Shown piece by piece: positions 1-64,000 of a stretch of 64,000 nt of DNA. A model generated the notes under the pieces. It was not told the origin of the DNA. It searched no databases and was given only the letters and a program-made list of their open reading frames with translations. This stretch comes from Escherichia coli (GTDB lineage Bacteria > Pseudomonadota > Gammaproteobacteria > Enterobacterales > Enterobacteriaceae). A program made the position numbers and the translations under genes. Position 1 is the stretch's first letter. Each line of letters begins with the position of its first letter. Where the stretch lies: NCBI GenBank assembly GCA_025544715.1, contig GCA_025544715.1_4109.3. One strand, 5' to 3'.

Positions 1-1
1 G

Positions 2-220
2 TTATTTTGAATTATACAAGCAGTACAGGTATACCAATGGAGTAAAATGTTCGGAATCTATTATATATATTAACTGAGTAACATATATTCCATATAGATC
101 TCGTGATTTATCTCTGTACATTAACAATGATTTATTTAAGTAAGGATCAACCCAGTACTTAATATCATTGTACTTCAACGTGTTGTTACGGTAACCTGAT
201 AGTTTTGAATTTTTATTCAA
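2..220 (-). CDS. hypothetical small protein (72 aa)
   Basis: Complete ORF with TAA stop at 2..4; C-terminal EHFxxLVxxYC motif shared with ORF 32687..32908. Confidence 0.4.
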   Translation of the reverse strand: MNKNSKLSGYRNNTLKYNDIKYWVDPYLNKSLLMYRDKSRDLYGIYVTQLIYIIDSEHFTPLVYLYCLYNSK

Positions 221-590
221 TTTTCTTACAATTACTCAGTAAGTGAATGATATCATCAGCAGTGAATGGTCCCAATACCAGAACTTCTTCACCATTACCG
301 AAAATGCTCAATGGTACTGATTGTTGACCAGCTAGATATTCAATTTGTTCCAGTTCGAAAATGTCATCAGCAGCATAAACTACCTGCTCCATTTCATTAT
401 CTTTAATCCATGACTGCCAATGTTCTTTAAACTTCTTAGCTTCGTATTCTTGAACATAGTTAGGTGATTCAGGGTTATATTGATGTAACATAGTCATCCC
501 AGCCATTACTAATTCTTTAGGGGATGGTGTAGAATCTTTCAGTACTACGATAGCTTGGATAGTTTTTACTTTAACGTCATTAGCAGCCAT
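213..590 (-). CDS. hypothetical protein (125 aa)
   Basis: ORF in same-strand operon; no motif recognised. Confidence 0.45.
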   Translation of the reverse strand: MAANDVKVKTIQAIVVLKDSTPSPKELVMAGMTMLHQYNPESPNYVQEYEAKKFKEHWQSWIKDNEMEQVVYAADDIFELEQIEYLAGQQSVPLSIFGNGEEVLVLGPFTADDIIHLLSNCKKIE

Positions 591-602
591 TATATACCTC
601 TA

Positions 603-920
603 TTATAGAATGATTTTATTCTCAGGAACGAAAACTTTTGGAGTGTTTTCGATTGCTTTAATAGCATCAACATAAGCATCAACTAATGCAGGGTTTGCAT
701 CACTAACACTAATAATGTTGGATTTATAAAAAATAACATTTTTCTCCATACTAACAAACTCTAGATAATCACGAAGAATGATTTCACCATTTTCGTCAGT
801 CCCTAGTTGTGCTGGGTAGTTAACTACAACAGCTTCAGCAGAATCGGTTTGAAGAACTGCTAGTACTGGGCCAATGTTATTGATGTTTAGTAGTTTAACG
901 GTCATAGTCATTTTTGTCAA
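603..920 (-). CDS. hypothetical protein (105 aa)
   Basis: ORF in operon context; no motif recognised. Confidence 0.45.
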   Translation of the reverse strand: MTKMTMTVKLLNINNIGPVLAVLQTDSAEAVVVNYPAQLGTDENGEIILRDYLEFVSMEKNVIFYKSNIISVSDANPALVDAYVDAIKAIENTPKVFVPENKIIL

Positions 921-930
921 GTCCTTTTGT

Positions 931-1407
931 TTATTTTAGAATATATAAGTGTTTTTCTGCATTGACCAGACGGTGATCAATGATTTCTTTGATAACGTTC
1001 CAGTTACCGCCGCCCAAATCGGCTCCAATTTTCGGGAAATGTACATGAACATCTCGATCAACTTTACAAAAATAATTTAGATGTTTGAACACATCGTCGA
1101 TTGCATCATAACTGACATATTTAGCACCGTCATTACCGTACATTTTTTGGGTAATACAGTTTGCAATAATCAAATTATCGTTAATTGCTGAATATGCAAT
1201 TTGTCCAATTCTAAGAAATCCCATTTCCTTTTCATATGCTTTATAATCATCATATGCCATTGGATAACGATTTCTTAGTTCTTTTGCAAAACCTGAACCC
1301 ATTTTACCCTGTGCGTTACAACCATGAGCAATTATATGTATTGCTGTTTTATCATCTGTTACAGTACTGAATAATTCAAACAGATTACCTCGGTGTTCAT
1401 GAATCAT
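931..1407 (-). CDS. macro-domain protein (ADP-ribose binding/processing)
   Basis: IIAHGCNAQGKMGSGFA and IGADLGGGNW resemble the two glycine-rich ADP-ribose-binding loops of macro domains. Confidence 0.55.
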   Translation of the reverse strand: MIHEHRGNLFELFSTVTDDKTAIHIIAHGCNAQGKMGSGFAKELRNRYPMAYDDYKAYEKEMGFLRIGQIAYSAINDNLIIANCITQKMYGNDGAKYVSYDAIDDVFKHLNYFCKVDRDVHVHFPKIGADLGGGNWNVIKEIIDHRLVNAEKHLYILK

Positions 1408-1425
1408 TATATTCTCCGAAAAGAA

Positions 1426-1449
1426 AGGACTCTGTGGTCAGAGTCCTTA
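1426..1449 (-). terminator. hairpin terminator after 1457..1714
   Basis: aggactctg/cagagtcct stem with T-run on the minus strand. Confidence 0.45.
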
Positions 1450-1456
1450 TTTTAAA

Positions 1457-1714
1457 TTATTCTTCTTCACCGAAACGGATTTTCTTTAATTCTTTTCGAT
1501 GCTTTCTAGCTATTGTACTTTTGTGAAGTCTATTACTGCGTTTTGTGTCTTTTGTAATGTACCATGAATCTTCTGGTGCATCATAATCACAAAATCCATC
1601 TTCCGTAATTGTTCCTAAAAATGCAGATTTTTTAGGAATATTAGTTTGAGCTTTAGCCTGAAATTGACCTTTTGCTAATTGTTCACGAAAACTGAGCATA
1701 ATAGTATCTCCCAA
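1457..1714 (-). CDS. hypothetical basic protein (85 aa)
   Basis: ORF; Lys/Arg-rich C-terminus. Confidence 0.45.
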   Translation of the reverse strand: MGDTIMLSFREQLAKGQFQAKAQTNIPKKSAFLGTITEDGFCDYDAPEDSWYITKDTKRSNRLHKSTIARKHRKELKKIRFGEEE

Positions 1715-1745
1715 ATTGTTAAGAAGAACTTTTTGTTCTTCACAT

Positions 1746-1997
1746 TTATTTAGGGTTGCCAGAAACCTTCACATATTTGATAAATGCCAAAATATCATCT
1801 TTACTAAAAGATTTTACAATAAATTCGACAGCGGAATCATACTGTTCTTGTTTAGATAGATATTCTTTCATCTTGTTAATTTTAATCTGGGCTTTTTCTT
1901 TAGCTATTGAAATATCAGGAATTTTGAACTCTACTCCCAACGTATCAGCTAGTTGTTTTGCACGAGATGATACTTTTTCAATATCCATTAGTTCCAA
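1746..1997 (-). CDS. hypothetical protein (83 aa)
   Basis: ORF in operon; chosen over overlapping plus-strand ORF 1756..2010. Confidence 0.4.
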   Translation of the reverse strand: MELMDIEKVSSRAKQLADTLGVEFKIPDISIAKEKAQIKINKMKEYLSKQEQYDSAVEFIVKSFSKDDILAFIKYVKVSGNPK

Positions 1998-2236
1998 CGA
2001 CCTTCTTTAAGACCTTCAATAAACCCAGTACAACCACCTGGTACATAAATGTCATTTACGAAAATTTGAGGAACTTGACGAACTGGTTCACCACAAATTT
2101 CAGACAGTTTTGAACCATCGATACCTTCAGCAACAATATCTACAAACTCCATTTCAAATTTATTTTGTTCACATACAGCTTTTGCAGTGTCGCAAAATTT
2201 ACAACCAGTCTTGCGACCATAAATTTTAACTTTCAT
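1988..2236 (-). CDS. nrdC: glutaredoxin / NrdC-like thioredoxin
   Basis: CKFC active-site CxxC near N-terminus, VPQIFV...GG motif, about 82 aa; resembles T4 NrdC. Confidence 0.7.
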   Translation of the reverse strand: MKVKIYGRKTGCKFCDTAKAVCEQNKFEMEFVDIVAEGIDGSKLSEICGEPVRQVPQIFVNDIYVPGGCTGFIEGLKEGRWN

Positions 2237-2237
2237 G

Positions 2238-2639
2238 TTATTTCCTTCTATTTCTTTGAAAAGCTTTAACAGCTTTAATAATACTGTTACACATTCGTTC
2301 AGTCAAATACTTTTGACATTCTCGTACATCAATGTACATGAACTTATCCAATTCTGGATGACTCTTACCATATCTATTAGTGTAAGTACTTTTACAAACT
2401 AATTCATCTGGTATTGGTTTGTCTTTGGCAGTATAAAAGAAAAGTACTAACCTTTTTCCCTTTCTATAGGATACATCACCAAGAAACAGAAGATCATCTT
2501 CATCGATTTCGTATCCTGTCTCTTCGAAACATTCACGTACAGCAGCTTCTTTGAAAGTTTCATTACCCTCAGCTTTCCCTTTAGGTAAATCCCAATGATT
2601 CTGTCCGTGTTGTATGTCCGATAAGTATCTGACCATCAC
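2238..2639 (-). CDS. Nudix hydrolase (short N-terminus)
   Basis: Nudix box GKAEGNETFKEAAVRECFEETGYEI; track start is GTG with ATG one codon downstream; only about 14 residues precede the box. Confidence 0.65.
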   Translation of the reverse strand: MMVRYLSDIQHGQNHWDLPKGKAEGNETFKEAAVRECFEETGYEIDEDDLLFLGDVSYRKGKRLVLFFYTAKDKPIPDELVCKSTYTNRYGKSHPELDKFMYIDVRECQKYLTERMCNSIIKAVKAFQRNRRK

Positions 2640-2746
2640 GATAAAATATTATACCACAACTATAACGCATATCTTATCTCTTTGTCATCAATCGATGTTC
2701 AGATACTAATAATTATATCAGTTATTGGTTTTTTGTCCCACTATTT

Positions 2747-3859
2747 TTAGAACATTTGTTTGATTGCTTCGTAACGAAGTTCACAAACAAAATCACGAAT
2801 TTCTGACGTTTCAAGTTCACCATCTTTAACCATTTGCTGAATATCAGGTAATTCAACATCAGTATAACGATCATAAACTTTAATAATTAGATCTTCAAGT
2901 TCTAAATCAATTTCTTTTCGCAAAATGAAGTATTCCAAAACTTTATAAAGGAATTCTTCACCTCCGTTATTTTTAATATTCATATCCAATAAAATATTAC
3001 CCATTTCAATTGGGGTCTTTTTACGGAATGTTTTGATATCATCACGGAAACGTTTGATATAATTACTAAATTTAACATACTTAACTGGAACTTTAATAGC
3101 ACCGTTAAGTACTGAATCATTATTTACTTCTTCATTTTCTAGAAGAATAGACCACAGAAAATATGGTTTATATACATCAGTACAGTTATCTGAAATATAA
3201 TCAATAAGGTCTAAATTCTTTTTGGTCAAAGATGTATTAAACACCTTTTCGTAATAACCAAATTTACTTAGCGTCTTAAGGAACTTTGAAGGCTTTTCTT
3301 CAGAAAATGCTTTTTCGAATTCCACAAAAACACGGTCAGGAACAAGATGATTTAGCTCACCACTATTGACCATTCCAATAGCGAGTTCCTCAGTGCTTTC
3401 ATGAATAGTAAAGTCTGAATAACGAGTAGCAAATCGAGCAAGACGTAACACGCGTAATGGATCTTCTTTAAAATGGTCAGAAACATGACGTAGTACCTTG
3501 TTCTTGATATCAGCTTTACCACCGTATGGATCGATGTGAATTTGTAGTACTGGATCATACGCAATTGCATTAATTGTAAGGTCACGGCGATACAAATCTT
3601 GTTCTAGTGTTACGCCTTTTGTATCCACTTCAAAGCCACCATATCCAGTACCAGTTTTACGCTCAGTACGGGCTAATGCGTGTTCATTACCTTCTGGACT
3701 TAGATATACTGGGAAATCCTTACCTACTTGCTTATAGCCAATACTTTGCAAGTACTTAAGATCAGATTCGGATGCACCAACAATGACATAATCTTTGTCT
3801 TTTGCACGAAGACCCATTAAACGGTCACGGACGTAACCGCCAACCAAATACTTTTTCAT
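2747..3859 (-). CDS. cca: CCA-adding tRNA nucleotidyltransferase
   Basis: N-terminal GGYVRDRLMG...DKDYVIVG head-domain motif of class II tRNA nucleotidyltransferases; 370 aa. Confidence 0.75.
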   Translation of the reverse strand: MKKYLVGGYVRDRLMGLRAKDKDYVIVGASESDLKYLQSIGYKQVGKDFPVYLSPEGNEHALARTERKTGTGYGGFEVDTKGVTLEQDLYRRDLTINAIAYDPVLQIHIDPYGGKADIKNKVLRHVSDHFKEDPLRVLRLARFATRYSDFTIHESTEELAIGMVNSGELNHLVPDRVFVEFEKAFSEEKPSKFLKTLSKFGYYEKVFNTSLTKKNLDLIDYISDNCTDVYKPYFLWSILLENEEVNNDSVLNGAIKVPVKYVKFSNYIKRFRDDIKTFRKKTPIEMGNILLDMNIKNNGGEEFLYKVLEYFILRKEIDLELEDLIIKVYDRYTDVELPDIQQMVKDGELETSEIRDFVCELRYEAIKQMF

Positions 3860-3860
3860 G

Positions 3861-3983
3861 TTATTCCCCCATCAACCAATCACGTAGACGTTCCCAGAAG
3901 CCTTTTGGTTGGTATTCTGGGTATTCATATTCATCAGTGCCTTGCTCGGAAACACCCCAATCTTCTTCTAGCATAGCAATCAT
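3861..3983 (-). CDS. small acidic protein (40 aa), not in ORF track
   Basis: ATG preceded by GGAGG 5 nt upstream; MIAMLEEDWGVSEQGTDEYEYPEYQPKGFWERLRDWLMGE; fills the gap between flanking genes. Confidence 0.4.
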   Translation of the reverse strand: MIAMLEEDWGVSEQGTDEYEYPEYQPKGFWERLRDWLMGE

Positions 3984-3994
3984 AATGCCTCCAA

Positions 3995-4417
3995 TTAAAT
4001 TAATCTGTCACGTAGACGGTCGTAATATTTTTTGTGTATAGCTAGTATACACTGATATGCAGAATAGTCAATACCAAATGTATCATCAATGAACATGTAC
4101 TGATCAAGTGTTTCGGGTCCATTATCATCAACTGGTAATGTCCCTTCTTTTTTTGATAGTGTGTGCCACATCAACTCACTTTCAATATGGTGAGTTGCGT
4201 ATGTCAATTCTATCTTACTTTTTCGTAGTAAAATTAACAATTCATCATTGTCGTCGAGTGCATTACGAAATTTAATACGAACTGTACCCTGGAAATTATT
4301 AGTGTACATAACACGATGATGATTGTATGAAATCAAACCACGCCTTTCAGTACTGATTTCGTGTTCAGCAAAGTACTTTAACGTTTCATTAAATTTTGGA
4401 ATTTTAGTAACGTCCAA
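3995..4417 (-). CDS. hypothetical protein, tandem paralog A (140 aa)
   Basis: C-terminal FIDDTFGIDYSAYQ matches FIEDTFGIDFDTYQ of the adjacent ORF. Confidence 0.5.
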   Translation of the reverse strand: MDVTKIPKFNETLKYFAEHEISTERRGLISYNHHRVMYTNNFQGTVRIKFRNALDDNDELLILLRKSKIELTYATHHIESELMWHTLSKKEGTLPVDDNGPETLDQYMFIDDTFGIDYSAYQCILAIHKKYYDRLRDRLI

Positions 4418-4820
4418 TCACATAATCCTCATAAAGTTCGTATACCCTCATTATACTCTGATATGTATCAAAGTCAATACCAAAGGTATCCTCAATGAAC
4501 TGATATTGCAAAAACTCTTCCTCTGTGGCAGCAATAGGAAGAGTCCCGTTTCGTTGTTCTGGGGATTGAACATCCTCAATATACATCAACACTATACCTT
4601 CATCCAGATTTATATCTATCATAAAAACATCTTCACTATAAAATATGTTATATGTACGGATGAAGAGATTTCCTGTTCTATCATAACTTGACACGTGTGT
4701 TTCATAATACATTTTATCTAAACTAAAGAACAAACCTGTACTATCTGGCTTTTTAGTATTTTTTAATTTAATTTCGATAGCATCAATAATAGGTTTAATA
4801 TCAAACTTTTTCATAGACAA
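4404..4820 (-). CDS. hypothetical protein, tandem paralog B (138 aa)
   Basis: Paralog of 3995..4417. Confidence 0.5.
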   Translation of the reverse strand: MSMKKFDIKPIIDAIEIKLKNTKKPDSTGLFFSLDKMYYETHVSSYDRTGNLFIRTYNIFYSEDVFMIDINLDEGIVLMYIEDVQSPEQRNGTLPIAATEEEFLQYQFIEDTFGIDFDTYQSIMRVYELYEDYVIGRY

Positions 4821-4996
4821 ATCACATACTTATTACTATGTGGGTCGTAACAATATGAATCATTTACCTTAATACCAGGCTTAAGTTCAATAGTTGTTCC
4901 TGTTTCAGTACTGGATTCCGCATCACAGTAAATCATCACACCAACTCCTGCGAGTAATGCTACGATACATACAATTACACCAATGGTATATTCCAT
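4811..4996 (-). CDS. small membrane protein (61 aa)
   Basis: Single hydrophobic helix IGVIVCIVALLAGVGVMIY. Confidence 0.4.
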   Translation of the reverse strand: MEYTIGVIVCIVALLAGVGVMIYCDAESSTETGTTIELKPGIKVNDSYCYDPHSNKYVICL

Positions 4997-5009
4997 TTCA
5001 ATTCCTCGG

Positions 5010-5405
5010 TTATAAAAAGTAATTATACATTTTATTGTACAATATAAAAAGATCTTTCACATTATCATAAGTAATATCAGATACATCATGAATTAATGAT
5101 AACTGAAAAAATGAAGCTTCGTCTATTTCTGCTGGAATTATAACATCACCATCGTCTTCGTCCATTTTATTAGTGTAGTATTTTATGTGATCTACATTCA
5201 ACTCAATAGAGAACGCAATGTTGGTTTTTGTATAATCTTCAATTAATCCAATATATTGAGATTTTTCATTAATAAAAAATCCAATCCCAATACAACGGTT
5301 ATCTGTATATGGATAGTACCATCTATTAATAACTAGGTGTTCAGGTAAGTCCATATCATGTGTTGATATTAGAGATTTTACAATTTCCATCCAGGAATAA
5401 TTCAT
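5010..5405 (-). CDS. hypothetical protein (131 aa)
   Basis: ORF; GGAG RBS after upstream terminator. Confidence 0.45.
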   Translation of the reverse strand: MNYSWMEIVKSLISTHDMDLPEHLVINRWYYPYTDNRCIGIGFFINEKSQYIGLIEDYTKTNIAFSIELNVDHIKYYTNKMDEDDGDVIIPAEIDEASFFQLSLIHDVSDITYDNVKDLFILYNKMYNYFL

Positions 5406-5420
5406 AATTAAAACTCCATA

Positions 5421-5447
5421 AGAAAAGGGACAGAATTAATCTGTCCC
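5421..5447 (-). terminator. hairpin terminator after hpf-like gene
   Basis: gggacag/ctgtccc stem, 7-nt loop, short T-run on minus strand. Confidence 0.4.
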
Positions 5448-5458
5448 TTTAGTCTATA

Positions 5459-5791
5459 TTACTCTTCGTTTTCTGTCAAATCATCAAGAACTGGGTGTTC
5501 TGGATGGTTTCGGCGGTGTAATTTAATGCTTTTGTCTTTACTGAATACAGTTTCCATCTTATCAAAAGATTCAACAATTGCTTTATACAAATCAGCATCA
5601 TCAGCAGTGACTGATTTACTACCAGCAGTTAAAGTTACAGCATATTGAGTTTTATGCTCTTTCTTAACATGAACACCAATGTCTAGTACTGAAGAAGTAC
5701 GGTACTTATCCAGACTTTTTGCTTCATTGTAAATAGCATCTTGGATTGCTGGAGTGATATCAACGTTGCCTTGAATATTTAGATTTAGCAT
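5459..5791 (-). CDS. hpf: ribosome hibernation factor (HPF/RaiA family) homolog
   Basis: MLNLNIQGNVDITPAIQDAI and DLYKAIVESFDKME resemble the N-terminus and helix of YfiA/HPF; strong AAGGAAGGTGA RBS. Confidence 0.6.
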   Translation of the reverse strand: MLNLNIQGNVDITPAIQDAIYNEAKSLDKYRTSSVLDIGVHVKKEHKTQYAVTLTAGSKSVTADDADLYKAIVESFDKMETVFSKDKSIKLHRRNHPEHPVLDDLTENEE

Positions 5792-5807
5792 ATTTCACCT
5801 TCCTTTT

Positions 5808-6734
5808 TTAGAGTGAACTTAACAACAAATCTGCTCGGTTTGTAACTTGACGATACCATAAGGAATTCATGATTTCTTTTTTAAATTTCTTAGGGTTATC
5901 ATTTTTTACGCTTTTCCAAAGCTTATTAAACGTAGCCAATTTATCGACACCCATTGTATAGGACATTTCAAAAAGAATACGTTGTTGTTCTTTGGTCAGA
6001 TTTACTGCTTCTTTTTTCTGCATCAACAATAAAAAGTCATTATATGTTCTTTTCATATCTTGCATTAAAAGTTTATTGGCTTGAGCTTTGGTAATACCGT
6101 TTCTGTACTTAATCGCATCAGATTCTTTTCTACCCAAATAATGCCCATAACCTATTGTATAATTACCTTTCATGTCCTTGTAGGGATGAAATTTAGAATT
6201 GTGGAAAGGAACTCCGACTTTCCCACCAAGTAAACGGCGTTTGTTCTTGGACTGAAATTCAATTGAACCTTCAGCTTCTTTGATGTGATTGACAATTTCT
6301 GGATCATTATAATCAAACAGTACAGTCACATCTGGTAACAATACGTTCTTCAAATCCTCTTTTGTTGGGATAAAGATACCCTGAGAAGTATGAAGAGTAG
6401 CATTTAAATTGATATTTTTCAACAAAATAACATACTCTTCAAGTTGTACATTTTTAGGTTTAAACTTTTTAGCAATAGAATAATAACTATCACCAGGTTG
6501 AACCGTATAATGCTTCTCGCCGCGTGGAACATCCTTTGATATTTCTACCTTTGGTAATTCCTGCTTTTGAATTTGCGTAACTTGTGGTTTTAAATTGTGT
6601 ACCTGACTTTCGTCCGATGATGATACACGATCATTTTGAGAAAAACCATAAAATCCAATCGCAGCGACAAGTACTGTGCAAACTAGAACACCATAAGTAG
6701 TCTTAGTTTTCAGTGCTTTTTTCGCTTGTTTCAA
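5808..6734 (-). CDS. endolysin: signal-anchor + LysM + T4-type lysozyme
   Basis: N-terminal TM, LysM-like HYTVQPGDSYYSIAKKF, C-terminal GNYTIGYGHYL and WYRQVTNRA matching T4 lysozyme; start re-assigned to TTG with GGAGG RBS (track start 6767 is also TTG). Confidence 0.65.
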   Translation of the reverse strand: MKQAKKALKTKTTYGVLVCTVLVAAIGFYGFSQNDRVSSSDESQVHNLKPQVTQIQKQELPKVEISKDVPRGEKHYTVQPGDSYYSIAKKFKPKNVQLEEYVILLKNINLNATLHTSQGIFIPTKEDLKNVLLPDVTVLFDYNDPEIVNHIKEAEGSIEFQSKNKRRLLGGKVGVPFHNSKFHPYKDMKGNYTIGYGHYLGRKESDAIKYRNGITKAQANKLLMQDMKRTYNDFLLLMQKKEAVNLTKEQQRILFEMSYTMGVDKLATFNKLWKSVKNDNPKKFKKEIMNSLWYRQVTNRADLLLSSL

Positions 6735-6902
6735 AACGCCTCCTTTGTTGATTGTTAAGATGGGCAATCACAAAGATGGCAAAGAGGCCATTTGCAAAAG
6801 CCTCATCGGACTTTCTACAGTACAAAAACGTTCTTTTCAAATGTTTAAGTAGTATAGCATATTTTTATTTTATTACAAGACATATTTACTGTAAAAACCA
6901 CA

Positions 6903-7313
6903 TTAATCGTAGTAGGTTCTACCTACAGTTATGTGATATTTAAAGTACTTGGTTGGTAGTCCTAGTTCGTTTCTAATGTGTGTGATGAAATCATCTTCAA
7001 ATTCAATGATAAAGAATGAACCTGGATTCTTTTTATCTTTTACTATCTCAATAGAAGGATTGAACTTTATCTTTACTTTCATTCCATCGTATTTTTTCCA
7101 GAACTCTTCATGTGGTGGTACTTCACCACGCACTATACTAACATGTGCTCCCCATTGAGGATCTTTAACATCAATATGTAAATCAGTTCTGATGAAGTAC
7201 TGGTAGTATCTAACCAACTGTAATGGAAGTTGTAGTACTAACCAGAAGTCCTTCTTCTTTTTCATAGTGCCACGATCTGGATCATACACCAGAGTTCCTT
7301 CCATTTCAATCAT
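6903..7313 (-). CDS. 2H-phosphoesterase-fold protein (LigT/Acb1-like)
   Basis: Two H-x-[ST]-x motifs, HVSI at His57 and HITV at His127, about 70 residues apart; 136 aa. Confidence 0.45.
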   Translation of the reverse strand: MIEMEGTLVYDPDRGTMKKKKDFWLVLQLPLQLVRYYQYFIRTDLHIDVKDPQWGAHVSIVRGEVPPHEEFWKKYDGMKVKIKFNPSIEIVKDKKNPGSFFIIEFEDDFITHIRNELGLPTKYFKYHITVGRTYYD

Positions 7314-7320
7314 ATGTTAC

Positions 7321-7524
7321 CTATAAAATTACATATATGTTTTTATTTTCAATACGAACATATGTTTCCAAAACATCTTTCGGAATTTTATTACTTGTTT
7401 TGAACCATGTAGTATTCTCTACTAAAACAAAAGTTTCACCTTCAGTTTCACCAAATGTACTTAGTGCATAAATGAAGTAATTGGGTGATGCACTACAATA
7501 TATATCAGCATTAATTTCAATCAT
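7321..7524 (-). CDS. hypothetical protein (67 aa)
   Basis: ORF, operon context. Confidence 0.4.
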   Translation of the reverse strand: MIEINADIYCSASPNYFIYALSTFGETEGETFVLVENTTWFKTSNKIPKDVLETYVRIENKNIYVIL

Positions 7525-7527
7525 ATG

Positions 7528-7659
7528 TTACACCACAATAAAGCTTAATACAACGAGTGTAATAAACACACCCACGATGGCAGTCATTTCTGGGTTTGCA
7601 TCATATGTATAGCGTATACATTTTAGAAAATCTTTACCAAATTTCTTTAGTCCATTCAT
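7528..7659 (-). CDS. small membrane protein (43 aa), not in ORF track
   Basis: ATG with AAGGAAAA RBS; C-terminal TM AIVGVFITLVVLSFIVV; stop abuts next start. Confidence 0.4.
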   Translation of the reverse strand: MNGLKKFGKDFLKCIRYTYDANPEMTAIVGVFITLVVLSFIVV

Positions 7660-7670
7660 ATATTTTCCTT

Positions 7671-8027
7671 TTATTTCTTGTGTAAAGGTTCATCACTTTC
7701 ATAATAAATTGTATCATTATTTCGCTCTATAGTAAAGCTCTTTTGACACAACTCTTCAGCTAAACCCTTTGCATAGTTTAATACATCTCGGTTGAGATAT
7801 ACTTCTTCTTTTGGAAAGCGTGGGTACTGAATAATACGAGCACACATCCCACTTTCAAGACCACCCGTGTAGATGTATTCACACGGAATCAATTGTACAC
7901 AAAAACCAAGATTGAATGCAAACTTTCTTGTGTACTCTCTTGCTGTTTGAATATCACCAGCAATATGGATATTCCAGTACTGTGTCTCCACTGTACCTTT
8001 ATCGATGTATTTCATACTCATCTCCAA
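7671..8027 (-). CDS. hypothetical protein (118 aa)
   Basis: ORF. Confidence 0.45.
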   Translation of the reverse strand: MEMSMKYIDKGTVETQYWNIHIAGDIQTAREYTRKFAFNLGFCVQLIPCEYIYTGGLESGMCARIIQYPRFPKEEVYLNRDVLNYAKGLAEELCQKSFTIERNNDTIYYESDEPLHKK

Positions 8028-8044
8028 TTATAGCACTAAAAATC

Positions 8045-8434
8045 TCACTTTCCCAACTCTTCTATGATTCTTTTTATTGAATCATGATTTTCCAGACATA
8101 AAGTACTGTAATTTCTGCCAGTTTTTTCATTGAGGTCGTCGATTTCAATCATAAGATATCCATATGTAATATCTTGAACCCTACTTCGTTTTACCCTTGA
8201 GTACAGCTTGATTGGTACTGATACACGAGTATTCAAAAACAATTCAGATAAATCATAACGATACACCAGGTATTCATTCTTGTAACGCTTACGACTGTAA
8301 GATTCTAAACACTGCGGATAACGTCTATCAAAAATACTGGTCCTTAGCTGAAGATTCATCGGATCTAACTTATGTGAGTAATATTTTTTAATTATTTTCT
8401 CAAAACGCTTAATGTGACGTTTCTTCCATCTCAT
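8045..8434 (-). CDS. hypothetical basic protein (129 aa)
   Basis: ORF. Confidence 0.45.
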   Translation of the reverse strand: MRWKKRHIKRFEKIIKKYYSHKLDPMNLQLRTSIFDRRYPQCLESYSRKRYKNEYLVYRYDLSELFLNTRVSVPIKLYSRVKRSRVQDITYGYLMIEIDDLNEKTGRNYSTLCLENHDSIKRIIEELGK

Positions 8435-8883
8435 GTTCTAACTCCTTTCAATAATACAATAGGAAAATACTGTGTATCTGTATCAGAAATACTATTACAG
8501 TACTCAATAATTTCTTGATGGAGTGTGTTTATATAAATGCTAGGATATGGAATTGGTGTTTGTATTAGTCCAGAACTATAAACACAATCAGTTCTTTGAC
8601 AATCAATATAGTGTGTTGTCGGTATACCTTTACCACGTTCCTCAACTACAATTGAGTACGTGTCAGCAATAAAAATGAACGCATTGTTAATTGATACATA
8701 TTGGAGGGAATACACATCATCATGAACTTCAATCAAAGGACCATCAAAATTCATCAATACCGAACGGCGATATCCTAACACATCACTCATTGCATCGAAC
8801 TGTTCCTGTGATGAAAGATAACAAAAACACGTATCACGACATACGTCAATAAAACGCTTAAATGTTTCTGTTTCTATAAGCAT
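8431..8883 (-). CDS. hypothetical protein (150 aa)
   Basis: Start moved to internal ATG with AAGGAA RBS downstream of a hairpin/T-run; track start 8928. Confidence 0.45.
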   Translation of the reverse strand: MLIETETFKRFIDVCRDTCFCYLSSQEQFDAMSDVLGYRRSVLMNFDGPLIEVHDDVYSLQYVSINNAFIFIADTYSIVVEERGKGIPTTHYIDCQRTDCVYSSGLIQTPIPYPSIYINTLHQEIIEYCNSISDTDTQYFPIVLLKGVRT

Positions 8884-8894
8884 ATAATTTTCCT

Positions 8895-8919
8895 TAAAAA
8901 AGACCCCACATAGTGAGGT
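8895..8919 (-). terminator. imperfect hairpin terminator
   Basis: gacc...ggtc stem followed by T6 on minus strand. Confidence 0.3.
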
Positions 8920-8928
8920 CAAATACAT

Positions 8929-9153
8929 TTAATCGTTATCATCATCCAATGCGTCACGGTAAACATAATAAACATGTGCACCTAGCAGAGCAATAAGTAC
9001 AATAAAGACTAACCAGAATGGTACAAAATGCAGTACTAGAGAAAACGCCAGTACTGTAATAACCATTACAACTGAACTGAAAATAAGACTGACTGCTTTT
9101 TCAAATCCAGATAGTAAATTTTTAAAGATTTTTTTCATAAATGAATCAACCAT
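8929..9153 (-). CDS. small two-TM membrane protein with acidic C-terminus (holin-like topology)
   Basis: Two hydrophobic helices then RDALDDDND tail; topology only, not adjacent to the lysis genes. Confidence 0.4.
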   Translation of the reverse strand: MVDSFMKKIFKNLLSGFEKAVSLIFSSVVMVITVLAFSLVLHFVPFWLVFIVLIALLGAHVYYVYRDALDDDND

Positions 9154-9496
9154 TTTTAATCCTCAAGAAAGTATGCTTACATTTTAGTTTATTACCATAG
9201 AATGAAATAGGAACATTAAACATTTCAATCTTATCTTCTTTCAACAAACGTAGAATATCAGGATCGTTTTTTGTTTGAATACAATGAAGACCATTAACCT
9301 GAATTTCTAAACCTTTCTTTAGATATTCATAAATTTTTTGACGACGCATCCCGCCATAACTATCATTATGCACCACATCACGTAGTTCTTTATATTCTTG
9401 CTTCAATGCTCGGTCTACAAGTGTTCCATCTTTCTTCCTGATCTCTGCAATACATTTATATTGATTTGAACCTCTAAGAGCCATGCTGTACCTCAT
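9146..9496 (-). CDS. hypothetical protein (116 aa)
   Basis: ORF. Confidence 0.45.
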   Translation of the reverse strand: MRYSMALRGSNQYKCIAEIRKKDGTLVDRALKQEYKELRDVVHNDSYGGMRRQKIYEYLKKGLEIQVNGLHCIQTKNDPDILRLLKEDKIEMFNVPISFYGNKLKCKHTFLRIKNG

Positions 9497-9953
9497 TAGG
9501 GTATTTTTTCATCAATTCGTGTAAACGCTGAATCTCTTGTTCTTTTTTTCTATCACTCTCGTATTTTCGAGAAAGTTTCTTTTTTGTATTTGCTTCTTCT
9601 AATCTAATATCAGTACAGAATTTGTCATTTTTTAAAAAATTCTTACGCAATGCATTGTAAACAGCATTGAAATCGTTTCCTAATTCTTTAGAAGTGTCAG
9701 TGTAATTATGAAAATATATGTTATTTGTCATATTTACATGTTCAATTACTGCACCATTATGAGTTACGATAAACATTATATCGCCATACTGTTCATGTGG
9801 TTCTGTACGATACAGATATATATGTTTACGTAGATAATCTTTTAATTCATGTTCAATGCCACTTTGTTCATAACTTTGATATACTAAAACCTCACCATCA
9901 GTTGAACTGTTGTCAGATTCATATGGTTCGCGGATAATTATAAGATTATACAT
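9474..9953 (-). CDS. hypothetical protein (159 aa)
   Basis: ORF. Confidence 0.45.
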   Translation of the reverse strand: MYNLIIIREPYESDNSSTDGEVLVYQSYEQSGIEHELKDYLRKHIYLYRTEPHEQYGDIMFIVTHNGAVIEHVNMTNNIYFHNYTDTSKELGNDFNAVYNALRKNFLKNDKFCTDIRLEEANTKKKLSRKYESDRKKEQEIQRLHELMKKYPNEVQHGS

Positions 9954-9961
9954 ATTACTCC

Positions 9962-10243
9962 TTATACCGGAGATACGGTACTCAACATTAGTAAAGCTGT
10001 ATTTTCATCAATTTCATGATATTTGTCACACACAAGAGTTTCCAACAAATCAGGATGATAATAATAATGTTCATAATCAGTATCATTAGGAATATGATGA
10101 TATACAAATACAATATCAAACACATCATCATCATTTTCACTTTTGAAACGCTTTAATTCATCTACACTTTCAACAAAGCCATATTCTTCAAAAGCAGTTG
10201 TACCATCTGGTAGTTTCATCCATGCACTTGCAACAATTTTCAT
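9962..10243 (-). CDS. hypothetical acidic protein (93 aa)
   Basis: ORF. Confidence 0.45.
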   Translation of the reverse strand: MKIVASAWMKLPDGTTAFEEYGFVESVDELKRFKSENDDDVFDIVFVYHHIPNDTDYEHYYYHPDLLETLVCDKYHEIDENTALLMLSTVSPV

Positions 10244-10260
10244 AAATTTGTGAATCCTTA

Positions 10261-10845
10261 TTATTTTGTAATGTTTAGTTTAGAAACGAAGTATTCTTTG
10301 GCTTCTTCATATGTCATTGAAGTATACATAGGATTCCATTTATCGTCAATATCCATAAGTACTTTAACTTCCATTACATCTTCTGGTGTATAGAATTGCC
10401 ATGTATTGTGATCTGGCTCATAGTTAGGGTCCAGTACAAAAACCGTACCATCCTGACCATAAACTTCTCCATCCTCTAATAGCTCACGGAAGAAATCTTC
10501 TCCAGTAGTTGGGTCTTCGTATGCATTATAAAAACGAAAAACAACATTCTCAACATCAGTTTGGGTAGTACCATCGTCTTCATCATATTCCACCAAACGG
10601 TCCTGATGAAATACTAGGTCAATAGCACCAATGCGAGGTTTATTATGTGGAGTTTTGATTTCTTGCTGGGAATTCAAATCAATACGTTCAGTGCTGATGA
10701 ATACTCCACTAGGGGTAATTTCAATACCAGACACATTTTCTGGTGAATAGTAAGCGTCACACATGTCATCAATGTGCATGTGCTCATGATACACTTCCAT
10801 TTCAGGATTCTGCATCAACAGTGCTGCTAAGTCTTTTGCTTTCAA
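10261..10845 (-). CDS. hypothetical protein, paralog of 11215..11847
   Basis: Shares N-terminal MK..LA.LL.Q.P, TPSG.F and C-terminal DPNTW...SYDEA motifs with the other copy. Confidence 0.5.
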   Translation of the reverse strand: MKAKDLAALLMQNPEMEVYHEHMHIDDMCDAYYSPENVSGIEITPSGVFISTERIDLNSQQEIKTPHNKPRIGAIDLVFHQDRLVEYDEDDGTTQTDVENVVFRFYNAYEDPTTGEDFFRELLEDGEVYGQDGTVFVLDPNYEPDHNTWQFYTPEDVMEVKVLMDIDDKWNPMYTSMTYEEAKEYFVSKLNITK

Positions 10846-11234
10846 TCTTCAATCTCCATAGAATTATCATCATCATAATCATCACTGGTGTACTTAGTTT
10901 TTACCTCAATACCATTCTCATGTAGGTATGTGATAAAACCATTACCATAAACGAATTGATTATAATATGTATTTTCTTCTACATGTGCATCATAATCATC
11001 TTCATAATATGTGGGTATTGTAACATCATGACCGACACTTTGCAAGTACTGGAACAATTCTTTCAGTACTACTTCGATATCACCTTCTTCTGTGCCATAA
11101 CAGTAAGCAGGTTCACCATGAGTGAATTTGAAACCTTTACAGGAAACTGTATAAATATCACTCATTTGTATACCACAATCATCACATTCATGTATAGAAC
11201 AATGCTGGTGGAATTTAATCTTTTTGATTTGCAT
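10842..11234 (-). CDS. hypothetical acidic protein (130 aa)
   Basis: ORF. Confidence 0.45.
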   Translation of the reverse strand: MQIKKIKFHQHCSIHECDDCGIQMSDIYTVSCKGFKFTHGEPAYCYGTEEGDIEVVLKELFQYLQSVGHDVTIPTYYEDDYDAHVEENTYYNQFVYGNGFITYLHENGIEVKTKYTSDDYDDDNSMEIED

Positions 11235-11847
11235 TTAGAAATTCACCAATTTTGGTAGTTGATGCTTTAACATTGAATTCAGAATCAGGAAAATCTTTAG
11301 AAAATGATTCATTTTGTTCTTGTGAAAGTTCTTTTTTCGGTGGAAATAACATTTTGGCTAAATTTTTACCACATTCAATTGCTTCATCATATGACATATT
11401 TTCCCATGTTTCATGCCAAGTATTAGGATCATATTCTGTCAGTACTGAAATGAAATCAATATCATCAGATGTATAACAAACAGCATGTTGATTAGAGAAT
11501 TGTGTTGATTGATTTTTACCTAATAAAACAATTGGCTTTTCATAAGGAATGTTAAATACCAACCCATATTCTAAGCTAAGAACAGTTTGAATATGTGAAC
11601 CCTCCAATTTTGGAGTAATAGTACCATCCTTAAAAAAAATTTGGACGTGACCCAAGAGTGGTGTATGGTATGGAGTAAGTACATTTTCATAATCTAATGT
11701 GGTTTTTACTGTGGTGAAAATACCAGATGGTGTAACCATTAATCTATTATCAAAATTCTGATAATGCAAGTCACTCTCTGCATCATAATGAAAAATGTCT
11801 AGATTCGGTTGAGACAGTAGTAATTTTGCTAATTCATGCGATTTCAT
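11215..11847 (-). CDS. hypothetical protein, paralog of 10261..10845
   Basis: Start re-assigned to ATG (MKSHELAKLL) with GGAG RBS just after a terminator hairpin; track start 11877 lies inside the hairpin. Confidence 0.5.
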   Translation of the reverse strand: MKSHELAKLLLSQPNLDIFHYDAESDLHYQNFDNRLMVTPSGIFTTVKTTLDYENVLTPYHTPLLGHVQIFFKDGTITPKLEGSHIQTVLSLEYGLVFNIPYEKPIVLLGKNQSTQFSNQHAVCYTSDDIDFISVLTEYDPNTWHETWENMSYDEAIECGKNLAKMLFPPKKELSQEQNESFSKDFPDSEFNVKASTTKIGEFLNANQKD

Positions 11848-11857
11848 ATTATTTCTC

Positions 11858-11888
11858 CAAAAGAAAAGGAGAGTCATAGCGACTCTCC
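11858..11888 (-). terminator. rho-independent terminator
   Basis: ggagagtc/gactctcc 8-bp stem followed by ttttctttt on minus strand. Confidence 0.5.
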
Positions 11889-11895
11889 ATATAGT

Positions 11896-12336
11896 TTATT
11901 GTAAAACTTTAAGTTTGTAAAGTGTTCCTTCAACAAAACTCATAATATCTTCTAATGTGTTTACACTGCCGTAATCACCCGATTCTTCAAGCATATCATG
12001 AATTGCTCTGCATTGCTCAACATATTCTTCAAGAATTGGTACACAATCTTCAATTGGTGTAAAACGATAACTATTACCAGTCCCAACTTGTAAAGCACCA
12101 CGATTATTCATGATACCTTCAACAAATGCGTCTACATATTCTGGTAATTCTTTATATAGTTCATCTAATTGTAAATGCTTTGTATAAAAATGACATTGTA
12201 AGTGCCAGTTATGTGCAGCAGAACTTAAAAACAAACTATTTTCAATAAAAGTTAATAGTACTTCATCATATGAATTATCTTCTTCAGTACTTCCGATAAA
12301 GTCCATTACGTGTCGTAAATCATTAATATCTTCCAT
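11896..12336 (-). CDS. hypothetical protein (146 aa)
   Basis: ORF. Confidence 0.45.
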   Translation of the reverse strand: MEDINDLRHVMDFIGSTEEDNSYDEVLLTFIENSLFLSSAAHNWHLQCHFYTKHLQLDELYKELPEYVDAFVEGIMNNRGALQVGTGNSYRFTPIEDCVPILEEYVEQCRAIHDMLEESGDYGSVNTLEDIMSFVEGTLYKLKVLQ

Positions 12337-12368
12337 AATATCTCTCCTTAGAGTTATTCTCTTATTAT

Positions 12369-12797
12369 TTAGTTAATAATAAAGGTAATTTCAGGATTCA
12401 TTTCCGAAACTGCATTTCGTTTACTTCTATCCCATAGTATTCTGTTATTATACAAAGAAGAATCACATACTACAAGTAAGCAATGTCTTAATCTACTTAC
12501 AGTACTTTGATTATTTAAATCAGTTTCTGAAATAAAAAATACATTTTCAGGAACTATTAAAGGAATAGATTTATCAAAAAACAAAACTACAATAGGTCTT
12601 GTTGTATGAACTGATTTAACGAAATCCAAAATACTATTATAAAAATTACTTTCTTTATTAATTACTGACGGATCTTTAATTCTTTTCAAATATTGCTGTG
12701 GTAATTGATGTTCGTCTTTTATCTGGAACTCAAAATATTCTTTGAATAACATTTGTGTTAATTCAGATTTATCGGATATTTTCGTTGTGTTACTCAT
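12369..12797 (-). CDS. hypothetical protein (142 aa)
   Basis: ORF. Confidence 0.45.
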   Translation of the reverse strand: MSNTTKISDKSELTQMLFKEYFEFQIKDEHQLPQQYLKRIKDPSVINKESNFYNSILDFVKSVHTTRPIVVLFFDKSIPLIVPENVFFISETDLNNQSTVSRLRHCLLVVCDSSLYNNRILWDRSKRNAVSEMNPEITFIIN

Positions 12798-12935
12798 TCA
12801 CTTCGTTCTCTCGTAACTCAAGAAGTCACTGCGTTTACTTCGTAAACTAGTTCCTTCTGAAAATGATAATGTACTTTAAAAACTTGACGGGATTTGTTGA
12901 GGACTATTACATCCCCCCGCAGGGGAATGAAGGTA

Positions 12936-12960
12936 ATAAAAAAGAGACAATTAAGTCTCT
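12936..12960 (-). terminator. rho-independent terminator ending the non-coding locus
   Basis: agagac/gtctct stem followed by ttttttatt on minus strand. Confidence 0.45.
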
Positions 12961-13000
12961 CTTGACGATGATGGCATCGGATATTATCGAATTGCGAATT

Positions 13001-13181
13001 TCTCAAATTTTGGACGGATCTTTCTTGTACCAAAATTTAGAGAGCGAAAGCGGGTTGCTCGGTTTCTCTCTATCGCAGTCATATGCAACGGTCGCTGGTC
13101 TTTTCATCAACAGCACTCAGTACTAACTCTATTCGATCAAAGTAGTACCTGTTCTCAAATTTTGGACGCAACTTTCTTGTA
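13001..13181. repeat. direct repeat pair (about 29 bp, 152 bp apart) with associated hairpins
   Basis: tctcaaattttggacg-N4-tttcttgta at 13001..13029 and 13153..13181; first copy sits in a 12-bp bulged stem 13002..13042, second overlaps an 8-bp stem 13164..13192. Confidence 0.6.
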
Positions 13182-13457
13182 AAATTGCGTCCGCTATTCT
13201 TAAACTCCCTTAGCAAATCTGGTAAGGTGCGAACCTTATACATCTATCTAGGAACTCTCTGTATGCTTATCGGAGTTCTTTATACAGCCGTGTCGCCGTG
13301 ATTCGTGGTCTTACATCGTGTTTGTTTAAATGCCAGTACTCTAACAGGTTTCTTCTGCTGTTCGCTACAACGGTAAAGCTCATCTATCCTTTACATTTTC
13401 AAGAGAAGTAGGTTCTCAGTGTCCATTTTTCAATGTCCGTTGTCATTTTCTATATAC

Positions 13458-13466
13458 ATTATATCA
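13458..13466 (-). promoter_or_regulatory. extended -10 promoter element (TGaTATAAT)
   Basis: Minus-strand TGATATAAT downstream of the 13487 stop, reading into the non-coding locus. Confidence 0.35.
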
Positions 13467-13486
13467 TTGGAACATATAATGTCCCA

Positions 13487-13885
13487 TTACATGTATACTT
13501 TTTTTAAATCCTTAGAACAACGATCAAAAATTGTGTTTATGAATTCAACATCTTCGATAATATTCGAATCGTTAGCAACATTTTCATTTCTTGTCGTATT
13601 CCTATATGTGTGTTCAGGATGATTGTATACCACCTTGACTACATTATTTAGGTCTATAAAATTTGACGTTTTTTGCGTATAGGAAGCCTGAAGCTTGATG
13701 AGTTTACCATCATTCTCAAGATTGGTTTTATGAATTAGTTCTTCAATGCCAGTTAAATGGCTATAGCTATCTTTTTCTTTTACAAAAGTAATAGTAACAA
13801 GAACTGCTTTCTCATCTCCCATATCGGAAATGTTTTTTACAGCACTGATAATTTCTAAGTTTGAAAAATCTAATTCTTTAAGCAT
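13487..13885 (-). CDS. hypothetical protein
   Basis: Track ORF 13487..13960 overlaps upstream gene by 74 nt; internal ATG at 13885 follows the upstream stop by 1 nt; start uncertain. Confidence 0.4.
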   Translation of the reverse strand: MLKELDFSNLEIISAVKNISDMGDEKAVLVTITFVKEKDSYSHLTGIEELIHKTNLENDGKLIKLQASYTQKTSNFIDLNNVVKVVYNHPEHTYRNTTRNENVANDSNIIEDVEFINTIFDRCSKDLKKVYM

Positions 13886-13886
13886 T

Positions 13887-14243
13887 TTACAAATATTTCC
13901 ACAAAGTTCGATAAGTGATAATTTCTTCTCTGGTAACAGAAACTTCATTGCACTTAACACCGTCAGTTTCAGTACTGAATGGTTGTACTAGTCTATCTTC
14001 TGTTAAACCTCGTTCATAAGTACAATGATAAAACTTATTTGTGCTCATGTCAAGAAATACGAGATCAAATTCTTCAGTCCACCTTCTGTGTCCTTTGCTT
14101 TCATTGCAGATGATTTTATATTTTACATCTGGTTTAAAAGTTTCAGTACTGTCATCCCATGCACCATAGTCAGTATATTCATCATCTTCATCTAACTCTG
14201 CTAGATGCCACATTAATTGTGGTAAAAAGATTTTAGATTTCAT
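13887..14243 (-). CDS. hypothetical protein (118 aa)
   Basis: ORF with GGAG RBS after terminator. Confidence 0.45.
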   Translation of the reverse strand: MKSKIFLPQLMWHLAELDEDDEYTDYGAWDDSTETFKPDVKYKIICNESKGHRRWTEEFDLVFLDMSTNKFYHCTYERGLTEDRLVQPFSTETDGVKCNEVSVTREEIITYRTLWKYL

Positions 14244-14254
14244 TTATTTTCTCC

Positions 14255-14282
14255 AAAAAAAAGGACTTGAATACTCAAGTCC
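14255..14282 (-). terminator. rho-independent terminator after HNH gene
   Basis: ggacttga/tcaagtcc 8-bp stem followed by T8 on minus strand. Confidence 0.55.
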
Positions 14283-14295
14283 CTATAATATCATA

Positions 14296-14907
14296 TCAAT
14301 CATGTTTATTCAATTTCTTCTGTTCTTTTTTCAAAGCTTTCATATGACGACCAAACTCTCGAACATGCCATAGATGATCGGTTTCCCATAATTCTTGACG
14401 TAACCTACGTTCTTCTAGTAGTTTCGACTTGTCAATGTTATTTTTCTTTTTTTGTACATTAAAGAAATTATTCATATGTTCTTGAAGAAGATTACGACCT
14501 TTAACTTTCTCAAGAAACTCATCAACTGTTTCAGTTTTATTAGAACGTAGTTGATTGCATTTGGAGCACATAGTATTAAAGTTTGTTTCTAAATCAGGAC
14601 CACCCTTAGATGCCAGATGGTTGTGATCAACTGTCATCAACACTTCATAAAGACCACATACAGCATATACATTTAAATGTGGTTTACCATATACTGGATC
14701 AGAACTAAATGAACGTTCAATGCGTACTTCAGTGGCTTCAATCCCACATGCCACGCATTTTGGATTCTTAACAAAAGTAAGAACTTTTTGTGGGAAATAT
14801 CGAAAAGTAATACCATTTAAAGTATAACGTTTCATCTTAGTACTTCGTTGATTTAATTCGTCAAGAAGTGATAATTTTGTCGTATAGTAAACATGATATT
14901 TGTTCAT
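14296..14907 (-). CDS. HNH endonuclease (likely homing endonuclease)
   Basis: CVACG...DHNHLASKGG...N...CSKCNQ HNH/zinc-finger motif; start re-assigned to ATG with AAGGAA RBS (track 14952). Confidence 0.65.
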   Translation of the reverse strand: MNKYHVYYTTKLSLLDELNQRSTKMKRYTLNGITFRYFPQKVLTFVKNPKCVACGIEATEVRIERSFSSDPVYGKPHLNVYAVCGLYEVLMTVDHNHLASKGGPDLETNFNTMCSKCNQLRSNKTETVDEFLEKVKGRNLLQEHMNNFFNVQKKKNNIDKSKLLEERRLRQELWETDHLWHVREFGRHMKALKKEQKKLNKHD

Positions 14908-14908
14908 T

Positions 14909-15217
14909 TTATTCCTTGATATTGATTTTAATATCTTTACCTTGTAAATCACGAATAGTTTTAATTAATGCATCATGTTTTAAAGCACATTCGTTGTATA
15001 CTGCATCCCAACGAGTAAGTACTTTAAGAATTTCTGCACCATCATAACCTTTAAAACCATTTTTGTCAATCATAATTTTTTGTGGTAGAGGTGTATCATC
15101 ATCACATCTTTCTAACAGAATTTCTTGTTTAATTGGTGCAGGGGATTGTAGTTTTACTTGTTCTGCACATCCACTTATAATTAAAAAAGAAATAAACGGA
15201 ACTAATAATTTTTTCAT
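14909..15217 (-). CDS. o-spanin (outer-membrane lipoprotein, Rz1-like)
   Basis: Signal peptide with lipobox ISGC, about 100 aa, start overlaps i-spanin stop (ATGA). Confidence 0.6.
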   Translation of the reverse strand: MKKLLVPFISFLIISGCAEQVKLQSPAPIKQEILLERCDDDTPLPQKIMIDKNGFKGYDGAEILKVLTRWDAVYNECALKHDALIKTIRDLQGKDIKINIKE

Positions 15218-15588
15218 TTGAATTTATTCCTCGCAGCTTGAGAATTTTGTTTTAGTTCATTCAGTACTTTTACACCATCTTCATCTAAACATACATTCTT
15301 ATAAACTTCACGTTCTACAATAAAAGGAACTTTTGTTTCAATAACTTTAGCATTATCTTCCATGATTTTTTTAGTTTCAAGGTAATTTTTTGCATTTTCT
15401 TGTTGCATTTTATCCAAGGCGGTATCAACTTTTTTAGCTATTTGTTGCTCTATGCTTTGTTGATAGCCACTGTAATAAGTATTAGCTTCCCAACCAGCAT
15501 AAGCTGAACCGCCAATCAATAATACAAAAGAAATTGGTTTCCAAAATGGAATAAGAATTTTCGAAACAATTATTTCTAACATACTCAT
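15214..15588 (-). CDS. i-spanin (Rz-like)
   Basis: N-terminal TM then charged coiled-coil-like region; directly upstream of and overlapping the lipoprotein gene. Confidence 0.6.
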   Translation of the reverse strand: MSMLEIIVSKILIPFWKPISFVLLIGGSAYAGWEANTYYSGYQQSIEQQIAKKVDTALDKMQQENAKNYLETKKIMEDNAKVIETKVPFIVEREVYKNVCLDEDGVKVLNELKQNSQAARNKFK

Positions 15589-15641
15589 AATAATATCTCC
15601 TATAGTTGATGATATTATTTAGAGTATATAATTGTATAGAT

Positions 15642-16061
15642 TTACAACATTTTTTGAATATGTTCTGCTAGTTCATACAGCTTAGTTTCATTATTCTCGA
15701 ACTTTTCATCAACTTGAACATTGAATTTTTCTTCTAGTTCCATGACCATTTCAATCCAATCAAGCCAATCAAAATTGAATTTTTCTTCAACTTCCAATTT
15801 AGTAAGATTGAAGTTCGCTAATACATCATTCTCTGATGTATCAGAGTAACGAGTAGTGATGAATTTGACAATTTCTTTTTCAACATCGTTTAATTCACTA
15901 GTTTGATATTCTGGCTGAAGATACCACCATTCTCCCTTATTAATAGATTCCAATTCTTGTTTGATTTCATGCATTACTTTATAACGGTCAGTACTTTTAT
16001 GAATAGAATTAACTTCTTGATTCAATACATGTAGTGCATTTTTAATACGTTCATTTAACAT
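15642..16061 (-). CDS. hypothetical acidic protein with ACP-like helix (139 aa)
   Basis: FDWLDWIEMVMELEEKF resembles the acyl-carrier-protein DSLD helix but Trp replaces the Ser. Confidence 0.4.
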   Translation of the reverse strand: MLNERIKNALHVLNQEVNSIHKSTDRYKVMHEIKQELESINKGEWWYLQPEYQTSELNDVEKEIVKFITTRYSDTSENDVLANFNLTKLEVEEKFNFDWLDWIEMVMELEEKFNVQVDEKFENNETKLYELAEHIQKML

Positions 16062-16074
16062 TTTATCACCTTAT

Positions 16075-16104
16075 AAAAAAAGAGAACTCCATATGAAGTT
16101 CTCT
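16075..16104 (-). terminator. rho-independent terminator after 929-aa gene
   Basis: agagaact/agttctct 8-bp stem followed by T-run on minus strand. Confidence 0.5.
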
Positions 16105-16105
16105 A

Positions 16106-16134
16106 ATTATACATAATTACTTTTTCTATGTCAA
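16106..16134 (-). promoter_or_regulatory. consensus sigma70-type promoter (TTGACA-N17-TATAAT)
   Basis: Minus strand reads TTGACA (16134..16129), 17-nt spacer, TATAAT (16111..16106); upstream of 15642..16061 and the spanins. Confidence 0.5.
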
Positions 16135-16135
16135 G

Positions 16136-18925
16136 TTATAAATCACGGAAACGATTTGGTGTGTTTAAACGGTACATTGAGTATAACCCCAATCCACGCA
16201 TAATCTCACCTGCCCAGAAACCAAAAAACATACCATTATCAGTACCTTCTCTAACTGCTGGACTCCATGATCCATTCATTGGGGAACTTGGATTTACAAT
16301 AACATAATTCTTTTGAAGTTCTAAAACTAAGTTATCAGCGAGTGTCGTTAGACCTTCTATTTTACATCCAGCTAATCCAGCAGCACAAGCCCCAGCTAAC
16401 CACAACCCACACATATGACCTGTAAAGTCCCAATCTGGTCCTTCAACTGTGCCATCTTTATTGAAGATTGTTGGTGAACGACCATCATTATCTTTTTGAA
16501 ATTGAATTAAAAAGTGAATCCAATTCTCACAAAAATCAACAAGATCTGCTGGTGGTTCGATTCCTCTTTCTGCAAGTTCTTGCCATGCTCTTGCAGCCCC
16601 AAAGAATGCACGAGGTTCATACCCGCTCCATGCTTGATCTCCCCAGTGTAGCATTGTGAACGTGTCTGGTTCACCATATTTTAAGTTATCCCAGCGGTTC
16701 CAAACATATGCTTGTGCACATGGACCAACAGTACCGAATTGTTGAGTAAACCATGTTTGAGAATCTTTCATAAAGCTTAACATGTTGCCTAAACGTGTGT
16801 TATCTACTGGTTGGTCTTTAAAACAATATATCACTGGATACTGATAACCAGGATAAGGCAATCCACGCCAACCAGAATACTGATTCGCATACGGGTCAGT
16901 GATGTTAGAAAATGGTATTGTTCCAGGAGTGTAATGCAATGAGTTTAACAAATAATCTTTGATTACACAATCCCCTAACTGTGCAGTATAAGGTGATTCA
17001 CCTGCAATTGTTATTGAGAATGTCATGGTATAGTCATCACCGTCAGCATCCGTATATAATTCTGGAATGTCATTAATACAATACCAATCAATTATTGCAG
17101 CAACACCATCTACTGGGGTTGTATCAGGTAAAATAGTAATATCTTCTAGCTCACTATAAACTGGTGCATCTGGTCTTGGATCAGAACTTGGATGATTTGG
17201 CTGATACCCAGATAAACGTAATGTATCAGAACTTAGTGTGATAGTAGTCCATTCCCCGTGTGTTGCAGGAATCATCCACCACCATCTCCAACCATTATCA
17301 TCTACAATTCGTATATTATAATCATCTTCATATGAACGATATGTGAAAGATTTAACTTCAGACTTATTTGTTGCTAATAACCAAAATCCAATAACAGCAC
17401 CATCATCTTCACCACAAACCAACTGATTAATTGTATCGCGTCTTGTGATTAATATATCAGTACTATATAACATTTCTGATGTAGCTGCACCATAAGGAAC
17501 AACAATTCTACTATCAGCAATTATATAAGGGGAACCATCTGCTTTCTTTTCTCTAACAAATGCACTTAAAGGTGTTAATGAATGTGTGATATTTTGGTCT
17601 TTACTTTCTGGTAAGCCGCAACGATAACGAACAACATCATGGTCATTTTTTGTTTTTGACAATTCCAGTACTGGTTTAAATGATAACGGTTTACCATCAT
17701 CGCACACGCCACCATAGTCAACTAGCAATTTTGAATCAGCATTTACCCTGAACCAAATAGCTTGTTGCTCCATCGTACTCTGTGCACTTTGGTCTTGTCT
17801 GATAGTAATGTATCCTAACGAATTTCTACCAAACTTAGCAATAGCATCACTTGGATAAAAATATTCATAGGAAATACCATCAGTGAATGGTGTGGTTACA
17901 ATTGTACTTTGTCTGAAAAATTTATCTCTGGAGTCGATATCACCATAAGCATAGCATGTGAGTAGTGAACATTTCCAACCCAAATAATGTTTTCTTTCTT
18001 TAGTTATTTTATATAACAAATACGAAGCATCACTGAACCATAATTCTGCATCTGATGCGTTATCAGCAAATTCTAAATTAATTGGAACATGAAGTGGGCG
18101 GTTGTGTTGCATTTCATTTCGTTGAATTATTACACCACCATATTCTACTGGTTGACGATTAGCAAAATTTAATTTATATACACCATTAATTGTTGTATTC
18201 TTTAATTGAACAGTTCCTTTTTCAGATTCGTCAAAACCTTCTGCTAAAATATTACCATCCCAGTCGATTTTTCTACCCATGAAATCAATAACCCAGTCAA
18301 CATCATATTGTTCACCTGGTGTATCCCAATCAACACTACCATCTGGTAATAAAGCTTTTACTGACGCATTTATTTGGTTCCATGCTAAAGCACCTTTGAA
18401 TGCAAATGTCACTTTATCCAAGAACTGACCATAATATGGTGCACCATGTGGTATTTTGCATTGACCATTAGTAAATGTAAATTCTACTCCCTTGAAACCA
18501 CCATGTGTGGGCCAGCCATCATCAGCTAAAGGCCAGTTAGCCAATATAGGTTCTTTTGCATTAACTATCCAGTTACATTGTAGCGGTGTAGGTGGATCTG
18601 GTAATTCACGTCCAGCATAAAAGTACTGATGATATGCGTCCCAATACCACTTTGCCTTATCTAAAAACATTGGATCATTTGTAGCCAGATATGCATAAAT
18701 GTATCCTAAAATTAATAGACTTTGACCTTCTGTTGTCCCGTCACCGTTTGGTTGACCTTCCATTGCAGAATAGTTAATAAAATGGCGGTTGTTCGCCAAA
18801 ACACCCTGATTGTTCACCACATAATGCTGTACTGTTGGGTCTATTGTATCACCAGTATTTCTTTCAATAAATTTGTGATGCCCATAAAGAAGTTGTACAA
18901 TATTATCAATATTATTGTTTAACAT
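16136..18925 (-). CDS. large virion-associated protein (929 aa), possible tailspike/depolymerase
   Basis: Aromatic-rich (W/Y) sequence typical of carbohydrate-active folds; follows tail-fibre-associated ORF; no specific catalytic motif identified. Confidence 0.5.
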   Translation of the reverse strand: MLNNNIDNIVQLLYGHHKFIERNTGDTIDPTVQHYVVNNQGVLANNRHFINYSAMEGQPNGDGTTEGQSLLILGYIYAYLATNDPMFLDKAKWYWDAYHQYFYAGRELPDPPTPLQCNWIVNAKEPILANWPLADDGWPTHGGFKGVEFTFTNGQCKIPHGAPYYGQFLDKVTFAFKGALAWNQINASVKALLPDGSVDWDTPGEQYDVDWVIDFMGRKIDWDGNILAEGFDESEKGTVQLKNTTINGVYKLNFANRQPVEYGGVIIQRNEMQHNRPLHVPINLEFADNASDAELWFSDASYLLYKITKERKHYLGWKCSLLTCYAYGDIDSRDKFFRQSTIVTTPFTDGISYEYFYPSDAIAKFGRNSLGYITIRQDQSAQSTMEQQAIWFRVNADSKLLVDYGGVCDDGKPLSFKPVLELSKTKNDHDVVRYRCGLPESKDQNITHSLTPLSAFVREKKADGSPYIIADSRIVVPYGAATSEMLYSTDILITRRDTINQLVCGEDDGAVIGFWLLATNKSEVKSFTYRSYEDDYNIRIVDDNGWRWWWMIPATHGEWTTITLSSDTLRLSGYQPNHPSSDPRPDAPVYSELEDITILPDTTPVDGVAAIIDWYCINDIPELYTDADGDDYTMTFSITIAGESPYTAQLGDCVIKDYLLNSLHYTPGTIPFSNITDPYANQYSGWRGLPYPGYQYPVIYCFKDQPVDNTRLGNMLSFMKDSQTWFTQQFGTVGPCAQAYVWNRWDNLKYGEPDTFTMLHWGDQAWSGYEPRAFFGAARAWQELAERGIEPPADLVDFCENWIHFLIQFQKDNDGRSPTIFNKDGTVEGPDWDFTGHMCGLWLAGACAAGLAGCKIEGLTTLADNLVLELQKNYVIVNPSSPMNGSWSPAVREGTDNGMFFGFWAGEIMRGLGLYSMYRLNTPNRFRDL

Positions 18926-18926
18926 A

Positions 18927-19463
18927 TCATACTCCTGCTCTAATTAATGCACCGTACCATGTAACTCCTTTATCATATGTTTCTAATGAAATAATATCTT
19001 TTTCACCAATTTCATAAGAAAGAACAACTGGTCTATTATATGACCATTTAACATTTGAACCCCAATTAACGAGGTTAGACCCTGTTTGCTGAGTTAATAG
19101 GATAGTAATTGAATAAACTTCAGTAGGAGCAGCACCAATAGCAATAGTGGTATTTCTGTCAGATAAATTAATATTAAAAACTGTATTACCTGATAGGGGA
19201 TTAATTAAAATATTATTAGAACTCAATACATTATATAACTTGTTACTAGCACTATCATACAATGTTACCCATTCTGTTTCATGATTCTCATTAGTAGCTT
19301 TAGCTTTTATTTTTACATTATTTTCGGAAGAAGTCATTCCAGTCCAGCCAGAAATAATAAAAGAACTGTTTTTATTTGTTCCAAATGATGCAATTACCGA
19401 ATCACTAAGAGAACTATCTTCACCGTCAATAGATCCGAGTACTGACAATGTTAAAACCATCAT
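18927..19463 (-). CDS. tail-fibre-associated protein (178 aa)
   Basis: S/T/N-rich ORF immediately upstream of 929-aa gene; frame closed by TAA just upstream of ATG ATG. Confidence 0.45.
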   Translation of the reverse strand: MMVLTLSVLGSIDGEDSSLSDSVIASFGTNKNSSFIISGWTGMTSSENNVKIKAKATNENHETEWVTLYDSASNKLYNVLSSNNILINPLSGNTVFNINLSDRNTTIAIGAAPTEVYSITILLTQQTGSNLVNWGSNVKWSYNRPVVLSYEIGEKDIISLETYDKGVTWYGALIRAGV

Positions 19464-19569
19464 TTTTAATGTCTACACCAGTTGCACCTGAAAAATTATT
19501 TTGAAATTTAATAACTCCGGTAGTGTGGATATCTGTGAAAATTTGTTGTGCCATACTTAATCCTTGCGT

Positions 19570-19578
19570 TAATTTATA
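19570..19578 (-). promoter_or_regulatory. late-promoter-like motif (TATAAATt)
   Basis: Minus strand TATAAATTA about 15 nt upstream of an AAGGA RBS and ATG at 19554. Confidence 0.3.
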
Positions 19579-19631
19579 TTGAGTATTTATCGAGTATAAT
19601 GGCATTTTTAGTACCATTATACTCATGTATA

Positions 19632-20864
19632 TTACTTATACCATTGCATTTCTCTGATATCAATGATAATTTTTGATGCTAATTTAATGTTTGGTTTTTT
19701 GGGAAGTACTGATTTCTTATATAGAACATCACGAATGTATTGTACTTTATCATCGAAATATTCTAATACTTCTTCATACTTCCACTTACCATTACGAATA
19801 TCCATCAACATTTGTGCATCAGGTCGTTTAACTTGAATAATTCCACTCTGTAATGCTTCTTCTGCACTATTCAAAAGTCTAATTGTGTGCATAGCATGTT
19901 TACAATCGTATCCGTGTTGTGATTCTAAAATAGCACGTTTGGCATTACGATTTTCTTTCCATTTATGATAACTTTTCCTATTCTCACTATTCTCCTGATA
20001 TTCTTTTTCGTTAAATTTTACAATTAGTTCTGGTTTGGTTTTCAACTCTTCAGTACTACGTTCTTTAGAAAAATAACGCAATGAACCATCATGGTTAATA
20101 GTGCTTTCATTAGGATTCTTAACAATCGCAAAAATGTTTTCTCCGTAATGAATTAGTTCATAACCATTATTAAAATTCAATAAATTGAAATCACGATCAA
20201 GAATTTTTTCAGTAGTGTAGTTATGTACTAATCTTACGAAATGATATTGCTTTAATGGATTTTTCGAAACTAACTGCAATGATGTATCACGCATATATTT
20301 TTCAAAATCAATCTTTTTAGCATTAAATGGATGTAAGTTGGATGTATCTAAACGTTCAACAAGATACTGTGGGAATGAATCATACATCCACGCAAGAACC
20401 TCATCGACAGGGTGTTCTTCTAAAATCTCATTTAATCGTTTTTCAGCAATACGCTCTTTATCCATCCAACCGTGATGATTTGTCATACGCTTAATCTGAT
20501 TATATGCATATCCAGTGTATGAAAATGCAATCTTGGAACTAAGAAGTTTTTGGTTAAATGAACGAAGATAGTCATAAATTTCAGTACTTTCAACAATGTG
20601 TTCAGGTTCAACCCAAAGTGATTCAAGAATATTAGGGTTAGCTTCAGTGTATAATTTTAAATACTGATTCAACTCATAGAATTTAGTATCTTCTTCGCTT
20701 TTATCAGCTACCTCTTTGACCTTATAGAAGGGTGTAAGAATAAATTCTTTATTAGCAAGAAAAATACCACGATAATCAGTATCACTTTCAGGTGTACTGG
20801 TTCCGTAGGCTTGTGACCCAGCCAAGTGTTTCACTATTGTTTGTTCAATATATTGGTTATTCAT
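19632..20864 (-). CDS. Pol-beta-superfamily nucleotidyltransferase domain protein (410 aa)
   Basis: N-terminal hLAGSQAYGTSTPESDTDYRGIF matches the GS-x9-13-DxD nucleotidyltransferase signature. Confidence 0.5.
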   Translation of the reverse strand: MNNQYIEQTIVKHLAGSQAYGTSTPESDTDYRGIFLANKEFILTPFYKVKEVADKSEEDTKFYELNQYLKLYTEANPNILESLWVEPEHIVESTEIYDYLRSFNQKLLSSKIAFSYTGYAYNQIKRMTNHHGWMDKERIAEKRLNEILEEHPVDEVLAWMYDSFPQYLVERLDTSNLHPFNAKKIDFEKYMRDTSLQLVSKNPLKQYHFVRLVHNYTTEKILDRDFNLLNFNNGYELIHYGENIFAIVKNPNESTINHDGSLRYFSKERSTEELKTKPELIVKFNEKEYQENSENRKSYHKWKENRNAKRAILESQHGYDCKHAMHTIRLLNSAEEALQSGIIQVKRPDAQMLMDIRNGKWKYEEVLEYFDDKVQYIRDVLYKKSVLPKKPNIKLASKIIIDIREMQWYK

Positions 20865-21262
20865 AGATAAATTGTTAACTCCTTTAAGAAACCATTATAA
20901 TAACGATTAAAGTCATGTTCTAATGTTTTATAATCATCAAAACTAAAACCTAAATTGATAATTGTATCTTCTTGAAAGAAAGTTTCTTCATTCATACATT
21001 CAATAGGTTCGTAATTAATTCCACCTTTGAAAACTTTTGTAAAAAACATTCCATCATTATTAATTTCAACATACATAAAATTATTTTCTGGGTCACGAGG
21101 ACAGACGATATTCAGTGAACTATTTCCACTCGTATTGTACTCATAAGAAATTATATCAAAAGAATCAATACCATAACACTTAGATTTTTCTTTATCGCCA
21201 AATACTTTTCTATCTGTACTCATATTGCGTATAGTGCTATAGATATCATCAACTGTAGTCAT
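20861..21262 (-). CDS. hypothetical protein (133 aa)
   Basis: ORF. Confidence 0.45.
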   Translation of the reverse strand: MTTVDDIYSTIRNMSTDRKVFGDKEKSKCYGIDSFDIISYEYNTSGNSSLNIVCPRDPENNFMYVEINNDGMFFTKVFKGGINYEPIECMNEETFFQEDTIINLGFSFDDYKTLEHDFNRYYNGFLKELTIYL

Positions 21263-21264
21263 AG

Positions 21265-21774
21265 TTAACCACCATACTTTGACTTGTATGTTTCAAGTGA
21301 TAAAGATATACGATTTTGCTTTTTAATTCTTTCATCAATATCCTTTGAATTCTTCACACTTCGGTATACGTCAGCTAATAAATTATAATCTTCTTTATTT
21401 GAGCTATGCTGTGTCCAACCTATGTCTGTTTTAATACGAACACTTGCTTTATTTGACCAGTAAAAGAAACTGAAACCATTTGACCCATCAAAAATATCAA
21501 AAGTATCTACCCAATCACCATAAGGAAAACTCGTCGGGACTGACTCGTGGTCGATTGTGATATCCGATAAATTGTTTGAACAGTACTTCGCAAAGTGATA
21601 AACAATTGGATCACATTTAGATAATTCATATTTGTATTCAATGATAGTTTTTCTATTAGCATCATTGATAGCATATTCTTTCATCAATGGGCTTTTTTTG
21701 ATGATAAGAGTCCACAGAAACGATTCTAATCCGGTTTCATCAACTTTTTGTTTCTTTTTGAAAAATGAAATCAT
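21265..21774 (-). CDS. hypothetical protein, triplicated family member 1
   Basis: Shares NDANRKTIIEYKYELSK-type motif with 21771..22292 and 22299..22865. Confidence 0.5.
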   Translation of the reverse strand: MISFFKKKQKVDETGLESFLWTLIIKKSPLMKEYAINDANRKTIIEYKYELSKCDPIVYHFAKYCSNNLSDITIDHESVPTSFPYGDWVDTFDIFDGSNGFSFFYWSNKASVRIKTDIGWTQHSSNKEDYNLLADVYRSVKNSKDIDERIKKQNRISLSLETYKSKYGG

Positions 21775-22292
21775 TTATATAAACCCTTAATTTTCTGTCT
21801 ATTATGTATATCATTTTGCTGGATTTTCAATTTAGTAAGGTTGTTTCTTACACCTTCAACTCCACGCATTATTTGTAACATAATTAGTGATTCGTCATAT
21901 GTTAGTACATTGCTATTATTATCGATATATACTTTCACTCCACTTTCAAGATAATCATTTTCTTTGGAGTTAAAGTTTCTAATAGCAAACTTAACTTTAT
22001 TTGTTGTATCACTGAATACATATCGTTCCGCACCGTAGAATGTTTTTCCACGAAATAAACCGCCGTCTTCCCACTTCCAACGGCTAGATTCATAATCATT
22101 AACGTAATCAAGGATTAAAGAAAGTAAAGGATGTTTACTTAATTTATATTTTGCTTCTAACAGGATACGTCTATCATTATCTGTGGTGATAATATCCTTT
22201 AGTGAGTAGCTTTTAGATATAATTTTAAAGATAATTTCATGCCAAATTAATGTACTGTTTTGTTTTCCAACTGATCCAAAAAACATATCCAT
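21771..22292 (-). CDS. hypothetical protein, triplicated family member 2
   Basis: TDNDRRILLEAKYKLSK motif. Confidence 0.5.
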   Translation of the reverse strand: MDMFFGSVGKQNSTLIWHEIIFKIISKSYSLKDIITTDNDRRILLEAKYKLSKHPLLSLILDYVNDYESSRWKWEDGGLFRGKTFYGAERYVFSDTTNKVKFAIRNFNSKENDYLESGVKVYIDNNSNVLTYDESLIMLQIMRGVEGVRNNLTKLKIQQNDIHNRQKIKGLYK

Positions 22293-22298
22293 TCCTCA

Positions 22299-22865
22299 TT
22301 AGTATAAATCAGTAATGTCTTTGTATGCATTAATCTGTTTTTGTTGTAATGAAAGTTCATTGAGTTTAGTTACCATCTTATCTACACCAACACGTGTATA
22401 GAAAATAATTAATGAATCTAAATTGCCTAGAGTAATTCTTGAACTGTAAGTTGAAAGTTTTCTTGCATAAACATAAATTTCTTCTTCACTTGGTAAACGT
22501 TTCTCAATCAGCAAGTTTTCCACACCATTCGGCTCATAATCAATCTCGAACTCTACGCCTATCACTGTGTCTTGAATGCGATCCGTATATGAACCACCGT
22601 AAAAATACTCTCTTGGTTTGGATCTCCAACGAGAACTAAATGGGTCTGTTGCGTATTCTTTTACAAATTTGTAAAAGGACATTTTACTGAGCATATACTT
22701 CATCTCAATTAGTGCTTTGCGGTCATCATCAGTTTTAAACTCTGCTTTGAGCGATGGACTTTTACACAGTAACTTAACTAAATTGTTGTACATCTTTAAT
22801 GTACGTTGTTCTTTCATTTCTTTGATTTTGTGACGTTTTGGTGGTGGTAATAAAGATTTGACCAT
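22299..22865 (-). CDS. hypothetical protein, triplicated family member 3
   Basis: TDDDRKALIEMKYMLSK motif. Confidence 0.5.
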   Translation of the reverse strand: MVKSLLPPPKRHKIKEMKEQRTLKMYNNLVKLLCKSPSLKAEFKTDDDRKALIEMKYMLSKMSFYKFVKEYATDPFSSRWRSKPREYFYGGSYTDRIQDTVIGVEFEIDYEPNGVENLLIEKRLPSEEEIYVYARKLSTYSSRITLGNLDSLIIFYTRVGVDKMVTKLNELSLQQKQINAYKDITDLY

Positions 22866-22902
22866 AATTTCCTCCTATTTTTATTCAATTATACACATAA
22901 AA

Positions 22903-22930
22903 GAAAAGCCCGTCAATAGACGAGCTTTAA
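22903..22930 (-). terminator. imperfect hairpin terminator after tail-fibre operon
   Basis: aaagcccgtc/gacgagcttt stem (one mismatch) then T-rich run on minus strand. Confidence 0.35.
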
Positions 22931-22932
22931 AT

Positions 22933-25662
22933 TTATTTCCAACGTGTACCTGGACCTGATGGTACACCAGTACTGGCAGGTATCGCTGAACCACGTTTCG
23001 TTGTACTTGGGCGATATGTCAAAAAACGAGTCACTTTTTCAGTATCAATCGAAGTAATTCCTGAAGTTCCAGTAACTATCTTACCAATGTAAGTGCTAGT
23101 TAAAGATTCATCAATAGTTTCAGTACTAATAACATATGACGCTTTCTTAGTATTCCTGTTCATTTGTATATACAAATAGAACGTAGTATTAGCTGGATTA
23201 CTTTTTACCGTACTTAAATCTACACTTTGTATAGGTAGTCTGTCGAAAATTCCACCTAAAAACACCGGAACTTCACGTGTAAAGTACACTGAGAATCCTT
23301 GTGCAACGTCTTGTGATACTACCACAATCTTTTCTTTAACGCTACCATTTCCGCTAATTAAACCATCCATTTCAGCAGATGTTGTACCAAAAACGCTGAA
23401 TACAGATTTGGTTTGATAGTCAGAATCTTGAAAATTGTAATATCCAAAACCAACACCAGGAATAACACCATGTTGATATGCTGCACCGAGTTGGATGTAA
23501 CTAGATGACAAAAAACGATTTGATGTTATGACACCATCTACCGTTTTAGCTATCATCATCTTAAATTGTGCATTACCTGGTTGTGAAAATTGATGAACTG
23601 CATCAACACCAATGTAACCGAATCCTGAATATTTAGCAACTGTTAGACCAGTACAACGTTTCATATATGCTTCAGTAATAATTCCTGTAACAGAACTAAG
23701 TGTCTCATATCTAGTACTTACCAATGAAGCTGAAGTTATGTTAGTTCCAGATAATACAACATCAACTTCGGCATAAATTGCATAACCTTGGTTATTGTTA
23801 AGATTATATGCTGAAACTACTGCAATGGATTTAGAAAAAGTATTATCAGGTACATAATATAATACAATTTGTCCAGATAGTGTACCAACAATGCCAGAGT
23901 TTCCTAGATTAGCAAAAATATCTTGTTTTAATGATTCTAATACCGTTGGTTCTATTGTATATGTTTCATCAAATTCTAAAGTATCTGGGTTTAATAATCC
24001 ACCACTTGTTTTATATACACCTTCAATGAATGATGTTCCATAGCATCTAACACTACCATCGGTATCAACAAGAGAAATCATAGCAGTGTATGTAAAATCA
24101 TCACCTATTTGTTTACGATTAGATTGTGGTGCAAAACCATTTAATGTAGTATTATTTTGAACTGAGTTATATTGATATGTTGGTTGTGAGCCTATTTCAG
24201 AAAAAACAGTATTATTATAATTATATGTTACATCATCATACGTACCAGAACATGCTAATAATATTTTTCTATTATCGATGAAACGTACACCTAATAGGTT
24301 TGCACCAACAGCACTACCAAAAACTGGTAAAACGTTTGCATTTATAACGTTACTTGCGGATCTAGTACTAGCAACCCATGAATCAAACGGTGTGCCACTA
24401 ACCTTATATCGTTGTAGACCATAAAATTCAGTTGAACTCCATCTAAATTTAGATGCAAATACTAAACCATCTTTGGTTTGACATAAACCACCTGCGTTTC
24501 CTAATACACCAGCAGCAGTTGTCCCAGTGAAGTTGACCATATCGATTTCAAATGGGTTAGAAACTTGAAATCCATTATTATATGAAACTGTAGCAGGAGC
24601 ACGAGCAGAACCATCTAGTGACATAGATTTTGAGTTTATATTATAAACAAAACTGATACCAGTACCATACACTGTTGAAATATATAAAGGTGTAACCATT
24701 CTATGTGTTGGGTATAAAGTTACACGTATTTTGGATAAATCAGTACTAACGTTTGCTTGTATATTAAAGTCTGTATAATCCGAAAATTCTACACGTGAGA
24801 CTGGTGATGTAACTTCGAATAATGAATCCGAGCTAGTACCAACACTATATAATCTATCAAACACTCTTATGTTATTAGATGCAGAATAACTTGTATTTCT
24901 AACAGTTTGCCCTGATAATCCAGTAACTTTTGTTAATGATGCCATTGAGCTTGCTTTCACATCACTTAGCTCTACTGTATAAATTGAAAGTGCTAATCCT
25001 AAATTAGAAACACTTTTATCTTTACACCAAATATATACTTTTGTTCCAACAATATGAGTATATATAGGCATATCATTACCAAAAGAAGTACTTGGTACTT
25101 TAGCATGAATATGTGATACTTCGTTGAATGTACCATTAGTTATAGTAAAAATATAATTATCTTCTGTACTTAAACATCCAAGCATTTCATAACCATTAGA
25201 GCCAATAAAATACTTAATATTCTCTGTACTACTCATAATTGAAGGTTTATACATTGAATTGGTTGAAATAACACTTTCTTGTGAAATCATGGTTATATTT
25301 CTGATTTCTCGTATAAATGAATAATAAAAACCTTTAGTACTGCCATTCGTCCCACTACGTAGAACAACAGCAGTACCATCATCTTCAATAATAGTCGGTT
25401 GAACAACTTGATCACTTGACATAGGTGTAGCACCTTCATACGACCCACTTACGTTTAATGGTAAGTAATCCATTTCTCCTACACGTGATATAGGCAACAT
25501 ATCTAAAATACTTTGAACTTCAGAACGCTTGTATATTGGATATTGAACAATTCCAGTATTTGCATTCGGTGAGGTTCCATTGAAAGTACGCATAGCGTAC
25601 CTTCCTCCAATTGCTAAGTTCCCAAGGATCTCGGCACTTCCTATAATTCGTTTTGATGACAT
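22933..25662 (-). CDS. tail fibre protein (909 aa)
   Basis: S/T/N/G-rich beta-type sequence; N-terminal MPIS..G..YLP..VSG and DGT.VLLRSGTNGS shared with 26278..28974; C-terminal domain shared with both neighbours; start re-assigned to MSSKR with AAGGAA RBS (track 25752). Confidence 0.6.
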   Translation of the reverse strand: MSSKRIIGSAEILGNLAIGGRYAMRTFNGTSPNANTGIVQYPIYKRSEVQSILDMLPISRVGEMDYLPLNVSGSYEGATPMSSDQVVQPTIIEDDGTAVVLRSGTNGSTKGFYYSFIREIRNITMISQESVISTNSMYKPSIMSSTENIKYFIGSNGYEMLGCLSTEDNYIFTITNGTFNEVSHIHAKVPSTSFGNDMPIYTHIVGTKVYIWCKDKSVSNLGLALSIYTVELSDVKASSMASLTKVTGLSGQTVRNTSYSASNNIRVFDRLYSVGTSSDSLFEVTSPVSRVEFSDYTDFNIQANVSTDLSKIRVTLYPTHRMVTPLYISTVYGTGISFVYNINSKSMSLDGSARAPATVSYNNGFQVSNPFEIDMVNFTGTTAAGVLGNAGGLCQTKDGLVFASKFRWSSTEFYGLQRYKVSGTPFDSWVASTRSASNVINANVLPVFGSAVGANLLGVRFIDNRKILLACSGTYDDVTYNYNNTVFSEIGSQPTYQYNSVQNNTTLNGFAPQSNRKQIGDDFTYTAMISLVDTDGSVRCYGTSFIEGVYKTSGGLLNPDTLEFDETYTIEPTVLESLKQDIFANLGNSGIVGTLSGQIVLYYVPDNTFSKSIAVVSAYNLNNNQGYAIYAEVDVVLSGTNITSASLVSTRYETLSSVTGIITEAYMKRCTGLTVAKYSGFGYIGVDAVHQFSQPGNAQFKMMIAKTVDGVITSNRFLSSSYIQLGAAYQHGVIPGVGFGYYNFQDSDYQTKSVFSVFGTTSAEMDGLISGNGSVKEKIVVVSQDVAQGFSVYFTREVPVFLGGIFDRLPIQSVDLSTVKSNPANTTFYLYIQMNRNTKKASYVISTETIDESLTSTYIGKIVTGTSGITSIDTEKVTRFLTYRPSTTKRGSAIPASTGVPSGPGTRWK

Positions 25663-25678
25663 CTTTCTTTTCCTTAAT

Positions 25679-26266
25679 TTACCAACCAATTGTACCAGTT
25701 TCTGATGGTTTCCCAGTACTGACTGGGAATGAAGAACCTTTTTGTGTAACACTAGGTCTATATGTACTAAATCTGGATACTTTATTAATGTTTATATTTG
25801 TAATGCCACTTGTACCAACGGTAAGAGTTCCAATAAACATTATAATTTCAGATTCTTGTATTTGTGTTGGTGATACTTTATATATTGGTTCACCGAGAAC
25901 TAACGTTGCATATACATATTGTGTTTGTGTCCCAGATGAAACTGTTGAAGCAAAAATAGAAACTGCTGGAAATTTATAAAGATAACCACCAATAAATGAT
26001 GGTATTTCTCTATTAAATGTAAGACTATAACCAGACGAAGTAATATTTAGACTTGCATCATCATACAATTCACCGTATTGTGTGAGTGGTAATCCATTTA
26101 CAATAAAATTAACTTCATCTTTAGTAATAGAGGGGAATGTACATTCCCCATTTGAATTTGTTGGGTAATAAGTCATATTATTACCTAATACACCAAGTCC
26201 AGTACTTTTACCCTGTACTGTAACTTGTTGCATTGCCTTAAGGTCTGCTCTTATTTTATATGCCAT
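25679..26266 (-). CDS. tail fibre distal-domain paralog (195 aa)
   Basis: Standalone copy of the C-terminal roughly 130-aa domain of both long fibre genes, ending ...TYRPS...KGSSFPVSTGKPSETGTIGW. Confidence 0.55.
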   Translation of the reverse strand: MAYKIRADLKAMQQVTVQGKSTGLGVLGNNMTYYPTNSNGECTFPSITKDEVNFIVNGLPLTQYGELYDDASLNITSSGYSLTFNREIPSFIGGYLYKFPAVSIFASTVSSGTQTQYVYATLVLGEPIYKVSPTQIQESEIIMFIGTLTVGTSGITNININKVSRFSTYRPSVTQKGSSFPVSTGKPSETGTIGW

Positions 26267-26277
26267 TATGTAATCCT

Positions 26278-28974
26278 TTACCAGTTTATGGTTCCTGTTT
26301 GTGATGGTAGACCGTAGCTAACTGGGAACGATGAACCTGCTGATTCAAGTGAAGCACCAAATATATCTAAACGTGAACGTTTTTGTATATTAATTGTTTC
26401 GATTTGAATTGCATTAGTTTGAATTGTACCTATCCAAAAAATATTATATGCAGTTGTTCCTGTTTCAGAAATAACATCAGTAGTTATGTAATAGTTTGCC
26501 AATCCTTGGTCCAATTTAACATATACATAAAATGTTGTATTTGCTGGATTAGACTTAATAGTTCTCAAATCAATATTTGAAACTGGTAGTGAAAATGACT
26601 TACCTGAAAGAATAACTGGTGTTTCTTCTGTAAAATATACAATAAACCCTTGAGCAACGTCCTGTGATACTACGTTAATTGGGCTACCTTGTGCAGTCCA
26701 GTTATTATAGTCTGTAATCGTTGTCCCATATTTTTTGAATGTCATTTTATTTGAGTAATCCATTGGTTCAAAAATTCCAAAACCAATACCAGGTAACGCT
26801 GCTGGTTGACTTCCCTGTTCATAACTGGCATGAGAACCAGTAATTATAAAACTTGTAAATTGTGCAGTTGATTTAGTTACATATGCTCTAAATTGATGAG
26901 TTGCAGTATTACCTATTGTTGGATGTGATAATGGGTCAGAACCACCAATGAAGTAGAATGAACCTCCATCATATATTGTCAAACCAACAGAAGAAGATGC
27001 AATCGAACCATTTCCAGTTGGTGTAAAGTTATCACCATACGTATTCTCAAGTACTAAACGCTTGAATGTAATAGATGTAATATTACCAACTCTAGTATTG
27101 ACGTTAACTTCAGCAATTCTAATATAGTTTCTATAATCATTAGTAATTGTACTCAACATAACAAAAGCTGGAATGTCTGTTTGTTGTGGAACAAATAGTG
27201 TCATATCACGGTATGCTTGTGGTGATAAATTCCAATCACTTAGAACTTTAGCATATTCAGTATTTCTAAAATTGTCCAGTACTGATTGTGTAACACTTAT
27301 AATGCCTGTACCATTTAAGTTTTTATCATAGGATAATGATTGTGAATAACGTTGCCCAACCATAAAAATACCACCATTGGTTGTAACAGTTGACCCAGAA
27401 ATACTACTAATGAAAATTCTATTATTTGCATTATCATCAACGTTAGCACGTTCAACTGTAGGTTCATAACCTTGTATTGTTCCTAAAGATAATGATTTAA
27501 ATGTAAAATTAGGAGTACTTTTATGAACTGCATATGATGGTCTAAATCCACCACTACCTGATGCACGTGAATATTGTTTAGTACTGTTATCTGGTAGTAA
27601 TTCTACACCATTAATAAATGAACCAACCGCTGAACCAAAAGACGGGCGAACTATACCACCTTTGAAGTCAGTAGAAAGTACAGCACGCACATTCAGCATA
27701 CTATAAACTATTTGAATAGGAAACTTAGCTTTTTGCATAAGCAATGGTTCTGCTAAGTTTGGACATGCAGTACAAAATGCTTCACCTGAATTTAAATAAA
27801 AATATGAACTGTAAATATTCCTTGCATTTGCATGGTTATACAATGGATCGTTATTTAAAACGTTTCCAGTAGGAACTAATGCTGAACCGGTATCAGTAAT
27901 AACTAATGGTGCTTGGTATGAACCAATATCATTACCTGCATCTAATGTACATTGTTTAGTACTCATGTTGAATACAAAACTGTAACTATGTTGTGGTCGT
28001 GTATTATAAGTTGCCATTGTGAACCAAGCATCACCATTCATTCTAAAGCGGAAGTTCTGTGTACCTGGCTGCTGTGCAACACATAAATCGATTGATGTCA
28101 TGTAAATCCCAATACCACGTAGATTTTTTGGAACATACACATAAGGTTTATCAGCGATATTTGTTGATGTTACCTGATTAGTTATAACCATATTATTTTG
28201 TGCAGAATAAGTTGTGTTATAAAATGTTTTAGTAGTCCATCCAGTAACACGAGTTGCGGTATAAGTACCATTACTGATATTATAAACCACTTTAACTACA
28301 ACTAATTGTAATTGGTTATTTGCATTAAGTACGTTAAAAACATATATAGAACCATCTTCTGCCATCATAGCATATTCAATACCACCTTCAGGTGATATAT
28401 CTGCTTGGTTAACGAAAAAACCAGTATGCAATTTATCATCTAATGTACCATTAGTAATTGATATGAACAAACCATTAGTACTGTTAGAAGTGTCTACATA
28501 TCTACCGAGTAAAATATTTGGATCAGTATTGTATAAGCCAATTGCGACTCGATTAGAACCGAAAAAACCAGGCTTGTATTGACGACTGGTGTTAATTGTA
28601 CGGCTCATGTCATCAACTGATAATGCGTTAGCCAAATATGAATAAAATAATCCCTCAACACTACCGTTTGTTCCACTACGTAAAAGTACTAGTGTACCAT
28701 CGTTTTCTAATAAAATTTTATTTCTACGTTGGGTCTGGTTTTCGGATGCACCATTGAAATCTCCAGAAACACCAGCAGGTAGATAGTTTTGTGAACCATA
28801 ATGGGAGATTGGCATCATGCTTACTATATCTAGTACTTCATCTCTGGAATACGTGTCTAATTCCATGTTACCATTTGAATCAAACACTTGTTCATTTATT
28901 CCTTGAATTGTTCTTTTACCATTAACTGTCACATTATGTGTGACATCTAAGCCACCATATATTTTCTTTGACAT
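26278..28974 (-). CDS. tail fibre protein (898 aa)
   Basis: Paralog of 22933..25662 at both termini; preceded by TATAAATA late promoter. Confidence 0.6.
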   Translation of the reverse strand: MSKKIYGGLDVTHNVTVNGKRTIQGINEQVFDSNGNMELDTYSRDEVLDIVSMMPISHYGSQNYLPAGVSGDFNGASENQTQRRNKILLENDGTLVLLRSGTNGSVEGLFYSYLANALSVDDMSRTINTSRQYKPGFFGSNRVAIGLYNTDPNILLGRYVDTSNSTNGLFISITNGTLDDKLHTGFFVNQADISPEGGIEYAMMAEDGSIYVFNVLNANNQLQLVVVKVVYNISNGTYTATRVTGWTTKTFYNTTYSAQNNMVITNQVTSTNIADKPYVYVPKNLRGIGIYMTSIDLCVAQQPGTQNFRFRMNGDAWFTMATYNTRPQHSYSFVFNMSTKQCTLDAGNDIGSYQAPLVITDTGSALVPTGNVLNNDPLYNHANARNIYSSYFYLNSGEAFCTACPNLAEPLLMQKAKFPIQIVYSMLNVRAVLSTDFKGGIVRPSFGSAVGSFINGVELLPDNSTKQYSRASGSGGFRPSYAVHKSTPNFTFKSLSLGTIQGYEPTVERANVDDNANNRIFISSISGSTVTTNGGIFMVGQRYSQSLSYDKNLNGTGIISVTQSVLDNFRNTEYAKVLSDWNLSPQAYRDMTLFVPQQTDIPAFVMLSTITNDYRNYIRIAEVNVNTRVGNITSITFKRLVLENTYGDNFTPTGNGSIASSSVGLTIYDGGSFYFIGGSDPLSHPTIGNTATHQFRAYVTKSTAQFTSFIITGSHASYEQGSQPAALPGIGFGIFEPMDYSNKMTFKKYGTTITDYNNWTAQGSPINVVSQDVAQGFIVYFTEETPVILSGKSFSLPVSNIDLRTIKSNPANTTFYVYVKLDQGLANYYITTDVISETGTTAYNIFWIGTIQTNAIQIETINIQKRSRLDIFGASLESAGSSFPVSYGLPSQTGTINW

Positions 28975-29008
28975 TGTATATCCCTTATAAATTAGATATT
29001 AGTTAATG

Positions 29009-29016
29009 TATTTATA
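29009..29016 (-). promoter_or_regulatory. T4-type late promoter TATAAATA
   Basis: Exact TATAAATA on minus strand 35 nt upstream of the tail-fibre ATG at 28974, just after the nrdG terminator. Confidence 0.5.
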
Positions 29017-29024
29017 TACATAAC

Positions 29025-29045
29025 AAAAAAGCACCCAACGGGTGC
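29025..29045 (-). terminator. rho-independent terminator after nrdG
   Basis: gcaccc/gggtgc stem, 3-nt loop, T6 on minus strand. Confidence 0.55.
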
Positions 29046-29050
29046 TTATG

Positions 29051-29521
29051 TTAAAAATCTTTATTTTTATATAGTATTCTTTGATTATTTGAACCACGGA
29101 AAGGTAATTTTAAATTCTTTTCGGACTCGATAAACTTACCATCAACTAATACATCTAAGTACTGAAGTATATCTTTAGAATGATTTTTCATAATCTCATC
29201 TAAAGTATACCCACTCCAGCACCAAATAGTTTTACTAGGATAAGTTTCTTTAACTACTTTGCATAGATTTAAAACTTCATCTATATTCTTTTTCATTAAT
29301 GGATCGCCGCCTAGAAGTGATAAACCACTAACATATGGTTTTTTTAGTTCCTGTAGTATAATCTCAACTGTTTCAGTACTGAACTCTTGACCACTTCTGT
29401 AGTCCCATGCTTCTTCATTGAAGCAACCATCACATCCGTGCGAACACCCACTAACAAATAAAGAGCAGCGAACACCCTCTCCATTTACTAAATCATCCTT
29501 GATTATCGTCTGGTAATTCAT
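29051..29521 (-). CDS. nrdG: anaerobic ribonucleotide reductase activating protein
   Basis: Radical-SAM-like CSHGCDGC cluster; 156 aa; close to T4 NrdG in length and N-terminus. Confidence 0.85.
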   Translation of the reverse strand: MNYQTIIKDDLVNGEGVRCSLFVSGCSHGCDGCFNEEAWDYRSGQEFSTETVEIILQELKKPYVSGLSLLGGDPLMKKNIDEVLNLCKVVKETYPSKTIWCWSGYTLDEIMKNHSKDILQYLDVLVDGKFIESEKNLKLPFRGSNNQRILYKNKDF

Positions 29522-29825
29522 CTAATATTGCACTCACTATTTCGACAAGAACATCGCCGTGACATGATTTGGGTTTACAGAAACAACCAAGGCGTTTCCC
29601 TGCGAGTTCAAGTAATTCATCAATCTTAACTTCTCCACAAGAAATACGTTCAATAATGTATTCTCTGAATTTTTCAATTGATTCTTCTCTTGTACTAACA
29701 ATGAATTCGGCTTTGGTTTGTTTATCTTTAATATGGGTAAATGGGTTTCCCCATTTAGACCCACGCCCAATATACACATCATACGGTTCTTTGTATTTGT
29801 TAACCACAATTGGCTTTAAATCCAT
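29493..29825 (-). CDS. conserved hypothetical protein (110 aa)
   Basis: YIGRGSKWGNPF ... CFCKPKSCHGDVL motif pair; lies between nrdD and nrdG. Confidence 0.45.
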   Translation of the reverse strand: MDLKPIVVNKYKEPYDVYIGRGSKWGNPFTHIKDKQTKAEFIVSTREESIEKFREYIIERISCGEVKIDELLELAGKRLGCFCKPKSCHGDVLVEIVSAILDELPDDNQG

Positions 29826-29833
29826 AATTTACC

Positions 29834-31639
29834 TTATTTGTGCTGAATACGCTCACAACACTCTTGTTGTTTGCCTTTATTGAATCCACGCGAAGAAGGA
29901 TTACCCAAGTAACCAGAAACACGACGAATCACTGAGATTGTCTTCTCATTACGATTATCACATACCGGACAGTGGAAACCATGTTTATCTACACTGAACT
30001 CACCCTGGAAGCCACATTCATAACAATGGTCAACGGGTTGGTTAATACCAAAATATGGTATCTTCGTGTAAGCATAGTTAACTAATGTTTCAAGTGCTTG
30101 AATGTTGTTTGCTAAGTTTGGAGATTCAACATAACTGATGTTTCCACCGTTACTTAGGTAAGCAAAGCCTTCTTCATAACTCCATTTATCAAATGGAGAA
30201 CTTTCTACCCATACTGGTTGATGAAAGGAATTTGTGATGTAATCACGTTTTAGTACTGACGGATATTTTGCTTCAATACAACGTGCAAATTTATAACAAA
30301 GTGACTCTGCTGGAGTTCCATATAGACTAAAAGCTATATTACTCTCTTTTTTGAACTCATCACATTTTACTTTCATATAATTCAGTACTGACATACAAAA
30401 CTCCTTACTGATAGAACCAGTGAGGATTTCTGAACATTCAACAAGTCCAACATAACCAATACTAATACTAGCATAACCATTGTAAAATAGCTTGTCAATG
30501 GTTTCTTCTGCACCTAAACGTGCTAATGCACCTTCCATGAACAAAATTGGATTTTGCTTTGCTTTAGTGCCTTTTAAACGCTCTACGCGGTTCATCTGAG
30601 CACGATATGCAATATTCATATGCTCGTCTATCTTATCAAAAAACTCTCCGTCAGAAGCACTCTCAAGAGCAATTAGAGGTAAATTGATAGAAACCACACC
30701 TAAATTGAAACGACCGTTGTATTGTTCATTTCCATTAGAATCTTCCCATTTTCCTAAGAATGAACGACAGCCCATCGGTGTTACCGCAGTACTACTACTT
30801 CCAGTCACTTTGTGATTTAATGGTACGGAAACAAAGTCAGGGTAGATTCGTTTTGATGCACAACGCATAGCTAACTGTTTAAGGTCATAATTACTATCAT
30901 TGGTATTCATGTTTATACCATCTTGTAAAAAGAAAATTACTTTAGGAAACACTGGAGTAATCTTATCTTTACCTAAACCATTCTCATGAACTTTTAAGTA
31001 CTGTTCAGTGATTAATTTACCAAATTTAGAAGTGTTAAGACCTAAACTAAGAGAAATAAATGCAGCTTGACCATTAGTACTAATCATTGAATTAGTTTGG
31101 TAAAGTAATGTTTGGCAGCCATCGTATACTTCTTTTCGTAGTTCTTCTTCAATGAATTCATCACTTAGATTATATTTCTTTTGTTTTTCTAACAGCTTAT
31201 CCCATGACTTTTGAACGTAAGGTTCTAATCCGACATCAATGTGAGCCAAAGATTGACCACCATACTGGGAACTGGCAACAGCTTGGACAATTTGTGTCAG
31301 TACTGTACATGCTACACTAAAACTCTTTGGTTCTTCAATTTTAGCACAACCAATGGTGAATCCATTTTTTAGCATATCTGGGTAGTTAACTAAGCAACAG
31401 TTGGTTAATGGGCTGATATAGTAGTCTAAATCATGGATATGACCATAACCATCATTATGCCACTGCATTAGCTCATTTGGAATAACATCTTGTGAATAAT
31501 GCTTAGATAGGATACCTGCAAGTAAATCCCTGTGTGTATTGACGCATTTCGCATCTTTGTTCGCATTTTCGTTTGTAAGATCAGTATTGCTCTGATTGAG
31601 GAAATTCGTTACGTCAGTATATAATTTATCTAATTGCAT
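29834..31639 (-). CDS. nrdD: anaerobic ribonucleoside-triphosphate reductase (class III)
   Basis: Alignable along its length to T4 NrdD, including LTNENANKD, NCCLV, the C-terminal zinc ribbon CYECG...CPVCD and glycyl-radical tail RVSGYLG; start set to ATG with AAGGAA RBS (track 31702). Confidence 0.9.
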   Translation of the reverse strand: MQLDKLYTDVTNFLNQSNTDLTNENANKDAKCVNTHRDLLAGILSKHYSQDVIPNELMQWHNDGYGHIHDLDYYISPLTNCCLVNYPDMLKNGFTIGCAKIEEPKSFSVACTVLTQIVQAVASSQYGGQSLAHIDVGLEPYVQKSWDKLLEKQKKYNLSDEFIEEELRKEVYDGCQTLLYQTNSMISTNGQAAFISLSLGLNTSKFGKLITEQYLKVHENGLGKDKITPVFPKVIFFLQDGINMNTNDSNYDLKQLAMRCASKRIYPDFVSVPLNHKVTGSSSTAVTPMGCRSFLGKWEDSNGNEQYNGRFNLGVVSINLPLIALESASDGEFFDKIDEHMNIAYRAQMNRVERLKGTKAKQNPILFMEGALARLGAEETIDKLFYNGYASISIGYVGLVECSEILTGSISKEFCMSVLNYMKVKCDEFKKESNIAFSLYGTPAESLCYKFARCIEAKYPSVLKRDYITNSFHQPVWVESSPFDKWSYEEGFAYLSNGGNISYVESPNLANNIQALETLVNYAYTKIPYFGINQPVDHCYECGFQGEFSVDKHGFHCPVCDNRNEKTISVIRRVSGYLGNPSSRGFNKGKQQECCERIQHK

Positions 31640-31774
31640 TGTACATTCCTTGTATTTTGAAATCATCTGGGGGTGAAGATATTTAATATCACCAGACAAC
31701 ATTATAGCGTCAGAACAGGTTATTTCTCTTGACCTATATCAAGGAAAAGTCACATTGGTTTTTATTTGCACAAA

Positions 31775-31799
31775 TAGAAAAAGCACCACTAGGGTGCTT
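31775..31799 (-). terminator. rho-independent terminator upstream of nrdD
   Basis: aagcacc/ggtgctt stem followed by T-run on minus strand. Confidence 0.45.
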
Positions 31800-31901
31800 T
31801 AAAGTACTGCTAATATAACAACTGCCCAAATTAACAGTAATACATTGGTTGGGGCTGAAAAAATCATATATGCAGCAATTGCACTACAACCTATGACAAG
31901 T

Positions 31902-32087
31902 TTAGCTAGTCTCATCTGGACTCCATGTAATAGTCACTGTGAACGTCCCTTCCTGAAAACCAAACTCATCTTGTGGGATTTGTTCAGCTAATGGGTTAAA
32001 TCTTGAATCGAAGGCTTCATGTACGTCTCTTTGAATATCATAGAGACTTTCACCATCATATTCTTTTTTAAATATTACACTTCCCAT
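31902..32087 (-). CDS. hypothetical protein (61 aa)
   Basis: ORF. Confidence 0.4.
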   Translation of the reverse strand: MGSVIFKKEYDGESLYDIQRDVHEAFDSRFNPLAEQIPQDEFGFQEGTFTVTITWSPDETS

Positions 32088-32100
32088 AATATAACTCCTA

Positions 32101-32316
32101 CTACAAAACGTTACAGTAGAACTGAATGATGTAAGGAAATAAAGGATTATTTACGTATGTTGCAAAATTAGCTATTGTAACTTTTTTATAGTACGAGTTG
32201 TGAATTGTTATAATAGTGTGAGGATCTATTGATTCTCTATTAGAGAGTTCAACAAAACGCCCACACTTCATATAAGCCTTACCATAATAATCGTAAATTA
32301 TATCGTATTTTTCCAT
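32101..32316 (-). CDS. hypothetical protein (71 aa)
   Basis: ORF. Confidence 0.4.
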   Translation of the reverse strand: MEKYDIIYDYYGKAYMKCGRFVELSNRESIDPHTIITIHNSYYKKVTIANFATYVNNPLFPYIIQFYCNVL

Positions 32317-32721
32317 TTATTCAGGATCTTTGTTTTTATCAACTGTGTTGTTTTTATTCAAATCAATTTGTAAAGCCATTGCAGCTTCAGCATTTTCTTC
32401 ATGTGTGCCATTGAATTTATACCCATTCTTAATGAGATTCACTGTGTAGTACTTATTATAAAGAAATGCCCAAACGATCATCGCAATAGTACCTACAATC
32501 CAAAAAGACACTGCGTTTAGGATGAAGTAAATTACAAATGCACCAATGAACGTAATAAAGTCACCACGGAACAATGCAGGGAAAGGTCCAAAAAATAATG
32601 TAGTCCAAGAAAAACCAAAGAAACCATCTTTGCGTTGTCCTACATTTTCATTTTTTAAAGAAATTGTTTTAGCCATTTTTAATCTCCTACTTTTTATTTG
32701 GGTTTGGTATGCAGTACACAA
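32317..32721 (-). CDS. membrane protein (134 aa)
   Basis: Two or three hydrophobic helices. Confidence 0.45.
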   Translation of the reverse strand: MCTAYQTQIKSRRLKMAKTISLKNENVGQRKDGFFGFSWTTLFFGPFPALFRGDFITFIGAFVIYFILNAVSFWIVGTIAMIVWAFLYNKYYTVNLIKNGYKFNGTHEENAEAAMALQIDLNKNNTVDKNKDPE

Positions 32722-32908
32722 ATACTAAATGATTAAAATGTTCTGTATTCGCATACTTTGCTAAGTCGGTTATGATGAAGTTTGTATCTTTAAATCTGCC
32801 ATCATTGAATGTTGTGATTTGAAAACGTAGTTCAGGTGCAAAAATATAATAATAGAATATATCATTTACACACCCAACAGTATGTTTAGCATATCTTTCA
32901 ATTTTCAT
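32687..32908 (-). CDS. hypothetical small protein (73 aa)
   Basis: C-terminal EHFNHLVFVYC motif shared with ORF 2..220. Confidence 0.4.
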   Translation of the reverse strand: MKIERYAKHTVGCVNDIFYYYIFAPELRFQITTFNDGRFKDTNFIITDLAKYANTEHFNHLVFVYCIPNPNKK

Positions 32909-33273
32909 GTGTGGATGATCTCTTTTACCCCGTATTCATAGATTGCCAATGAGCAAATCTCACAAGGTTTTGCTGGAACTGGAATTCCATCTTTACTTAC
33001 ACGAGCAATCAGAAGAGTATGAACTTCAGCACGTGCAGCAAGTAAACATGAAATTTCAGCATGAAGAAACTCACCTTGTGGTCGCCCAGCACGAATTGCG
33101 AAACCCTTCTGTACTGGGTGAGTCTGTGTATAAGAATTTGTGCGAGTTGCTAGTACTCTACCTTTTTTATCAAGTGCACGAGCAATAACACGATACCGTT
33201 TGTAATTTCCTACTTGTTCAATAGGCGGCATCTGGCGTAATTCTTCGATTAGTTTCTCCAATTTACTATTCAT
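32905..33273 (-). CDS. cytidine/deoxycytidylate-deaminase-fold zinc deaminase (122 aa)
   Basis: HAEISCLLAA ... PCEICSLAI, the H(A/C)E and PCxxC zinc-ligand motifs. Confidence 0.55.
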   Translation of the reverse strand: MNSKLEKLIEELRQMPPIEQVGNYKRYRVIARALDKKGRVLATRTNSYTQTHPVQKGFAIRAGRPQGEFLHAEISCLLAARAEVHTLLIARVSKDGIPVPAKPCEICSLAIYEYGVKEIIHT

Positions 33274-33896
33274 AAGTCTAAGTCTATACCTTTTTCAATA
33301 GATTTCTCTAGAACCCAAAGTTTACATTCTTCACTCTCCAAATGTATCTTTGCCTCTTTCTGTTGTTCTATTGTACAAGACTTTATGAATTCACGCAAGG
33401 CTTCTATCGTATTTTTTAAATTTTTTATATCATCGATAATTTTTTCTTTGGTTTCTTCATCGATTACACATGAACTCCAACTGTGTCGTTCCTCCCAAAC
33501 AGTTTTAGTAGGATTATAAATTGATGGAGTAGATTTGAATGCATGGATCTTATTAAAGGTATCGTCCGCTTCTTGTTGGGTGTAATCACCATATGTTCTT
33601 AGCACATTTTTGTATAATTCATCAATGGCCTCTTCATACGTATCACCACCACAATCCAATTGATAATCATGTGCTTGTACCCATTCGTCGTCTTGCTCAA
33701 TATACATTGGTGAAAGAAATTCTACCCAAAATTGATTCTTTGTATTCAATGCTTTGAAATCTTCAATTCGATTTGTCATTGGACACACATCATGAGGTTC
33801 AATATCAATCCTAGCTGGAACCATATCTTTGTTTATGAATTTAGGATGACCCAAAATCCACCAGTACTTTTCCGATGTAGTCATAATAATCTCCAA
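33270..33896 (-). CDS. hypothetical protein (208 aa)
   Basis: ORF. Confidence 0.45.
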   Translation of the reverse strand: MEIIMTTSEKYWWILGHPKFINKDMVPARIDIEPHDVCPMTNRIEDFKALNTKNQFWVEFLSPMYIEQDDEWVQAHDYQLDCGGDTYEEAIDELYKNVLRTYGDYTQQEADDTFNKIHAFKSTPSIYNPTKTVWEERHSWSSCVIDEETKEKIIDDIKNLKNTIEALREFIKSCTIEQQKEAKIHLESEECKLWVLEKSIEKGIDLDL

Positions 33897-33930
33897 TTAA
33901 AAAGTACTGCCCGTGATGGCAGTACTGATG

Positions 33931-34290
33931 TTAAACGTAACGTTTCTTTTTATAATCATACCCTACTGCTTTGTAAAAGTCAAACAAAGAAGCATGTTCA
34001 AATGTAGGTAATAGATCATATGGGTGCTGATAGTTCGCAATACCAACAATAGCCATCATTGATTCAGCAGTTCTTACGTTCTCACTATCCCATTCATCTA
34101 AACGCCAAAGTGAGCAAAGTACCTCTCGTTCATGTTGCTTACCCAGAAAGAATCCAGCTTCACGGTCACGAAATGCACCTACACTGACAGTACTTTTGTA
34201 CCAGTCTTTTTCACCATATAATGGCATACGGATAATATGTTTTTCTTTAGCTTCTCCAAAGCGATGAAGAAATGCTACATAATCACTCAT
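33931..34290 (-). CDS. hypothetical protein (119 aa)
   Basis: ORF. Confidence 0.45.
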   Translation of the reverse strand: MSDYVAFLHRFGEAKEKHIIRMPLYGEKDWYKSTVSVGAFRDREAGFFLGKQHEREVLCSLWRLDEWDSENVRTAESMMAIVGIANYQHPYDLLPTFEHASLFDFYKAVGYDYKKKRYV

Positions 34291-34457
34291 AATTTATAAC
34301 CCATTACAGGTTTGTTATGATCCGGTTCGTAAGACTTTTCAGTACTGAACCCTCTGAAATTACCACGTCCTGGATTTGGACAAGCCATCCCTTGTATTGA
34401 ATGCTTACCCTTATCTTTGCCACAATTTTTACATTTGTAGCCAATTACTTCTTTCAT
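34287..34457 (-). CDS. small zinc-ribbon-like protein (56 aa), not in ORF track
   Basis: MKEVIGYKCKNCGKDKGKH...MACPNPG; ATGA stop/start overlap at both ends. Confidence 0.4.
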   Translation of the reverse strand: MKEVIGYKCKNCGKDKGKHSIQGMACPNPGRGNFRGFSTEKSYEPDHNKPVMGYKL

Positions 34458-34684
34458 TGTGCATCCTTCGGAACAGTATTAAGACGTTTGCGATTCACAA
34501 TCTTCCTGCACATGAGATTAAGATCTTGCCCATGACGCATAGTATGACATGCATATAGTGTTCCTTGATGATTTAGTTTTGTTAAACCTTGACGGATGAT
34601 TTCAGCATCCATCTCATCAACTTTAGGAGCACAGCCACTGAGAAATACAATAGAAGAAATAATAAAAATATATAATAATTTCAT
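34454..34684 (-). CDS. lipoprotein (76 aa)
   Basis: Signal peptide with lipobox LSGC. Confidence 0.5.
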   Translation of the reverse strand: MKLLYIFIISSIVFLSGCAPKVDEMDAEIIRQGLTKLNHQGTLYACHTMRHGQDLNLMCRKIVNRKRLNTVPKDAQ

Positions 34685-34687
34685 AAT

Positions 34688-34867
34688 TTAATCACCTATA
34701 CATAAGTACTCGATTGATGGTTTACCATTAACTAACACAATTCCAGTGTGAGTTAATACACAGTTGTCGGGAGCTTCTTCAAACACTGATACGTAAATGT
34801 ATGAACCATTACTAACTGAACAAGATAATACCATAATAACTGCGATTAGTACAAGTAAAATTTTCAT
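34688..34867 (-). CDS. small secreted protein or lipoprotein (59 aa), not in ORF track
   Basis: Signal-peptide-like MKILLVLIAVIMVLSC; ATGA overlap with upstream gene. Confidence 0.35.
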   Translation of the reverse strand: MKILLVLIAVIMVLSCSVSNGSYIYVSVFEEAPDNCVLTHTGIVLVNGKPSIEYLCIGD

Positions 34868-35523
34868 ATAAACCTACTTTTTGATTTATGTAATGCAATT
34901 TGTACTCGTGTAATGAACTCACGCTGTACTTCTTCAGCACTGTATCCTTCATATTGTGTCTTGAAAAGTTCCATTGCTTTTAGTGCCATCTGTACAGAAA
35001 TGTCTGTAATACTTTCTGTACTGGTGCTTTCAAATACGTTTTTGAGAGTTAGTTCACCATCACAAACATCATCAACTACAACTGGGGTATTGTTTTGTTC
35101 ATCAATGTAACGTAAAGCTTTGTACTCTGCTTTTGTTAGATTTTCATACCAACGTGGGTGGTGGAACAAATCATGCATTGTAACTTTTGCTGCTTCCATG
35201 AGAAGTAATAGCTCTTCATTTCTGCGAATATGTTTTTCTTCACCTTTATGATTTTTGTAAGTATATGCACAACGCATAATGGCTAATCGAACTTCACCTG
35301 CTTTGGTGATAGTGTATGAATGTATTGCATTATCATAATCACTTTCCCATTTCTGACCAGCATATTCGTACCAAAGTTCATTAGTTTCCCATTTAATGAA
35401 ATCAAATTCTAACAAACTGTCAATCAACTTAGCCAAATTACCACTGTACTCACGGCTAATGATATTGAAACCACCATTGTACTTTGCAAGGTACAGAATC
35501 TTTTCTTGAGTTACATTTTTCAT
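34864..35523 (-). CDS. hypothetical protein (219 aa)
   Basis: ORF. Confidence 0.45.
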   Translation of the reverse strand: MKNVTQEKILYLAKYNGGFNIISREYSGNLAKLIDSLLEFDFIKWETNELWYEYAGQKWESDYDNAIHSYTITKAGEVRLAIMRCAYTYKNHKGEEKHIRRNEELLLLMEAAKVTMHDLFHHPRWYENLTKAEYKALRYIDEQNNTPVVVDDVCDGELTLKNVFESTSTESITDISVQMALKAMELFKTQYEGYSAEEVQREFITRVQIALHKSKSRFI

Positions 35524-35861
35524 TACATGTAATCCTTGATGTATTTTAGCAGTTTAGATTTCTCTTCGGTACTTAATGATTTCTTGTTCATTAAATGTTT
35601 CATTTCTTGACGTTCAATTTCTTCACATCTTTTAGATTCAGCTTCAATTCGTGTATTATATTCTTCGTCAGTTTCTTCTCTGGTCCAAATTACATTGTAT
35701 CCATGAAAACCGCCATAACCACTGTCTGGTGAAAGACTAATGTGACCGTTATATTCAGCACGATACTTATTAAGAGTGTCAATAAAGGTATCAATGCCAC
35801 ACGGTTCAATTTCAATATAACCAATCACTACAGTAACGTCAATTTTGTTCATAAAGTTCAC
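35523..35861 (-). CDS. hypothetical protein (112 aa)
   Basis: ORF. Confidence 0.45.
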   Translation of the reverse strand: MNFMNKIDVTVVIGYIEIEPCGIDTFIDTLNKYRAEYNGHISLSPDSGYGGFHGYNVIWTREETDEEYNTRIEAESKRCEEIERQEMKHLMNKKSLSTEEKSKLLKYIKDYM

Positions 35862-35879
35862 CTATAAAATTAGGGAGCA

Positions 35880-36437
35880 TTAGCTCCCTTTGTATTGATG
35901 TTTACGTTTAGTACTGTATTTCCAGCCAGTACTGTGTCTTGTTCTGATATCGTCCCAATACGATGGTAATGAACGCATCTTACGTCTTCCACGTATATCA
36001 GGTTCCCCCTCATCCTTCAGTACTGCACAAGCCATACGACGCTCTTGTTGAGTCTTAGGACGCTTGTATCGGGAGTGGTTATGTTTGTACATATACGAAC
36101 GCTTATGTCGCCATTCCGTATCACGAGCTTTGCGTTTATGTTCCCAGTACTCATTATAGAGTATCATGTATTCACCCATAAGTAAATCAGGAGATACAAG
36201 TAATCCTTTTTCAGTACAAAGATAATAACCCACAAACTCTTCTGGGAACATTTCGTAATAGAAACGGTTCTTCCAAAAAGTTTCACGATTCTTTTTGTTG
36301 AATTCTGCTAAATCAAATTTCATCTTACTGTGGAAACGATCTATCCCTTGATGGTCAGCAATGTATTGAAGTAGATCGTCTACAATCTCAACTTTACCAG
36401 AATCGTGATACAACGTAAATGTTTGGTCAAAAAACAT
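35880..36437 (-). CDS. hypothetical basic protein (185 aa)
   Basis: ORF; GGAG RBS. Confidence 0.45.
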   Translation of the reverse strand: MFFDQTFTLYHDSGKVEIVDDLLQYIADHQGIDRFHSKMKFDLAEFNKKNRETFWKNRFYYEMFPEEFVGYYLCTEKGLLVSPDLLMGEYMILYNEYWEHKRKARDTEWRHKRSYMYKHNHSRYKRPKTQQERRMACAVLKDEGEPDIRGRRKMRSLPSYWDDIRTRHSTGWKYSTKRKHQYKGS

Positions 36438-36533
36438 ATGAAATCTCCTTTAAGTTAAAATAACCTAATGGAAAGTCATTCTTCCTTTAATACATGTTCT
36501 CATGATTTGTTCCTTTTGTCAAGATATAGATAT

Positions 36534-36558
36534 AAAAAATCCCTGCCAAAAGACAGGG
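36534..36558 (-). terminator. rho-independent terminator after 62-aa gene
   Basis: tccctg/caggga stem flanked by A/T runs; a second 9-bp inverted repeat (ggagttctt/aagaactcc) lies at 36591..36644. Confidence 0.45.
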
Positions 36559-36663
36559 ACGAAAAACTGAAATAACACATGGAGTTCTTTTTAATTTAAT
36601 AAAAAGTATTATTATTCTTATAAAAGTATTTATTAAGAACTCCACAATATGGCTTCAAATGAA

Positions 36664-36852
36664 TCAAAAACCTTTCTGAGCTACTAGTTCACGGTACTGT
36701 GCACGAGTTAGTACACCTTGTTTGCGTAGAGCTTGTAGACCGGATAGGGTTTCACTCTTACGTTGTTCGTACATACGTTGTTCTTTGGATTGAATAACTT
36801 TCTCTTTCTTAACTTTTGCTACTGGTTCTTGTTTCTTAGGTTGTTTAGCCAT
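36664..36852 (-). CDS. small Lys-rich protein with SHOCT-like C-terminus (62 aa)
   Basis: N-terminal KKQEPVAKVKKEK, C-terminal LSGLQALRKQGVLTRAQYRELVAQ; AGGAG RBS. Confidence 0.45.
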   Translation of the reverse strand: MAKQPKKQEPVAKVKKEKVIQSKEQRMYEQRKSETLSGLQALRKQGVLTRAQYRELVAQKGF

Positions 36853-36883
36853 TTTATATCTCCTTCTGTATTATGATAACAAC

Positions 36884-36917
36884 ATTATATCATGTATGGG
36901 ACATAATGTCCCATACA
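36884..36917 (-). promoter_or_regulatory. extended -10 promoter with abutting 25-bp palindrome (candidate operator)
   Basis: Minus-strand TGATATAAT (36892..36884) immediately downstream of the perfect palindrome tgtatgggac-ataat-gtcccataca (36893..36917). Confidence 0.45.
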
Positions 36918-36920
36918 ATA

Positions 36921-38360
36921 TTACATATTTTCTTCAGCAAATTCAGCCAGTGGTGAACGAACAACACCTTCTAGTTCGATGACACGACAACCTGCCCAGT
37001 CTTTAAACTTCTCAGTTACATAAGTCAAACCACTGTTAACTGGACTAATAAACTTACTGTCAATCTGACTCAAGTTACCCATAATTACTACTTTACAGTT
37101 TAACCCTGCTCGTGTCAAGATGGTTTTTGCTTGTGCAGGTGTAATGTTTTGGAATTCATCAACTACTAGAATAGTGTTGGTGAATGAACGTCCACGTACA
37201 AAGTTTAGTGCTTTAAATTGAATAACATTACGTTTCATAATCTCTTCAATACTACCTTGTGGGTTAGCATCATCTTTATGAAGAAACTCTAACGCATCAA
37301 TCGCGGCTCCACAGAATGGAATCACTTTTTCTGCTTCTGAACCTGGCAAGAAACCAATATCTTCAAACTGTGAGTCTTGAGTTTTAGAGAAGATGATTCG
37401 GTCGTATTTACGTTTTTCCAGTACTAATTCCAATGCAGTAGCAATCGTAATTAGTGTTTTACCAGTACCAGCAGAACCTAGCAGTACTGTTAGATGTACA
37501 TCAGGATCGAGAATACTGTTGATAGCGAGTGCTTGTTGGATATTCTTTGCTTTAATATCCCATACTTTAGCACGTAAAGCCACTGATTGTCCAATGTCTT
37601 GGAATACCAAAATATCTTCTGGTGTTAGTGTTCCATCATCTTCCTCAATTGCTGATTGTCCTTCGTACACAAATAATACGTCAGCATCATCATATAGGTA
37701 ATCACCGATGCATAGATTTTGTGGAAGCAGATGTTCAATCAAGCTTTTAGAAATGTAATGATACAAACGACGACCAACTTGTTCGGATTGAATATTAGTA
37801 TTGGTTAAGTTGCTGTATACTTCCCAAAAATTGATTTCCAGATGGTGTTGACCAATGTGAATCAAATCACTATCACCAATAACAATATCATGGCGATAAT
37901 CTTGTACCTCGACACCATAACTTAGTGCTTTGATACGCATGTTGATATCACGAGTTACCAGTACTGATTCTGTTGCTAAAGCTACCAGAATGATTTTATC
38001 ATCAGGTACAGTACTTTTGAGAAGGGTTTGAACTTTCTCTTCTGTACCTTTAGTACGAATTAGTGCCTCAGCTTCTTCGTTTGTAATAACAAACAATTTG
38101 CTATCAGGATTCATATTGGTATGAACATCAGCAATATTAACACCAGTACTACTAATCTCGTCATGTGATGCATCTGCAATAATTGCTTCAATGTTACGAA
38201 TAGCAACACGTGCATCGCGTGAAACATCTACATTACGACTCTTAATCGAATCTAATTCTTCCAGTACTGTAAATGGTAGAATGATTGCAGCACCATCAAA
38301 AGCAATAGATGCATTAGGGTCAGATAGTAGTACGTTTGTGTCAATTGTATATTTTTTCAT
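36921..38360 (-). CDS. phoH: PhoH-like ATPase with N-terminal PIN domain
   Basis: N-terminal PIN-like IDTNVLL...D, Walker A GSAGTGKT, 479 aa. Confidence 0.8.
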   Translation of the reverse strand: MKKYTIDTNVLLSDPNASIAFDGAAIILPFTVLEELDSIKSRNVDVSRDARVAIRNIEAIIADASHDEISSTGVNIADVHTNMNPDSKLFVITNEEAEALIRTKGTEEKVQTLLKSTVPDDKIILVALATESVLVTRDINMRIKALSYGVEVQDYRHDIVIGDSDLIHIGQHHLEINFWEVYSNLTNTNIQSEQVGRRLYHYISKSLIEHLLPQNLCIGDYLYDDADVLFVYEGQSAIEEDDGTLTPEDILVFQDIGQSVALRAKVWDIKAKNIQQALAINSILDPDVHLTVLLGSAGTGKTLITIATALELVLEKRKYDRIIFSKTQDSQFEDIGFLPGSEAEKVIPFCGAAIDALEFLHKDDANPQGSIEEIMKRNVIQFKALNFVRGRSFTNTILVVDEFQNITPAQAKTILTRAGLNCKVVIMGNLSQIDSKFISPVNSGLTYVTEKFKDWAGCRVIELEGVVRSPLAEFAEENM

Positions 38361-38420
38361 AAAACATCCTTGAGTTATGAGTACATCCTTGTACTCGACT
38401 AATGTTATTGACTCGGATTA

Positions 38421-38723
38421 TTACATATTTGGTTCGTATTCAACATAGCAACGTGAACCTCGAACCTTTTCTTCCCAGCACTCCTGGTAAACAAGTTGAC
38501 CAATTGAAACTGGTTCTCTTGATAGTCCATTACGTACTTCACCACTTTGGGTTTTATACATGAATGAACATTTGGACTCGCTACATTGTCCTAAACTAAC
38601 AACTTCTGCGGTATTGTAGTGAATGTTGGTACGCTTAGTGTTCTCGTGATACTGTCCGAACCAAAGAACTCCTGCACCTAACAGAACAGTACAAATAAGA
38701 CTTTTAATGTGTGTTTGAATCAT
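38421..38723 (-). CDS. exported/membrane-anchored protein (100 aa)
   Basis: N-terminal hydrophobic segment; Cys-rich. Confidence 0.45.
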   Translation of the reverse strand: MIQTHIKSLICTVLLGAGVLWFGQYHENTKRTNIHYNTAEVVSLGQCSESKCSFMYKTQSGEVRNGLSREPVSIGQLVYQECWEEKVRGSRCYVEYEPNM

Positions 38724-39040
38724 AATGCGTTAAATCCATTGTTTAAGTATGTTTCAATATTAATTTTACCAACAGGATTACTACTGTGAACAAAGTACTC
38801 AAACGGTTCTTTAATATTATTATCAAACATATAATCAATAAGAAACTTAGCAAAAGAATATCCAGTCTTTTCGTCTTCGCTCACATCACCCAAGTCATGG
38901 TCGAATGATACAAATGCTGGAATTCCATTTTCAATAACATATTCACATGCACTTTTAAAGTCACGACATACCACCATATCTTGGTTTGGATAATATAGAT
39001 TTGCATCACGAATATCATCCAAAAACATTGAGTAAGACAT
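38720..39040 (-). CDS. hypothetical protein (106 aa), co-transcribed with Nudix/Sir2
   Basis: ORF overlapping upstream gene by 4 nt; no motif recognised. Confidence 0.45.
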   Translation of the reverse strand: MSYSMFLDDIRDANLYYPNQDMVVCRDFKSACEYVIENGIPAFVSFDHDLGDVSEDEKTGYSFAKFLIDYMFDNNIKEPFEYFVHSSNPVGKINIETYLNNGFNAL

Positions 39041-39049
39041 GTTAAACTC

Positions 39050-39601
39050 CTATAGATAACTAATTAGTAAGTTTTCTTTTTGAACCAGATACTCCAATTC
39101 TTGTTTTGCTGTACCGATGAAGTTCTGTGTCATAAGATTATTATATCCCGCTTCTCGATTTTGTCCCTTAGAATAACGAGAAATATGACATAAATTTACA
39201 CCAGCAACTTCAGCACTCGCATGTTTAGCATTAGTGTATCCATCTCTAATGTGTTTCAACTCGTCATAGCTTACTTCATAGCTAAAACTATGACTGTTTG
39301 CACCTGGGTAAATTTCAAAAGTTTTGAGTGGTCGGAGATGGGAAACAAAAATATTGTAATCCATTTCTTCTTGAACTTCACGACGCAATGCATCTTCTAA
39401 TGAGATATCAGTACTTTCTACGGTTCCACCACATCCACCAAGAAGACCATCCCATCGTAATTGTAGTAAAACTAAATTTACTTCTGGTATATCATTCAAC
39501 TCATAGTTTTTGTAAGGGTTGCATTTTCTTGCAAAGAAATAACAAAATACAAAATTTGCACGTGAGCCATATTCACCAAAGGGAACTTCTTTAACACTCA
39601 T
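39050..39601 (-). CDS. Nudix hydrolase (183 aa)
   Basis: Nudix box GGCGGTVESTDISLEDALRREVQEEM; ATGA overlap with Sir2 gene. Confidence 0.55.
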   Translation of the reverse strand: MSVKEVPFGEYGSRANFVFCYFFARKCNPYKNYELNDIPEVNLVLLQLRWDGLLGGCGGTVESTDISLEDALRREVQEEMDYNIFVSHLRPLKTFEIYPGANSHSFSYEVSYDELKHIRDGYTNAKHASAEVAGVNLCHISRYSKGQNREAGYNNLMTQNFIGTAKQELEYLVQKENLLISYL

Positions 39602-40356
39602 TTCATACGTTCCTTAATTATAGTCTCTAGATGTGGTATTGCTTTGGTTGCTGGCTTGATAACTTTTTCATTAAACAAAAAATCATTATCATTTTTACGA
39701 ATGTTAACATTAACACTATAACATGGCAATGCTGCTGCTAATCTCGACCATACCAGTACTGTATCGCTACTACCAATTACAATAACTGTATCATTTTCAT
39801 TAAGAGATTTCAACACATTATTTCGTTCTTCGTAAATTGGTAAGCGAATACCATCAACATAACGATGATATTCTCCAATCATTACTACATTTGGTTTAGC
39901 AAAAACATCATGCTTTGGTATGTATGGTTCGTATCCGCAGTTAATAACATTATAATCATCGGAATTAATACTATAATTTTCAATAACTTCGCACAAGTTT
40001 CCATGAAGTTTAAGCTCATGACCACCAATACGAGTATAAAGATCATCCATGTTAGAAGTCATATGAAGGAAGCAATCACCATATTGATCTTCTAACGATT
40101 TTATAAAATAATGCATTGCATTGGGTTCGCATTGTCCCAATTTTACACGTAATGTATTATAGAAGGAATGAACAACGTGATATTTTGTAGTTAAACTAGC
40201 AATGTTACATACATCATTAATTTTAAATGTATCCCACAAACCATCATCAAATCGAAAAGGTTCCATACCACTTTCAACGGAAAGTCCTGCACCTGATATA
40301 ATCAGTAATCGTTTTTTACCTTCATTGCTTATAAATTTTTCTGATATCATATTCAA
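39598..40356 (-). CDS. Sir2-family (sirtuin-fold) NAD-binding protein
   Basis: ISGAGLSVESGMEPFR (GAGIS..SG.P.FR) and SNMDDLYTRIGGHELKLHG (NxDxL...LHG catalytic His); no zinc-ribbon CxxC pairs seen. Confidence 0.6.
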   Translation of the reverse strand: MNMISEKFISNEGKKRLLIISGAGLSVESGMEPFRFDDGLWDTFKINDVCNIASLTTKYHVVHSFYNTLRVKLGQCEPNAMHYFIKSLEDQYGDCFLHMTSNMDDLYTRIGGHELKLHGNLCEVIENYSINSDDYNVINCGYEPYIPKHDVFAKPNVVMIGEYHRYVDGIRLPIYEERNNVLKSLNENDTVIVIGSSDTVLVWSRLAAALPCYSVNVNIRKNDNDFLFNEKVIKPATKAIPHLETIIKERMK

Positions 40357-40359
40357 TCC

Positions 40360-40554
40360 TTATAAAAAACCAATTAAATATATTGATAATAACAGAATGA
40401 TTCCAATATGATAGGCATACATAAAATTATTATCTTTGTGATAACCTTTGGATGTCAAGTCCCTATATAAGCATTTAGCATTGTTATAAATTACAACAAT
40501 AGAAAAAACTATAAAAAAACTCAAAACCCATTCATAAATTGTGTATGCCATCAT
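40360..40554 (-). CDS. small two-TM membrane protein (64 aa)
   Basis: Two hydrophobic helices. Confidence 0.4.
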   Translation of the reverse strand: MMAYTIYEWVLSFFIVFSIVVIYNNAKCLYRDLTSKGYHKDNNFMYAYHIGIILLLSIYLIGFL

Positions 40555-40572
40555 CTATTCTCTCTTATAATT

Positions 40573-41169
40573 TTAATACTTTAAAACATCAAACTCTGCA
40601 CTTACACTAGTTACATTATCACTGACAATTTTAAAAATTGATTTGATGCGTTCATGTAGTGGTACTTTTGATTCATTCTCAACTTCAATATATGCTTGCA
40701 TTGCTGCAATAGCATGATATGTCCCGCTACCTACGGCTGTGATTCGTGTTTTCGGTTGAAGAACTGAAAAATCTTCTTGAACTTCATAAATTGTATGATT
40801 GTGGAGAATGATGAACTGACCACCACCTACTTCTTGTGAAGGATCACGAGAACCCCATTCCTCTTTGAACATTTGACGAATAATAGGAATAACTTTCAGT
40901 ACTAAGTACTGTGGGAACGTCTCATTGGCATCTTGCTGTGGTAGATTCAAACTGTAAGTAAGAAGTTGACCCATACGGAATGATGTGGTGTAACCAATCG
41001 CCATAATTTCTTTTGTACGGGTCAAACCAGCATCATCATTGATTTTAATGAATTCTTTCTCAAATACTTTAGGCTCAGTTTGAACTGATTTTGTGAAACC
41101 ATTACTTCCTAGTTTGTCCCCTGCAATAAAAGAAGTTACACCATCAGTGTGTGCAATGATACATGTCAT
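40573..41169 (-). CDS. HslV/proteasome-beta-like Ntn-hydrolase peptidase
   Basis: MTCIIAHTDG...IAGDK and ITAVGSGTYHAIAAMQAY resemble HslV TTIVSV...IAGDGQ and IAIGSGG.YA.AAARAL; start re-assigned to ATG giving N-terminal Thr (ATGA overlap with upstream stop; track 41238). Confidence 0.55.
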   Translation of the reverse strand: MTCIIAHTDGVTSFIAGDKLGSNGFTKSVQTEPKVFEKEFIKINDDAGLTRTKEIMAIGYTTSFRMGQLLTYSLNLPQQDANETFPQYLVLKVIPIIRQMFKEEWGSRDPSQEVGGGQFIILHNHTIYEVQEDFSVLQPKTRITAVGSGTYHAIAAMQAYIEVENESKVPLHERIKSIFKIVSDNVTSVSAEFDVLKY

Positions 41170-41426
41170 AAAATAGCTCCAATTGCAAATAAAGTTGTAT
41201 ATAAAATATAAATCAATGTACCTAATAACATTAGACACACCAAATATGATGTTGCCAGAACATAATAAATTATTGCTTCAAACTTTGAATTGAACTTCAT
41301 TGTTGTGTTATCAATAAAGCCATTTTTGTAATCTTTGTAAATGAAAACTGTTAGGAAAAGTACAGTAATATACATCACTACTGTAGCATAAAAAATAATA
41401 GATGTCAAATTTTGGATGTTTGTCAT
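41166..41426 (-). CDS. membrane protein (86 aa)
   Basis: Multiple hydrophobic helices. Confidence 0.4.
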   Translation of the reverse strand: MTNIQNLTSIIFYATVVMYITVLFLTVFIYKDYKNGFIDNTTMKFNSKFEAIIYYVLATSYLVCLMLLGTLIYILYTTLFAIGAIL

Positions 41427-41496
41427 AGTTATATAATCTCAATATAATTAATAACAAAGGAAGTACAACATAATCATCCTGTTATTTTAATTATTT

Positions 41497-42105
41497 TTAT
41501 TGGTTTACTGATCCATATCGGATTAGTTCAGTTTTTGTCAAGATAACAACATCTTCACCACGAGAACGGCTAACTTTATATAGAACGTCTGGTGGAATTC
41601 CATTTGCAGAATATAGTGTAAATAGAAAACCTACTTTAGTTGCCATTTCTTCAGTAAAAGTTGATAGCTGCCTAACTGATACAAAAGAATTATCACCGTC
41701 TTTAACATTACTTTTAATAGAAATGTTATGAAGTCCCAGTACTGAGCGATTTATCATGTATCGCTTTTCAAAAGCTACACTAAAGAATACCACAGTACAT
41801 GCTGAGTTGCAATACCTAGAAACAATTAAATTTATACCATTGTCTCTAACGAAGTTTGCCATTTTAATTCCAGCATCAAAATCACCACCTGGTGATGTGA
41901 TTGTAATGGTATCATAGTGTTCTTTATCATACAACTCCATCATACGCTTGAGTGATCCATCTGTAATATCTGAGATGAAATATACATTACGTGTTTCTGG
42001 ATTGTACTTTATCACATTTTTACGTTCAACACCAGCACTGGCTGGAAAATTTATCAACATCAGAAGCATTACTGCTTGTACTACCTCAAGCCATAGTCTT
42101 TTCAT
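41497..42105 (-). CDS. secreted ClpP/S49-fold serine-peptidase-like protein
   Basis: Signal peptide MKRLWLEVVQAVMLLMLINFPASAG; ITSPGGDFDAGIKMANF resembles the ClpP/SppA SPGG serine motif; AAGGA RBS. Confidence 0.45.
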   Translation of the reverse strand: MKRLWLEVVQAVMLLMLINFPASAGVERKNVIKYNPETRNVYFISDITDGSLKRMMELYDKEHYDTITITSPGGDFDAGIKMANFVRDNGINLIVSRYCNSACTVVFFSVAFEKRYMINRSVLGLHNISIKSNVKDGDNSFVSVRQLSTFTEEMATKVGFLFTLYSANGIPPDVLYKVSRSRGEDVVILTKTELIRYGSVNQ

Positions 42106-42133
42106 AACAAATCCTTAATTTTGGTTAGGAAGA

Positions 42134-42141
42134 TATAAATA
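42134..42141 (+). promoter_or_regulatory. T4-type late promoter TATAAATA (plus strand)
   Basis: Exact TATAAATA about 147 nt upstream of the only plus-strand gene pair. Confidence 0.35.
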
Positions 42142-42287
42142 ATATAGTACTTAAACACTTAAGTCAAACTTTTTCTGTACTTAACTCAAATTTCCCTCAT
42201 CAGATAATCCCCTTAGTACAATCACTGTGAAGATTCTATCACAAACCCATACCAAATGTAAAGCTTTTTTTATAAGGAGTGCCCTTC

Positions 42288-44213
42288 ATGGGAAAACCAA
42301 TTGCAGGACAAGACCAATTTCCATTCACTATAGGTGGATATTTAGTTGATGGTGCAAACATAAAAGGTACAACATATGTAAAATCGTTGTACATCTACAA
42401 ACAGCGTTCCTCTGATTTGTATGATTTAATGGATTCAAATGGAACAATATATCGTTTTATTCGTATTGTTGGATATGGTCAAGATGGTAACAGATTAAAT
42501 TATTTTACACCAGCAGAAGAAATTGTACCAAATCTGGCGACCAATACATTTTTTATAAAAGTTCAAGATGCTGAAAGAAATATATTTTCATTTGTTAGAT
42601 TGTACCAATTAAATAAAATAATAACATTCGATGGTGATTATATTTTTAGAAAAATAGATAAAGATCGTTATCTAAGTGGTGTGTTAATTCAACCATCATT
42701 AACTACATTACAAGTTGGTAAAACCAGTTCACTGCATTGTGTATTCTACCCTAATGATTACTATGATACTGATGGAACTTGGTACATAAACGACCATTCT
42801 GATATAAATCCAGAAATACCTAGTAAGTATGCTAAAATCATAGAATATAATAAAAATGAAGTATCTATTGAAGGAACATCGGTGGGTATGTCAATACTTT
42901 CATTTGTTCCTAAAAATAATAAATCCATAATTTCACATTCTCTTATTAACATTGTTAATGAAAATGTAGATATAGAATACATGGTTGCCGAAAGAAGTTC
43001 TCCATTTTTTAATCATTATATTGGCAATGAATGGACTATTCAAATAGTCACATATCCGTATGACGCGACTATACAATACCCTCTTGAAATCGTAATCGAT
43101 GCGGAAGTAGATCCTTATATGAAAATTGCCACTACCGAGTTAGTTGGAGTCTCTGAAAATAATAAAATATATACATTTAAATCAACACTTGAGCCAGATT
43201 TAGAATATTATATAGATTATTATCCACAAATCACCTTCACTATGAATGAACCTTACAAATTTAGTGCATTGTTTGAAAATAAAATTTGTTTGTCTGGTTG
43301 GGAAAGATATTGTGAAAAAATTACCAGTCCTGGAAAGTTATTTTCTATTGATGAATATGTACGTCCAAACACGACTAAAACATTAAAATATTGGTTAATG
43401 AATGATTATGACCAACATATGTATCCAATACGTTCAACTGATGATGAAATTGCCACAATTGATGTAACAACTGGTATATTGAGAACTTACGATAAAAGAG
43501 GAACAGTATCTTTCTATACAAATTATACTGATATAACTACTGGGGCCATTAGTCAAGATGAATATTTAGTTGGGAAACTAACCGTTACAGACGATGTGTA
43601 CGATTTAATCGAGGTAGAACCATCAAATATACAATATATGTTCCCAAATCAATCACAACAATTCACGTTAACTGGTTATAGAGAAGGTTATCCAAATACA
43701 TCTTTTAATGTTAATGTAAGTATGTTGAACAATTATGCAACTTCTTCAAACAATATCGTCACTATTAACGAAAATACATCTAATAACTCTAGATTTAAGA
43801 TAGTATCAGATTTCAATGGTAATTATAAAAACTTTAGTAGTATATATTCTAATCAAACACCATCTATTATAGTAAAAACAAATCCAAATGATTTAACTCC
43901 AATACAAAGTATTGATGTTTCTGAAAATGAAATTTTATCTATAAGAATGGCTGAAGAAAATGAAATAGATGATTATAAAGTTAGTTTTTATCCAAAACCA
44001 AATTATTGTGTTAATTATGAACTTGAAATTGTATCATATGATAATACTATAATTGAAATATATGATAAAGAAAATGCATTAAAAAACGGGCTAAATTATT
44101 ATGGTAATATTATGTTATACATAACACCAAAAAGTCCTGGAAGTACCGAGATTGTTGTTAGATCTGTTCATTACCCAGATGTACAACAATCTGTAAAAGT
44201 AGTTGTTTATTAA
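42288..44213 (+). CDS. virion-surface-type protein with bacterial Ig-like (Big_2-like) repeats
   Basis: ATG with AAGGAG RBS (track gives GTG at 42279); segments such as IQPSLTTLQVGKTSSLHCVFYPND and the C-terminal block fit Big_2-like patterns; N-terminal 110 aa duplicated in next gene. Confidence 0.5.
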   Translation: MGKPIAGQDQFPFTIGGYLVDGANIKGTTYVKSLYIYKQRSSDLYDLMDSNGTIYRFIRIVGYGQDGNRLNYFTPAEEIVPNLATNTFFIKVQDAERNIFSFVRLYQLNKIITFDGDYIFRKIDKDRYLSGVLIQPSLTTLQVGKTSSLHCVFYPNDYYDTDGTWYINDHSDINPEIPSKYAKIIEYNKNEVSIEGTSVGMSILSFVPKNNKSIISHSLINIVNENVDIEYMVAERSSPFFNHYIGNEWTIQIVTYPYDATIQYPLEIVIDAEVDPYMKIATTELVGVSENNKIYTFKSTLEPDLEYYIDYYPQITFTMNEPYKFSALFENKICLSGWERYCEKITSPGKLFSIDEYVRPNTTKTLKYWLMNDYDQHMYPIRSTDDEIATIDVTTGILRTYDKRGTVSFYTNYTDITTGAISQDEYLVGKLTVTDDVYDLIEVEPSNIQYMFPNQSQQFTLTGYREGYPNTSFNVNVSMLNNYATSSNNIVTINENTSNNSRFKIVSDFNGNYKNFSSIYSNQTPSIIVKTNPNDLTPIQSIDVSENEILSIRMAEENEIDDYKVSFYPKPNYCVNYELEIVSYDNTIIEIYDKENALKNGLNYYGNIMLYITPKSPGSTEIVVRSVHYPDVQQSVKVVVY

Positions 44214-44229
44214 TAAGAGGAAATAAAAT

Positions 44230-44607
44230 ATGAAAGCTATAGCAGCACAAGGTAAATTACCATTCAATATCGGCGGCTTTTGTGTAACCGCAGCTAATAT
44301 AAACGGTGAATTGAAATATAACTTGAACATCTTTAATCAACGTTCTAGTTGTGTTTACGATCTTATCGACACTGATTTTAATGTTTATCGTTTTGTAACT
44401 ATAACAAGTTTTGATAAAGATAAAATCAGATTAGACGCATCTAAAACTGCACTAGAGATTGCACCAACTTTAGCAAAAAATACTTTTTGTATTAAGATTG
44501 ATGATAGTGCATTTGCCGAATCATTCCAGTTTCATAAAATTAAATTGAGTACTGGAGAAATGAAATATCACCCTTGGGATTTGTATTATTGTAACATCCC
44601 TGGTTAA
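44230..44607 (+). CDS. standalone paralog of the N-terminal domain of 42288..44213 (125 aa)
   Basis: Shares G.LPF.IGG..V..ANI.G...Y, QRSS.vYDLiD, YRFV.I, NTFcIK; AAGAGGAAA RBS. Confidence 0.5.
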   Translation: MKAIAAQGKLPFNIGGFCVTAANINGELKYNLNIFNQRSSCVYDLIDTDFNVYRFVTITSFDKDKIRLDASKTALEIAPTLAKNTFCIKIDDSAFAESFQFHKIKLSTGEMKYHPWDLYYCNIPG

Positions 44608-44639
44608 CAAAAAAGGAGCCACAAGGCTCCTTTTTTTTA
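44608..44639. terminator. bidirectional rho-independent terminator
   Basis: A7-ggagcc-acaa-ggctcc-T8; ends both the plus module and the convergent minus gene. Confidence 0.6.
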
Positions 44640-44894
44640 TTCTACAGTATTAAGCTTCTGACAAATCATGTCAGCTTCTACTCGGTCTTTATAATAAATG
44701 GTAAATCCAAATCTACTTGTTACCCTTTTCTCACTACGGTGTATACAGTTTACAATATAGTACTTATTATTTTGTGCAGAAAAACGAACTTCATAATTTC
44801 GAAAATAAGTATTAGGTTCATCTATAGCAACTATATATAACATAAAAATGAAAAGCACTATTATTAGAAAAGCAATAATAATTATTACTGTCAT
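44637..44894 (-). CDS. membrane-anchored protein (85 aa)
   Basis: N-terminal TM IIIIAFLIIVLFIFMLYIVAI. Confidence 0.45.
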   Translation of the reverse strand: MTVIIIIAFLIIVLFIFMLYIVAIDEPNTYFRNYEVRFSAQNNKYYIVNCIHRSEKRVTSRFGFTIYYKDRVEADMICQKLNTVE

Positions 44895-45370
44895 TTATCA
44901 AGACCCTTATCATAAATGCAATTAACAATAATTCCAGCATCTTCCAGTACTTTAATAGCTTCTGGTGGTGTACGAGGATAATTTTTGAGATAAATTACAC
45001 GTGAAATACCACTACCCGCAATCAACTTAGAACAAGTATAACATGGTTGTAGTGTTGTGTAAAGAGTAGCACCTTGACGTTCAGTAGGAGAACTATAGAG
45101 TAAAGCGTTCATTTCGGCATGGATTTCATGAATATTACTCCACTCATGATGTTGATGCTTTGCTTCATCACTAACCCAGTCTTGAAAAGACCCATCATTT
45201 ACTAAGTGTTGATTCACGTCACAGCAATTTGGTTGTTTTGATGGAGTACCATTGTATCCAGTACTCAATACTCGATTATTTTTAACAATAACACAACCAA
45301 CTTTTTGTGAAATACATTTACTTTCCTCAGCAACTACTTCTGCTATCTTCAACCAAGTCGTATGTTTCAT
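44891..45370 (-). CDS. cd: dCMP deaminase
   Basis: HAEMNAL and PCYTCSKLIAGSGI zinc motifs, N-terminus like T4 Cd; start set to ATG (MKHTTW), track 45382. Confidence 0.8.
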   Translation of the reverse strand: MKHTTWLKIAEVVAEESKCISQKVGCVIVKNNRVLSTGYNGTPSKQPNCCDVNQHLVNDGSFQDWVSDEAKHQHHEWSNIHEIHAEMNALLYSSPTERQGATLYTTLQPCYTCSKLIAGSGISRVIYLKNYPRTPPEAIKVLEDAGIIVNCIYDKGLDK

Positions 45371-45851
45371 TATAAGCTCCAATACTTAACAATGCGTTTT
45401 TACACAAATCATGAATTTTCATAACTCGAATATAGTTTAACACATCTGTTTCATTAATTTCAAATGGTTTATCTGCATATGTAGACCACGTTTGATTTAA
45501 TTCAATAACAAATGTAATTTTATCTGTATCCATAATATTATCACAAAATCTACGAAAATCTTGCTCTTCATCGGAAAGTCTGAAATTTAAATCATTTTTT
45601 AAACCATTAACTGTGAAGCAAATACCAGTACTGTAACCTATGCAAATATCTTCAATATCATATAATCCATAAATTAATTTAGAGATAAACGTGCTATATT
45701 TGTTTCTATGATAATAGTTTAATATTTCTTTTTTAATATTATTTTCAATATCAGTAGTTTTTTGTAATGTAAGTTTAATTAATTCTAATGTCTTGATTAT
45801 GTTATCTAACCAGATATTAGTATCATCTATACTTAGGTGTGTGTATTTCAT
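45327..45851 (-). CDS. hypothetical protein (174 aa)
   Basis: ORF. Confidence 0.4.
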   Translation of the reverse strand: MKYTHLSIDDTNIWLDNIIKTLELIKLTLQKTTDIENNIKKEILNYYHRNKYSTFISKLIYGLYDIEDICIGYSTGICFTVNGLKNDLNFRLSDEEQDFRRFCDNIMDTDKITFVIELNQTWSTYADKPFEINETDVLNYIRVMKIHDLCKNALLSIGAYNETYDLVEDSRSSC

Positions 45852-46377
45852 TATGTCCCTCTAGATTCCAATCATCAACGAGTTTAGAACAAACTTCCAT
45901 ATGATTATAGTACTTTTCATTCAATACATAAGGTTTATTATGATATTGTCGTACATCAGTGAATATATCATAATTTCTATATATGAATGACATATTTTTG
46001 TGCATGAATTCTATAGTTTTCCAAATCTTTTCTATATCATATAAAATTGTTTTTAATGATAAACCTGTAAGCTTTGAAATTCTTTCAACTTTAAAACCGG
46101 ATAACATCATAGTATTATTGTGTTTAGTCAAATAACTATATCCAATTGAACTATGTATCATTTCTACACTATCAACTTGTGTTATTGTTTTTAAAAATGA
46201 CTTTAAATTTCTATTAAACCAATACCACTTTTTGTTTTTATTATAACATGAATACCATTTCTTCAATATATCAATTGCTTCAGAATTAATTTTCAAAGCA
46301 AACTCATCAATTAAAAACATATGATGATAAAAAATATCACTTTGTTCTTCAGTTAAATTATATTGCTGCATATTCAC
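45823..46377 (-). CDS. hypothetical protein (184 aa)
   Basis: ORF. Confidence 0.4.
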   Translation of the reverse strand: MNMQQYNLTEEQSDIFYHHMFLIDEFALKINSEAIDILKKWYSCYNKNKKWYWFNRNLKSFLKTITQVDSVEMIHSSIGYSYLTKHNNTMMLSGFKVERISKLTGLSLKTILYDIEKIWKTIEFMHKNMSFIYRNYDIFTDVRQYHNKPYVLNEKYYNHMEVCSKLVDDWNLEGHNEIHTPKYR

Positions 46378-46456
46378 CTACCCTAGTAACAATGATTCCT
46401 TGGGTATTTAGCTTATATAGATCATTTTTTGATCGATGAAAATTGATATACAGCAA

Positions 46457-46485
46457 TAAAAAGAGGAATCCAGTACTGGATTCCT
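46457..46485 (-). terminator. rho-independent terminator
   Basis: aggaatcc/ggattcct stem with AGTACT as the loop, T-run on minus strand. Confidence 0.5.
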
Positions 46486-46495
46486 ATTTGTAATA

Positions 46496-46942
46496 TTATT
46501 TTTGATATGGGGTGTACTGATATTTTTCACAATCAGAAACAGTTAGGACACCTTCATCATAACCATATTGAAGTACAAGGTCAAATGCTTTATCAACCAT
46601 AGCAACAACATCTTTATAACGAACAATCTTATGAGATTGATTCTCAACTGCTTTCATAATCCCCATTAGCAACCAGCGACCTTCATCGGTGTGTAATTTA
46701 GCAAAACGTGGACGCTTTGTTGCTGCCATAATATCAGTCCATTCAGCTTTAAAAATGTGTGGACGTTTTGGAATATCATATAGTGTAGTAGGGAAAGTTA
46801 CATTATTTTTCTTCATTGCTTCTGCTTGTGCTGCACGATAGCCCTGACGATATAATGGATGCTGCATTTTTAGCTGTTCAGCACTTAGAACTACTTTTGC
46901 TTTGTATGCGTCATAACCATCTTTATATTGTGCATTGGACAT
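46496..46942 (-). CDS. hypothetical protein (148 aa)
   Basis: ORF. Confidence 0.45.
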   Translation of the reverse strand: MSNAQYKDGYDAYKAKVVLSAEQLKMQHPLYRQGYRAAQAEAMKKNNVTFPTTLYDIPKRPHIFKAEWTDIMAATKRPRFAKLHTDEGRWLLMGIMKAVENQSHKIVRYKDVVAMVDKAFDLVLQYGYDEGVLTVSDCEKYQYTPYQK

Positions 46943-46943
46943 A

Positions 46944-47261
46944 TTATTCTTTTACCTCATCAGTTTGAATGTATTTTTTGTCAGAGAATGTACCGTGTTC
47001 TTTACGCACAGCTTCTGCATGTTGAACCGCATCAACTGGATTAATGTTCTTTTTAATTAGTACTTCTTTCATTAATTCAAGTACAATTGCAAAACCATTT
47101 AGTACACGCTCAGATTCATCCACATTTTTTAACTCAAGTGCTACTGCACTAATTTGATCGAACGCAACATTAATAAAATCGGAATCTTCTAATACATTTG
47201 CTACTTCCGTATTATTACGTACTAGTACTTTCATATAATCTCCACAAAGATGATGCCCCAA
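46944..47261 (-). CDS. hypothetical protein (105 aa)
   Basis: ORF. Confidence 0.45.
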   Translation of the reverse strand: MGHHLCGDYMKVLVRNNTEVANVLEDSDFINVAFDQISAVALELKNVDESERVLNGFAIVLELMKEVLIKKNINPVDAVQHAEAVRKEHGTFSDKKYIQTDEVKE

Positions 47262-47282
47262 ATTGAGGCATCAAAATCTATC

Positions 47283-47978
47283 TTACACCCACTCTTCCAC
47301 ACCACCGCGACGCTTAACTAAGTACTTGCCTTCTTCGTTACGTGGTCCAAGAATAATACCATCAATGAAACCATGTTCACCATATTCAAGTGCTTCTTCT
47401 GCATTTAACCACAAATCTCGGTCAGCATCTTTTAGTAATTGTTCATGTGATACACCTACTGCTTCTGCAATTTCTTTGGTCAACAATGTATTCAGTGCAT
47501 CAGAATGTTGTAGTGAAATCTTCTGGTCTGTAATTAGACCTTGTGTACCAGAACTTACTTGGTGACACATGAAGTATGAGCGTTTACCACCTAAACGGAA
47601 ACCTTTAGTTCCAATAACAGATTGTGTATAGCAACCCATTGATGCTGCATAACCCATAACTACAGTGCGAATTGGGGAAATACAAGACTTAGCAACGTCT
47701 GCAATACCCAAACCTGCGTGTACTGAACCACCTGGTGAACTAATGTAGAATGTAATAGGGGAATCACCTTGTGAGTCTAACCACACCAATTGTTGTTTGA
47801 TGATATGTGCCATTTGATCATTGAAATCAGTATCAAGGAAAATGATACGGTCTTGCATCATACGAGATGCTAGATCATATGTACGTTCTGAACCATTAAC
47901 TTTCTCAACTACGTAAGGAATAGAAATGTTACGTACTTCGCCATTAGCATAACCACCAAACATGAATTGTTCAACCAT
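47283..47978 (-). CDS. clpP: ClpP-family serine protease
   Basis: RIIFL, YISSPGGSVHAGLGIAD (catalytic Ser region), AASMG, CHQ(V) His region all align to ClpP. Confidence 0.75.
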   Translation of the reverse strand: MVEQFMFGGYANGEVRNISIPYVVEKVNGSERTYDLASRMMQDRIIFLDTDFNDQMAHIIKQQLVWLDSQGDSPITFYISSPGGSVHAGLGIADVAKSCISPIRTVVMGYAASMGCYTQSVIGTKGFRLGGKRSYFMCHQVSSGTQGLITDQKISLQHSDALNTLLTKEIAEAVGVSHEQLLKDADRDLWLNAEEALEYGEHGFIDGIILGPRNEEGKYLVKRRGGVEEWV

Positions 47979-48012
47979 TGTTAATTTCCTCTATTATTTC
48001 GTTGTTGTGAGT

Positions 48013-48041
48013 ATTATATCACTAAGATTTAAAATGTCCAA
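48013..48041 (-). promoter_or_regulatory. sigma70-type promoter (TTGGAC-N17-TGaTATAAT)
   Basis: Minus strand: -35-like TTGGAC (48041..48036), 17-nt spacer, extended -10 TGATATAAT (48021..48013); upstream of clpP. Confidence 0.45.
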
Positions 48042-48042
48042 A

Positions 48043-48465
48043 CTATTTTACTGGAATATTTGAAAAGAAATCAGTCATCCAATACGCCGTTTCTTTGTTG
48101 AATAATACTGGATCAAACTTAAGTAACTCAACATGACTTGTATCATACACGCTTGTATCGGTAATGTCAAACAAAGTTTTAGTACTGAATAGTGGGTTAC
48201 TCACTAGAAAGTAGTAATCAGCAGTACTGCTAATGTCATCATAAAACACACCGTCATACCATCCATCATCATATACAAAAACAGAATCGTCTTGAAGATA
48301 GTAAACTTCTATATGTAAACTCAAGATCTTCATGGTTTCAATCATTTTTGCCGTATGAGGATTTAACTTATTGACATTTTCAAACACATAAGAGTGTTTT
48401 TCATTCATATCAACAAATGAAAATATTCGTACTGCACGTATATTCATATTACTCCAAATAAACAA
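48043..48465 (-). CDS. hypothetical protein (140 aa)
   Basis: ORF. Confidence 0.45.
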   Translation of the reverse strand: MFIWSNMNIRAVRIFSFVDMNEKHSYVFENVNKLNPHTAKMIETMKILSLHIEVYYLQDDSVFVYDDGWYDGVFYDDISSTADYYFLVSNPLFSTKTLFDITDTSVYDTSHVELLKFDPVLFNKETAYWMTDFFSNIPVK

Positions 48466-48832
48466 GTGAATTAATGAAATCGTATTTCAATTTATCATCC
48501 ACATCATTTAAATCAACTTTAATCATCGGAGAATGGGAACGTATAGACAGTGTTTCCATAAAGTACTGATTAAGTTTGTATGTATGGAAAAGATGAGTAT
48601 CACCTTTCATCACCACCAACACTTCCCCGAACAGATCACTGAGTTCAACTTCAGTACCACTTGAGTTAAACCCATAACGATTCTTTAATGTACGTGGTTC
48701 TTTATTTCGATAATAATGCACAGCTTTATTACTATTCACTAACAAGTGATGATATGCATTACTATAAACTGAGCAAATAACTCGGCTTGGATAATTGGTA
48801 TATTCTGGTAGTTCAAAATAAATCAATGACAC
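48449..48832 (-). CDS. hypothetical protein (127 aa)
   Basis: ORF. Confidence 0.45.
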   Translation of the reverse strand: MSLIYFELPEYTNYPSRVICSVYSNAYHHLLVNSNKAVHYYRNKEPRTLKNRYGFNSSGTEVELSDLFGEVLVVMKGDTHLFHTYKLNQYFMETLSIRSHSPMIKVDLNDVDDKLKYDFINSLVYLE

Positions 48833-48844
48833 TGTATCCTCACA

Positions 48845-49636
48845 TTAAATTTCAAATACAAATTTAGGATTGTAATCAAAATTCTCACAAGCTCCACTAT
48901 ACGATTCATAGCCTCGTGGATTACAAATGATACGTGTCTTACCAATGTGGTAGTCAAAGCTACTATGAACATGACCATGAATCCAAACATCAGCACCCAA
49001 ATCTTCAATGTACTGATCCATATCGGAACAGTAACAACCATTCAGTGAATCATTTTTATATTTTGGTGAAACACTTTGATAACTTGGTGCGTGATGAGTA
49101 ACCACGATGACCTTGAAATCATTATCATGCATAAAGCGAACTGTGTCAATAGAATTTTTGATAAATTGTTTATCTTTGTGATGCATAAACTCAGTATCAT
49201 CAGGTGTCAGTTTCTTACGCCAAGGCTCGGTTGTTGTTCCATGACGGATATGTTTGTAATCGTTCATCTTCTGACGAGCATCAAACTTCGTCAAAGAATT
49301 ACCTTTATCGAAGTCTGTCCACAGAGTACTACCAACAAGCAGTACTCCATCCAGCCATACAAATTTGTTTTGCAAAAAGATGAAATTTGGAATCTCATCT
49401 TGCATATCGGACAGTACTTTATGCGTTTTGATGATATTGGAACCATAATATTCATGATTGCCAGGAACCAGTACTACATTTTTGAACTGCTTACACAGTG
49501 ATTCGATACCAGTACGGTAACGACTGCGTTTAACTTCATCGAAGTCCCCAGCAATGATCAGTACTGTATCACTGTAATCACCACTATGGAGGTAATCAGT
49601 GCCACCGTGTACATCAGATGTTACAACAAATTTCAT
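48845..49636 (-). CDS. calcineurin-like metallophosphoesterase
   Basis: SDVHGG, GDFDE, GNHEYY, HHAP, GHVH motifs; start set to ATG with GGAGG RBS (track TTG at 49648). Confidence 0.7.
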   Translation of the reverse strand: MKFVVTSDVHGGTDYLHSGDYSDTVLIIAGDFDEVKRSRYRTGIESLCKQFKNVVLVPGNHEYYGSNIIKTHKVLSDMQDEIPNFIFLQNKFVWLDGVLLVGSTLWTDFDKGNSLTKFDARQKMNDYKHIRHGTTTEPWRKKLTPDDTEFMHHKDKQFIKNSIDTVRFMHDNDFKVIVVTHHAPSYQSVSPKYKNDSLNGCYCSDMDQYIEDLGADVWIHGHVHSSFDYHIGKTRIICNPRGYESYSGACENFDYNPKFVFEI

Positions 49637-49655
49637 AATTACCTCCAATAAATGG

Positions 49656-51074
49656 TTAACCTAATGATTCAATAATACTGTTTGAGAACACTTCAACCGC
49701 ACTCTCACGAATTTCTAAGATACGAGTATAATCGTCACAAGTGTTTTTGTCAAATCTAAATTCAATAAACACAGGTAAGAACAGTGATGGTTCACCAGTA
49801 CGCTTGTCGAATACAATGTCATTACACTCAACAGTAACCACTTTACCAATAAGTTCTTGCATTCTTTCCCAAATGGTTTTAAATGTCCATTCAGCATCTT
49901 TTTCGCGGATGCCTGTTCCTACGCTTACTTTTAGTGTACCACAAGCACTTTCCAGTTGTAAAGAACCAAGCATACCTTTACGTTTACCTTCACCTTTATT
50001 GAAACCAACAATACGCAAGTCCAGTTGCATTTTCAATTTCATTTTCAACTGCTTAGGAGAAGTATGAGATTTCCAGATACCATCTTCACATTTCAGTACT
50101 GAACCTTCTTCACCTTCAGCCATGAGTTCGCTATTGTACTCAAATGCTTCTTTGATATTTTGGACTTTACGATAACCTACCATACGAACAAATTCACTAC
50201 CCAATGCATTGATTGCACCTTCAAGAATCTCTCGGCGTTCTTTACGTTTTACATTCCATACACCTTCACAGAAAGCATCATATGGCACGACATCCCATAG
50301 AACGAATACTGTACGCATTGCTTCGCTTTGGTTAATGGTATCCTTACCTGCTTTCTGAATGATCCCGTTGCCAGTTGTACGTGGTAGAATAGTTTCCCCA
50401 TCAGTATCAAGTACCAACCCTTCCCCCATAAAGACTACACCACTACTGAAACGTTCATCTTTACTTTGGATGATGTGAGCAAGACCTGCCATCTCACCAT
50501 CACGACAACCCAGGAAGTCGTACAGTTTGCCATTACGGGATGTAGAAGTTAATGAACCATTAATGACAACGTGGTTCAAGTACTGACCATCCATTTTCAC
50601 TTCTGATATAGCGTAACCATAATCTTTGAAGTTGATGTTCTTTGCAGTCTTTTTGTCAATCAAAGAACAACGCATATATGGTTCGTCTTTGATGAATCCT
50701 TTACCAAACACATCATTGCAGTTCTTCTCCTGAATACCACAATCAAGGTTCTTAGTGAGCATTTTACGGAGAACTTCCTGATCATCTTCAGATACAGAAC
50801 CCAGTACTGAAGCAATGAAATCACGCCCCGCATTTCCTGTCACATCACGCTTGTAAATGCATTCCAGCTTATCAATTGCTTCATCTAACGTCATATGTTG
50901 ATATACGTCATCAGCGACTGGTAGCTTCTTATAGCCACTTACGATAGAAGGGTCGAGAGTATATTTCAGAACTTTTTGTAAAGTTACATTATCTTTATTT
51001 TGTTCAAGAATAGCCTTTTTGCCCAGAGTACTGCTAGTATTTTTAATGCTTTCAAGAATTGCTAAAATGCTCAT
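49656..51074 (-). CDS. ATP-dependent DNA ligase (T4 gp30-like)
   Basis: N-terminus MSILAILESIKNTSSTLGKKAILEQNKDN is close to T4 ligase; adenylation motif KMDGQ; 472 aa; AAGGAA RBS. Confidence 0.9.
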   Translation of the reverse strand: MSILAILESIKNTSSTLGKKAILEQNKDNVTLQKVLKYTLDPSIVSGYKKLPVADDVYQHMTLDEAIDKLECIYKRDVTGNAGRDFIASVLGSVSEDDQEVLRKMLTKNLDCGIQEKNCNDVFGKGFIKDEPYMRCSLIDKKTAKNINFKDYGYAISEVKMDGQYLNHVVINGSLTSTSRNGKLYDFLGCRDGEMAGLAHIIQSKDERFSSGVVFMGEGLVLDTDGETILPRTTGNGIIQKAGKDTINQSEAMRTVFVLWDVVPYDAFCEGVWNVKRKERREILEGAINALGSEFVRMVGYRKVQNIKEAFEYNSELMAEGEEGSVLKCEDGIWKSHTSPKQLKMKLKMQLDLRIVGFNKGEGKRKGMLGSLQLESACGTLKVSVGTGIREKDAEWTFKTIWERMQELIGKVVTVECNDIVFDKRTGEPSLFLPVFIEFRFDKNTCDDYTRILEIRESAVEVFSNSIIESLG

Positions 51075-51085
51075 TGTATATTCCT

Positions 51086-52288
51086 TTATAGATAATACTT
51101 TCCAATATAAAGTGGATTACTAATTGATAGTTGAACGTGACACGGCTTATCTTGGTAGTAACGAGAACTTGATGTTTTGCGTTCATTTGGTGGGAAGAAT
51201 GGTGAACGATAACCGTTCCATGTACTAAATGATGTGTGCTCATTAATATCAACATCCATTGACATAATTCCATTATCATCAATTTGAACTGGGTATGCAC
51301 TAAAGCGTTCAAATTTATCATTATAATGAATATTATAATCCCCGCTACGTCCATAATAACTACGTGTTGTATTATTACTTACACCAAAAAATACGCGATA
51401 AGATTGTTCATTATCTTTAGTCATAAATGGTACGTTCTCGTTGAAACGTCCATTATTCATAAGATCATCAACATTTATTTCTTCATATTTAATTTTTAGG
51501 TCTTTTGCTTTAAATGATTTATTGTGTACCAGTACTGGAATGTTAGATTCACCTAATGGGTTATGTCTGTTTGTTCTATAGCTTTGCCAAAATTCATTAG
51601 CAAGTTTAATTTCTTCATCTGCCGTAGTCTTCTTATTCAAGAGTGCACGAGGTTCCAGATTGTAATTATCCAAACGTTGATTCAATGCATAAGTTCCACG
51701 AGTACTGTTATAAAGTAAATGATAAACAGAACTTTTGTCGGGGTATGCAAATTCTTTAGTTTTCTTTATACAAATTGCATGTACTTTACCGCAGTAATAG
51801 TAATCTTCTTTGAGATACGTGAAGCCATCACCAACTTTAAGACCTGCTACAGTTTCTTTTTGTTGTTCTTTTTTATTTTCTTTTTCAACTAACTTAGCAA
51901 ATGTTTTTGTTTTACCATTAATTAATTCTAAGTTATTGTTGAAAAACATTGGGTCTACAAAAACACCTTTGATTATATCGTTATTGATAATTAAATCATT
52001 CATGTTTTTGGCACTAATCATAAATTCAAATCCTTCTGGGTGACGGATTGTGAAATATGTTTCTCGTGCATGAATTGTTAATTTATCAACTACACAAAAT
52101 CCAGTAGTTGGAACGTTGTCAATATATAACGATGGAAGATTGTTCTTCTTTGCCCAGTACTCTGCTCTCTCTTTCTTTGTTTCAAACGCTTTTGTATGTG
52201 ATTTTGTTGCATCGATAATAAAACCATCAACTTGGTTGTGGTTTACATAGGAACGTGCAACAAATAACTTCTCTGGAAAATCCATCAA
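51086..52288 (-). CDS. hypothetical protein (400 aa)
   Basis: Long ORF; no motif recognised. Confidence 0.5.
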   Translation of the reverse strand: MMDFPEKLFVARSYVNHNQVDGFIIDATKSHTKAFETKKERAEYWAKKNNLPSLYIDNVPTTGFCVVDKLTIHARETYFTIRHPEGFEFMISAKNMNDLIINNDIIKGVFVDPMFFNNNLELINGKTKTFAKLVEKENKKEQQKETVAGLKVGDGFTYLKEDYYYCGKVHAICIKKTKEFAYPDKSSVYHLLYNSTRGTYALNQRLDNYNLEPRALLNKKTTADEEIKLANEFWQSYRTNRHNPLGESNIPVLVHNKSFKAKDLKIKYEEINVDDLMNNGRFNENVPFMTKDNEQSYRVFFGVSNNTTRSYYGRSGDYNIHYNDKFERFSAYPVQIDDNGIMSMDVDINEHTSFSTWNGYRSPFFPPNERKTSSSRYYQDKPCHVQLSISNPLYIGKYYL

Positions 52289-52704
52289 ATAGTCCTCATT
52301 GTACTGATTGCTTTTAGTGTGTCAAACAATGCACCATATTTTACTTGCATTAGTTGATCACCCGCAGGAAGATTCATACGCATAACAGCCATGTCTTCAA
52401 TCATTTCAGACGTACACAGTACTGCTACACAGGTAATAGCATCATTTAATCCAGCTTCATTGAATTTGGCAAAAGGAACTTTTCCCTGTTTGCTAAGGTT
52501 GTTATAATAAGAATTTAATTTATCATGTCCACCAGCATTTAGTACTACAATAGTTTCGTGTTCATAGTACCATTCATCAATAATAGTACTGAAAGCAGTA
52601 CCTTCATATTCTTTAATTAGTTTAACACCAGCATGGAATGCTTGAATACCAGCTTGGACACCTTGACAGTACATATTAGTTAAGCAATACAATTTCATTT
52701 CCAT
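52285..52704 (-). CDS. hypothetical protein (139 aa)
   Basis: ORF. Confidence 0.45.
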   Translation of the reverse strand: MEMKLYCLTNMYCQGVQAGIQAFHAGVKLIKEYEGTAFSTIIDEWYYEHETIVVLNAGGHDKLNSYYNNLSKQGKVPFAKFNEAGLNDAITCVAVLCTSEMIEDMAVMRMNLPAGDQLMQVKYGALFDTLKAISTMRTI

Positions 52705-52922
52705 ACCTCTTGTTTTTCTACATAGCCTTTCCCATCACAGTGTGGACAAGCAAAAAAGCTGCGGTAATCTTCTGACGGTACTTGTTGTGTTCCATTACAT
52801 GTAGGACACACTTTACGTGCACCCGAAATAATACGTTCATGGTGTTCAGCTTGTTTAGCTGAATCAAAAATACGACCATCTTCAGTTTGGTATTTTTCTA
52901 CCATAACTTGAATTACTTTCAT
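52695..52922 (-). CDS. zinc-ribbon protein (75 aa)
   Basis: CPTC ... CPHC pairs. Confidence 0.45.
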   Translation of the reverse strand: MKVIQVMVEKYQTEDGRIFDSAKQAEHHERIISGARKVCPTCNGTQQVPSEDYRSFFACPHCDGKGYVEKQEVWK

Positions 52923-52932
52923 TTCTATTTCC

Positions 52933-53202
52933 TTATAAAAATGTTAAATCTTCAGTACTTAATTGTGATAATTTACCATCATATTCAATTTCAACATATA
53001 CATTTTGGTCATAAACAGCAACTACACGTTTAATAACTCCAATCTTCACTACATTCTTTTTGTAGTAGAACTCAACTGAACAACCAATAAGTTTATTTGA
53101 TAGAATCTCACGTATTTGATTAGCATGATCTTTTAGGATAGAATTAATAGATTTTTTCATAATATATCTATCATTCAAATATTTTTTAACTACATCATGC
53201 AT
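52933..53202 (-). CDS. small protein, LIGxxV family member
   Basis: KLIGCSVEFYY motif shared with multiple small ORFs in 52.9-60.8 kb. Confidence 0.45.
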   Translation of the reverse strand: MHDVVKKYLNDRYIMKKSINSILKDHANQIREILSNKLIGCSVEFYYKKNVVKIGVIKRVVAVYDQNVYVEIEYDGKLSQLSTEDLTFL

Positions 53203-53207
53203 AATTA

Positions 53208-53951
53208 TTACCTTTTGAAACGATTGAATGAGTACTCATCTTTTTCTTTACGTAAGTATCTCATCCCACCACTTTGTGGAGTAGCAAGAGTTAAGTCACC
53301 CGTCAAGAACTGACTATCAATCCAAATGCGATTACCATAAATGAGTGGTTCAGTAACGGCTGTATGTCCACTAAAGACACAATGCACTCCATCTAACTTA
53401 GGTGCATAATAGGTATTATTCATTCTACAATAATCGAATGTTTTCCTATCCCACAAGCACTTATCAATTATATCAGCACTAAGTGATTTTGTCCCATTAA
53501 CAAATCGTTCCCATGTTGTATATTCCAACGGAACTCCAGCATGAACTAACCCAATCTTCAATCCTCGGTGATTGATTTGGATAATCATGGGTAAATCTTT
53601 TAAGTACTGACGAAAGAATTGAATGCCTGTTCCTCCAACTTCATCAAGGAATTTATCACCACCATTACTTATCCAACAATGATACCAATCTCGAAGTGTT
53701 TCCGAATCAACGCACATCATCTCATGATTACCCGCAATCATGTAACGATTTTCTCCGAACAAAAATTCAAAAAGGAGCTTTGAATTTTGTTCTCCACGGT
53801 CGATAATATCACCTACACTGAAAACATAATCATTGTGTGTAATACCAAATTCTTTCACTGTAGCATCCCATAGTTTACCATTACCATGCAAATCACCTAC
53901 AATGTATAAATCTTTATCATCAGGTACGGTTACTTCTAAGAAATGTTTCAT
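53208..53951 (-). CDS. Ser/Thr protein phosphatase (lambda-PPase-like metallophosphatase)
   Basis: GDLHGN, GDIIDRG, GNHEMM motifs; start set to ATG (MKHFLEV) with GGAG RBS (track 53966). Confidence 0.75.
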   Translation of the reverse strand: MKHFLEVTVPDDKDLYIVGDLHGNGKLWDATVKEFGITHNDYVFSVGDIIDRGEQNSKLLFEFLFGENRYMIAGNHEMMCVDSETLRDWYHCWISNGGDKFLDEVGGTGIQFFRQYLKDLPMIIQINHRGLKIGLVHAGVPLEYTTWERFVNGTKSLSADIIDKCLWDRKTFDYCRMNNTYYAPKLDGVHCVFSGHTAVTEPLIYGNRIWIDSQFLTGDLTLATPQSGGMRYLRKEKDEYSFNRFKR

Positions 53952-53953
53952 TA

Positions 53954-54205
53954 TTACTCCAACCATATAATATTAGTGTGTTTAGTAACTTGTGTTCCAG
54001 CAAAAGAACCATCTTTAAGATAAGTATTAATTTTAAAACGCCATTCACCACCACTAATATACATATCAGTAATAATATACTTTCCATACCCTCTAGAGTT
54101 TATTAATCGTACTTCTTGACCAATATATTTTGGCTTCAGATCATTTATAAAATCATCAGCCAAAGACATAAGATATCGCAAATGTGATAAGTCGTGGTTG
54201 AACAT
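53954..54205 (-). CDS. small protein, LIGxxV family member
   Basis: KYIGQEVRLIN motif. Confidence 0.45.
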   Translation of the reverse strand: MFNHDLSHLRYLMSLADDFINDLKPKYIGQEVRLINSRGYGKYIITDMYISGGEWRFKINTYLKDGSFAGTQVTKHTNIIWLE

Positions 54206-54420
54206 TATTTCTTTCTCTTATATTTGTTAATAATATCTTGGGTAAGTGAAATAAAAATATATACTAACGTTACAGGCCAAATAATAGCCATCAGTGCTGC
54301 TGTTTGGAGATTCATGATAATCATGAATTCATCTTTAAAACAACCCCAATTAAGTACTAGAAAGTTGGTTATAAATGTAACAAATGCTACAAATCCATAT
54401 ATTGCAAAAAATGTTATCAT
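54205..54420 (-). CDS. small membrane protein (71 aa)
   Basis: Two hydrophobic helices, KYKRKK tail. Confidence 0.4.
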   Translation of the reverse strand: MITFFAIYGFVAFVTFITNFLVLNWGCFKDEFMIIMNLQTAALMAIIWPVTLVYIFISLTQDIINKYKRKK

Positions 54421-54422
54421 AA

Positions 54423-54752
54423 TTATTCCTCATCATCCACTAAAACAAGATAATCCAAACTCAACTCTGTATCTATGTAACAATCACAATTCAAGTACTC
54501 AATTTCAGCACCTATAGTTCTCCCATTCTTAAATATCTCAATGATTTTCATTCTAGTATTGGGATTAATGTGTTCAATGTCGTATTCGTATTCAGGGTCA
54601 ATATACTGACTTGTAATACGTTTGATGTATTGTTCCGAATATCGTACAGTTTTACCTATAAGATCATTACTCAACGTCTGATAAAAATCATCTTGAATTT
54701 TGAATAATGACCTATAAAAAATATTATGTTGAATTAGTGGTTTCATAGACAT
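54423..54752 (-). CDS. small protein, LIGxxV family member
   Basis: DLIGKTVRYSE motif. Confidence 0.45.
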   Translation of the reverse strand: MSMKPLIQHNIFYRSLFKIQDDFYQTLSNDLIGKTVRYSEQYIKRITSQYIDPEYEYDIEHINPNTRMKIIEIFKNGRTIGAEIEYLNCDCYIDTELSLDYLVLVDDEE

Positions 54753-55381
54753 TAATCACAACTTCCAGAAGATGAACTTGAATCAGAACTAGAGCTATCA
54801 TAGGAACAAGAATCAGAGGAAGAACTGCTGTGACGGCTATAATCACTGTAATCATCATTGTTGTAGATTGGTGATGTTACGATTGCTGCTGCGGTCGCTG
54901 CCGTTGCAATTTGTGCAGTATGGTCATGAACACCTAGTTGTGGTTCATCCTTAGATTTACCTTTGTTCTTACCTTTAGTGTAACGAGCTTTCTTTGCAGT
55001 TTTAGTATTTTTCTGTGCTTTAGGAGCTTTTGGTTTCACATCTTCAACGACTGGAACTACATTCACTACAACTTTAGGGTCAGTTTCTTCAAGTGTATTA
55101 TACACTTTAACTTGCATTTGCACTTCAACTTCTTTAACTTCTTCTTTAACTTCTGGAATAACTGTTTCTGGTGCTGGGGTGATTTTATCAAGTTCTTCAG
55201 TAATAAAGAAGCTTGTATTTTTCTCACCTAGCATAACAAGAAGACCAATAGCAATCACTGGACTTAGTACTGTACCAAGTACTACATAACCTAGAACACT
55301 TCTGTTATAGTTATATGCAAGCATACCAGAAATAATAATACCGATTACATATGCACTGCTAAGAATAATTGGGGTTAACAT
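54752..55381 (-). CDS. membrane protein with Lys-rich linker and Ser/Asp-rich C-terminal tail
   Basis: Two N-terminal TM helices, KAPKAQKNTKTAKKARYTKGKNKGK, C-terminal SSSSSDSCSYDSSSSDSSSSSGSCD. Confidence 0.45.
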   Translation of the reverse strand: MLTPIILSSAYVIGIIISGMLAYNYNRSVLGYVVLGTVLSPVIAIGLLVMLGEKNTSFFITEELDKITPAPETVIPEVKEEVKEVEVQMQVKVYNTLEETDPKVVVNVVPVVEDVKPKAPKAQKNTKTAKKARYTKGKNKGKSKDEPQLGVHDHTAQIATAATAAAIVTSPIYNNDDYSDYSRHSSSSSDSCSYDSSSSDSSSSSGSCD

Positions 55382-55685
55382 ATTCTACTCCTTTGTATAT
55401 AAATTTACTAACTTCTTCGATGTATAAAGACGTCCCTAAACGTTCATTTAGAACTAACCAAGCACCAAAACCACATCGAATCTCGGATATATGAAACTCT
55501 TCTACACTGTAATTTGAATACGCCTTAAATGGACATATTTCATCAGATATACTTACCACATAGTTATTACTAATTGAATCTAACACTTGGGTATTGTATA
55601 AATTATTAGTACTGAAAATGTGCATTAACGAACTAGAAAGCATCTCGAATGTCTTTTCTAAAATTGTTAAAAACGAACCATTCAC
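55359..55685 (-). CDS. hypothetical protein (108 aa)
   Basis: GTG start with GGAG RBS 8 nt upstream. Confidence 0.4.
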   Translation of the reverse strand: MNGSFLTILEKTFEMLSSSLMHIFSTNNLYNTQVLDSISNNYVVSISDEICPFKAYSNYSVEEFHISEIRCGFGAWLVLNERLGTSLYIEEVSKFIYKGVEYVNPNYS

Positions 55686-55716
55686 TTCAACTTCTCCACA
55701 TTGGTGATGTAATCAA

Positions 55717-55725
55717 ATTATATCA
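55717..55725 (-). promoter_or_regulatory. extended -10 promoter element (TGaTATAAT)
   Basis: Minus-strand TGATATAAT within inverted repeat ggtgat...atcacc, about 30 nt upstream of 55359..55685. Confidence 0.35.
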
Positions 55726-55742
55726 CCGAATTCTGATACGTC

Positions 55743-56048
55743 TCATGATATTCGCATTTCATCTATATATAATGAACATGATTCAGAATTATCGTCTAAA
55801 CTTAAACCTAAATCAACCATTAAACCACAATGAGTTCCCCAGAATTTCTTTATGTATAGTTTTTTCCTACTATTACCTAAATCATAAACATATTCATTTT
55901 TAAACATACTTTTTAATTCTTCACATATACATTTTACTATCTTCATTAATTGATTATGATATTCGTATGGTATCCCATCAAGTTCGTTAATTATTAATGC
56001 AAAACCATTATCATAGTACTTTAGCTTATTGAATGTTTGTATATCCAT
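55743..56048 (-). CDS. hypothetical protein (101 aa)
   Basis: ORF. Confidence 0.4.
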   Translation of the reverse strand: MDIQTFNKLKYYDNGFALIINELDGIPYEYHNQLMKIVKCICEELKSMFKNEYVYDLGNSRKKLYIKKFWGTHCGLMVDLGLSLDDNSESCSLYIDEMRIS

Positions 56049-56345
56049 TTAATATATAATCTCACTAGCTTCTATTGTGTAGACACCATCATCAGTCATT
56101 AATCTTACTGCAACTTTAATATTACTAGACAATCGTGTAACTATCAATCCAATAATTATACCATCCTTTAAAGTACCATTATGGTATCTTACTTGTACTT
56201 TAGTTTTGTTATCAATTAGGTATCTTCGAATATAATGAATTTCAGTTCTAAACAGTTCTAAGTAAACTTCACTATATTCCTTATCTGAACCGTCTGAACA
56301 CCAGTACAATAAATTTACTTGTTCAAATAATTTTTTTATATTCAT
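56049..56345 (-). CDS. small protein, possible LIGxxV family member
   Basis: Weak match (YLIDNKTKVQVRY). Confidence 0.4.
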   Translation of the reverse strand: MNIKKLFEQVNLLYWCSDGSDKEYSEVYLELFRTEIHYIRRYLIDNKTKVQVRYHNGTLKDGIIIGLIVTRLSSNIKVAVRLMTDDGVYTIEASEIIY

Positions 56346-56644
56346 AAAAATCTCACAGATTTAATATTACTAGTTACATGATTAACCCAAGTGTTATCGA
56401 ACTTGTAAACAATTGTATTAAGTGATTTATGAAAATTAACCTCAGACACCACAGCCTTGGAACCATTGATTACACAGACGGTTGACGGTAAATTATTTGC
56501 TAATATCTCTTTTTCATCTAAAGATAGTGAACTAATACAATCATAATAGAGAGGTTCAAGAACTTGTTCAGTACTGAGAAATTCAAAAGAAAGATCATCT
56601 ATTAGTTTTATGTAATCGAATAAATTATGATAATATTCATTCAT
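56342..56644 (-). CDS. hypothetical protein (100 aa)
   Basis: Start re-assigned to ATG (MNEYYHN) with AAGGA RBS (track 56701). Confidence 0.4.
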   Translation of the reverse strand: MNEYYHNLFDYIKLIDDLSFEFLSTEQVLEPLYYDCISSLSLDEKEILANNLPSTVCVINGSKAVVSEVNFHKSLNTIVYKFDNTWVNHVTSNIKSVRFL

Positions 56645-56891
56645 TGCAGATCCTTTTAAATTTAGCATTATTAGAATATGTATATGAATGACCAAAATCA
56701 TTTACGCCATGTACATTTAGTACACCGTCACTGAAATAAATTCGTTCAATAGTGAGTTCACGTTTATAATCCCAATCATCATACCAGCACAGAACACGAA
56801 TACCTTTGTACTTTGTAGTTAAATCATTTTCTAATATAGTCAAGTAATCAATATGACTTTTGAATATCTCTAAGTCCTGCTCAAACATCAT
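56637..56891 (-). CDS. small protein, LIGxxV family member
   Basis: KYKGIRVLCWY motif. Confidence 0.45.
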   Translation of the reverse strand: MMFEQDLEIFKSHIDYLTILENDLTTKYKGIRVLCWYDDWDYKRELTIERIYFSDGVLNVHGVNDFGHSYTYSNNAKFKRICNE

Positions 56892-57148
56892 TGTTCCTCG
56901 TATAATTCTATATCATCAACTCCAACTTGGCGAATTGCAGTACTTCTGTTGAATGTATTTTTTTCAAACAAACATACTGTTAAACGTATTTCACACTTCA
57001 ATGCACTGTAATAAATCATATCAATAACACCATATGTTTCATACATTTCTACGTATACATTTCGACCTAAATACTTTTCTTCTAAATCAGTAATTAGACT
57101 ATTGATAAGATTACCTATCTGTGTTATATCTGTGTGAAATTTATCCAT
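56888..57148 (-). CDS. small protein, LIGxxV family member
   Basis: KYLGRNVYVEM motif. Confidence 0.45.
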   Translation of the reverse strand: MDKFHTDITQIGNLINSLITDLEEKYLGRNVYVEMYETYGVIDMIYYSALKCEIRLTVCLFEKNTFNRSTAIRQVGVDDIELYEEQ

Positions 57149-57324
57149 TATAATAAACCTCTCACATAAAACATTGATGAAAATAGATAATCATTAGTAC
57201 TTGTGTTTAGTTGTTTAGAAAAGTTATATTTTTTATCTTTATTTTCGTATAAAGACAATCTATAGAACATTTCTATATTTTCTAAGTATTCTTTTTGTAA
57301 CAACATCTGTGTTTTTACATTCAT
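57148..57324 (-). CDS. hypothetical small protein (58 aa)
   Basis: Start re-assigned to ATG with AAGGT RBS just after the pseT terminator (track 57393). Confidence 0.35.
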   Translation of the reverse strand: MNVKTQMLLQKEYLENIEMFYRLSLYENKDKKYNFSKQLNTSTNDYLFSSMFYVRGLL

Positions 57325-57340
57325 TACAATATACCTTAAA

Positions 57341-57368
57341 AGAAAAAGGGACCAACATATGATCCCTT
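57341..57368 (-). terminator. hairpin terminator after pseT
   Basis: aaaaggga/tccctttt stem followed by T-rich run on minus strand. Confidence 0.4.
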
Positions 57369-57373
57369 TTGTA

Positions 57374-58306
57374 TTAGAAATTTCCTTCTGCAACTTGAAA
57401 AACTTTCAAGCCAAGTAGTTTACGCCACATGAATACAACTTGATCGCGGTCATCATAAACCTTTTTAACATCGTAATGATCAACCACATTTTTCATGTAC
57501 AGGTCGAATTTTACAACATCATCGGGACGTTTATCATCGATGTCTCGCATAAACAATGCATCGTAAGGAACACCCCAATTCTTAAGCCACTGTTCGGTAT
57601 CAGCACGACACCCTTCAGTACGCCCACTCATGACGATAATCTTGCGTTTATGAAAAACTGCTTCAGCGATAATAGACAAAATAACTTCTTCATCTGGTGT
57701 ATCCTGAAGAACAGTACTTTCATCGTAAGGATTACGACCCCATTTATGAGCAAGAGTACCGTCAATATCAACGATAACAGCAGCTTCTCGTGAATTACCA
57801 TAGTAACCAATGTGCATGGCCTTACTATAATAGTACGTATCTGCCATAGTGTCAATGATATTATCTTGTACAGAACGCTCACGCATGAGGTTACGTTTCT
57901 TACAAAGTTTTACGAACTCTTTAATCTTAAAGAAAACATGAACATCTGCACCACGATCTTCATTCGGTACAAAATCTTCGTAGAAGTTCTTTTCTTTGTA
58001 GTCGTATTCATTATCTTTAGCCCAACGTTTCCATTCATCACGGAAATGTTGTTTAAGGTTCGTATCGGACACAATGATGTTCCAACCATTCTCTGCTGCT
58101 GAATTTGCTGCACTGAACTGCATTTTAGTTACGTACTGCTCATTAGCGTCGTTGAATTTGTATGCATCATGTGACCCAGCCATAGATTCACGAATATCAT
58201 CACGGTTGATGTTGATAGTCTTTGATTTGGCATTTTTAATTTCTTGAACTGCCCATGTAGTTTTACCACAACCAGGCAACCCAACTGTTAGTGTAATAGT
58301 TGGCAT
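57374..58306 (-). CDS. pseT: polynucleotide 5'-kinase/3'-phosphatase
   Basis: Walker A GLPGCGKTT, phosphatase DxDGT motif IVDIDGTLA; overall similarity to T4 Pnk. Confidence 0.85.
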   Translation of the reverse strand: MPTITLTVGLPGCGKTTWAVQEIKNAKSKTININRDDIRESMAGSHDAYKFNDANEQYVTKMQFSAANSAAENGWNIIVSDTNLKQHFRDEWKRWAKDNEYDYKEKNFYEDFVPNEDRGADVHVFFKIKEFVKLCKKRNLMRERSVQDNIIDTMADTYYYSKAMHIGYYGNSREAAVIVDIDGTLAHKWGRNPYDESTVLQDTPDEEVILSIIAEAVFHKRKIIVMSGRTEGCRADTEQWLKNWGVPYDALFMRDIDDKRPDDVVKFDLYMKNVVDHYDVKKVYDDRDQVVFMWRKLLGLKVFQVAEGNF

Positions 58307-58318
58307 TATTACTCCTTG

Positions 58319-58633
58319 TTACTCAATGAATTCAACATCTTCGAGTTTGTGCCATCCTCTTGAAAGGTTTCTTGTTCCGTTATTGTATTCAGTGTATACA
58401 AAGCATTCACCATTTACTAAATTACCAATAGCAGTACGCGATACTTTAACATCAAGAATTATAGTACTGAACCATTCTCTGATTGTATGATCCCAGCATT
58501 TAACTTTACATCCAATCAATGTTTTCTTAAAATCGAAAACGTAATCTTCGACCATTGATTCGACAGATTCTATTAGTTCCTTTTCAATGTACTTTAACTT
58601 TTCGATCCTCTCAAATGCAAGTTCTTTATTCAT
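58319..58633 (-). CDS. small protein, LIGxxV family member
   Basis: KTLIGCKVKCWD motif. Confidence 0.45.
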   Translation of the reverse strand: MNKELAFERIEKLKYIEKELIESVESMVEDYVFDFKKTLIGCKVKCWDHTIREWFSTIILDVKVSRTAIGNLVNGECFVYTEYNNGTRNLSRGWHKLEDVEFIE

Positions 58634-58639
58634 ATGTCC

Positions 58640-58894
58640 TCAATTATCTAGAACATCCACTATCAAACAAGCTTCAATAACGAAACAATCATCTAATTCA
58701 AAGAGTAATTGATAGTCATCAGAAAACTTCACTTTAGTAATGTAAGCACTTTCAATTCCACCACTATGATAAGAACTATATAAAATACATTTACCTGTAT
58801 ATTCCTTACGGATACGACTAAATTCTTCATATAAATGAGTAATAAACGTATCCGCAGTTTTGTTGTAGTATTTTAGGTCACTTACTGTGCTCAT
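58640..58894 (-). CDS. small protein, LIGxxV family member
   Basis: KEYTGKCILYSS motif. Confidence 0.4.
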   Translation of the reverse strand: MSTVSDLKYYNKTADTFITHLYEEFSRIRKEYTGKCILYSSYHSGGIESAYITKVKFSDDYQLLFELDDCFVIEACLIVDVLDN

Positions 58895-59108
58895 TAACTT
58901 TTCCTACTCCAAATCGTTTGGAGATTTTCACAAGTACAGATTCATCACAACGAATACTAGCTGTATCATTGGATGAACTGTACTTTAATGGGGTCCACTG
59001 TAATTGAGATTCTTCTAGGAACTTGATACATCTGAAGTAATCTTTCAGAGAAAGAAATTTAACTACTGACATATCCTGAACAATACTATGCTGAACTTCA
59101 ACTTTCAT
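58878..59108 (-). CDS. hypothetical protein (76 aa)
   Basis: ORF. Confidence 0.4.
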   Translation of the reverse strand: MKVEVQHSIVQDMSVVKFLSLKDYFRCIKFLEESQLQWTPLKYSSSNDTASIRCDESVLVKISKRFGVGKVNEHSK

Positions 59109-59117
59109 ATGAACTCC

Positions 59118-59375
59118 TTATAGTGGATCAAATTTATTTTCACGTTTCGATGTATAGCGAGTTACATCATGTATTCTCGGCTTAACACCTTTTGGTTTCC
59201 TTTTCTTCTTGTATTCAGTACTACTACATCCGAAGGTATTCTCGATTCGTTTCTTACTTATCTTCACACCTTTCATTGAGCGTTTGTGCTGTAATTCATC
59301 GATTTCTTCTTGTATTTTCCTGAACTCAGTCGGAGAAAGGGAACCGTCATTTTTATACTTAGGTTTAGCCATCAC
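59118..59375 (-). CDS. hypothetical basic protein (85 aa)
   Basis: Lys/Arg-rich. Confidence 0.4.
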   Translation of the reverse strand: MMAKPKYKNDGSLSPTEFRKIQEEIDELQHKRSMKGVKISKKRIENTFGCSSTEYKKKRKPKGVKPRIHDVTRYTSKRENKFDPL

Positions 59376-59402
59376 TTCTCCTTGTGCTTAGGCTAGATAG
59401 TA

Positions 59403-60545
59403 CTAAAAATCCTTTAGTACAATTTTCATGTATTTTATAAGAGTCTCTTTGTAATCAACTTTCTTATTGTTATACATTGCAAAGGCCAAGCCCTGACGAT
59501 TCAGTTCATTAGTTAAACACTCCTGAACCTTCATTGCGAATTCCTTTCGCTCCAAGTGCTTGTGTTCCTTGACGAAGCTTTCTACTTCATCTTGTAATGC
59601 ATTATAGCACGAAAATACCAATTGTTCCATTCTTAATATCTTTTGCATAGCATATTCATCAGTACTGAACAATTGTTTTAAATCATCACTTGAACCATTT
59701 AATACGGCTTCATATAAATGAGAATCAATAATAATACTATCTTTTGTAAGATGTAATGAACTGTACCAGTCAGTCTTTATTTTACACATTGTTCCATTAT
59801 TTAGGATGCACACAAAACCCTCAATATCAAGCATTTTATGAACTTCCTCCACGCTTTCACGGAAGGTATTTCGTACCGGAAAAGTGTGATGAATATCTTT
59901 TCCTGTCATATTAGTACTGTACTGTGCAAGACATGGAAACTTATCACGTAGTGCTTTACCACATAGCAACTCACCACTCACACGATGTCGAACGTTCAGT
60001 ACAAACAGTTGTTCTACCTGATATGGTAATACAATTCGGTACTCTGGGCTTGTATACTCCATATTAACTGTGTAACCTAAACGTTCCGCTTCGTCGATGT
60101 ACTGATACAAATTCTGGTTCTCGTTAATAAGTCGAGTACTGTTAATCGCATGGTCAGAATACAATGCAGTATGTGATTTACAACGAATCTCACCATCATT
60201 ATCACGATAAGTACTGATGATCGAACCATCCAACTTAGGCATAACTACCGCAATGTCATCGCATGTGGTGTTAGCAGGGAACATTGTAGCAGGATTCTCG
60301 TAAGCATTAAAGAACTTTTTCATTGTACGTGCTGCACAACGTATCATGTCACCTTCTTCATCAATTTCCCACATAGAGCCACGGGTTTCCAACGCATTTG
60401 GTTGCATGAAATCAGTGTATGATGCTAGACGATAACTGAATACACGATACGTACCACCAGCAGGACTTTTATGATCCACATAAAAGAACGCATCGTTTGT
60501 ATTACATAAGTGCATTAAATCTTCATATATTTGCAAAAGGGTCAT
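59403..60545 (-). CDS. rnlA: RNA ligase 1
   Basis: Adenylation motif KLDGS and N-terminal similarity to T4 RnlA (GGTYRVFSY, ETRG, KFFN). Confidence 0.85.
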   Translation of the reverse strand: MTLLQIYEDLMHLCNTNDAFFYVDHKSPAGGTYRVFSYRLASYTDFMQPNALETRGSMWEIDEEGDMIRCAARTMKKFFNAYENPATMFPANTTCDDIAVVMPKLDGSIISTYRDNDGEIRCKSHTALYSDHAINSTRLINENQNLYQYIDEAERLGYTVNMEYTSPEYRIVLPYQVEQLFVLNVRHRVSGELLCGKALRDKFPCLAQYSTNMTGKDIHHTFPVRNTFRESVEEVHKMLDIEGFVCILNNGTMCKIKTDWYSSLHLTKDSIIIDSHLYEAVLNGSSDDLKQLFSTDEYAMQKILRMEQLVFSCYNALQDEVESFVKEHKHLERKEFAMKVQECLTNELNRQGLAFAMYNNKKVDYKETLIKYMKIVLKDF

Positions 60546-60805
60546 TTTATTACCTCTATGTCTATATCAGTTCCATAATATGATATTAATCCATCATCTG
60601 ATTCACACTGAATAGACAACTCAGATTCATAATATGTTACTTTATTCACTGTTAGTACTTGTTCTTCAATTTTTCCAGAAAAATAATTCATCTCACGTAC
60701 ACGAACTTTAGTTCCTTTAGGGAGTTCTTCAGAGATTTTTCGAACAAGTTCATAAGCAGCCTGTTCAAGTGTGTACAGTAATTGTAATCTATCTTGGATA
60801 TTCAT
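60542..60805 (-). CDS. small protein, LIGxxV family member
   Basis: LPKGTKVRVRE motif; start re-assigned to ATG (MNIQDRL) with RBS (track 60850). Confidence 0.4.
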   Translation of the reverse strand: MNIQDRLQLLYTLEQAAYELVRKISEELPKGTKVRVREMNYFSGKIEEQVLTVNKVTYYESELSIQCESDDGLISYYGTDIDIEVIK

Positions 60806-60806
60806 A

Positions 60807-61496
60807 TTATTTCCACCAACTGGTATCACGTCCATTAGACAAAGATTCATTGTACTGTCGTCTGAAATTTGTTTCAGGGTTATTATTCATTGTACTAATG
60901 AAATTAAATTTAGTAACTTCTTGGATATATCTAATAACACTATCTTTAAATTTAATAGTACTGAAATCTAAATCCAAATGTTCATAAGATACTGGATGAC
61001 AAAACTCATGTGTACGCAACGATGGCATGGTATCCTTAATGTATTGCACAGTGTTAATCATTGCATTGTATTCCGGCATAGCACGCATCATCATTAGCTG
61101 AAAGTGTTCTTCCTCTGACATTGACTCATCCAAATCAATAACGACTTCATCATTTTTAGAGTCATAAACTTTAATGGTACTCTTGGTTGGATCAAGCATA
61201 GCCCACTCTGGATACAGGCATGTTTTCCAAAAAGGATTATTGCACTGAAACATACTAATGAGATTTTGATCTTTATCAAAAATAGCAAATCCAAGATCCG
61301 AACTTGGTTGTACTTCACATACACAAATATCGTAAGACGAGTCTTCAGTACTGAGTGAACCAACTACATTTGATATATGTGAATATGGAGTTTCTCTTGA
61401 CTCCAACTGAAATGTACTTTCAATTCGATTGATTTGTGGATGTAATGTAATTACACCCCTTAGTACATATAAAATTCTATCTAAATCTTTAATCAA
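60807..61496 (-). CDS. hypothetical protein (229 aa)
   Basis: ORF. Confidence 0.45.
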   Translation of the reverse strand: MIKDLDRILYVLRGVITLHPQINRIESTFQLESRETPYSHISNVVGSLSTEDSSYDICVCEVQPSSDLGFAIFDKDQNLISMFQCNNPFWKTCLYPEWAMLDPTKSTIKVYDSKNDEVVIDLDESMSEEEHFQLMMMRAMPEYNAMINTVQYIKDTMPSLRTHEFCHPVSYEHLDLDFSTIKFKDSVIRYIQEVTKFNFISTMNNNPETNFRRQYNESLSNGRDTSWWK

Positions 61497-62071
61497 AATT
61501 CTATCCCCGTATCAGTTAATTTCGTTCCGTCCATGTACTTAACAGTTATTTCAATGCGTCGATCAGTACTCAATTTTTGAAGATCATTGTAGTACAATTT
61601 AAATTCTTCAAAGAACTCAAGTGGTGGAATATCGTATAAAGTACTAATCTGGAAGTGCTCAGGTAATCCAAATTCCAATATATCAATCTTAGGCATAAGT
61701 CCATCGGCTGCTGCACCTTCTGGAGTACTGCTATCTGCTACATAAAACATAGAATTACCATGACGCTGGATAACGAATATGCAATCATCTTCACTTACAT
61801 AAATCATATTTCCAAGGTATGGATCGTTATCACACCAATTATCATGGACGAGTTGTTCAACTTGAAGTAAATCTTTTATAATTCCCTGACCACTATCGTC
61901 AACTAGAATATGTAAACCAGAACAATCTTTGCTCAACCAGCGGTATCTTGCATCACATCCTGATTCCATAAATGGATATTTTGAAAAATCCATATCAGTA
62001 CCATTATAAAACCAATCGTACCACTCATTACGCATACTAATCAGCTTAGTACTTAATTCTAATACATTCAT
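61493..62071 (-). CDS. hypothetical protein (192 aa)
   Basis: ORF. Confidence 0.45.
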   Translation of the reverse strand: MNVLELSTKLISMRNEWYDWFYNGTDMDFSKYPFMESGCDARYRWLSKDCSGLHILVDDSGQGIIKDLLQVEQLVHDNWCDNDPYLGNMIYVSEDDCIFVIQRHGNSMFYVADSSTPEGAAADGLMPKIDILEFGLPEHFQISTLYDIPPLEFFEEFKLYYNDLQKLSTDRRIEITVKYMDGTKLTDTGIEF

Positions 62072-62078
62072 TTTAGTT

Positions 62079-62381
62079 TTATCCTCTTAATTTAATAGTA
62101 CTGGCTGGATATTCTACCAAAGTATTATCTGGTAATCCTATACAGTAATAAGGGAAATACCCCATCTTTATATTAATACCAATTAAAATTCCTGTTTTAT
62201 ATGAAGTATTAATTCCATAGTAATCGTCTATATCAACAGCAAGTCCATATAATGATATGTTACAATCCTTGATATATCGGTCAAACATTTTATACATTGC
62301 AGAATATAAAGTTCCATTGGATTGTCTCACCAAATCTGCCAACATTTTGATAGTACTGTTAATTAAATCTATACTGAACAT
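62079..62381 (-). CDS. hypothetical protein (100 aa)
   Basis: ORF. Confidence 0.45.
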   Translation of the reverse strand: MFSIDLINSTIKMLADLVRQSNGTLYSAMYKMFDRYIKDCNISLYGLAVDIDDYYGINTSYKTGILIGINIKMGYFPYYCIGLPDNTLVEYPASTIKLRG

Positions 62382-62393
62382 CTTTGTACCTGC

Positions 62394-62418
62394 GAAAAAA
62401 GACCAGCAAACGCTGGCC
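62394..62418 (-). terminator. rho-independent terminator
   Basis: ccagc/gctgg core stem followed by T6 on minus strand. Confidence 0.45.
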
Positions 62419-62425
62419 TAAAAAT

Positions 62426-62707
62426 TTAAATTATTTCATAAAGACAATATACACCATCAACGCCAGCATCAGGAAAATCAACATAGAAATTCACACTAAC
62501 AGTGTCGTAATCTATATCAGTGATTCGTCCGGTTTTACCTACACTTTTTACAAATATATCAGTACCAAGATACACGAACTCAAATTCGTCCGCATACTCT
62601 TTTATGATATCTGCGAACCAACAACCACACCTAGGTTCTGTGTTAATAATTTCAAGATATAATGTAATATATTGTTCGTATGTCCATGTGTGTAGATAAA
62701 AATCCAT
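62426..62707 (-). CDS. hypothetical protein (93 aa)
   Basis: ORF; chosen over antisense ORF 62384..62662. Confidence 0.45.
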   Translation of the reverse strand: MDFYLHTWTYEQYITLYLEIINTEPRCGCWFADIIKEYADEFEFVYLGTDIFVKSVGKTGRITDIDYDTVSVNFYVDFPDAGVDGVYCLYEII

Positions 62708-62717
62708 AGCAGTTTCC

Positions 62718-63452
62718 TTAGAAATATATCATACCCATCAATTCAGAATCGTCGGGGCGAGTATAACCTTGCTTCTTAACTTTAAAATAGAATGATTCAT
62801 GCTCTTCTAAATTATAACGTTTTTTCAAGCAACGAGTATATGTCTGGCAGTTCGGTGAAACCCATTCATAGATATGAACACCATCTTCATTATAACCATT
62901 AACACTACAACGATTACCTTCATGTTTCATGTAATTTTTACTTTTTTCAGTAAATTCACGAGAATATGCAGTACTTGGTGCTTTGTATTCAAAAGGAACT
63001 TCAGTCATACGAAAATAAAAGTATTCTTCGTCTTCATCATAACCCAAGAGCACAGTGTTAGTTTCACGTACATTGTAATGATTCTTACTTTTTAATTCAT
63101 TTTCATATATATCGTTAAGAACTTCAGCAAATACAATCTCAGGTGCAGCATCTGGATCTGACACACCACTAATTCTTCTTTCAATGATAAAATCTGTGAA
63201 TTTACGGTCTTCGACTATATCTTCGTTCATATAAAGACTAACAAACTTATCCTTATATGTCTTGACACTATATTGCTTACTTTGCACTTCACTATAAACG
63301 TCAGCTAACAAGTTTTCTTGTCCACATTGAACACCACTTACAGAGTAAGCACATGCATGTTCAGCCATTACTGATGTTAACATTTGAAAATTAGCAATAT
63401 TTAGTTGGTTTGCCATTTCGGTAGCAAATTTAATGTTATCTATCATTTTCAC
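62718..63452 (-). CDS. hypothetical protein (244 aa)
   Basis: ORF. Confidence 0.45.
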   Translation of the reverse strand: MKMIDNIKFATEMANQLNIANFQMLTSVMAEHACAYSVSGVQCGQENLLADVYSEVQSKQYSVKTYKDKFVSLYMNEDIVEDRKFTDFIIERRISGVSDPDAAPEIVFAEVLNDIYENELKSKNHYNVRETNTVLLGYDEDEEYFYFRMTEVPFEYKAPSTAYSREFTEKSKNYMKHEGNRCSVNGYNEDGVHIYEWVSPNCQTYTRCLKKRYNLEEHESFYFKVKKQGYTRPDDSELMGMIYF

Positions 63453-63473
63453 ATTCCTTGTGTTTATGATTTT

Positions 63474-63938
63474 TTAAACTTTTATTTTTTTCTCTAGTAG
63501 ACATAAACATATATAGTCAATTACAATACCAATGTCCTCAACATCAAATGTTTCAGTATACCCATCACCAAAAATCCTTTTTGGTAATTTACTGCTATTT
63601 TTTAATAAACTTATAATGTTATATTCTATATTTTTCACAACTTCGGTATTACCAGTAAAATAATATAATTCATCAACTATAAAATTAGTTTTCGATCTAA
63701 TACTTATTATTCTAGTTTGATCAAACCTTGTTGATATACCAACTTTATATTTTATTAATATATTATCTTCATAAATTCCAATAATGTATAATTTACATTC
63801 ATTCGGAACTTCTCGTACACAATTACAATTTAGAACTCCACACTTAACTCTACTATACGGTACATATTTGTTGAAGTTACATTCAGTACAGAAAAAACGA
63901 GCCGGTTGTTGTGTACCCTTGTATGATGTTTTATCCAT
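63474..63938 (-). CDS. zinc-ribbon + T5orf172/GIY-YIG-like domain protein
   Basis: N-terminal CTEC...C..C.C then LYIIGIYEDNILIKYKVGISTRFDQTRI, resembling the GIY...KIGxT...R pattern. Confidence 0.4.
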   Translation of the reverse strand: MDKTSYKGTQQPARFFCTECNFNKYVPYSRVKCGVLNCNCVREVPNECKLYIIGIYEDNILIKYKVGISTRFDQTRIISIRSKTNFIVDELYYFTGNTEVVKNIEYNIISLLKNSSKLPKRIFGDGYTETFDVEDIGIVIDYICLCLLEKKIKV

Positions 63939-64000
63939 ATGTAATGTATTGGAATACTCTCGAATTTTCTCGGTTATCGAAGAATAAGCCTCATCAATAG

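What the first reader, a model, noticed from the sequence alone, without database searches (positions are those of the whole stretch)
42134..44639. Only plus-strand module: late-promoter-driven Ig-like-repeat protein plus a standalone copy of its N-terminal domain
In a window otherwise entirely minus-strand, two plus-strand genes sit between a TATAAATA motif and a strong bidirectional terminator. The 641-aa product has several Big_2-like segments after a novel roughly 110-aa N-terminal domain; the next gene (125 aa) is a diverged standalone copy of that N-domain only. This suggests a virion decoration or adhesin protein and a competing or partner anchor protein.
Basis: partly seen in the sequence, partly recalled or inferred. 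Interest (0 to 1): 0.6.

Follow-up and report, generated by a model that had tools for sequence, protein, structure and literature searches.

The report
Jumbo-phage surface protein pair sharing an anchor
Two late genes of a 121Q-like jumbo coliphage share an uncharacterised N-terminal domain that most likely fixes them to the virus particle: one carries five antibody-like domains and is a rare, dispensable, fast-evolving surface "hair", and the other is the bare anchor, which is an abundant virion protein in a close relative.

Summary
The window is an Asteriusvirus (121Q/PBECO4-like jumbo coliphage). ORF-A (42288-44213, 641 aa) and ORF-B (44230-44607, 125 aa) are its only real plus-strand genes. 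They sit between a TATAAATA motif and a strong bidirectional terminator.

- **Shared domain:** their N-terminal domains are homologous (43% identity, E=4e-25).
- **ORF-A:** the anchor plus five predicted Ig-like beta-sandwich domains (AF2 pLDDT 83.6). Only two are detectably Big_2, and Pfam finds nothing.
- **N-domain:** no Pfam family and no significant PDB fold match. It forms a small family (91 representatives in 1.84 billion proteins), always at residues 1-~125, usually followed by Ig-like arrays.
- **Virion evidence:** phAPEC6 gp347 (98% identical to ORF-B) was detected with 75% coverage. Two Ig-bearing relatives (phAPEC6 gp077, CBB_112) were also detected.
- **ORF-A is rare and dispensable:** 121Q lost it by an 1814-bp deletion between 8-bp repeats, PBECO4-type phages lack it, and A4 has fragments.
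- **ORF-B origin:** an anchor-only truncation of a separate paralogue lineage, not a copy of ORF-A.

Most likely this is a Hoc/pb10-like accessory display system at a hypervariable locus. The binding site and any competition between paralogues are untested.

The parts
42134..42141 (+). TATAAATA, T4-type late-promoter-like motif
   Evidence: 3 copies in the window against 12.9 expected. The motif and the following ~60 nt are invariant in 121Q and PBECO4. ATAAATA lies upstream of the first + gene in 9 of 13 related loci. The other intergenic copy (29009-29016, -) sits 34 nt before the orthologue of a virion protein gene. The CBB paper predicts ATAAATA late promoters plus a gp55-like sigma factor (PMC5259590).
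42142..42287 (+). 146-nt leader with SD AAGGAG at 42274-42279
   Evidence: No significant RNA structure (z = -0.25). No Rfam hit.
42288..42662 (+). ORF-A residues 1-125: family-specific N-terminal (putative virion-anchor) domain
   Evidence: Matches phrog_33171 (E=3e-21) and phrog_10468 (E=2e-18). Mean identity is 0.79 within the ORF-A family. AF2 core pLDDT is 80-90, while the most conserved residues 1-15 are below 50. No Pfam hit.
42672..42965 (+). ORF-A D1 (aa 129-226): Big_2-like Ig domain
   Evidence: The family profile hits the Big_2 domain of PDB 7quz at E=3e-4. hhalign against canonical Big_2 repeats gives E=2e-4. BLASTP matches the first Big_2 repeats of UE-S1 and A4.
42966..43307 (+). 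ORF-A D2 (aa 227-340): beta-sandwich domain, Ig-like by fold only
   Evidence: AF2 strands. Foldseek matches to tandem-Ig proteins. hhalign against Big_2 finds nothing. Family identity 0.43.
43308..43595 (+). ORF-A D3 (aa 341-436): Big_2-like Ig domain
   Evidence: hhalign against Big_2 repeats gives E=1.2e-6, probability 91%.
43596..43889 (+). ORF-A D4 (aa 437-534): beta-sandwich, the most variable domain
   Evidence: Family identity 0.41, window versus others 0.25. hhalign against Big_2 gives E=0.016.
43890..44213 (+). ORF-A D5 (aa 535-641) and stop codon
   Evidence: AF2 pLDDT 82-94. Family identity 0.45.
42367..42374 (+). Left copy of the 8-bp direct repeat GTACAACA (121Q deletion junction)
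   Evidence: 121Q gp472 (43 aa) consists of the first ~29 codons of ORF-A joined, out of frame, to its last 33 nt.
44181..44188 (+). Right copy of GTACAACA. The 1814 bp between the two copies are missing in 121Q
44230..44607 (+). ORF-B, 125-aa anchor-only protein (orthologue of 121Q gp471, PBECO4 gp098 and phAPEC6 gp347)
   Evidence: Matches phrog_33171 at E=3e-88. 98% identical to phAPEC6 gp347, which was detected in virions with 8 peptides and 75.2% coverage (PMC7247149). Its own SD GAGGAA lies 16 nt after the ORF-A stop.
44609..44636 (.). Bidirectional intrinsic terminator shared with the convergent 85-aa gene

Best explanation
This is a late-transcribed, two-gene operon for accessory virion-surface proteins of a 121Q-like jumbo coliphage.

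Both products begin with the same ~120-residue domain. This domain is found only at the N-terminus of proteins of Rak2-like jumbo phages. I infer that it is the module that fixes these proteins to the particle.

ORF-A adds a ~500-residue string of five Ig-like beta-sandwich domains. I estimate this at roughly 20 nm, assuming about 4 nm per Ig domain (my own estimate). I infer that it projects from the particle and makes weak, probably glycan-directed contacts with cell or environmental surfaces, as proposed for T4 Hoc and T5 pb10.

ORF-B is the anchor alone. It occupies the same kind of site without displaying anything.

The most likely site (inferred, about 40%) is the centre of the T=28 capsid hexamers, where 121Q and phAPEC6 show an unassigned protruding decoration density.

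The locus, which lies between the ClpP-like protease gene and dCMP deaminase, is a gain/loss hot spot. The anchor is conserved, the Ig part evolves fast, and ORF-A is dispensable.
For: **Shown in the sequence**
- Gene structure, promoter motif and terminator.
- N-domain homology at E=4e-25.
- In the N-domain family, all but two of the 91 representatives (out of 1.84e9 proteins) match from their first dozen residues, extending to about residue 125. Protein lengths run from 42 to 1859 aa.
- 42 of 87 scanned representatives carry Pfam Big_2, and others carry Big-like, Invasin_D3 or Big_1.
- The ORF-A model has pLDDT 83.6 and is all-beta with about six domains. It matches NUP210, S-layer proteins, cadherins and a phage SU10 virion chain.

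**Virion association (literature)**
- phAPEC6 gp347, 98% identical to ORF-B, gave 8 peptides and 75.2% coverage. This is the highest among the entries of the 62-protein table that I read (MCP 74.9%).
- phAPEC6 gp077 (anchor plus ~260 aa) gave 10 peptides and 37.8% coverage.
- CBB_112, the syntenic anchor plus Big_2 protein, gave 4 peptides.
- An anchor-only protein being in virions argues that the anchor is sufficient for incorporation.

**Conservation gradient**
- Mean pairwise identity in the ORF-A family: N 0.79, D1 0.61, D2-D5 0.41-0.51.
- Against more distant phages the N-domain stays 60-67% identical, similar to dCMP deaminase (69-72%) in the three most distant loci (L012, L014, L006). 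The C-terminal part levels off at about 32%.

**Dispensability**
- 121Q has an 1814-bp deletion between GTACAACA repeats. PBECO4-type phages lack the gene. A4 retains fragments.

**Unassigned densities**
- 121Q and phAPEC6 have an unassigned fibrous density at every hexamer centre, plus fibres on the capsid and tail.

**Promoter**
- The other intergenic TATAAATA in the window precedes the orthologue of virion protein gp323c.
Against: - There is no direct evidence that ORF-A itself is in virions.
- No phage carrying an ORF-A-type gene has been studied by proteomics.
- The binding site is unknown. It could equally be the tail sheath rings, where phAPEC6 also has fibres.
- phAPEC6 and 121Q show their fibres without having ORF-A.
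- The hexamer-centre density looks dimeric or trimeric in the published maps, which is not obviously what a monomeric Hoc-like protein would give.
- The promoter motif lies 146 nt upstream of the ATG, further than in related loci (36-43 nt in UE-S1, CBB, L014 and gp155). Its activity is unproven.
- The N-domain model has low confidence for residues 1-15 and 115-125.
- MS coverage is only a rough proxy for abundance.
Confidence: 0.62

Rival explanations
1. The N-domain anchors to the contractile tail rather than the capsid, at the sheath rings, collar or distal ring. On this view ORF-A is one of the 'hairy whisker' fibres seen on Rak2-like phage tails.
For: phAPEC6 has fibres at three annular positions on the sheath, and small decoration proteins at the collar and the distal tail. 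CBB has tail whiskers. Ig-like domains commonly decorate tail tube and sheath proteins (Fraser 2006, cited).
Confidence: 0.2
2. ORF-B is a partner rather than a competitor. N-domains would homo- or hetero-oligomerise, so the anchor-only protein forms the base or adaptor that recruits the Ig-bearing paralogues (gp155-type, ORF-A) to the particle.
For: The hexamer-centre density in phAPEC6 looks dimeric, with two arms. ORF-B is kept at 98-99% identity in all Asteriusvirus isolates while the longer paralogues come and go. Loci often pair a long gene with an anchor-only gene: the window, A4, L012 and L013.
Against: RaK2, CBB, UE-S1 and L014 have an Ig-bearing gene at the locus and no anchor-only gene there. 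So an anchor-only partner is not generally needed. No oligomer prediction could be run.
Confidence: 0.12
3. ORF-A is an essential receptor-binding protein (a tail fibre or spike equivalent) that determines host range.
For: It has a conserved N-terminus and a hypervariable C-terminus, the pattern typical of receptor-binding proteins.
Against: Near-identical phages that also infect E. coli lack it entirely (121Q, PBECO4, phAPEC6 and about 20 others). No trimeric fibre, beta-helix or tip domain is predicted, only monomer-like Ig strings. The homologous anchor also occurs alone.
Confidence: 0.04

Closest known systems
T4 Hoc (highly immunogenic outer capsid protein)
   Same: Both are non-essential, late, accessory virion proteins built from a string of Ig-like domains plus one non-Ig attachment domain. 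Hoc binds as a monomer at hexamer centres and is implicated in adhesion and dispersal (review PMC7602432). 121Q and phAPEC6 have an unassigned density at hexamer centres.
   Different: The attachment domain is N-terminal here, whereas in Hoc it is the last (fourth) domain. No sequence relationship was detected: no Pfam hit, and the family profile does not hit RB49 Hoc or any decoration protein in the PDB at E<=0.1. This locus also has five rather than three Ig domains, several paralogues per genome, and an anchor-only paralogue.
T5 pb10
   Same: A monomeric decoration protein at the hexamer centre with an Ig-like domain exposed to solvent. It is dispensable, with roles in stability and adhesion (PMC7602432). 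From my own knowledge (Vernhes et al. [quoted passage not shown]
Ig-domain 'structural proteins' of Rak2-like jumbo phages (RaK2 gp496, CBB_112, GAP32 Ig-domain protein, 121Q gp155 and gp471; PHROGs 33171 and 10468)
   Same: True homologues. They share the N-domain and the syntenic locus between the protease gene and dCMP deaminase, as lone + strand genes among - strand genes. RaK2 gp496 was already suggested to act in phage-host interaction (PMC3622015).
   Different: ORF-A belongs to a subfamily whose Ig part has diverged beyond Pfam recognition. That subfamily is absent from all 50,697 deposited phage records. It is known only from metagenome assemblies and one 'E. coli' contig.
Lambda gpV-type 'major tail protein' (the RefSeq label on the RaK2, CBB and GAP32 homologues)
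   Same: They share only a Big_2-type Ig domain at the C-terminal side.
   Different: The N-domain shows no tail-tube fold. The label is most likely a transfer from the Big_2 domain.

Membership tests
Rak2-like jumbo-phage N-terminal anchor-domain family (phrog_33171 / phrog_10468) | Significant sequence match to the ~120-aa N-domain | tested here: met
   ORF-B matches phrog_33171 at 3e-88. ORF-A matches phrog_33171 at 3e-21 and phrog_10468 at 2e-18. The profile search returns both proteins.
Rak2-like jumbo-phage N-terminal anchor-domain family (phrog_33171 / phrog_10468) | Domain located at the extreme N-terminus, followed by zero to many Ig-like domains | tested here: met
   (matches begin at residues 1-13 in all but two representatives). 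(Big_2 in 42 of 87). for ORF-A.
Rak2-like jumbo-phage N-terminal anchor-domain family (phrog_33171 / phrog_10468) | Syntenic + strand locus between the ClpP-like protease (or NUDIX) gene and dCMP deaminase | tested here: met
Rak2-like jumbo-phage N-terminal anchor-domain family (phrog_33171 / phrog_10468) | Presence in purified virions | not testable with these tools
   Shown by MS only for orthologues and paralogues: phAPEC6 gp347 and gp077, and CBB_112. No data exist for ORF-A or for this phage.
Pfam Big_2 (PF02368) domain proteins | Pfam hit at or above the gathering score | tested here: not met
   No Pfam family at E<=1 for ORF-A.
Pfam Big_2 (PF02368) domain proteins | Profile-level homology of individual domains to Big_2 | tested here: inconclusive
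   D1 gives E=3e-4 against the Big_2 domain of 7quz and 2e-4 by hhalign. D3 gives 1.2e-6, D4 gives 0.016, and D2 and D5 give nothing.
Ig-like beta-sandwich tandem arrays (fold level) | Predicted fold matches tandem Ig-like domain proteins | tested here: met
   AF2 pLDDT 83.6. Foldseek probability 1.0 to NUP210, SbsB/SbsC/EA1, cadherins and SU10 chain 7z4b_DW.
T4 Hoc family | Sequence or fold homology of the capsid-binding domain | tested here: not met
T4 Hoc family | Binding at the centre of capsid hexamers | not testable with these tools
   There is only circumstantial evidence: an unassigned hexamer-centre density in 121Q and phAPEC6.
T5 pb10 | Fold homology of the N-terminal capsid-binding domain | tested here: not met
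Tail tube / 'major tail protein' (lambda gpV-like) | Tail-tube fold in the N-terminal domain | tested here: not met

The most novel reading that the evidence does not exclude
The N-domain is a previously undescribed capsid-docking module for the hexamer centres of the T=28 Rak2-like capsids. On this reading, several paralogues per genome (anchor-only, short and long Ig arrays) compete for the same ~270 sites. Gene gain, loss and truncation at one recombination hot spot would then tune how much, and what kind of, 'fur' the particle displays. The anchor-only ORF-B would act as a blank that sets fibre density. That would be a natural plug-and-display system, and a ready-made display tag for jumbo capsids.
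Probability: 0.25. Interest if true: 0.6.

Novelty: new variant of a known kind. Interest (0 to 1): 0.4.

Why it matters
- **Unassigned densities:** the decoration densities on the 121Q and phAPEC6 capsids, and their capsid and tail fibres, have been unassigned since 2017-2020. This family gives concrete candidates. Its anchor-only member has the highest MS coverage among the phAPEC6 virion-protein entries I read.
- **An untested idea:** if the anchor is a hexamer-centre plug, a bare-anchor paralogue sharing sites with Ig-bearing ones would be a simple way for a phage to regulate surface display. This has not been described for Hoc or pb10.
- **A sampling bias:** cultured Asteriusvirus isolates have repeatedly lost the long, fast-evolving ORF-A type, which metagenomic relatives keep. 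Isolates may therefore under-represent the natural surface of these phages.
- **Practical uses:** the label 'major tail protein' on homologues should be treated as doubtful. The 120-aa domain is also a candidate display tag.

Tried and rejected
- **Pfam:** a scan of both proteins found nothing at E<=1.
- **PDB sequence search with ORF-B:** only chance hits to mL38, E about 0.4.
- **BFVD:** only family members, plus weak uncharacterised hits (Atu_ph07 and uncultured phages).
- **phiKp24 high-resolution capsid paper:** not relevant. It describes a different capsid (T=27, a single large MCP, no decoration proteins).
- **PBECO4-type filler:** I tested whether the 123-nt sequence upstream of ORF-B is a remnant of another ORF-A allele. 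Neither hmmsearch nor tblastn gave a significant match, so its origin is undetermined.
- **Leader RNA:** no structure (z=-0.25).
- **Rfam and tRNA scans of the window:** none.
- **Complete E. coli genomes:** ORF-A DNA finds no match in 5,426 genomes, so there is no evidence of a resident prophage form.
- **Word-index homologue search with ORF-B:** too insensitive, only 2 hits. I replaced it with the HMM search.
- **Rejected readings:**
  - ORF-A as an essential receptor-binding protein, because close relatives lack it.
  - ORF-A as a decaying pseudogene, because the ORF is intact, at least 16 full-length homologues exist, and the fold prediction is confident.
  - ORF-B as a recent duplicate of ORF-A's N-terminus, because it is closer to P0028, P0029 and P0030, which are long forms of another lineage.
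Full report
**Where we are.** The window is about 94% identical in DNA, over the parts that align, to Escherichia phage 121Q, PBECO4, phAPEC6 and some 20 other Asteriusvirus jumbo coliphages of 320-380 kb. Flanking proteins are 94-100% identical to those of 121Q. The exact ORF-A protein is on record only from an NCBI 'Escherichia coli' assembly contig of 68,122 bp (WP_262845365.1) and one short Logan contig.

**Observation check.**
- ORF-A runs from ATG 42288 (SD AAGGAG 42274-42279) to stop 44213, giving 641 aa. ORF-B is 44230-44607, 125 aa, with its own SD 16 nt after the ORF-A stop.
- These are the only + strand ORFs of 70 aa or more that are not almost entirely overlapped by - strand ORFs. 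Among ORFs of 100 aa or more, 82 are minus and 12 plus.
- TATAAATA lies at 42134-42141. The octamer is strongly depleted in the window, with 3 copies against 12.9 +/- 3.8 expected.
- The hairpin at 44609-44636 is a textbook bidirectional terminator: -17.1 and -18.2 kcal/mol, z about -6.2, with U-runs on both strands.
- ORF-A residues 3-111 align with ORF-B residues 2-104 at 43% identity, E=4e-25.
The caveat is that Pfam does not recognise Big_2, or anything else, in either protein, and ORF-A has no internal sequence repeats.

**What ORF-A looks like.**
- An AlphaFold2 model built on 26 homologues has mean pLDDT 83.6 and is all-beta. It has an N-domain (about residues 16-120) and five beta-sandwich domains of roughly 95-115 residues: D1 129-226, D2 227-340, D3 341-436, D4 437-534, D5 535-641.
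- Foldseek against the PDB returns tandem Ig-like arrays at probability 1.0: NUP210, the S-layer proteins SbsB, SbsC and EA1, cadherins, complement MG domains and a phage SU10 virion chain.
- At the sequence-profile level, only D1 and D3 are detectably Big_2. D1 gives E=3e-4 against the Big_2 domain of 7quz and 2e-4 by hhalign against the canonical Big_2 repeats of phages UE-S1 and A4. D3 gives E=1.2e-6 at 91% probability. D4 is marginal, and D2, D5 and the N-domain control are negative.

**The N-domain.**
- It has no Pfam family and no PDB sequence relative.
- In BFVD it matches only homologues from Rak2-like phages, plus weak hits to uncharacterised proteins.
- It is not unknown to databases. 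It defines phrog_33171 (the 125-aa form) and the N-terminus of phrog_10468 (the 384-aa form), both labelled 'virion structural protein'.
- An HMM search of 1.84 billion representatives finds only 91 proteins. In all but two, the match starts within the first dozen residues and extends to about residue 125. Their lengths run from 42 to 1859 aa, including at least ten anchor-only forms of 102-141 aa.
- Of 87 scanned, 42 carry Pfam Big_2, 16 Big-like, 6 Invasin_D3 and 4 Big_1. The family architecture is therefore [N-domain] followed by n Ig-like domains, with n from 0 upward.
- The first 15 residues (MGKPIAGQ.QFP) are the most conserved stretch in the ORF-A family but are predicted disordered. 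I read this (inference) as a peptide that becomes ordered only against its binding partner.

**Evidence that these are virion proteins.**
- phAPEC6 gp347 is 98% identical to ORF-B. It was identified in purified virions with 8 unique peptides and 75.2% coverage, the highest among the entries of the 62-protein table that I read; the major capsid protein has 74.9% (PMC7247149).
- The second paralogue of that phage, gp077 (the 121Q gp155 type: anchor plus about 260 residues), was also found, with 10 peptides and 37.8% coverage.
- CBB_112, the syntenic anchor-plus-Big_2 protein of phage CBB, was found as well, with 4 peptides and 24.3% coverage (PMC5259590).
- Because an anchor-only protein is in the particle, the N-domain is most simply the module responsible for incorporation. 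That is an inference.
- ORF-A itself has never been examined.

**The locus is a hot spot.** Every Rak2-like phage examined has + strand N-domain genes between the protease (or NUDIX) gene and dCMP deaminase, but the content differs:

| Phage or locus | Genes at the locus |
|---|---|
| RaK2 | 212 aa |
| CBB | 218 aa |
| UE-S1 | 633 aa, with six canonical Big_2 repeats |
| A4 | Fragments of an ORF-A-like gene, then 722 aa and 124 aa |
| L006 (metagenome) | 391 + 442 + 639 + 606 aa |
| L012 (metagenome) | 125 + 34 + 642 aa |
| L013 (metagenome) | 637 + 162 + 162 aa |
| L014 (metagenome) | 644 aa |

- ORF-A's subfamily has at least 16 full-length members, at only 36-43% identity to ORF-A, all from metagenome assemblies. 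None occurs among 50,697 deposited phage genomes or 5,426 complete E. coli genomes.
- Conservation falls along the protein. Mean pairwise identity is N 0.79, D1 0.61, D3 0.51, D5 0.45, D2 0.43 and D4 0.41.
- Against more distant phages the N-domain stays at 60-67%. In the three most distant loci (L012, L014, L006) dCMP deaminase is 69-72%. The C-terminal part sits at about 32%.

**Dispensability and loss.**
- 121Q gp472 (43 aa) is the first ~29 codons of ORF-A joined, out of frame, to its last 33 nt. The junction is an 8-bp direct repeat, GTACAACA (window 42367-42374 and 44181-44188), so 121Q lost 1814 bp by a repeat-mediated deletion.
- PBECO4-type genomes (about 20 records) keep the promoter motif plus about 60 nt. 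They then have 123 nt of unrelated sequence and go straight into ORF-B. The origin of that filler could not be determined.
- A4 retains broken pieces of an ORF-A-like gene.
- All these phages are viable isolates on E. coli, so ORF-A is non-essential.

**ORF-B is not a copy of ORF-A's N-terminus.**
- It is 67-68% identical to P0028 (162 aa).
- In the HMM search, the best-scoring proteins after ORF-B's own cluster are the long forms P0029 (312 aa, with Big_2) and P0030 (538 aa), followed shortly by P0033/L6_442 (442 aa).
- These forms continue past the shared ...WDLYYCNIP tail into Ig domains.
- ORF-B ends exactly at that linker, one base before the terminator. It is therefore an anchor-only truncation of a second paralogue lineage, fixed at 98-99% identity in Asteriusvirus and seen on more than 130 contigs.

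**Transcription.**
- T4-like late promoters (consensus ATAAATA) and a gp55-like sigma factor were predicted for the related CBB and GAP32 (PMC5259590).
- ATAAATA occurs within 300 nt upstream of the first + gene in 9 of 13 related loci.
- The only other intergenic TATAAATA in the window (29009-29016, -) lies 34 nt before an 898-aa gene. That gene corresponds in position and length (898 aa, 2697 nt) to phAPEC6 gp323c (98.6 kDa), a protein detected in virions.
- This supports late expression but does not prove it. The 146-nt leader is unusually long and shows no structure.

**Mechanism proposed.** The shown steps are the gene pair, the shared domain, the Ig-like array, virion presence of the orthologue and paralogues, dispensability, and hypervariability of the distal domains. 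The inferred steps are:
- The N-domain docks on a conserved virion protein.
- ORF-A projects about 20 nm as a flexible adhesin, like Hoc or pb10 (properties from PMC7602432).
- ORF-B fills the same kind of site without a payload.

[quoted passage not shown] Tail rings are the main alternative.

**Comparison with known systems, and novelty.**
- Functionally this is closest to T4 Hoc and T5 pb10. It is not a member of either family, since no sequence or fold relationship of the anchor was found.
- It is a true member of the already-annotated but uncharacterised 'Ig domain-containing structural protein' group of Rak2-like phages. RaK2 gp496 was proposed in 2013 to act in host interaction.
- The RefSeq name 'major tail protein' for homologues is probably a Big_2-driven misnomer.
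- I rate it a new variant of a known kind. It has an unrelated anchor domain, a multi-paralogue family that includes an abundant anchor-only member, and a divergent Ig subfamily unknown in cultured phages.
- Interest is moderate (0.4). The biology is plausible and testable and would assign long-unassigned densities, but the overall concept of an accessory Ig-like decoration protein is familiar.

Noticed in passing
window 29009-29016 (-), gene 26278-28974 (-): The only other intergenic TATAAATA sits 34 nt upstream of an 898-aa gene and just after a terminator-like hairpin that follows an NrdG-like gene. The 898-aa protein matches phAPEC6 gp323c (98.6 kDa) in position and length. gp323c was detected in virions by MS. 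So within this mostly metabolic region the motif marks virion genes.
   Followed up: partly
whole window; 11150-11157 (+): TATAAATA is about 4-fold depleted (3 copies against 12.9 expected), consistent with selection against spurious late promoters. The third copy lies on the + strand inside a - strand gene and looks non-functional.
   Followed up: partly
window 44637-44894 (-) and 44891-45382 (-): The 85-aa gene next to the terminator is only 75% identical to 121Q gp470 (82% to UE-S1). dCMP deaminase is 94% identical, while other neighbours are 97-100%. This is a small mosaic patch next to the variable locus and suggests recombination there.
   Followed up: partly
L002 (PBECO4) about 3806-3928: About 123 nt between the conserved promoter-proximal leader and ORF-B have no similarity to the window or to any ORF-A family C-terminus. 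The origin is unknown.
   Followed up: yes
L004 (phage A4) 3998-4501: Two short annotated CDS (65 and 43 aa) are fragments of an ORF-A-like gene (42% identity to ORF-A residues 3-160 across the break). This would be a third way of losing this gene type in a cultured isolate.
   Followed up: partly
L006 3411-9818; L013 6759-7732: Metagenomic relatives carry tandem arrays of N-domain paralogues: four genes of 391, 442, 639 and 606 aa in L006, and two consecutive 162-aa genes after the long one in L013. This shows expansion as well as loss at the locus.
   Followed up: partly
L005 (RaK2 F403_gp039), L009 (CBB gp112), GAP32: RefSeq calls the homologues 'major tail protein', but the N-domain shows no tail-tube fold. 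The label probably comes from the Big_2 domain and should not be propagated.
   Followed up: partly
window 13034-13486: A 453-nt stretch has no - strand ORF of 60 aa or more, and only small ORFs on either strand. This is the largest apparently non-coding gap outside the studied module. No tRNA or Rfam hit.
   Followed up: no
window 39598-42105 (-): Immediately upstream on the - strand lies a run of Sir2-like, HslV-like peptidase and ClpP-like protease genes, with NUDIX further on in relatives. Between phages, the ClpP-like protease next to the module is one of the most divergent of these neighbours (34-68% identity, against 97.5% to 121Q).
   Followed up: no

Follow-up and report, generated by a model that had tools for sequence, protein, structure and literature searches.

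A 121Q-like jumbo coliphage carries an undescribed family of small proteins, with no match in Pfam, the PDB or the literature, whose products are predicted to consist of one or two N-terminal helices and a small SH3-like β-barrel of the Tudor/KOW/Sm class. On profile comparison, eight ORFs (A–C and E–I, Table 1) belong to this one family in the window, the 64,000-nt stretch of DNA analysed here, which comes from an Asteriusvirus and is 98.7% identical to phage 121Q. At least ten copies are present in this phage and about twenty in 121Q itself.

About 20 of the about 610 genes of 121Q, a 350-kb coliphage, belong to this one unrecognised family (roughly 3%), and in databases the copies stand as ORFans with no link to one another. 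Treated as a family, some twenty "hypothetical proteins" become a single tractable question, and the profile and fold can be used to annotate Asteriusvirus and RaK2-like phages, including several under development for therapy. Partner screens also gain a defined group of small proteins that probably bind without enzymatic activity; if these turn out to act on the host, new inhibitors of bacterial processes or defence systems could be drawn from them.

Locus and sequence evidence for the family

The original prediction listed nine ORFs, and all nine (A–I) were confirmed in position, on the minus strand, as hypothetical proteins within gp437–gp456 of the 121Q annotation. Their coordinates bear out the proposed interleaving with pseT, rnlA and a Ser/Thr phosphatase, and the cluster is surrounded by nucleotide and RNA-repair genes, a long way from the window's structural modules. 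RNA-repair enzymes as neighbours count against a view of the proteins as protein binders. The proposed range, 52933–60805, holds the listed members and proved too narrow, as an additional member (J) lies outside it and in phage 121Q another seven stand in tandem shortly after the end of the window. Description of the locus as an early region was not borne out: a promoter scan of the region found promoter-like sites no commoner than in shuffles. Good minus-strand terminators numbered only two, at 62419–62400 and 57370–57344.

Table 1. Family members, candidate D and neighbouring genes in the window. E values are from profiles lacking the candidate's own orthologues.
Feature	Coordinates	Strand	Length (aa)	Motif	121Q gene	E value	hhalign	Remarks
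A	52933..53202	-	89	KLIGCSV	gp456	2.8e-4 (hmmsearch; best decoy 4e-3)	60%	pI 9.0
NinI-like Ser/Thr phosphatase	53208..53951	-			gp455			Neighbour, between members A and B
B	53954..54205	-	83	KYIGQEV	gp454	1e-8 (hmmsearch)	95%	Family hub
C	54423..54752	-	109	DLIGKTV	gp452	1.1e-4 (1e-4) to 1.5e-3 (hmmsearch)	66%	Acidic insertion between first strands
D	56049..56345	-	98	YLIDNKTKV	gp448			No Gly at motif position; probable member
E	56637..56891	-	84	KYKGIRV	gp446	9.6e-7 (Turkey5 orthologue), 0.014 (window copy)	93%
F	56888..57148	-	86	KYLGRNV	gp445	1.6e-4 to 1e-3	90%
pseT	57374..58306	-			gp443			Polynucleotide kinase/phosphatase, 99.4% identical to gp443; neighbour, not a member
G	58319..58633	-	104	TLIGCKV	gp442	2.6e-5 to 2e-4	81%	Directly upstream of pseT
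H	58640..58894	-	84	EYTGKCI	gp441	3e-3 to 7.5e-3 (best decoy 0.19)	83%
rnlA	59403..60545	-			gp438			RNA ligase 1; neighbour, not a member
I	60542..60805	-	87	ELPKGTKV	gp437			Directly upstream of and overlapping rnlA; start taken at MNIQ, as in gp437
J	62426..62707	-	93	VYLGTDI	gp433	6e-3 (A4 orthologue) to 0.08	44%	Additional member

Plain pairwise comparison by BLAST or phmmer is marginal (best values among 272 ORFs, E=0.004 for B–F and 0.009 for B–C), with identities between members of 14–30%. Such figures favour the view that there is no family at all, and that the resemblance is an artefact of AT-rich composition and a generic "helix then strands" layout, or convergence on a common small fold. 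PHROGs also gives every member its own singleton: the window members each match one at 1e-57 to 1e-74 (phrog_38615, 37322, 29135, 36496, 33398, 29519, 31355 and 28139), and these are recorded as separate families of unknown function with no mutual relationship. SH3-like barrels are, moreover, extremely common in small phage proteins, and J and some tandem-block members are recruited or not according to the iteration path. We consider this view very improbable; it is already largely refuted by the behaviour of profiles and controls. Profiles from A4 and Turkey5 phage orthologues give cross-matches between members at values down to 1e-5, and in a leave-ortholog-group-out test, where the candidate's own orthologues are removed from the family profile, they reach 1e-5 to 1e-8. 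Reversed and shuffled decoys of the same composition, in contrast, never fell below 1e-3 in any iteration, their best value against the profiles being 4e-3. The alignments are in register across 50–77 columns, with the glycine at the same place, and the genes are physically clustered, partly in tandem, with a 15-member subgroup joined by plain BLAST at E<1e-4. The claim that at least eight small ORFs share a motif holds, and the alignment and HMM check proposed for it largely refutes similarity by composition alone.

The eight definite members are the top 8 of the 83 window ORFs of 60–160 aa when ranked against the family profile. Left-out groups A, B, C, F, G and H beat the best decoy; E does so through one of its three orthologues, and I ties. 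Individual profiles tie the copies together: that of A matches a C orthologue at 2.2e-5, that of C matches an H orthologue at 1e-5 and B at 8e-5, and that of F matches B at 7.8e-5 and J at 3.7e-4. A was also recruited in each of three iterated searches. Member I is borderline by itself (hmmsearch 5e-3, hhalign 24%). Taken with nine orthologues, it reaches 71% and E 3.6e-5 over 72 columns in hhalign; its RaK2 orthologue, ORF463, matches a family HMM built without I at 3.7e-7, and I was recruited with no decoy under the threshold once RaK2 sequences were added to the pool. Support for J is moderate because, although one iterated search recruited it (9e-14 once inside the model), an alternative run did not.

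The ORF at 56049 (D), originally listed as a possible member, fails the sequence tests (hmmsearch 0.014, hhalign 1.9%). Its predicted structure has the same helix and barrel, and this shared architecture makes D a probable, very divergent member. Sequence-level profile tests rejected five extra candidates, at 56342–56644 (K), 55743–56048 (L), 62079–62381 (M), 55359–55685 and 32687–32908.

Predicted fold and the glycine motif

We modelled B and D with AlphaFold, with only moderate confidence in each case. The B model (pLDDT 71) has an N-terminal helix and a four-strand barrel; that of D, built solely on D orthologues (pLDDT 78.6), has two helices and a four-strand barrel. Both agree with the predicted N-terminal helix and β-rich remainder, and both match the same Tudor/SH3 structures from independent alignments. 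The modelled barrel superposes on solved SH3, Tudor, KOW or Sm domains, with Tudor and SH3 matches scoring at least as well as Sm matches. A BFVD structure search returned nothing below E 0.014; its top matches include uncharacterised RaK2, 121Q and PBECO4 proteins, and a MotB-labelled protein is among the weak ones (E 0.026, TMq 0.45).

The family differs from the known SH3-like class (Tudor, chromo-barrel, KOW, bL19, Sm/Hfq) in lacking significant sequence similarity to solved structures or Pfam families. In the PDB, the best sequence match to the family profile had E 0.017 and uL24 came only at E 0.76, and neither single proteins nor recurrent hits over 26 members matched Pfam, LSM and Hfq (Sm1/Sm2) included; no KOW match at E<=1 was obtained for any of the 26. 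In the 26-sequence alignment the barrel has no conserved aromatic column of the kind that forms the methyl-lysine or methyl-arginine cage of Tudor and chromo-barrel readers. The members also differ from that class in being mostly acidic, stand-alone proteins of 83–109 aa present in many copies in a phage.

In minus-strand ORFs the strict pattern [KD][YL][IL]G[KCQ]xV is found 3 times, where shuffles predict 0.02, and the relaxed pattern [YLF][IVLKT]Gxx[VI] 22 times against 11 +/- 3.3, with 8 of the 22 at residues 26–46 of an 83–109 aa cluster ORF. What had been described as an LIGxxV motif is the helix end and the first barrel strand, in which the glycine alone is nearly invariant: Gly29 is the only position conserved in at least 90% of the 26 sequences. 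Together with the alternating hydrophobic residues, this glycine would have a structural role; catalytic residues are not conserved.

Distribution and evolution of the copies

A word-indexed search of 5.8 billion proteins found Asteriusvirus-type orthologues only. An exhaustive HMM search of 1.84 billion representatives gave 15 matches, all Asteriusvirus-like except P0015, a repeat protein of 830 aa, whose ten matches were weak and repeated and which we treated as a false positive. Klebsiella phage RaK2 has 6–11 members around rnlA and pseT, with positional equivalents of those just upstream of both genes. PseT is only 64% identical between Asteriusvirus and the RaK2-like genus, and positional orthologues are kept across both. 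In the syntenic regions of GAP32 and Serratia BF, the family HMM found no member above decoys. Judged from these searches, the family is confined to Asteriusvirus (121Q-like) and Alcyoneusvirus (RaK2-like) jumbo phages.

Compared with UE-S1 and ph0011, dN/dS is 0.02–0.24 over dS of 0.1–0.7, which indicates sustained purifying selection on real protein-coding genes. Because these gene-wide values lie well below 1, they carry no sign of an arms race and give positive selection no support. Family orthologues are 32–57% identical to those of A4 and Turkey5, against 74–92% for flanking enzymes. Other small hypothetical genes in the block diverge equally fast, so the family is not special in this.

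Even near-identical phages differ, with some copies lost or swapped for alleles 34–42% identical. G in PBECO4 is replaced by an A4-type allele (34% identical), and no match to H was found in the PBECO4 region; C in ph0011 is replaced by an allele 42% identical. In comparison between related phages rnlA is 100% identical. The family probably originated by tandem duplication before the Asteriusvirus/Alcyoneusvirus split, and each copy would since have been kept on its own, now and then exchanged as a cassette or lost.

Candidate functions

Our preferred reading, tentative and a little short of even chances, is that these old, divergent paralogues act as non-enzymatic binding modules made in the infected cell. 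Surfaces that vary between paralogues would let each one bind a separate target, a macromolecule of the host or of the phage, and so modulate host processes or neutralise host defences. We infer a protein target sooner than a nucleic acid: 8 of 10 members are acidic (pI 4.0–5.3, net charge -4 to -12; the two mildly basic ones are A and B), which suits protein binding better than general nucleic-acid binding. The virion proteome of phage phAPEC6 determined by MS comprises 62 proteins, and the phAPEC6 orthologues (gp361c–gp381c) are absent from it, although small proteins can escape MS (PMC7247149). A host-takeover or anti-defence role, as first proposed, is plausible. It would fit a small binding fold without enzymatic features, acidic proteins missing from the virion, and alleles that are swapped or lost between near-identical phages. 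Matches to a known anti-defence family were not found in Pfam, the PDB or the literature. The literature searched on 121Q/PBECO4, Asteriusvirus, Sharanji and CBB, and in jumbo-phage surveys, holds neither a mention of the family nor expression or transcript data for its genes. A bolder and rather doubtful extension is that the family forms a new phage-effector superfamily, a "library" of about twenty Sm/Tudor-like binders predating the Asteriusvirus/Alcyoneusvirus split, with each copy directed against a different host defence or machine and exchange of allele cassettes tuning host range.

The SH3-like fold class also holds many RNA and DNA binders (Hfq/Sm, KOW, bL19). The proteins might then be Sm/Hfq-like or KOW-like nucleic-acid binders, serving as RNA chaperones or specificity factors for PseT, RnlA and the PTH2-like hydrolase, or regulating translation or transcription. 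Sm proteins combine an N-terminal helix with a bent five-strand barrel; here too strands 2 and 3 are long (13–14 and 9–10 residues) and a helix precedes them, and members sit directly upstream of rnlA and of pseT in Asteriusvirus and RaK2 alike. T4 MotB, an early DNA binder, offers a precedent (PMC7827196). We nevertheless regard this account as unlikely, given the acidity of most members, the lack of conserved basic or aromatic positions and of Sm1/Sm2 or KOW signatures (Pfam LSM and KOW both nil at E<=1), and Tudor and SH3 matches that at least equal those to Sm; interleaving with repair genes may be just accessory insertion between conserved anchors.

Less probable still are two accounts that do without host targets. 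One would make the proteins non-virion assembly or morphogenesis helpers, chaperones or adaptors for fibre, "hair" or head components. The virions are unusually complex, with hair-like fibres (PMC7247149), annotation also names RnlA as a tail-fibre attachment catalyst, and many specialised copies of a small binding domain, under purifying selection and with long-kept positional orthologues, could suit many structural clients. Set against this, the cluster is distant from the structural modules, near-identical phages, presumably with the same virions, differ by lost or swapped copies, and GAP32 and BF share the virion type yet have no detectable members. The other account, to which we give equally little weight, takes the genes for dispensable, selfish or nearly neutral accessory ORFs of a hyperplastic region with no specific role in infection. 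Presence/absence and allele replacement among close relatives fit it, as does the narrow phyletic range, whereas the purifying selection and the retention of positional orthologues across two genera do not.

Two known systems resemble the family. T4 MotB is an early, non-essential DNA-binding protein that perturbs H-NS, and its N-terminal domain is predicted to be KOW/SH3-like (PMC7827196); like the family it is a small accessory protein of a T4-related myovirus, from a "non-essential" region and with an SH3-like barrel. MotB is, however, single-copy, carries a C-terminal OB-fold, binds DNA tightly and lacks the helix-first architecture, whereas the family is single-domain and mostly acidic, and a sequence relation between the two was not detected. 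The other parallel comes from Bacillus phage G, for which the passages on our search terms in one survey describe about 35 zinc-ribbon copies as a lineage-specific small-domain expansion, without mention of the present family (PMC7824862). Fold and phage lineage differ; the likeness lies in many divergent copies of a small binding domain, proposed to be regulators or binders, within one giant phage.

A paralogous family interleaved with repair genes

The window is DNA of a 121Q-like Asteriusvirus, a jumbo myovirus that infects E. coli. Its 52900-60900 stretch is 98.7% identical, in reverse orientation, to positions 201442-209442 of Escherichia phage 121Q, and 32 phage records match it over 80% or more of its length. 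Every gene here is on the minus strand, and the genes overlap or are tightly packed. As the original prediction had it, the small ORFs (A-I) are interspersed with pseT, rnlA and a phosphatase gene. A DnaJ-type zinc finger, a PTH2-type peptidyl-tRNA hydrolase and a DNA ligase are encoded just upstream in coordinates of the cluster; the hydrolase and ligase, together with PseT and RnlA, make this an RNA/tRNA-repair neighbourhood.

Family members and neighbouring features, with the best scores against profiles rebuilt without the candidate's entire ortholog group
Feature	Position	Strand	Identity or setting	hmmsearch E	hhalign probability
A	52933	-	121Q hypothetical protein gp456	2.8e-4	60%
B	53954	-	121Q hypothetical protein gp454	1.2e-8	95%
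C	54423-54752	-	121Q hypothetical protein gp452	1.1e-4	66%
D	56049	-	121Q hypothetical protein gp448	0.014	1.9%
E	56637	-	121Q hypothetical protein gp446	9.6e-7	93%
F	56888	-	121Q hypothetical protein gp445	1.6e-4	90%
G	58319	-	121Q hypothetical protein gp442	2.6e-5	81%
H	58640	-	121Q hypothetical protein gp441	2.8e-3	83%
I	60542-60805	-	121Q hypothetical protein gp437	4.6e-3	24%
J	62426-62707		additional member	6e-3	44%
NinI-like Ser/Thr phosphatase	53208-53951	-	interleaved with family ORFs		
PseT	57374-58306	-	interleaved with family ORFs		
RnlA	59403-60545	-	interleaved with family ORFs		
PTH2-type hydrolase domain	52285-52704	-			
Zinc-finger protein	52695-52922	-	75 aa, CxxCxGxG		
Cys-rich ORF	63474-63938	-	154 aa		

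Pairwise comparison alone would not decide whether these ORFs are kin. The best phmmer cross-matches among the 272 window ORFs were B-F (E 0.004), B-C (0.009) and B-H (0.055), and A, D and I had no convincing match in this comparison. The five top BLAST matches of B were all other candidate ORFs. We retrieved the syntenic regions of A4, Turkey5 and Serratia phage BF. Orthologues from A4 and Turkey5, two divergent congeners, make useful profiles because they are only 31-57% identical. Three-sequence ortholog profiles reached members outside their own group at 1e-5 (A to C, B to G and C to H), and links at 1e-4 to 1e-3 include B-C, B-E, B-F, G-C and F to J.

In the pools for iterated HMM searches (inclusion threshold 1e-3), each ORF was joined by one reversed and one shuffled copy. 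Final membership varied with the pool (18, 47 and 40 members at convergence), and in none of the rounds did a decoy fall below the threshold. The strictest test left out the candidate's entire ortholog group. The best decoys in these runs reached 0.004-0.19; for E, only one of three orthologues beat the decoy. ORFs 56342, 55743 and 62079, tried as extra members, scored at background level. The strict motif of the original prediction occurs 3 times against 0.02 expected and a relaxed form 22 times against 11 ± 3.3, eight of the 22 at residues 26-46 of these small ORFs; this excess argues against a motif driven by composition. Together, the profile cross-matches and decoy-controlled searches bear out the proposal that the small ORFs form one paralogous family, albeit a divergent one.

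For I, the leave-group-out score was only marginally better than that of its best decoy (9.2e-3). Nine orthologues raise I to an hhalign probability of 71% (E 3.6e-5) over 72 aligned columns, in register. The Klebsiella phage RaK2 (Alcyoneusvirus) encodes an orthologue of I, ORF463, at the same position just upstream of rnlA. ORF463 matches I at 3e-5 to 7e-5 and a family HMM made without I at 3.7e-7, and with RaK2 in the search pool, I was recruited. D, originally listed only as a possible member, did not pass the sequence test and has no glycine at the motif position. It is nevertheless predicted to have the family architecture, its sequence having diverged too far for these comparisons to link it. 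RaK2 ORF478, a match to the family HMM at 1.5e-3, finds D as its top match (1.8e-3). On architecture and the ORF478 link, D is a probable member.

Fold, distribution and divergence

An AlphaFold2 model of B (19 family sequences as input, mean pLDDT 71) contains a helix at residues 6-27 and strands at 31-36, 39-51, 54-62 and 68-74, in agreement with the N-terminal helix and beta-rich remainder first read from the sequence. The family fold is a helix plus an SH3-like barrel, a barrel frequent among small phage proteins. In a 26-sequence alignment, the motif glycine is the only position conserved at 90% or above, and the remaining signal is a hydrophobic pattern. The motif is therefore the junction between the helix and strand 1, not an active site. 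The family carries no enzyme signature.

The window holds eight definite members, the probable member D, and J. Just past its end, 121Q carries a tandem block of seven (gp422-426, gp428 and gp429; 121Q 196254-198399), which with its A4 and Turkey5 counterparts forms a 15-member subgroup joined by plain BLAST. The latest expansion of the family took place in this block. Outlying 121Q members are gp347, gp376 and possibly gp342, and the 121Q type has about 20 copies in the roughly 113 kb scanned. In RaK2, whose PseT is 64% identical, 6-11 members surround rnlA and pseT (11436-21422 of the retrieved RaK2 region); its ORF467-469, upstream of pseT, are positional equivalents of G and H. The family HMM detected no members in the syntenic regions of GAP32 and BF. 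In collections of 5.8 billion and 1.84 billion proteins, the only matches were Asteriusvirus-type orthologues, apart from one repeat protein, treated as a false positive. Pfam and PDB sequences gave no match, and in PHROGs every member is its own singleton of unannotated function. The family is restricted to two jumbo-phage genera.

Against UE-S1 and ph0011, members have dN/dS values of 0.02-0.24 at dS 0.1-0.7, and the flanking enzymes 0.04-0.11; the value of 0.74 for A against UE-S1 rests on four substitutions. The family ORFs are therefore real genes on which purifying selection acts, if in somewhat relaxed form. At longer range their divergence far outpaces that of their neighbours: identity to A4 and Turkey5 is 32-57% for the family and 74-92% for the neighbours. 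C, G and H undergo cassette-like allele swaps between phages otherwise 93-99% identical: C has a 42% identical allele in ph0011, and within 58319-58894, PBECO4 and phAPEC6 have G in an A4-type version (34% identity), and H was not detected in either. Similar divergence and cassette behaviour are seen in other small hypothetical genes of this block.

Candidate functions

We infer that the family proteins act as binding modules. Of the ten products, eight have an acidic pI (4.0-5.3), and A and B have pI 8-9. The prevalence of acidic members and the absence of conserved basic or aromatic positions make proteins more probable targets than nucleic acids, and the many long-maintained, surface-divergent copies suggest that different copies have different targets. 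The proteins are non-virion; mass spectrometry of phAPEC6 identified 62 virion proteins, and the family orthologues are not among them (PMC7247149). Because they are intracellular, non-enzymatic, variable accessory proteins encoded beside tRNA-repair counter-defence genes, the most economical reading may be the host-takeover or anti-defence role first proposed, which we adopt tentatively, by analogy.

The leading alternative is that they bind RNA in an Sm/KOW-like manner, in connection with the RNA-repair neighbours. The SH3-like barrel recalls the KOW/SH3-like domain predicted in T4 MotB (PMC7827196); given the acidic products, we consider this role unlikely. A role as assembly helpers is more doubtful still, and it seems just as improbable that genes under somewhat relaxed purifying selection are near-neutral passengers. 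That there is no real family at all is largely excluded by the decoy-controlled searches.

Multi-copy families of small domains are already known in giant phages; the zinc-ribbon expansion of phage G, described in a jumbo-phage survey, likewise comprises many copies of a small domain (PMC7824862). To judge from the literature searched, including the passages of that survey consulted, neither the present family nor its unity and fold seem to have been described before. Its recognition is a sound and useful annotation result and offers a reasonable experimental target.

Neighbouring genes and transcription signals

Convincing minus-strand terminators occur in the region only at 62419-62400 and 57370-57344. 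Both are strong hairpins resembling intrinsic terminators, located on the coding strand after J and pseT respectively, and the UE-S1 annotation places terminators at the same two positions. They probably delimit transcription units inside the block. In a scan, promoter-like sites occurred at chance level.

The zinc-finger protein, annotated as a DnaJ-like chaperone, scores 31.7 bits against Pfam Anti-TRAP, just below the cut-off of 32, and the PTH2-type domain scores 25.2 bits (cut-off 23). Three hypothetical proteins of 76, 84 and 244 aa (58878-59372 and 62718-63452, both minus strand) are, unlike the family, 61-66% identical to Serratia phage BF proteins and probably form part of the set of conserved genes surrounding rnlA and pseT.

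The homology that the window shares with 121Q, PBECO4, UE-S1, ph0011 and phAPEC6 ends exactly at 63474/63475, where the Cys-rich ORF lies. This ORF has no Pfam match. Its homologues, 73% identical, occur in three other Asteriusvirus genomes only, one of which annotates the product as an endonuclease. The ORF appears to be an endonuclease-like insertion of sporadic distribution, possibly mobile, that takes the place of the gp430/gp431 region of 121Q.

Follow-up and report, generated by a model that had tools for sequence, protein, structure and literature searches.

The closest described counterpart of the genes considered here is the pair of T4 enzymes PseT (Pnkp) and RnlA (Rnl1), which mend tRNA against PrrC (Amitsur, Levitz & Kaufmann 1987, as cited in PMC7247149). 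RNA-repair kits of jumbo phages have been described in section 3.4.9 of Iyer 2021 (PMC7824862), whose list comprises ATP-grasp RNA ligases (Rnl1/Rnl2), PNK-HAD, 2H phosphoesterases, RlaP, a CCA-adding enzyme, PTH2, PhoH and macro domains. Kits with exactly the parts reported here, namely Rnl1, PNK-HAD, 2H, RlaP, CCA enzyme, PTH2 and macro domains, are covered there, and every part on the list, PhoH included, has a counterpart in the DNA that we analyzed. Defences that cut tRNA (PrrC, RloC, PARIS, OLD) are an active area of study, and phage repair genes determine which hosts are open to a therapeutic jumbo phage.

Phage Identity and Prior Annotation

The window, by which we mean the whole 64-kb stretch of DNA analyzed, shares 97–98% DNA identity with Escherichia phage 121Q and other published Asteriusvirus jumbo phages, and the genome of phage ECO103 4-12-1 is colinear with it. 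By this measure, the window comes from an Asteriusvirus, an E. coli jumbo myovirus of the 121Q/PBECO4 type that belongs to the Rak2-like group. Unlike T4, this is a 350-kb Rak2-like jumbo phage outside the Tevenvirinae.

An earlier, sequence-only reading had presented the window as holding a complete RNA-repair toolkit built from pseT, rnlA, a CCA-adding enzyme gene and a 2H-fold candidate. All four ORFs are real, lie on the minus strand and have exactly the coordinates given, and their identifications hold: homology searches, set beforehand as the refutation test, support the CCA enzyme and the RNA ligase. The genes of the toolkit are indeed present, but they are spread over 58 kb, do not form an operon and were grouped by the reader; the list also omitted RlaP (19632..20864). 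Nor can the arrangement count as new, given the near-identical published genomes and the repair interpretation already found in passages of PMC7247149 and PMC7824862. The genes for PNK, Rnl1 and the CCA enzyme are named in GenBank for Asteriusvirus relatives, and phAPEC6 has been proposed to counter Prr (Wagemans 2020, PMC7247149). The tRNA-mending genes are therefore a correct but ordinary finding, already annotated and discussed as repair genes for this phage group, and their recovery adds little. What is new here is that the 2H and CCA genes sit within a gene block conserved across Rak2-like phages, that the CCA enzyme, as judged by alignment, does not have the HD phosphohydrolase site found in E. 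coli Cca, and that an encoded CCA is absent from 3 or 4 of 7 phage tRNAs.

We consider it likely, with a probability of roughly 0.75, that this Asteriusvirus window bears two separate RNA-maintenance gene sets, one a heal-and-seal pair (57.3–60.5 kb) and the other the conserved block (0.2–7.3 kb). The analysis establishes what the genes are, that catalytic residues and gene order are conserved and which fold the 2H protein has, while the biochemical activities, the substrates and any part played against host nucleases are inferred.

The rnlA–pseT Locus

59403..60545, minus strand: predicted T4-type RNA ligase 1 (Rnl1/RnlA), the sealing enzyme, 380 aa (Pfam, NCBIfam, PDB)
58319..59375, minus strand: four small ORFs of 104, 84, 76 and 85 aa that separate rnlA from pseT, in PHROG families of unknown function
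57374..58306, minus strand: predicted bifunctional polynucleotide 5'-kinase/3'-phosphatase (PseT/Pnkp), the end-healing enzyme, 310 aa (Pfam, PHROG, PDB)
57344..57370, minus strand: terminator-like hairpin, an 11-bp stem followed by a T run, beginning 4 nt past the pseT stop codon

The ligase matches both Pfam RNA_lig_T4_1 (PF09511) and, at residues 268–379, the tRNA-specificity C-terminal domain T4_Rnl1_C (PF20819; 6.6e-17). With 292.6 bits it clears the equivalog cutoff of NCBIfam TIGR02308 (242.25), and it matches the T4 Rnl1 structure 2C5U with an E value of 1.5e-56. K104, in the motif KLDGS, is the predicted adenylylated lysine. Counterparts of T4 R54, K75, F77, K99, G102, E159, E227, G228, K240 and K242 are retained, the exception being T4 K119, which aligns with H125; we take the T4 residues used for this check to be the essential ones in mutational work from the Shuman laboratory.

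The healing enzyme has the architecture of an N-terminal P-loop 5'-kinase (AAA_33, residues 5–157, 4e-14) fused to a C-terminal HAD (DxDxT) 3'-phosphatase (HAD_PNKP, residues 175–310, 7.6e-44). It matches phrog_505 (6e-97) and aligns over its full length with the T4 Pnkp structure 1LTQ (E 1.2e-38). The kinase site retains P-loop K15/T16, D36, R39 and D81, and the phosphatase site D180-x-D182-x-T184, R191, S227, R229, D262, D285 and D286, while an insertion makes the stretch around T4 Pnkp R126 unalignable.

Both enzymes thus share family, domain architecture and catalytic residues with their T4 counterparts, at identities that do not bear out the description "close T4 homologs": 34% for PNK over its full length and 36% for Rnl1, with 31% for DNA ligase, 41% for Cd, 42–43% for NrdD and 46% for NrdG. 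The claim of non-T4 synteny stands at genome scale but fails locally, since in both phages rnlA, four small genes and pseT follow one another on one strand. The four intervening ORFs are non-homologous, sequence comparison having shown no similarity to T4 alc or pseT.1–3.

As the sequence-only reading had noted, pseT and rnlA are close together, 1.1 kb apart, and the small ORFs are packed between them into the same co-directional array. The hairpin at 57344..57370 is probably the end of the rnlA–pseT transcription unit, and the annotation of phage G17 likewise places a terminator beneath this region. Given the tightly packed co-directional array ending in a terminator hairpin, rnlA, the four small ORFs and pseT are probably co-transcribed.

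As to activities, substrates and a role against host nucleases, homology suggests that this first set would act as does the classical heal-and-seal pair of T4. Cleavage of the tRNA anticodon loop by a PrrC-type host nuclease would yield a 2',3'-cyclic phosphate and a 5'-OH. Pnkp would strip the 3' phosphate with its HAD phosphatase domain and phosphorylate the 5'-OH with its P-loop kinase domain, after which Rnl1, adenylylated on K104, would reseal the loop. The 2H protein had been counted among the activities needed for this healing. However, T4 Pnkp has a 2',3'-cyclic phosphodiesterase activity of its own according to its RefSeq note and handles cyclic phosphate ends alone, so that a 2H protein is not needed for healing of the T4 type. 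Prediction of tRNAs over the whole ECO103 4-12-1 genome yielded no tRNA-Lys gene able to bypass the PrrC cut, and no sign of a Stp-like activator of PrrC was noticed.

RlaP and a Candidate Peptidyl-tRNA Hydrolase

19632..20864, minus strand: RlaP-family ("RNA ligase-associated") Pol-beta nucleotidyltransferase (Pfam PF10127, 6.3e-16)
52285..52704, minus strand: candidate PTH2-type peptidyl-tRNA hydrolase (Pfam PTH2, 2.1e-5; 25.2 bits, the cutoff being 23)

The RlaP assignment scores 59.2 bits against a PF10127 threshold of 23, with profile positions 24–144 of 249 aligned, and the Pol-beta G-S...D-x-D motif reads LAGSQAYG...SDTDY in the translation. The biochemistry of this family is treated in PMC12776372. 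The protein is predicted to add back 1–2 nucleotides to damaged RNA 3' ends prior to ligation, and could in this way replace nucleotides lost at the break. The PTH2 candidate, for which a PDB sequence search gave no match, would tentatively act on broken or stalled peptidyl-tRNA to free its peptide.

A Gene Block Conserved Across Rak2-Like Phages

6903..7313, minus strand: standalone 2H phosphoesterase of the 2H-SAK type, 136 aa
5459..5791, minus strand: HPF/RaiA-type ribosome-associated factor (121Q gp533 annotation), between the lysozyme and CCA genes
2747..3859, minus strand: class II CCA-type tRNA nucleotidyltransferase, 370 aa (Pfam, PHROG)
2238..2639, minus strand: NUDIX hydrolase (Pfam/PHROG)
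1988..2236, minus strand: glutaredoxin (Pfam/PHROG)
931..1407, minus strand: macro domain protein related to ADP-ribose 1''-phosphate phosphatases (PDB 2FG1, 8e-16; 6LFU, 9e-7)

The CCA and 2H genes lie some 50 kb from rnlA and pseT, within a block whose order across Rak2-like phages is 2H, LysM-lysozyme, HPF, CCA, NUDIX, glutaredoxin and macro domain. We compared 16 IMG/VR loci carrying a 2H homologue (52–99% identical), and the order was kept wherever the contig reaches. CCA, NUDIX and glutaredoxin genes were each found in 15 of the 16 loci and the macro domain gene in 14, the other two contigs ending before its position; HPF was detected in only two. Wherever a related locus extends this far, its CCA gene is followed immediately by the NUDIX and glutaredoxin genes. 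A more distant locus (L007) has the same block order, and its gene syntenic to HPF matches Pfam Ribosomal_S30AE.

Directly upstream of the 2H gene, an Rnl2-type RNA ligase (PF09414) is encoded in 14 of the 16 loci and a DUF2828 protein in 15, both being present at the distant locus as well. Neither lies upstream of the 2H gene in 121Q or in the window. Section 3.4.9 of Iyer 2021 (PMC7824862) does not describe the fixed order from 2H through lysozyme, HPF, CCA, NUDIX and glutaredoxin to macro, nor does it mention that Asteriusvirus has lost the Rnl2-type ligase and DUF2828 genes from the block. This lost pair, with its second ligase, is possibly worth bench work.

A possible PTH2-like gene also falls in the conserved block. 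The block is not purely an RNA module, as the lysozyme gene and several unknown genes lie inside it.

The CCA Enzyme and Phage tRNAs

The CCA enzyme combines a PolyA_pol head domain (1.7e-18) with PolyA_pol_RNAbd (3.4e-8) and matches phrog_2244 (1.8e-116). Its head and neck resemble E. coli Cca (PRK10885): residues 1–207 are 52% identical to the K-12 enzyme, and in this alignment the two have in common the head motifs GGxVRD, the DxD pair, the ARTERKxGxGYxGF loop, RRDLTINA and EDPLRVLR. The enzyme falls under the cutoff of all nine related NCBIfam models, of which PRK10885 is the best (274.8 bits against 451, with profile positions 1–207 of 409 matched). It scores 275 bits against Cca models and 91 against PcnB models, and we regard it as a putative enzyme adding C-C-A. 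The region of the HD metal-binding motif, LCHDLGK in E. coli, is a gap in the profile alignment and appears deleted from the phage enzyme, in which no Pfam HD match was obtained. Its C-terminal half occurs in only ~72 Rak2-like phage records, compared with 494 phage records, mostly of large phages, for CCA enzymes as a whole.

Seven tRNA genes are predicted in the close relative ECO103 4-12-1. CCA is encoded in those for Met, Arg(UCU) and Ser(UGA) and absent from those for Thr(UGU), Asn(GUU), Gly(UCC) and a doubtful Ser(ACU). Within the second gene set, the CCA enzyme would rebuild tRNA 3'-CCA ends or make them anew.

The 2H Phosphoesterase

The 2H protein scores 25.6 bits against Pfam 2H-SAK (PF22547), just below the gathering threshold of 27, and 25 of its 28 homologues have a precomputed match to this family. 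It carries the two H-x-T/S motifs of the 2H superfamily upon a pseudo-twofold beta core; across 26 homologues the two motifs, H57-x-S59 and H127-x-T129, vary little or not at all. The gene is called "hypothetical protein" in every annotated record among 60 listed of its 77 phage matches. We predict a cyclic phosphodiesterase whose substrates would be either cyclic nucleotides or 2',3'-cyclic phosphate ends, and in the second gene set it would most likely open the latter. The uncharacterised 2H-SAK family comprised 1165 representative clusters in a profile search and is another possible candidate for the bench, as is its fixed placement by an HD-less CCA enzyme.

Further links of the 2H family to tRNA come from one homologue with a fused YqeY (GatB-like) domain and from Vibrio phage 2.275.O, which has tRNA genes and a gene for a CCA enzyme 4–6 kb away from its 2H gene. 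Certain cellular homologues adjoin NurA/HerA, which are DNA-related genes. Membership in the Acb1 family (T4 gp57B; PDB 7T27) was tried by sequence and rejected, with an hhalign probability of 0.4% and nothing meaningful from blastp.

Alternative Explanations

Repair of host tRNAs is not the only use to which these genes might be put. We see an even chance that the CCA enzyme serves mainly to finish the phage's own tRNAs, as would fit the several ECO103 4-12-1 tRNA genes without 3'-CCA and the frequency of such enzymes in large phages. To our knowledge, all E. coli tRNA genes have an encoded CCA, and host Cca capacity may therefore be limiting for the phage. However, the phage tRNA genes lie ~160 kb away from the CCA gene, and repair or rescue is the better fit for a block in which the CCA gene is accompanied by genes for 2H, macro and PTH2-like proteins and, in relatives, for an RNA ligase; the two roles are also compatible, as one enzyme would do both. 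Far less is to be said for a Rnl1 homologue devoted mainly to virion assembly. T4 gp63 does promote tail-fibre attachment as well, and the PHROG/RefSeq family is named "RNA ligase and tail fiber protein attachment catalyst," but the ligase active-site residues and the tRNA-specificity C-terminal domain are kept, linkage to pseT is as in T4, and the fibres of this phage group are, by annotation, unlike those of T4, so that we hold this role to be very unlikely.

The 2H protein invites two further explanations. It could be an Acb1-like counter-defence phosphodiesterase directed against the cyclic oligonucleotide alarm signals of CBASS and type III CRISPR, unrelated to tRNA ends. Acb1 is its second BFVD match, the role appears vacant in that no T4 Acb1 homologue was found in the ECO103 4-12-1 genome, and 2H enzymes figure among the counter-nucleotide defences in the relevant part of Iyer 2021 (PMC7824862). 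We nevertheless find this doubtful, as there is no sequence relationship to T4 Acb1, the Pfam family 2H-SAK is named after RNA-repair proteins, and the protein differs from Acb1 in having neighbours and fusions that are tRNA-directed (RNA ligase, DUF2828, CCA enzyme, YqeY, PTH2). Still less probable is joint action of the 2H and macro proteins on NAD-derived small molecules, in which 2H would open ADP-ribose 1'',2''-cyclic phosphate and macro would remove the 1''-phosphate, as in the by-product pathway of yeast and plant tRNA splicing, or both would degrade ADP-ribose-based defence signals. The window, Bacillus phage G, Agrobacterium phage Atu_ph07 and 14 of the 16 Rak2-like loci do all have the two genes 3–6 kb apart, and the macro protein of the window matches the ADP-ribose 1''-phosphate phosphatase 6LFU. 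Yet in no case are they adjacent, no Tpt1/KptA gene was noticed in the window or among the genes annotated for this stretch in 121Q, and 1FSI is a weaker structural match to the 2H protein than Acb1, ns2 or Usb1.

The 2H-SAK protein and the HD-less CCA enzyme might form a split, phage-specific pathway for repair of tRNA 3' ends, an idea that we advance as speculative and improbable. The 2H protein would open or remove the 2',3'-cyclic phosphates that host 3'-end nucleases leave on tRNA acceptor stems, after which restoring the CCA end would fall to the phage CCA enzyme. In E. coli, removal of the cyclic phosphate is ascribed to the HD domain of Cca, a domain now missing from the phage enzyme. 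Among Rak2-like phages, the order of the 2H and CCA genes relative to each other is fixed, and their distribution among phages is nearly the same, with 72 records of the full-length form of the CCA enzyme and 77 of the 2H gene.

Identity of the Phage and Its RNA-Repair Genes

Two regions of the window were searched by megablast and matched Escherichia phages 121Q, slurp01, phAPEC6, PBECO4, G17, and Sharanji at 97-98% identity over their full lengths. About 30 further records matched likewise, all of them jumbo coliphages or Salmonella phages. The window is the reverse complement of approximately 198-262 kb of phage 121Q (genus Asteriusvirus), and positions 194,832-255,132 of the close relative ECO103 4-12-1 are colinear with it. 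Given this identity and colinearity with known genomes, the window comes from one more strain of an already published group of phages.

The four ORFs of the RNA-repair toolkit proposed in the sequence-only reading were all found on the minus strand, with exactly the coordinates it had claimed:

2747..3859, -, CCA enzyme (tRNA nucleotidyltransferase), class II head and neck domains (Pfam)
6903..7313, -, 2H phosphoesterase candidate, Pfam 2H-SAK (PF22547) at 25.6 bits, threshold 27
57374..58306, -, Pnkp (PseT, polynucleotide kinase/phosphatase), P-loop kinase domain and HAD_PNKP phosphatase domain (Pfam 7.6e-44)
59403..60545, -, Rnl1 (RnlA, RNA ligase 1), above the NCBIfam T4 RnlA equivalog cutoff (292.6 vs 242 bits)

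Homology searches supported the CCA-enzyme and RNA ligase assignments, the two on which that reading had let its case depend. The gene set is correct, but it was known already. In GenBank and RefSeq, genes of the 121Q group are annotated as "RNA ligase (and tail fiber protein attachment catalyst)," "polynucleotide kinase," and "tRNA nucleotidyltransferase / CCA-adding enzyme." Two RNA ligases, rnlA among them, have been noted in the related phage CBB, with a possible tRNA-repair role (Buttimer et al., 2017; PMC5259590). For phAPEC6, a counter to Prr has been proposed (Wagemans et al., 2020; PMC7247149), and a later survey itemizes a jumbo-phage repair complement of Rnl1/Rnl2, PNK-HAD, 2H, RlaP, CCA enzyme, PTH2, PhoH, and macro domains (Iyer et al., 2021; PMC7824862). 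Our analysis adds the fixed order of the genes that surround 2H and CCA, the lack of an HD site in the CCA enzyme, a tally of the phage tRNAs in which no CCA is encoded, and an RlaP gene (RNA-ligase-associated nucleotidyltransferase) that had been overlooked.

Pnkp, Rnl1, and the rnlA-pseT Array

Pnkp matches the T4 Pnkp structure 1LTQ end to end (E 1.2e-38). Aligned globally with T4 PseT, it keeps the residues of the kinase site (K15, D36, R39, D81) and the phosphatase site (D180, D182, T184, R191, S227, R229, D262, D285, D286); the surroundings of T4 R126 adjoin an insertion and are not alignable. Rnl1 carries the C-terminal tRNA-specificity domain (Pfam) and the adenylylation lysine, K104 in KLDGS. 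Nine further residues that are essential in T4 Rnl1 are also kept, and T4 K119 is replaced by H125.

The ligase, NrdD/G, and Cd had been described as close T4 homologs, a description that overstates the relationship: across six proteins, identity to T4 is only 31-46% (DNA ligase 31%, Pnkp 34%, Rnl1 36%, dCMP deaminase Cd 41%, NrdD 42-43%, NrdG 46%). Conversely, gene order had been said to differ from that of T4, and at rnlA-pseT it does not. T4 carries rnlA, alc, pseT.3, pseT.2, pseT.1, and pseT on one strand; the window has the same arrangement of rnlA, four small ORFs, and pseT, but its spacer genes are unrelated. No homology of the four spacer ORFs to T4 alc or pseT.1-3 was found, and the PHROG family of each is of unknown function. 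We suspected that the small ORFs around rnlA and pseT form a paralogous family, and blastp gave no support for this at E 1e-4.

A strong terminator-like hairpin (11-bp stem and T run) begins four bases 3' of the pseT stop codon, and the spacer ORFs overlap or are separated by gaps of at most ~30 bases. This hairpin and the tight spacing suggest that rnlA, the spacer ORFs, and pseT are likely one transcription unit. Scanning the surroundings of rnlA and pseT for sigma-70 promoters gave matches no more frequent than in shuffled sequence.

A Conserved Block Around the 2H and CCA Genes

We mapped the window proteins onto 16 viral contigs encoding a 2H homologue (52-99% identical). In the window (213..7313) and in Rak2-like phages, the block runs 2H, LysM-lysozyme, HPF, CCA, NUDIX, glutaredoxin, macro domain, and a PTH2-like gene. 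The 2H and lysozyme genes stand in block order at all 16 loci, followed by the CCA, NUDIX, and glutaredoxin genes at 15 and the macro domain gene at 14, the exceptions being contigs that end earlier. A possible PTH2-like gene is present at 13 loci, and tblastn found HPF at only two. The same block order was observed in a more distant metagenomic phage. Because the order is kept across the mapped loci, the 2H and CCA genes are members of a conserved block, and most relatives have a second RNA ligase at its start. Genes for an Rnl2-type ligase (Pfam PF09414) and a DUF2828 protein lie directly upstream of the 2H gene at 14 and 15 of the 16 loci, respectively, and a YqeY gene follows glutaredoxin at ten, all three being found in the distant phage as well.

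The 121Q locus and the window are without the Rnl2-type ligase, DUF2828, and YqeY genes, and a tblastn search of the complete ECO103 4-12-1 genome found the Rnl2-type ligase, HAD, PRTase_3, and DUF2828 genes nowhere. Sequence comparison indicates that the Rnl2-type ligase, DUF2828, and YqeY genes were lost from Asteriusviruses. For DUF2828 as a TROVE/Ro-like protein, a PDB sequence search gave no match.

Between the CCA and HPF genes lie two tandem paralogous genes of unknown function, 3995..4417 and 4404..4820 (-). A C-terminal "(D/E)DTFGID(Y/F)" segment is common to both products (E 1e-11, with 44% identity across 50 residues). A possible third paralogue, of marginal similarity, is at 5010..5405 (-).

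CCA Enzyme and Phage tRNAs

Across residues 1-207, the CCA enzyme shares 52% identity with E. coli K-12 Cca. It matches only profile positions 1-207 of 409 in the NCBIfam multifunctional E. coli-type model, scoring 274.8, below the cutoff of 451. When 12 phage enzymes were aligned with E. coli Cca by profile, the region of the E. coli HD motif fell in a gap; the phage enzyme is thus without the HD site that E. coli Cca has. CCA-type enzymes are common in phages, occurring in 494 phage records, and the full-length form seen in the window is confined to 72, near the 77 records with a 2H gene.

The complete genome of ECO103 4-12-1 has seven predicted tRNA genes (31069..34895, outside the region corresponding to the window). 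A CCA end is encoded for Met, Arg(UCU), and Ser(UGA), and is absent from Thr(UGU), Asn(GUU), Gly(UCC), and a doubtful Ser(ACU), that is, from three or four of the seven. Since several phage tRNAs lack an encoded CCA, the CCA enzyme is no less likely to mature the tRNAs of the phage itself than to repair those of the host, and the two roles are compatible. No tRNA-Lys is among the seven, which leaves no phage tRNA to bypass a PrrC-type cut. The tRNA set does include Thr(UGU), the isoacceptor cleaved by preference by P2-OLD (PMC12445682).

Possible Roles of the 2H Protein

Pfam 2H-SAK is matched by 25 of 28 database homologues of the 2H protein, an alignment of 26 sequences shows conservation of both HxS/T motifs, and the AlphaFold model is confident (pLDDT 90.2). 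A profile search placed the protein in a family of 1165 representative clusters, mostly standalone and 130-170 residues long. A PDB sequence search gave no real match. NurA/HerA genes adjoin some cellular members of the family.

The toolkit had been called complete with 2H as a needed part. The RefSeq note on T4 PseT credits that enzyme itself with 2',3'-cyclic phosphodiesterase activity, so 2H is dispensable for a T4-type pathway. The broader view of 2H as an RNA-maintenance protein fared better, with support from the conserved block and from the ties of its family to tRNA: in one homologue 2H is fused to YqeY, the 2H gene of Vibrio phage 2.275.O has tRNA genes on one side and a gene for a CCA enzyme on the other, and a gene carrying the annotation "tRNA amidotransferase" is two genes from 2H in Agrobacterium phage Atu_ph07. 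This is guilt by association, and we tentatively favor processing of RNA 2',3'-cyclic phosphate ends, with a probability of approximately 0.45. Degradation of a cyclic-nucleotide signal seems rather unlikely. The anti-CBASS phosphodiesterase Acb1 is the top fold match of 2H, by a marginal lead, but neither sequence nor profile comparison revealed any relationship to T4 gp57B/Acb1. We consider it improbable that 2H processes ADP-ribose cyclic phosphate jointly with the macro domain protein, and some other role takes up what likelihood is left. Returning to RNA end processing, a split pathway in which 2H and the CCA enzyme together repair tRNA 3' ends would be a doubtful extension.

RlaP and Other RNA- or Translation-Related Genes

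Several further genes of this kind were annotated in the window:

931..1407, macro domain protein (PDB matches down to 8e-16)
5459..5791, HPF/RaiA gene
19632..20864, -, RlaP-family nucleotidyltransferase (Pfam 6.3e-16; GS...SDTD motif)
36921..38360, -, PIN-PhoH fusion
52285..52704, PTH2 candidate

The RlaP counterpart in 121Q is labeled merely "nucleotidyltransferase" in RefSeq. According to a preprint (PMC12776372), enzymes of this family extend the 3'-OH of damaged RNA by one or two nucleotides and restore aminoacylation of over-trimmed tRNA.

The protein encoded at 213..590 is tentatively a second PTH2. It shares 31% identity with a homologue matching Pfam PTH2, a match found in only two of 11 family members; the protein itself has no Pfam or PDB match. 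A 400-aa ORF without a Pfam match lies within 51086..52704 (-), with the genes for DNA ligase and the PTH2-like "hydrolase" on either side. Near the PIN-PhoH fusion, a Sir2-family protein and a Nudt16-like NUDIX hydrolase are encoded as an adjacent pair (39050..40356, -); the fusion and this pair may be RNA- or NAD-related counter-defense genes.

Other Genes in the Window

A 644-aa ORF at 42279..44213 (+), listed with 44230..44607 (+), lies on the strand opposite to nearly all other genes. Over the first ~165 residues it resembles Ig-domain structural proteins from Rak2-like phages. The other ~480 residues and their DNA had no match among 50,697 phage records, all close relatives included, and the ORF is without a Pfam match. 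At this position 121Q and ECO103 have a short gene only. The ORF is probably a strain-specific virion decoration or fiber protein with a new C-terminal domain.

Finally, nrdD (29834..31702, -) is one uninterrupted ORF in the window, whereas T4 nrdD is split by a group I intron carrying I-TevII; an HNH endonuclease gene is located away from nrdD, at 14296..14952.
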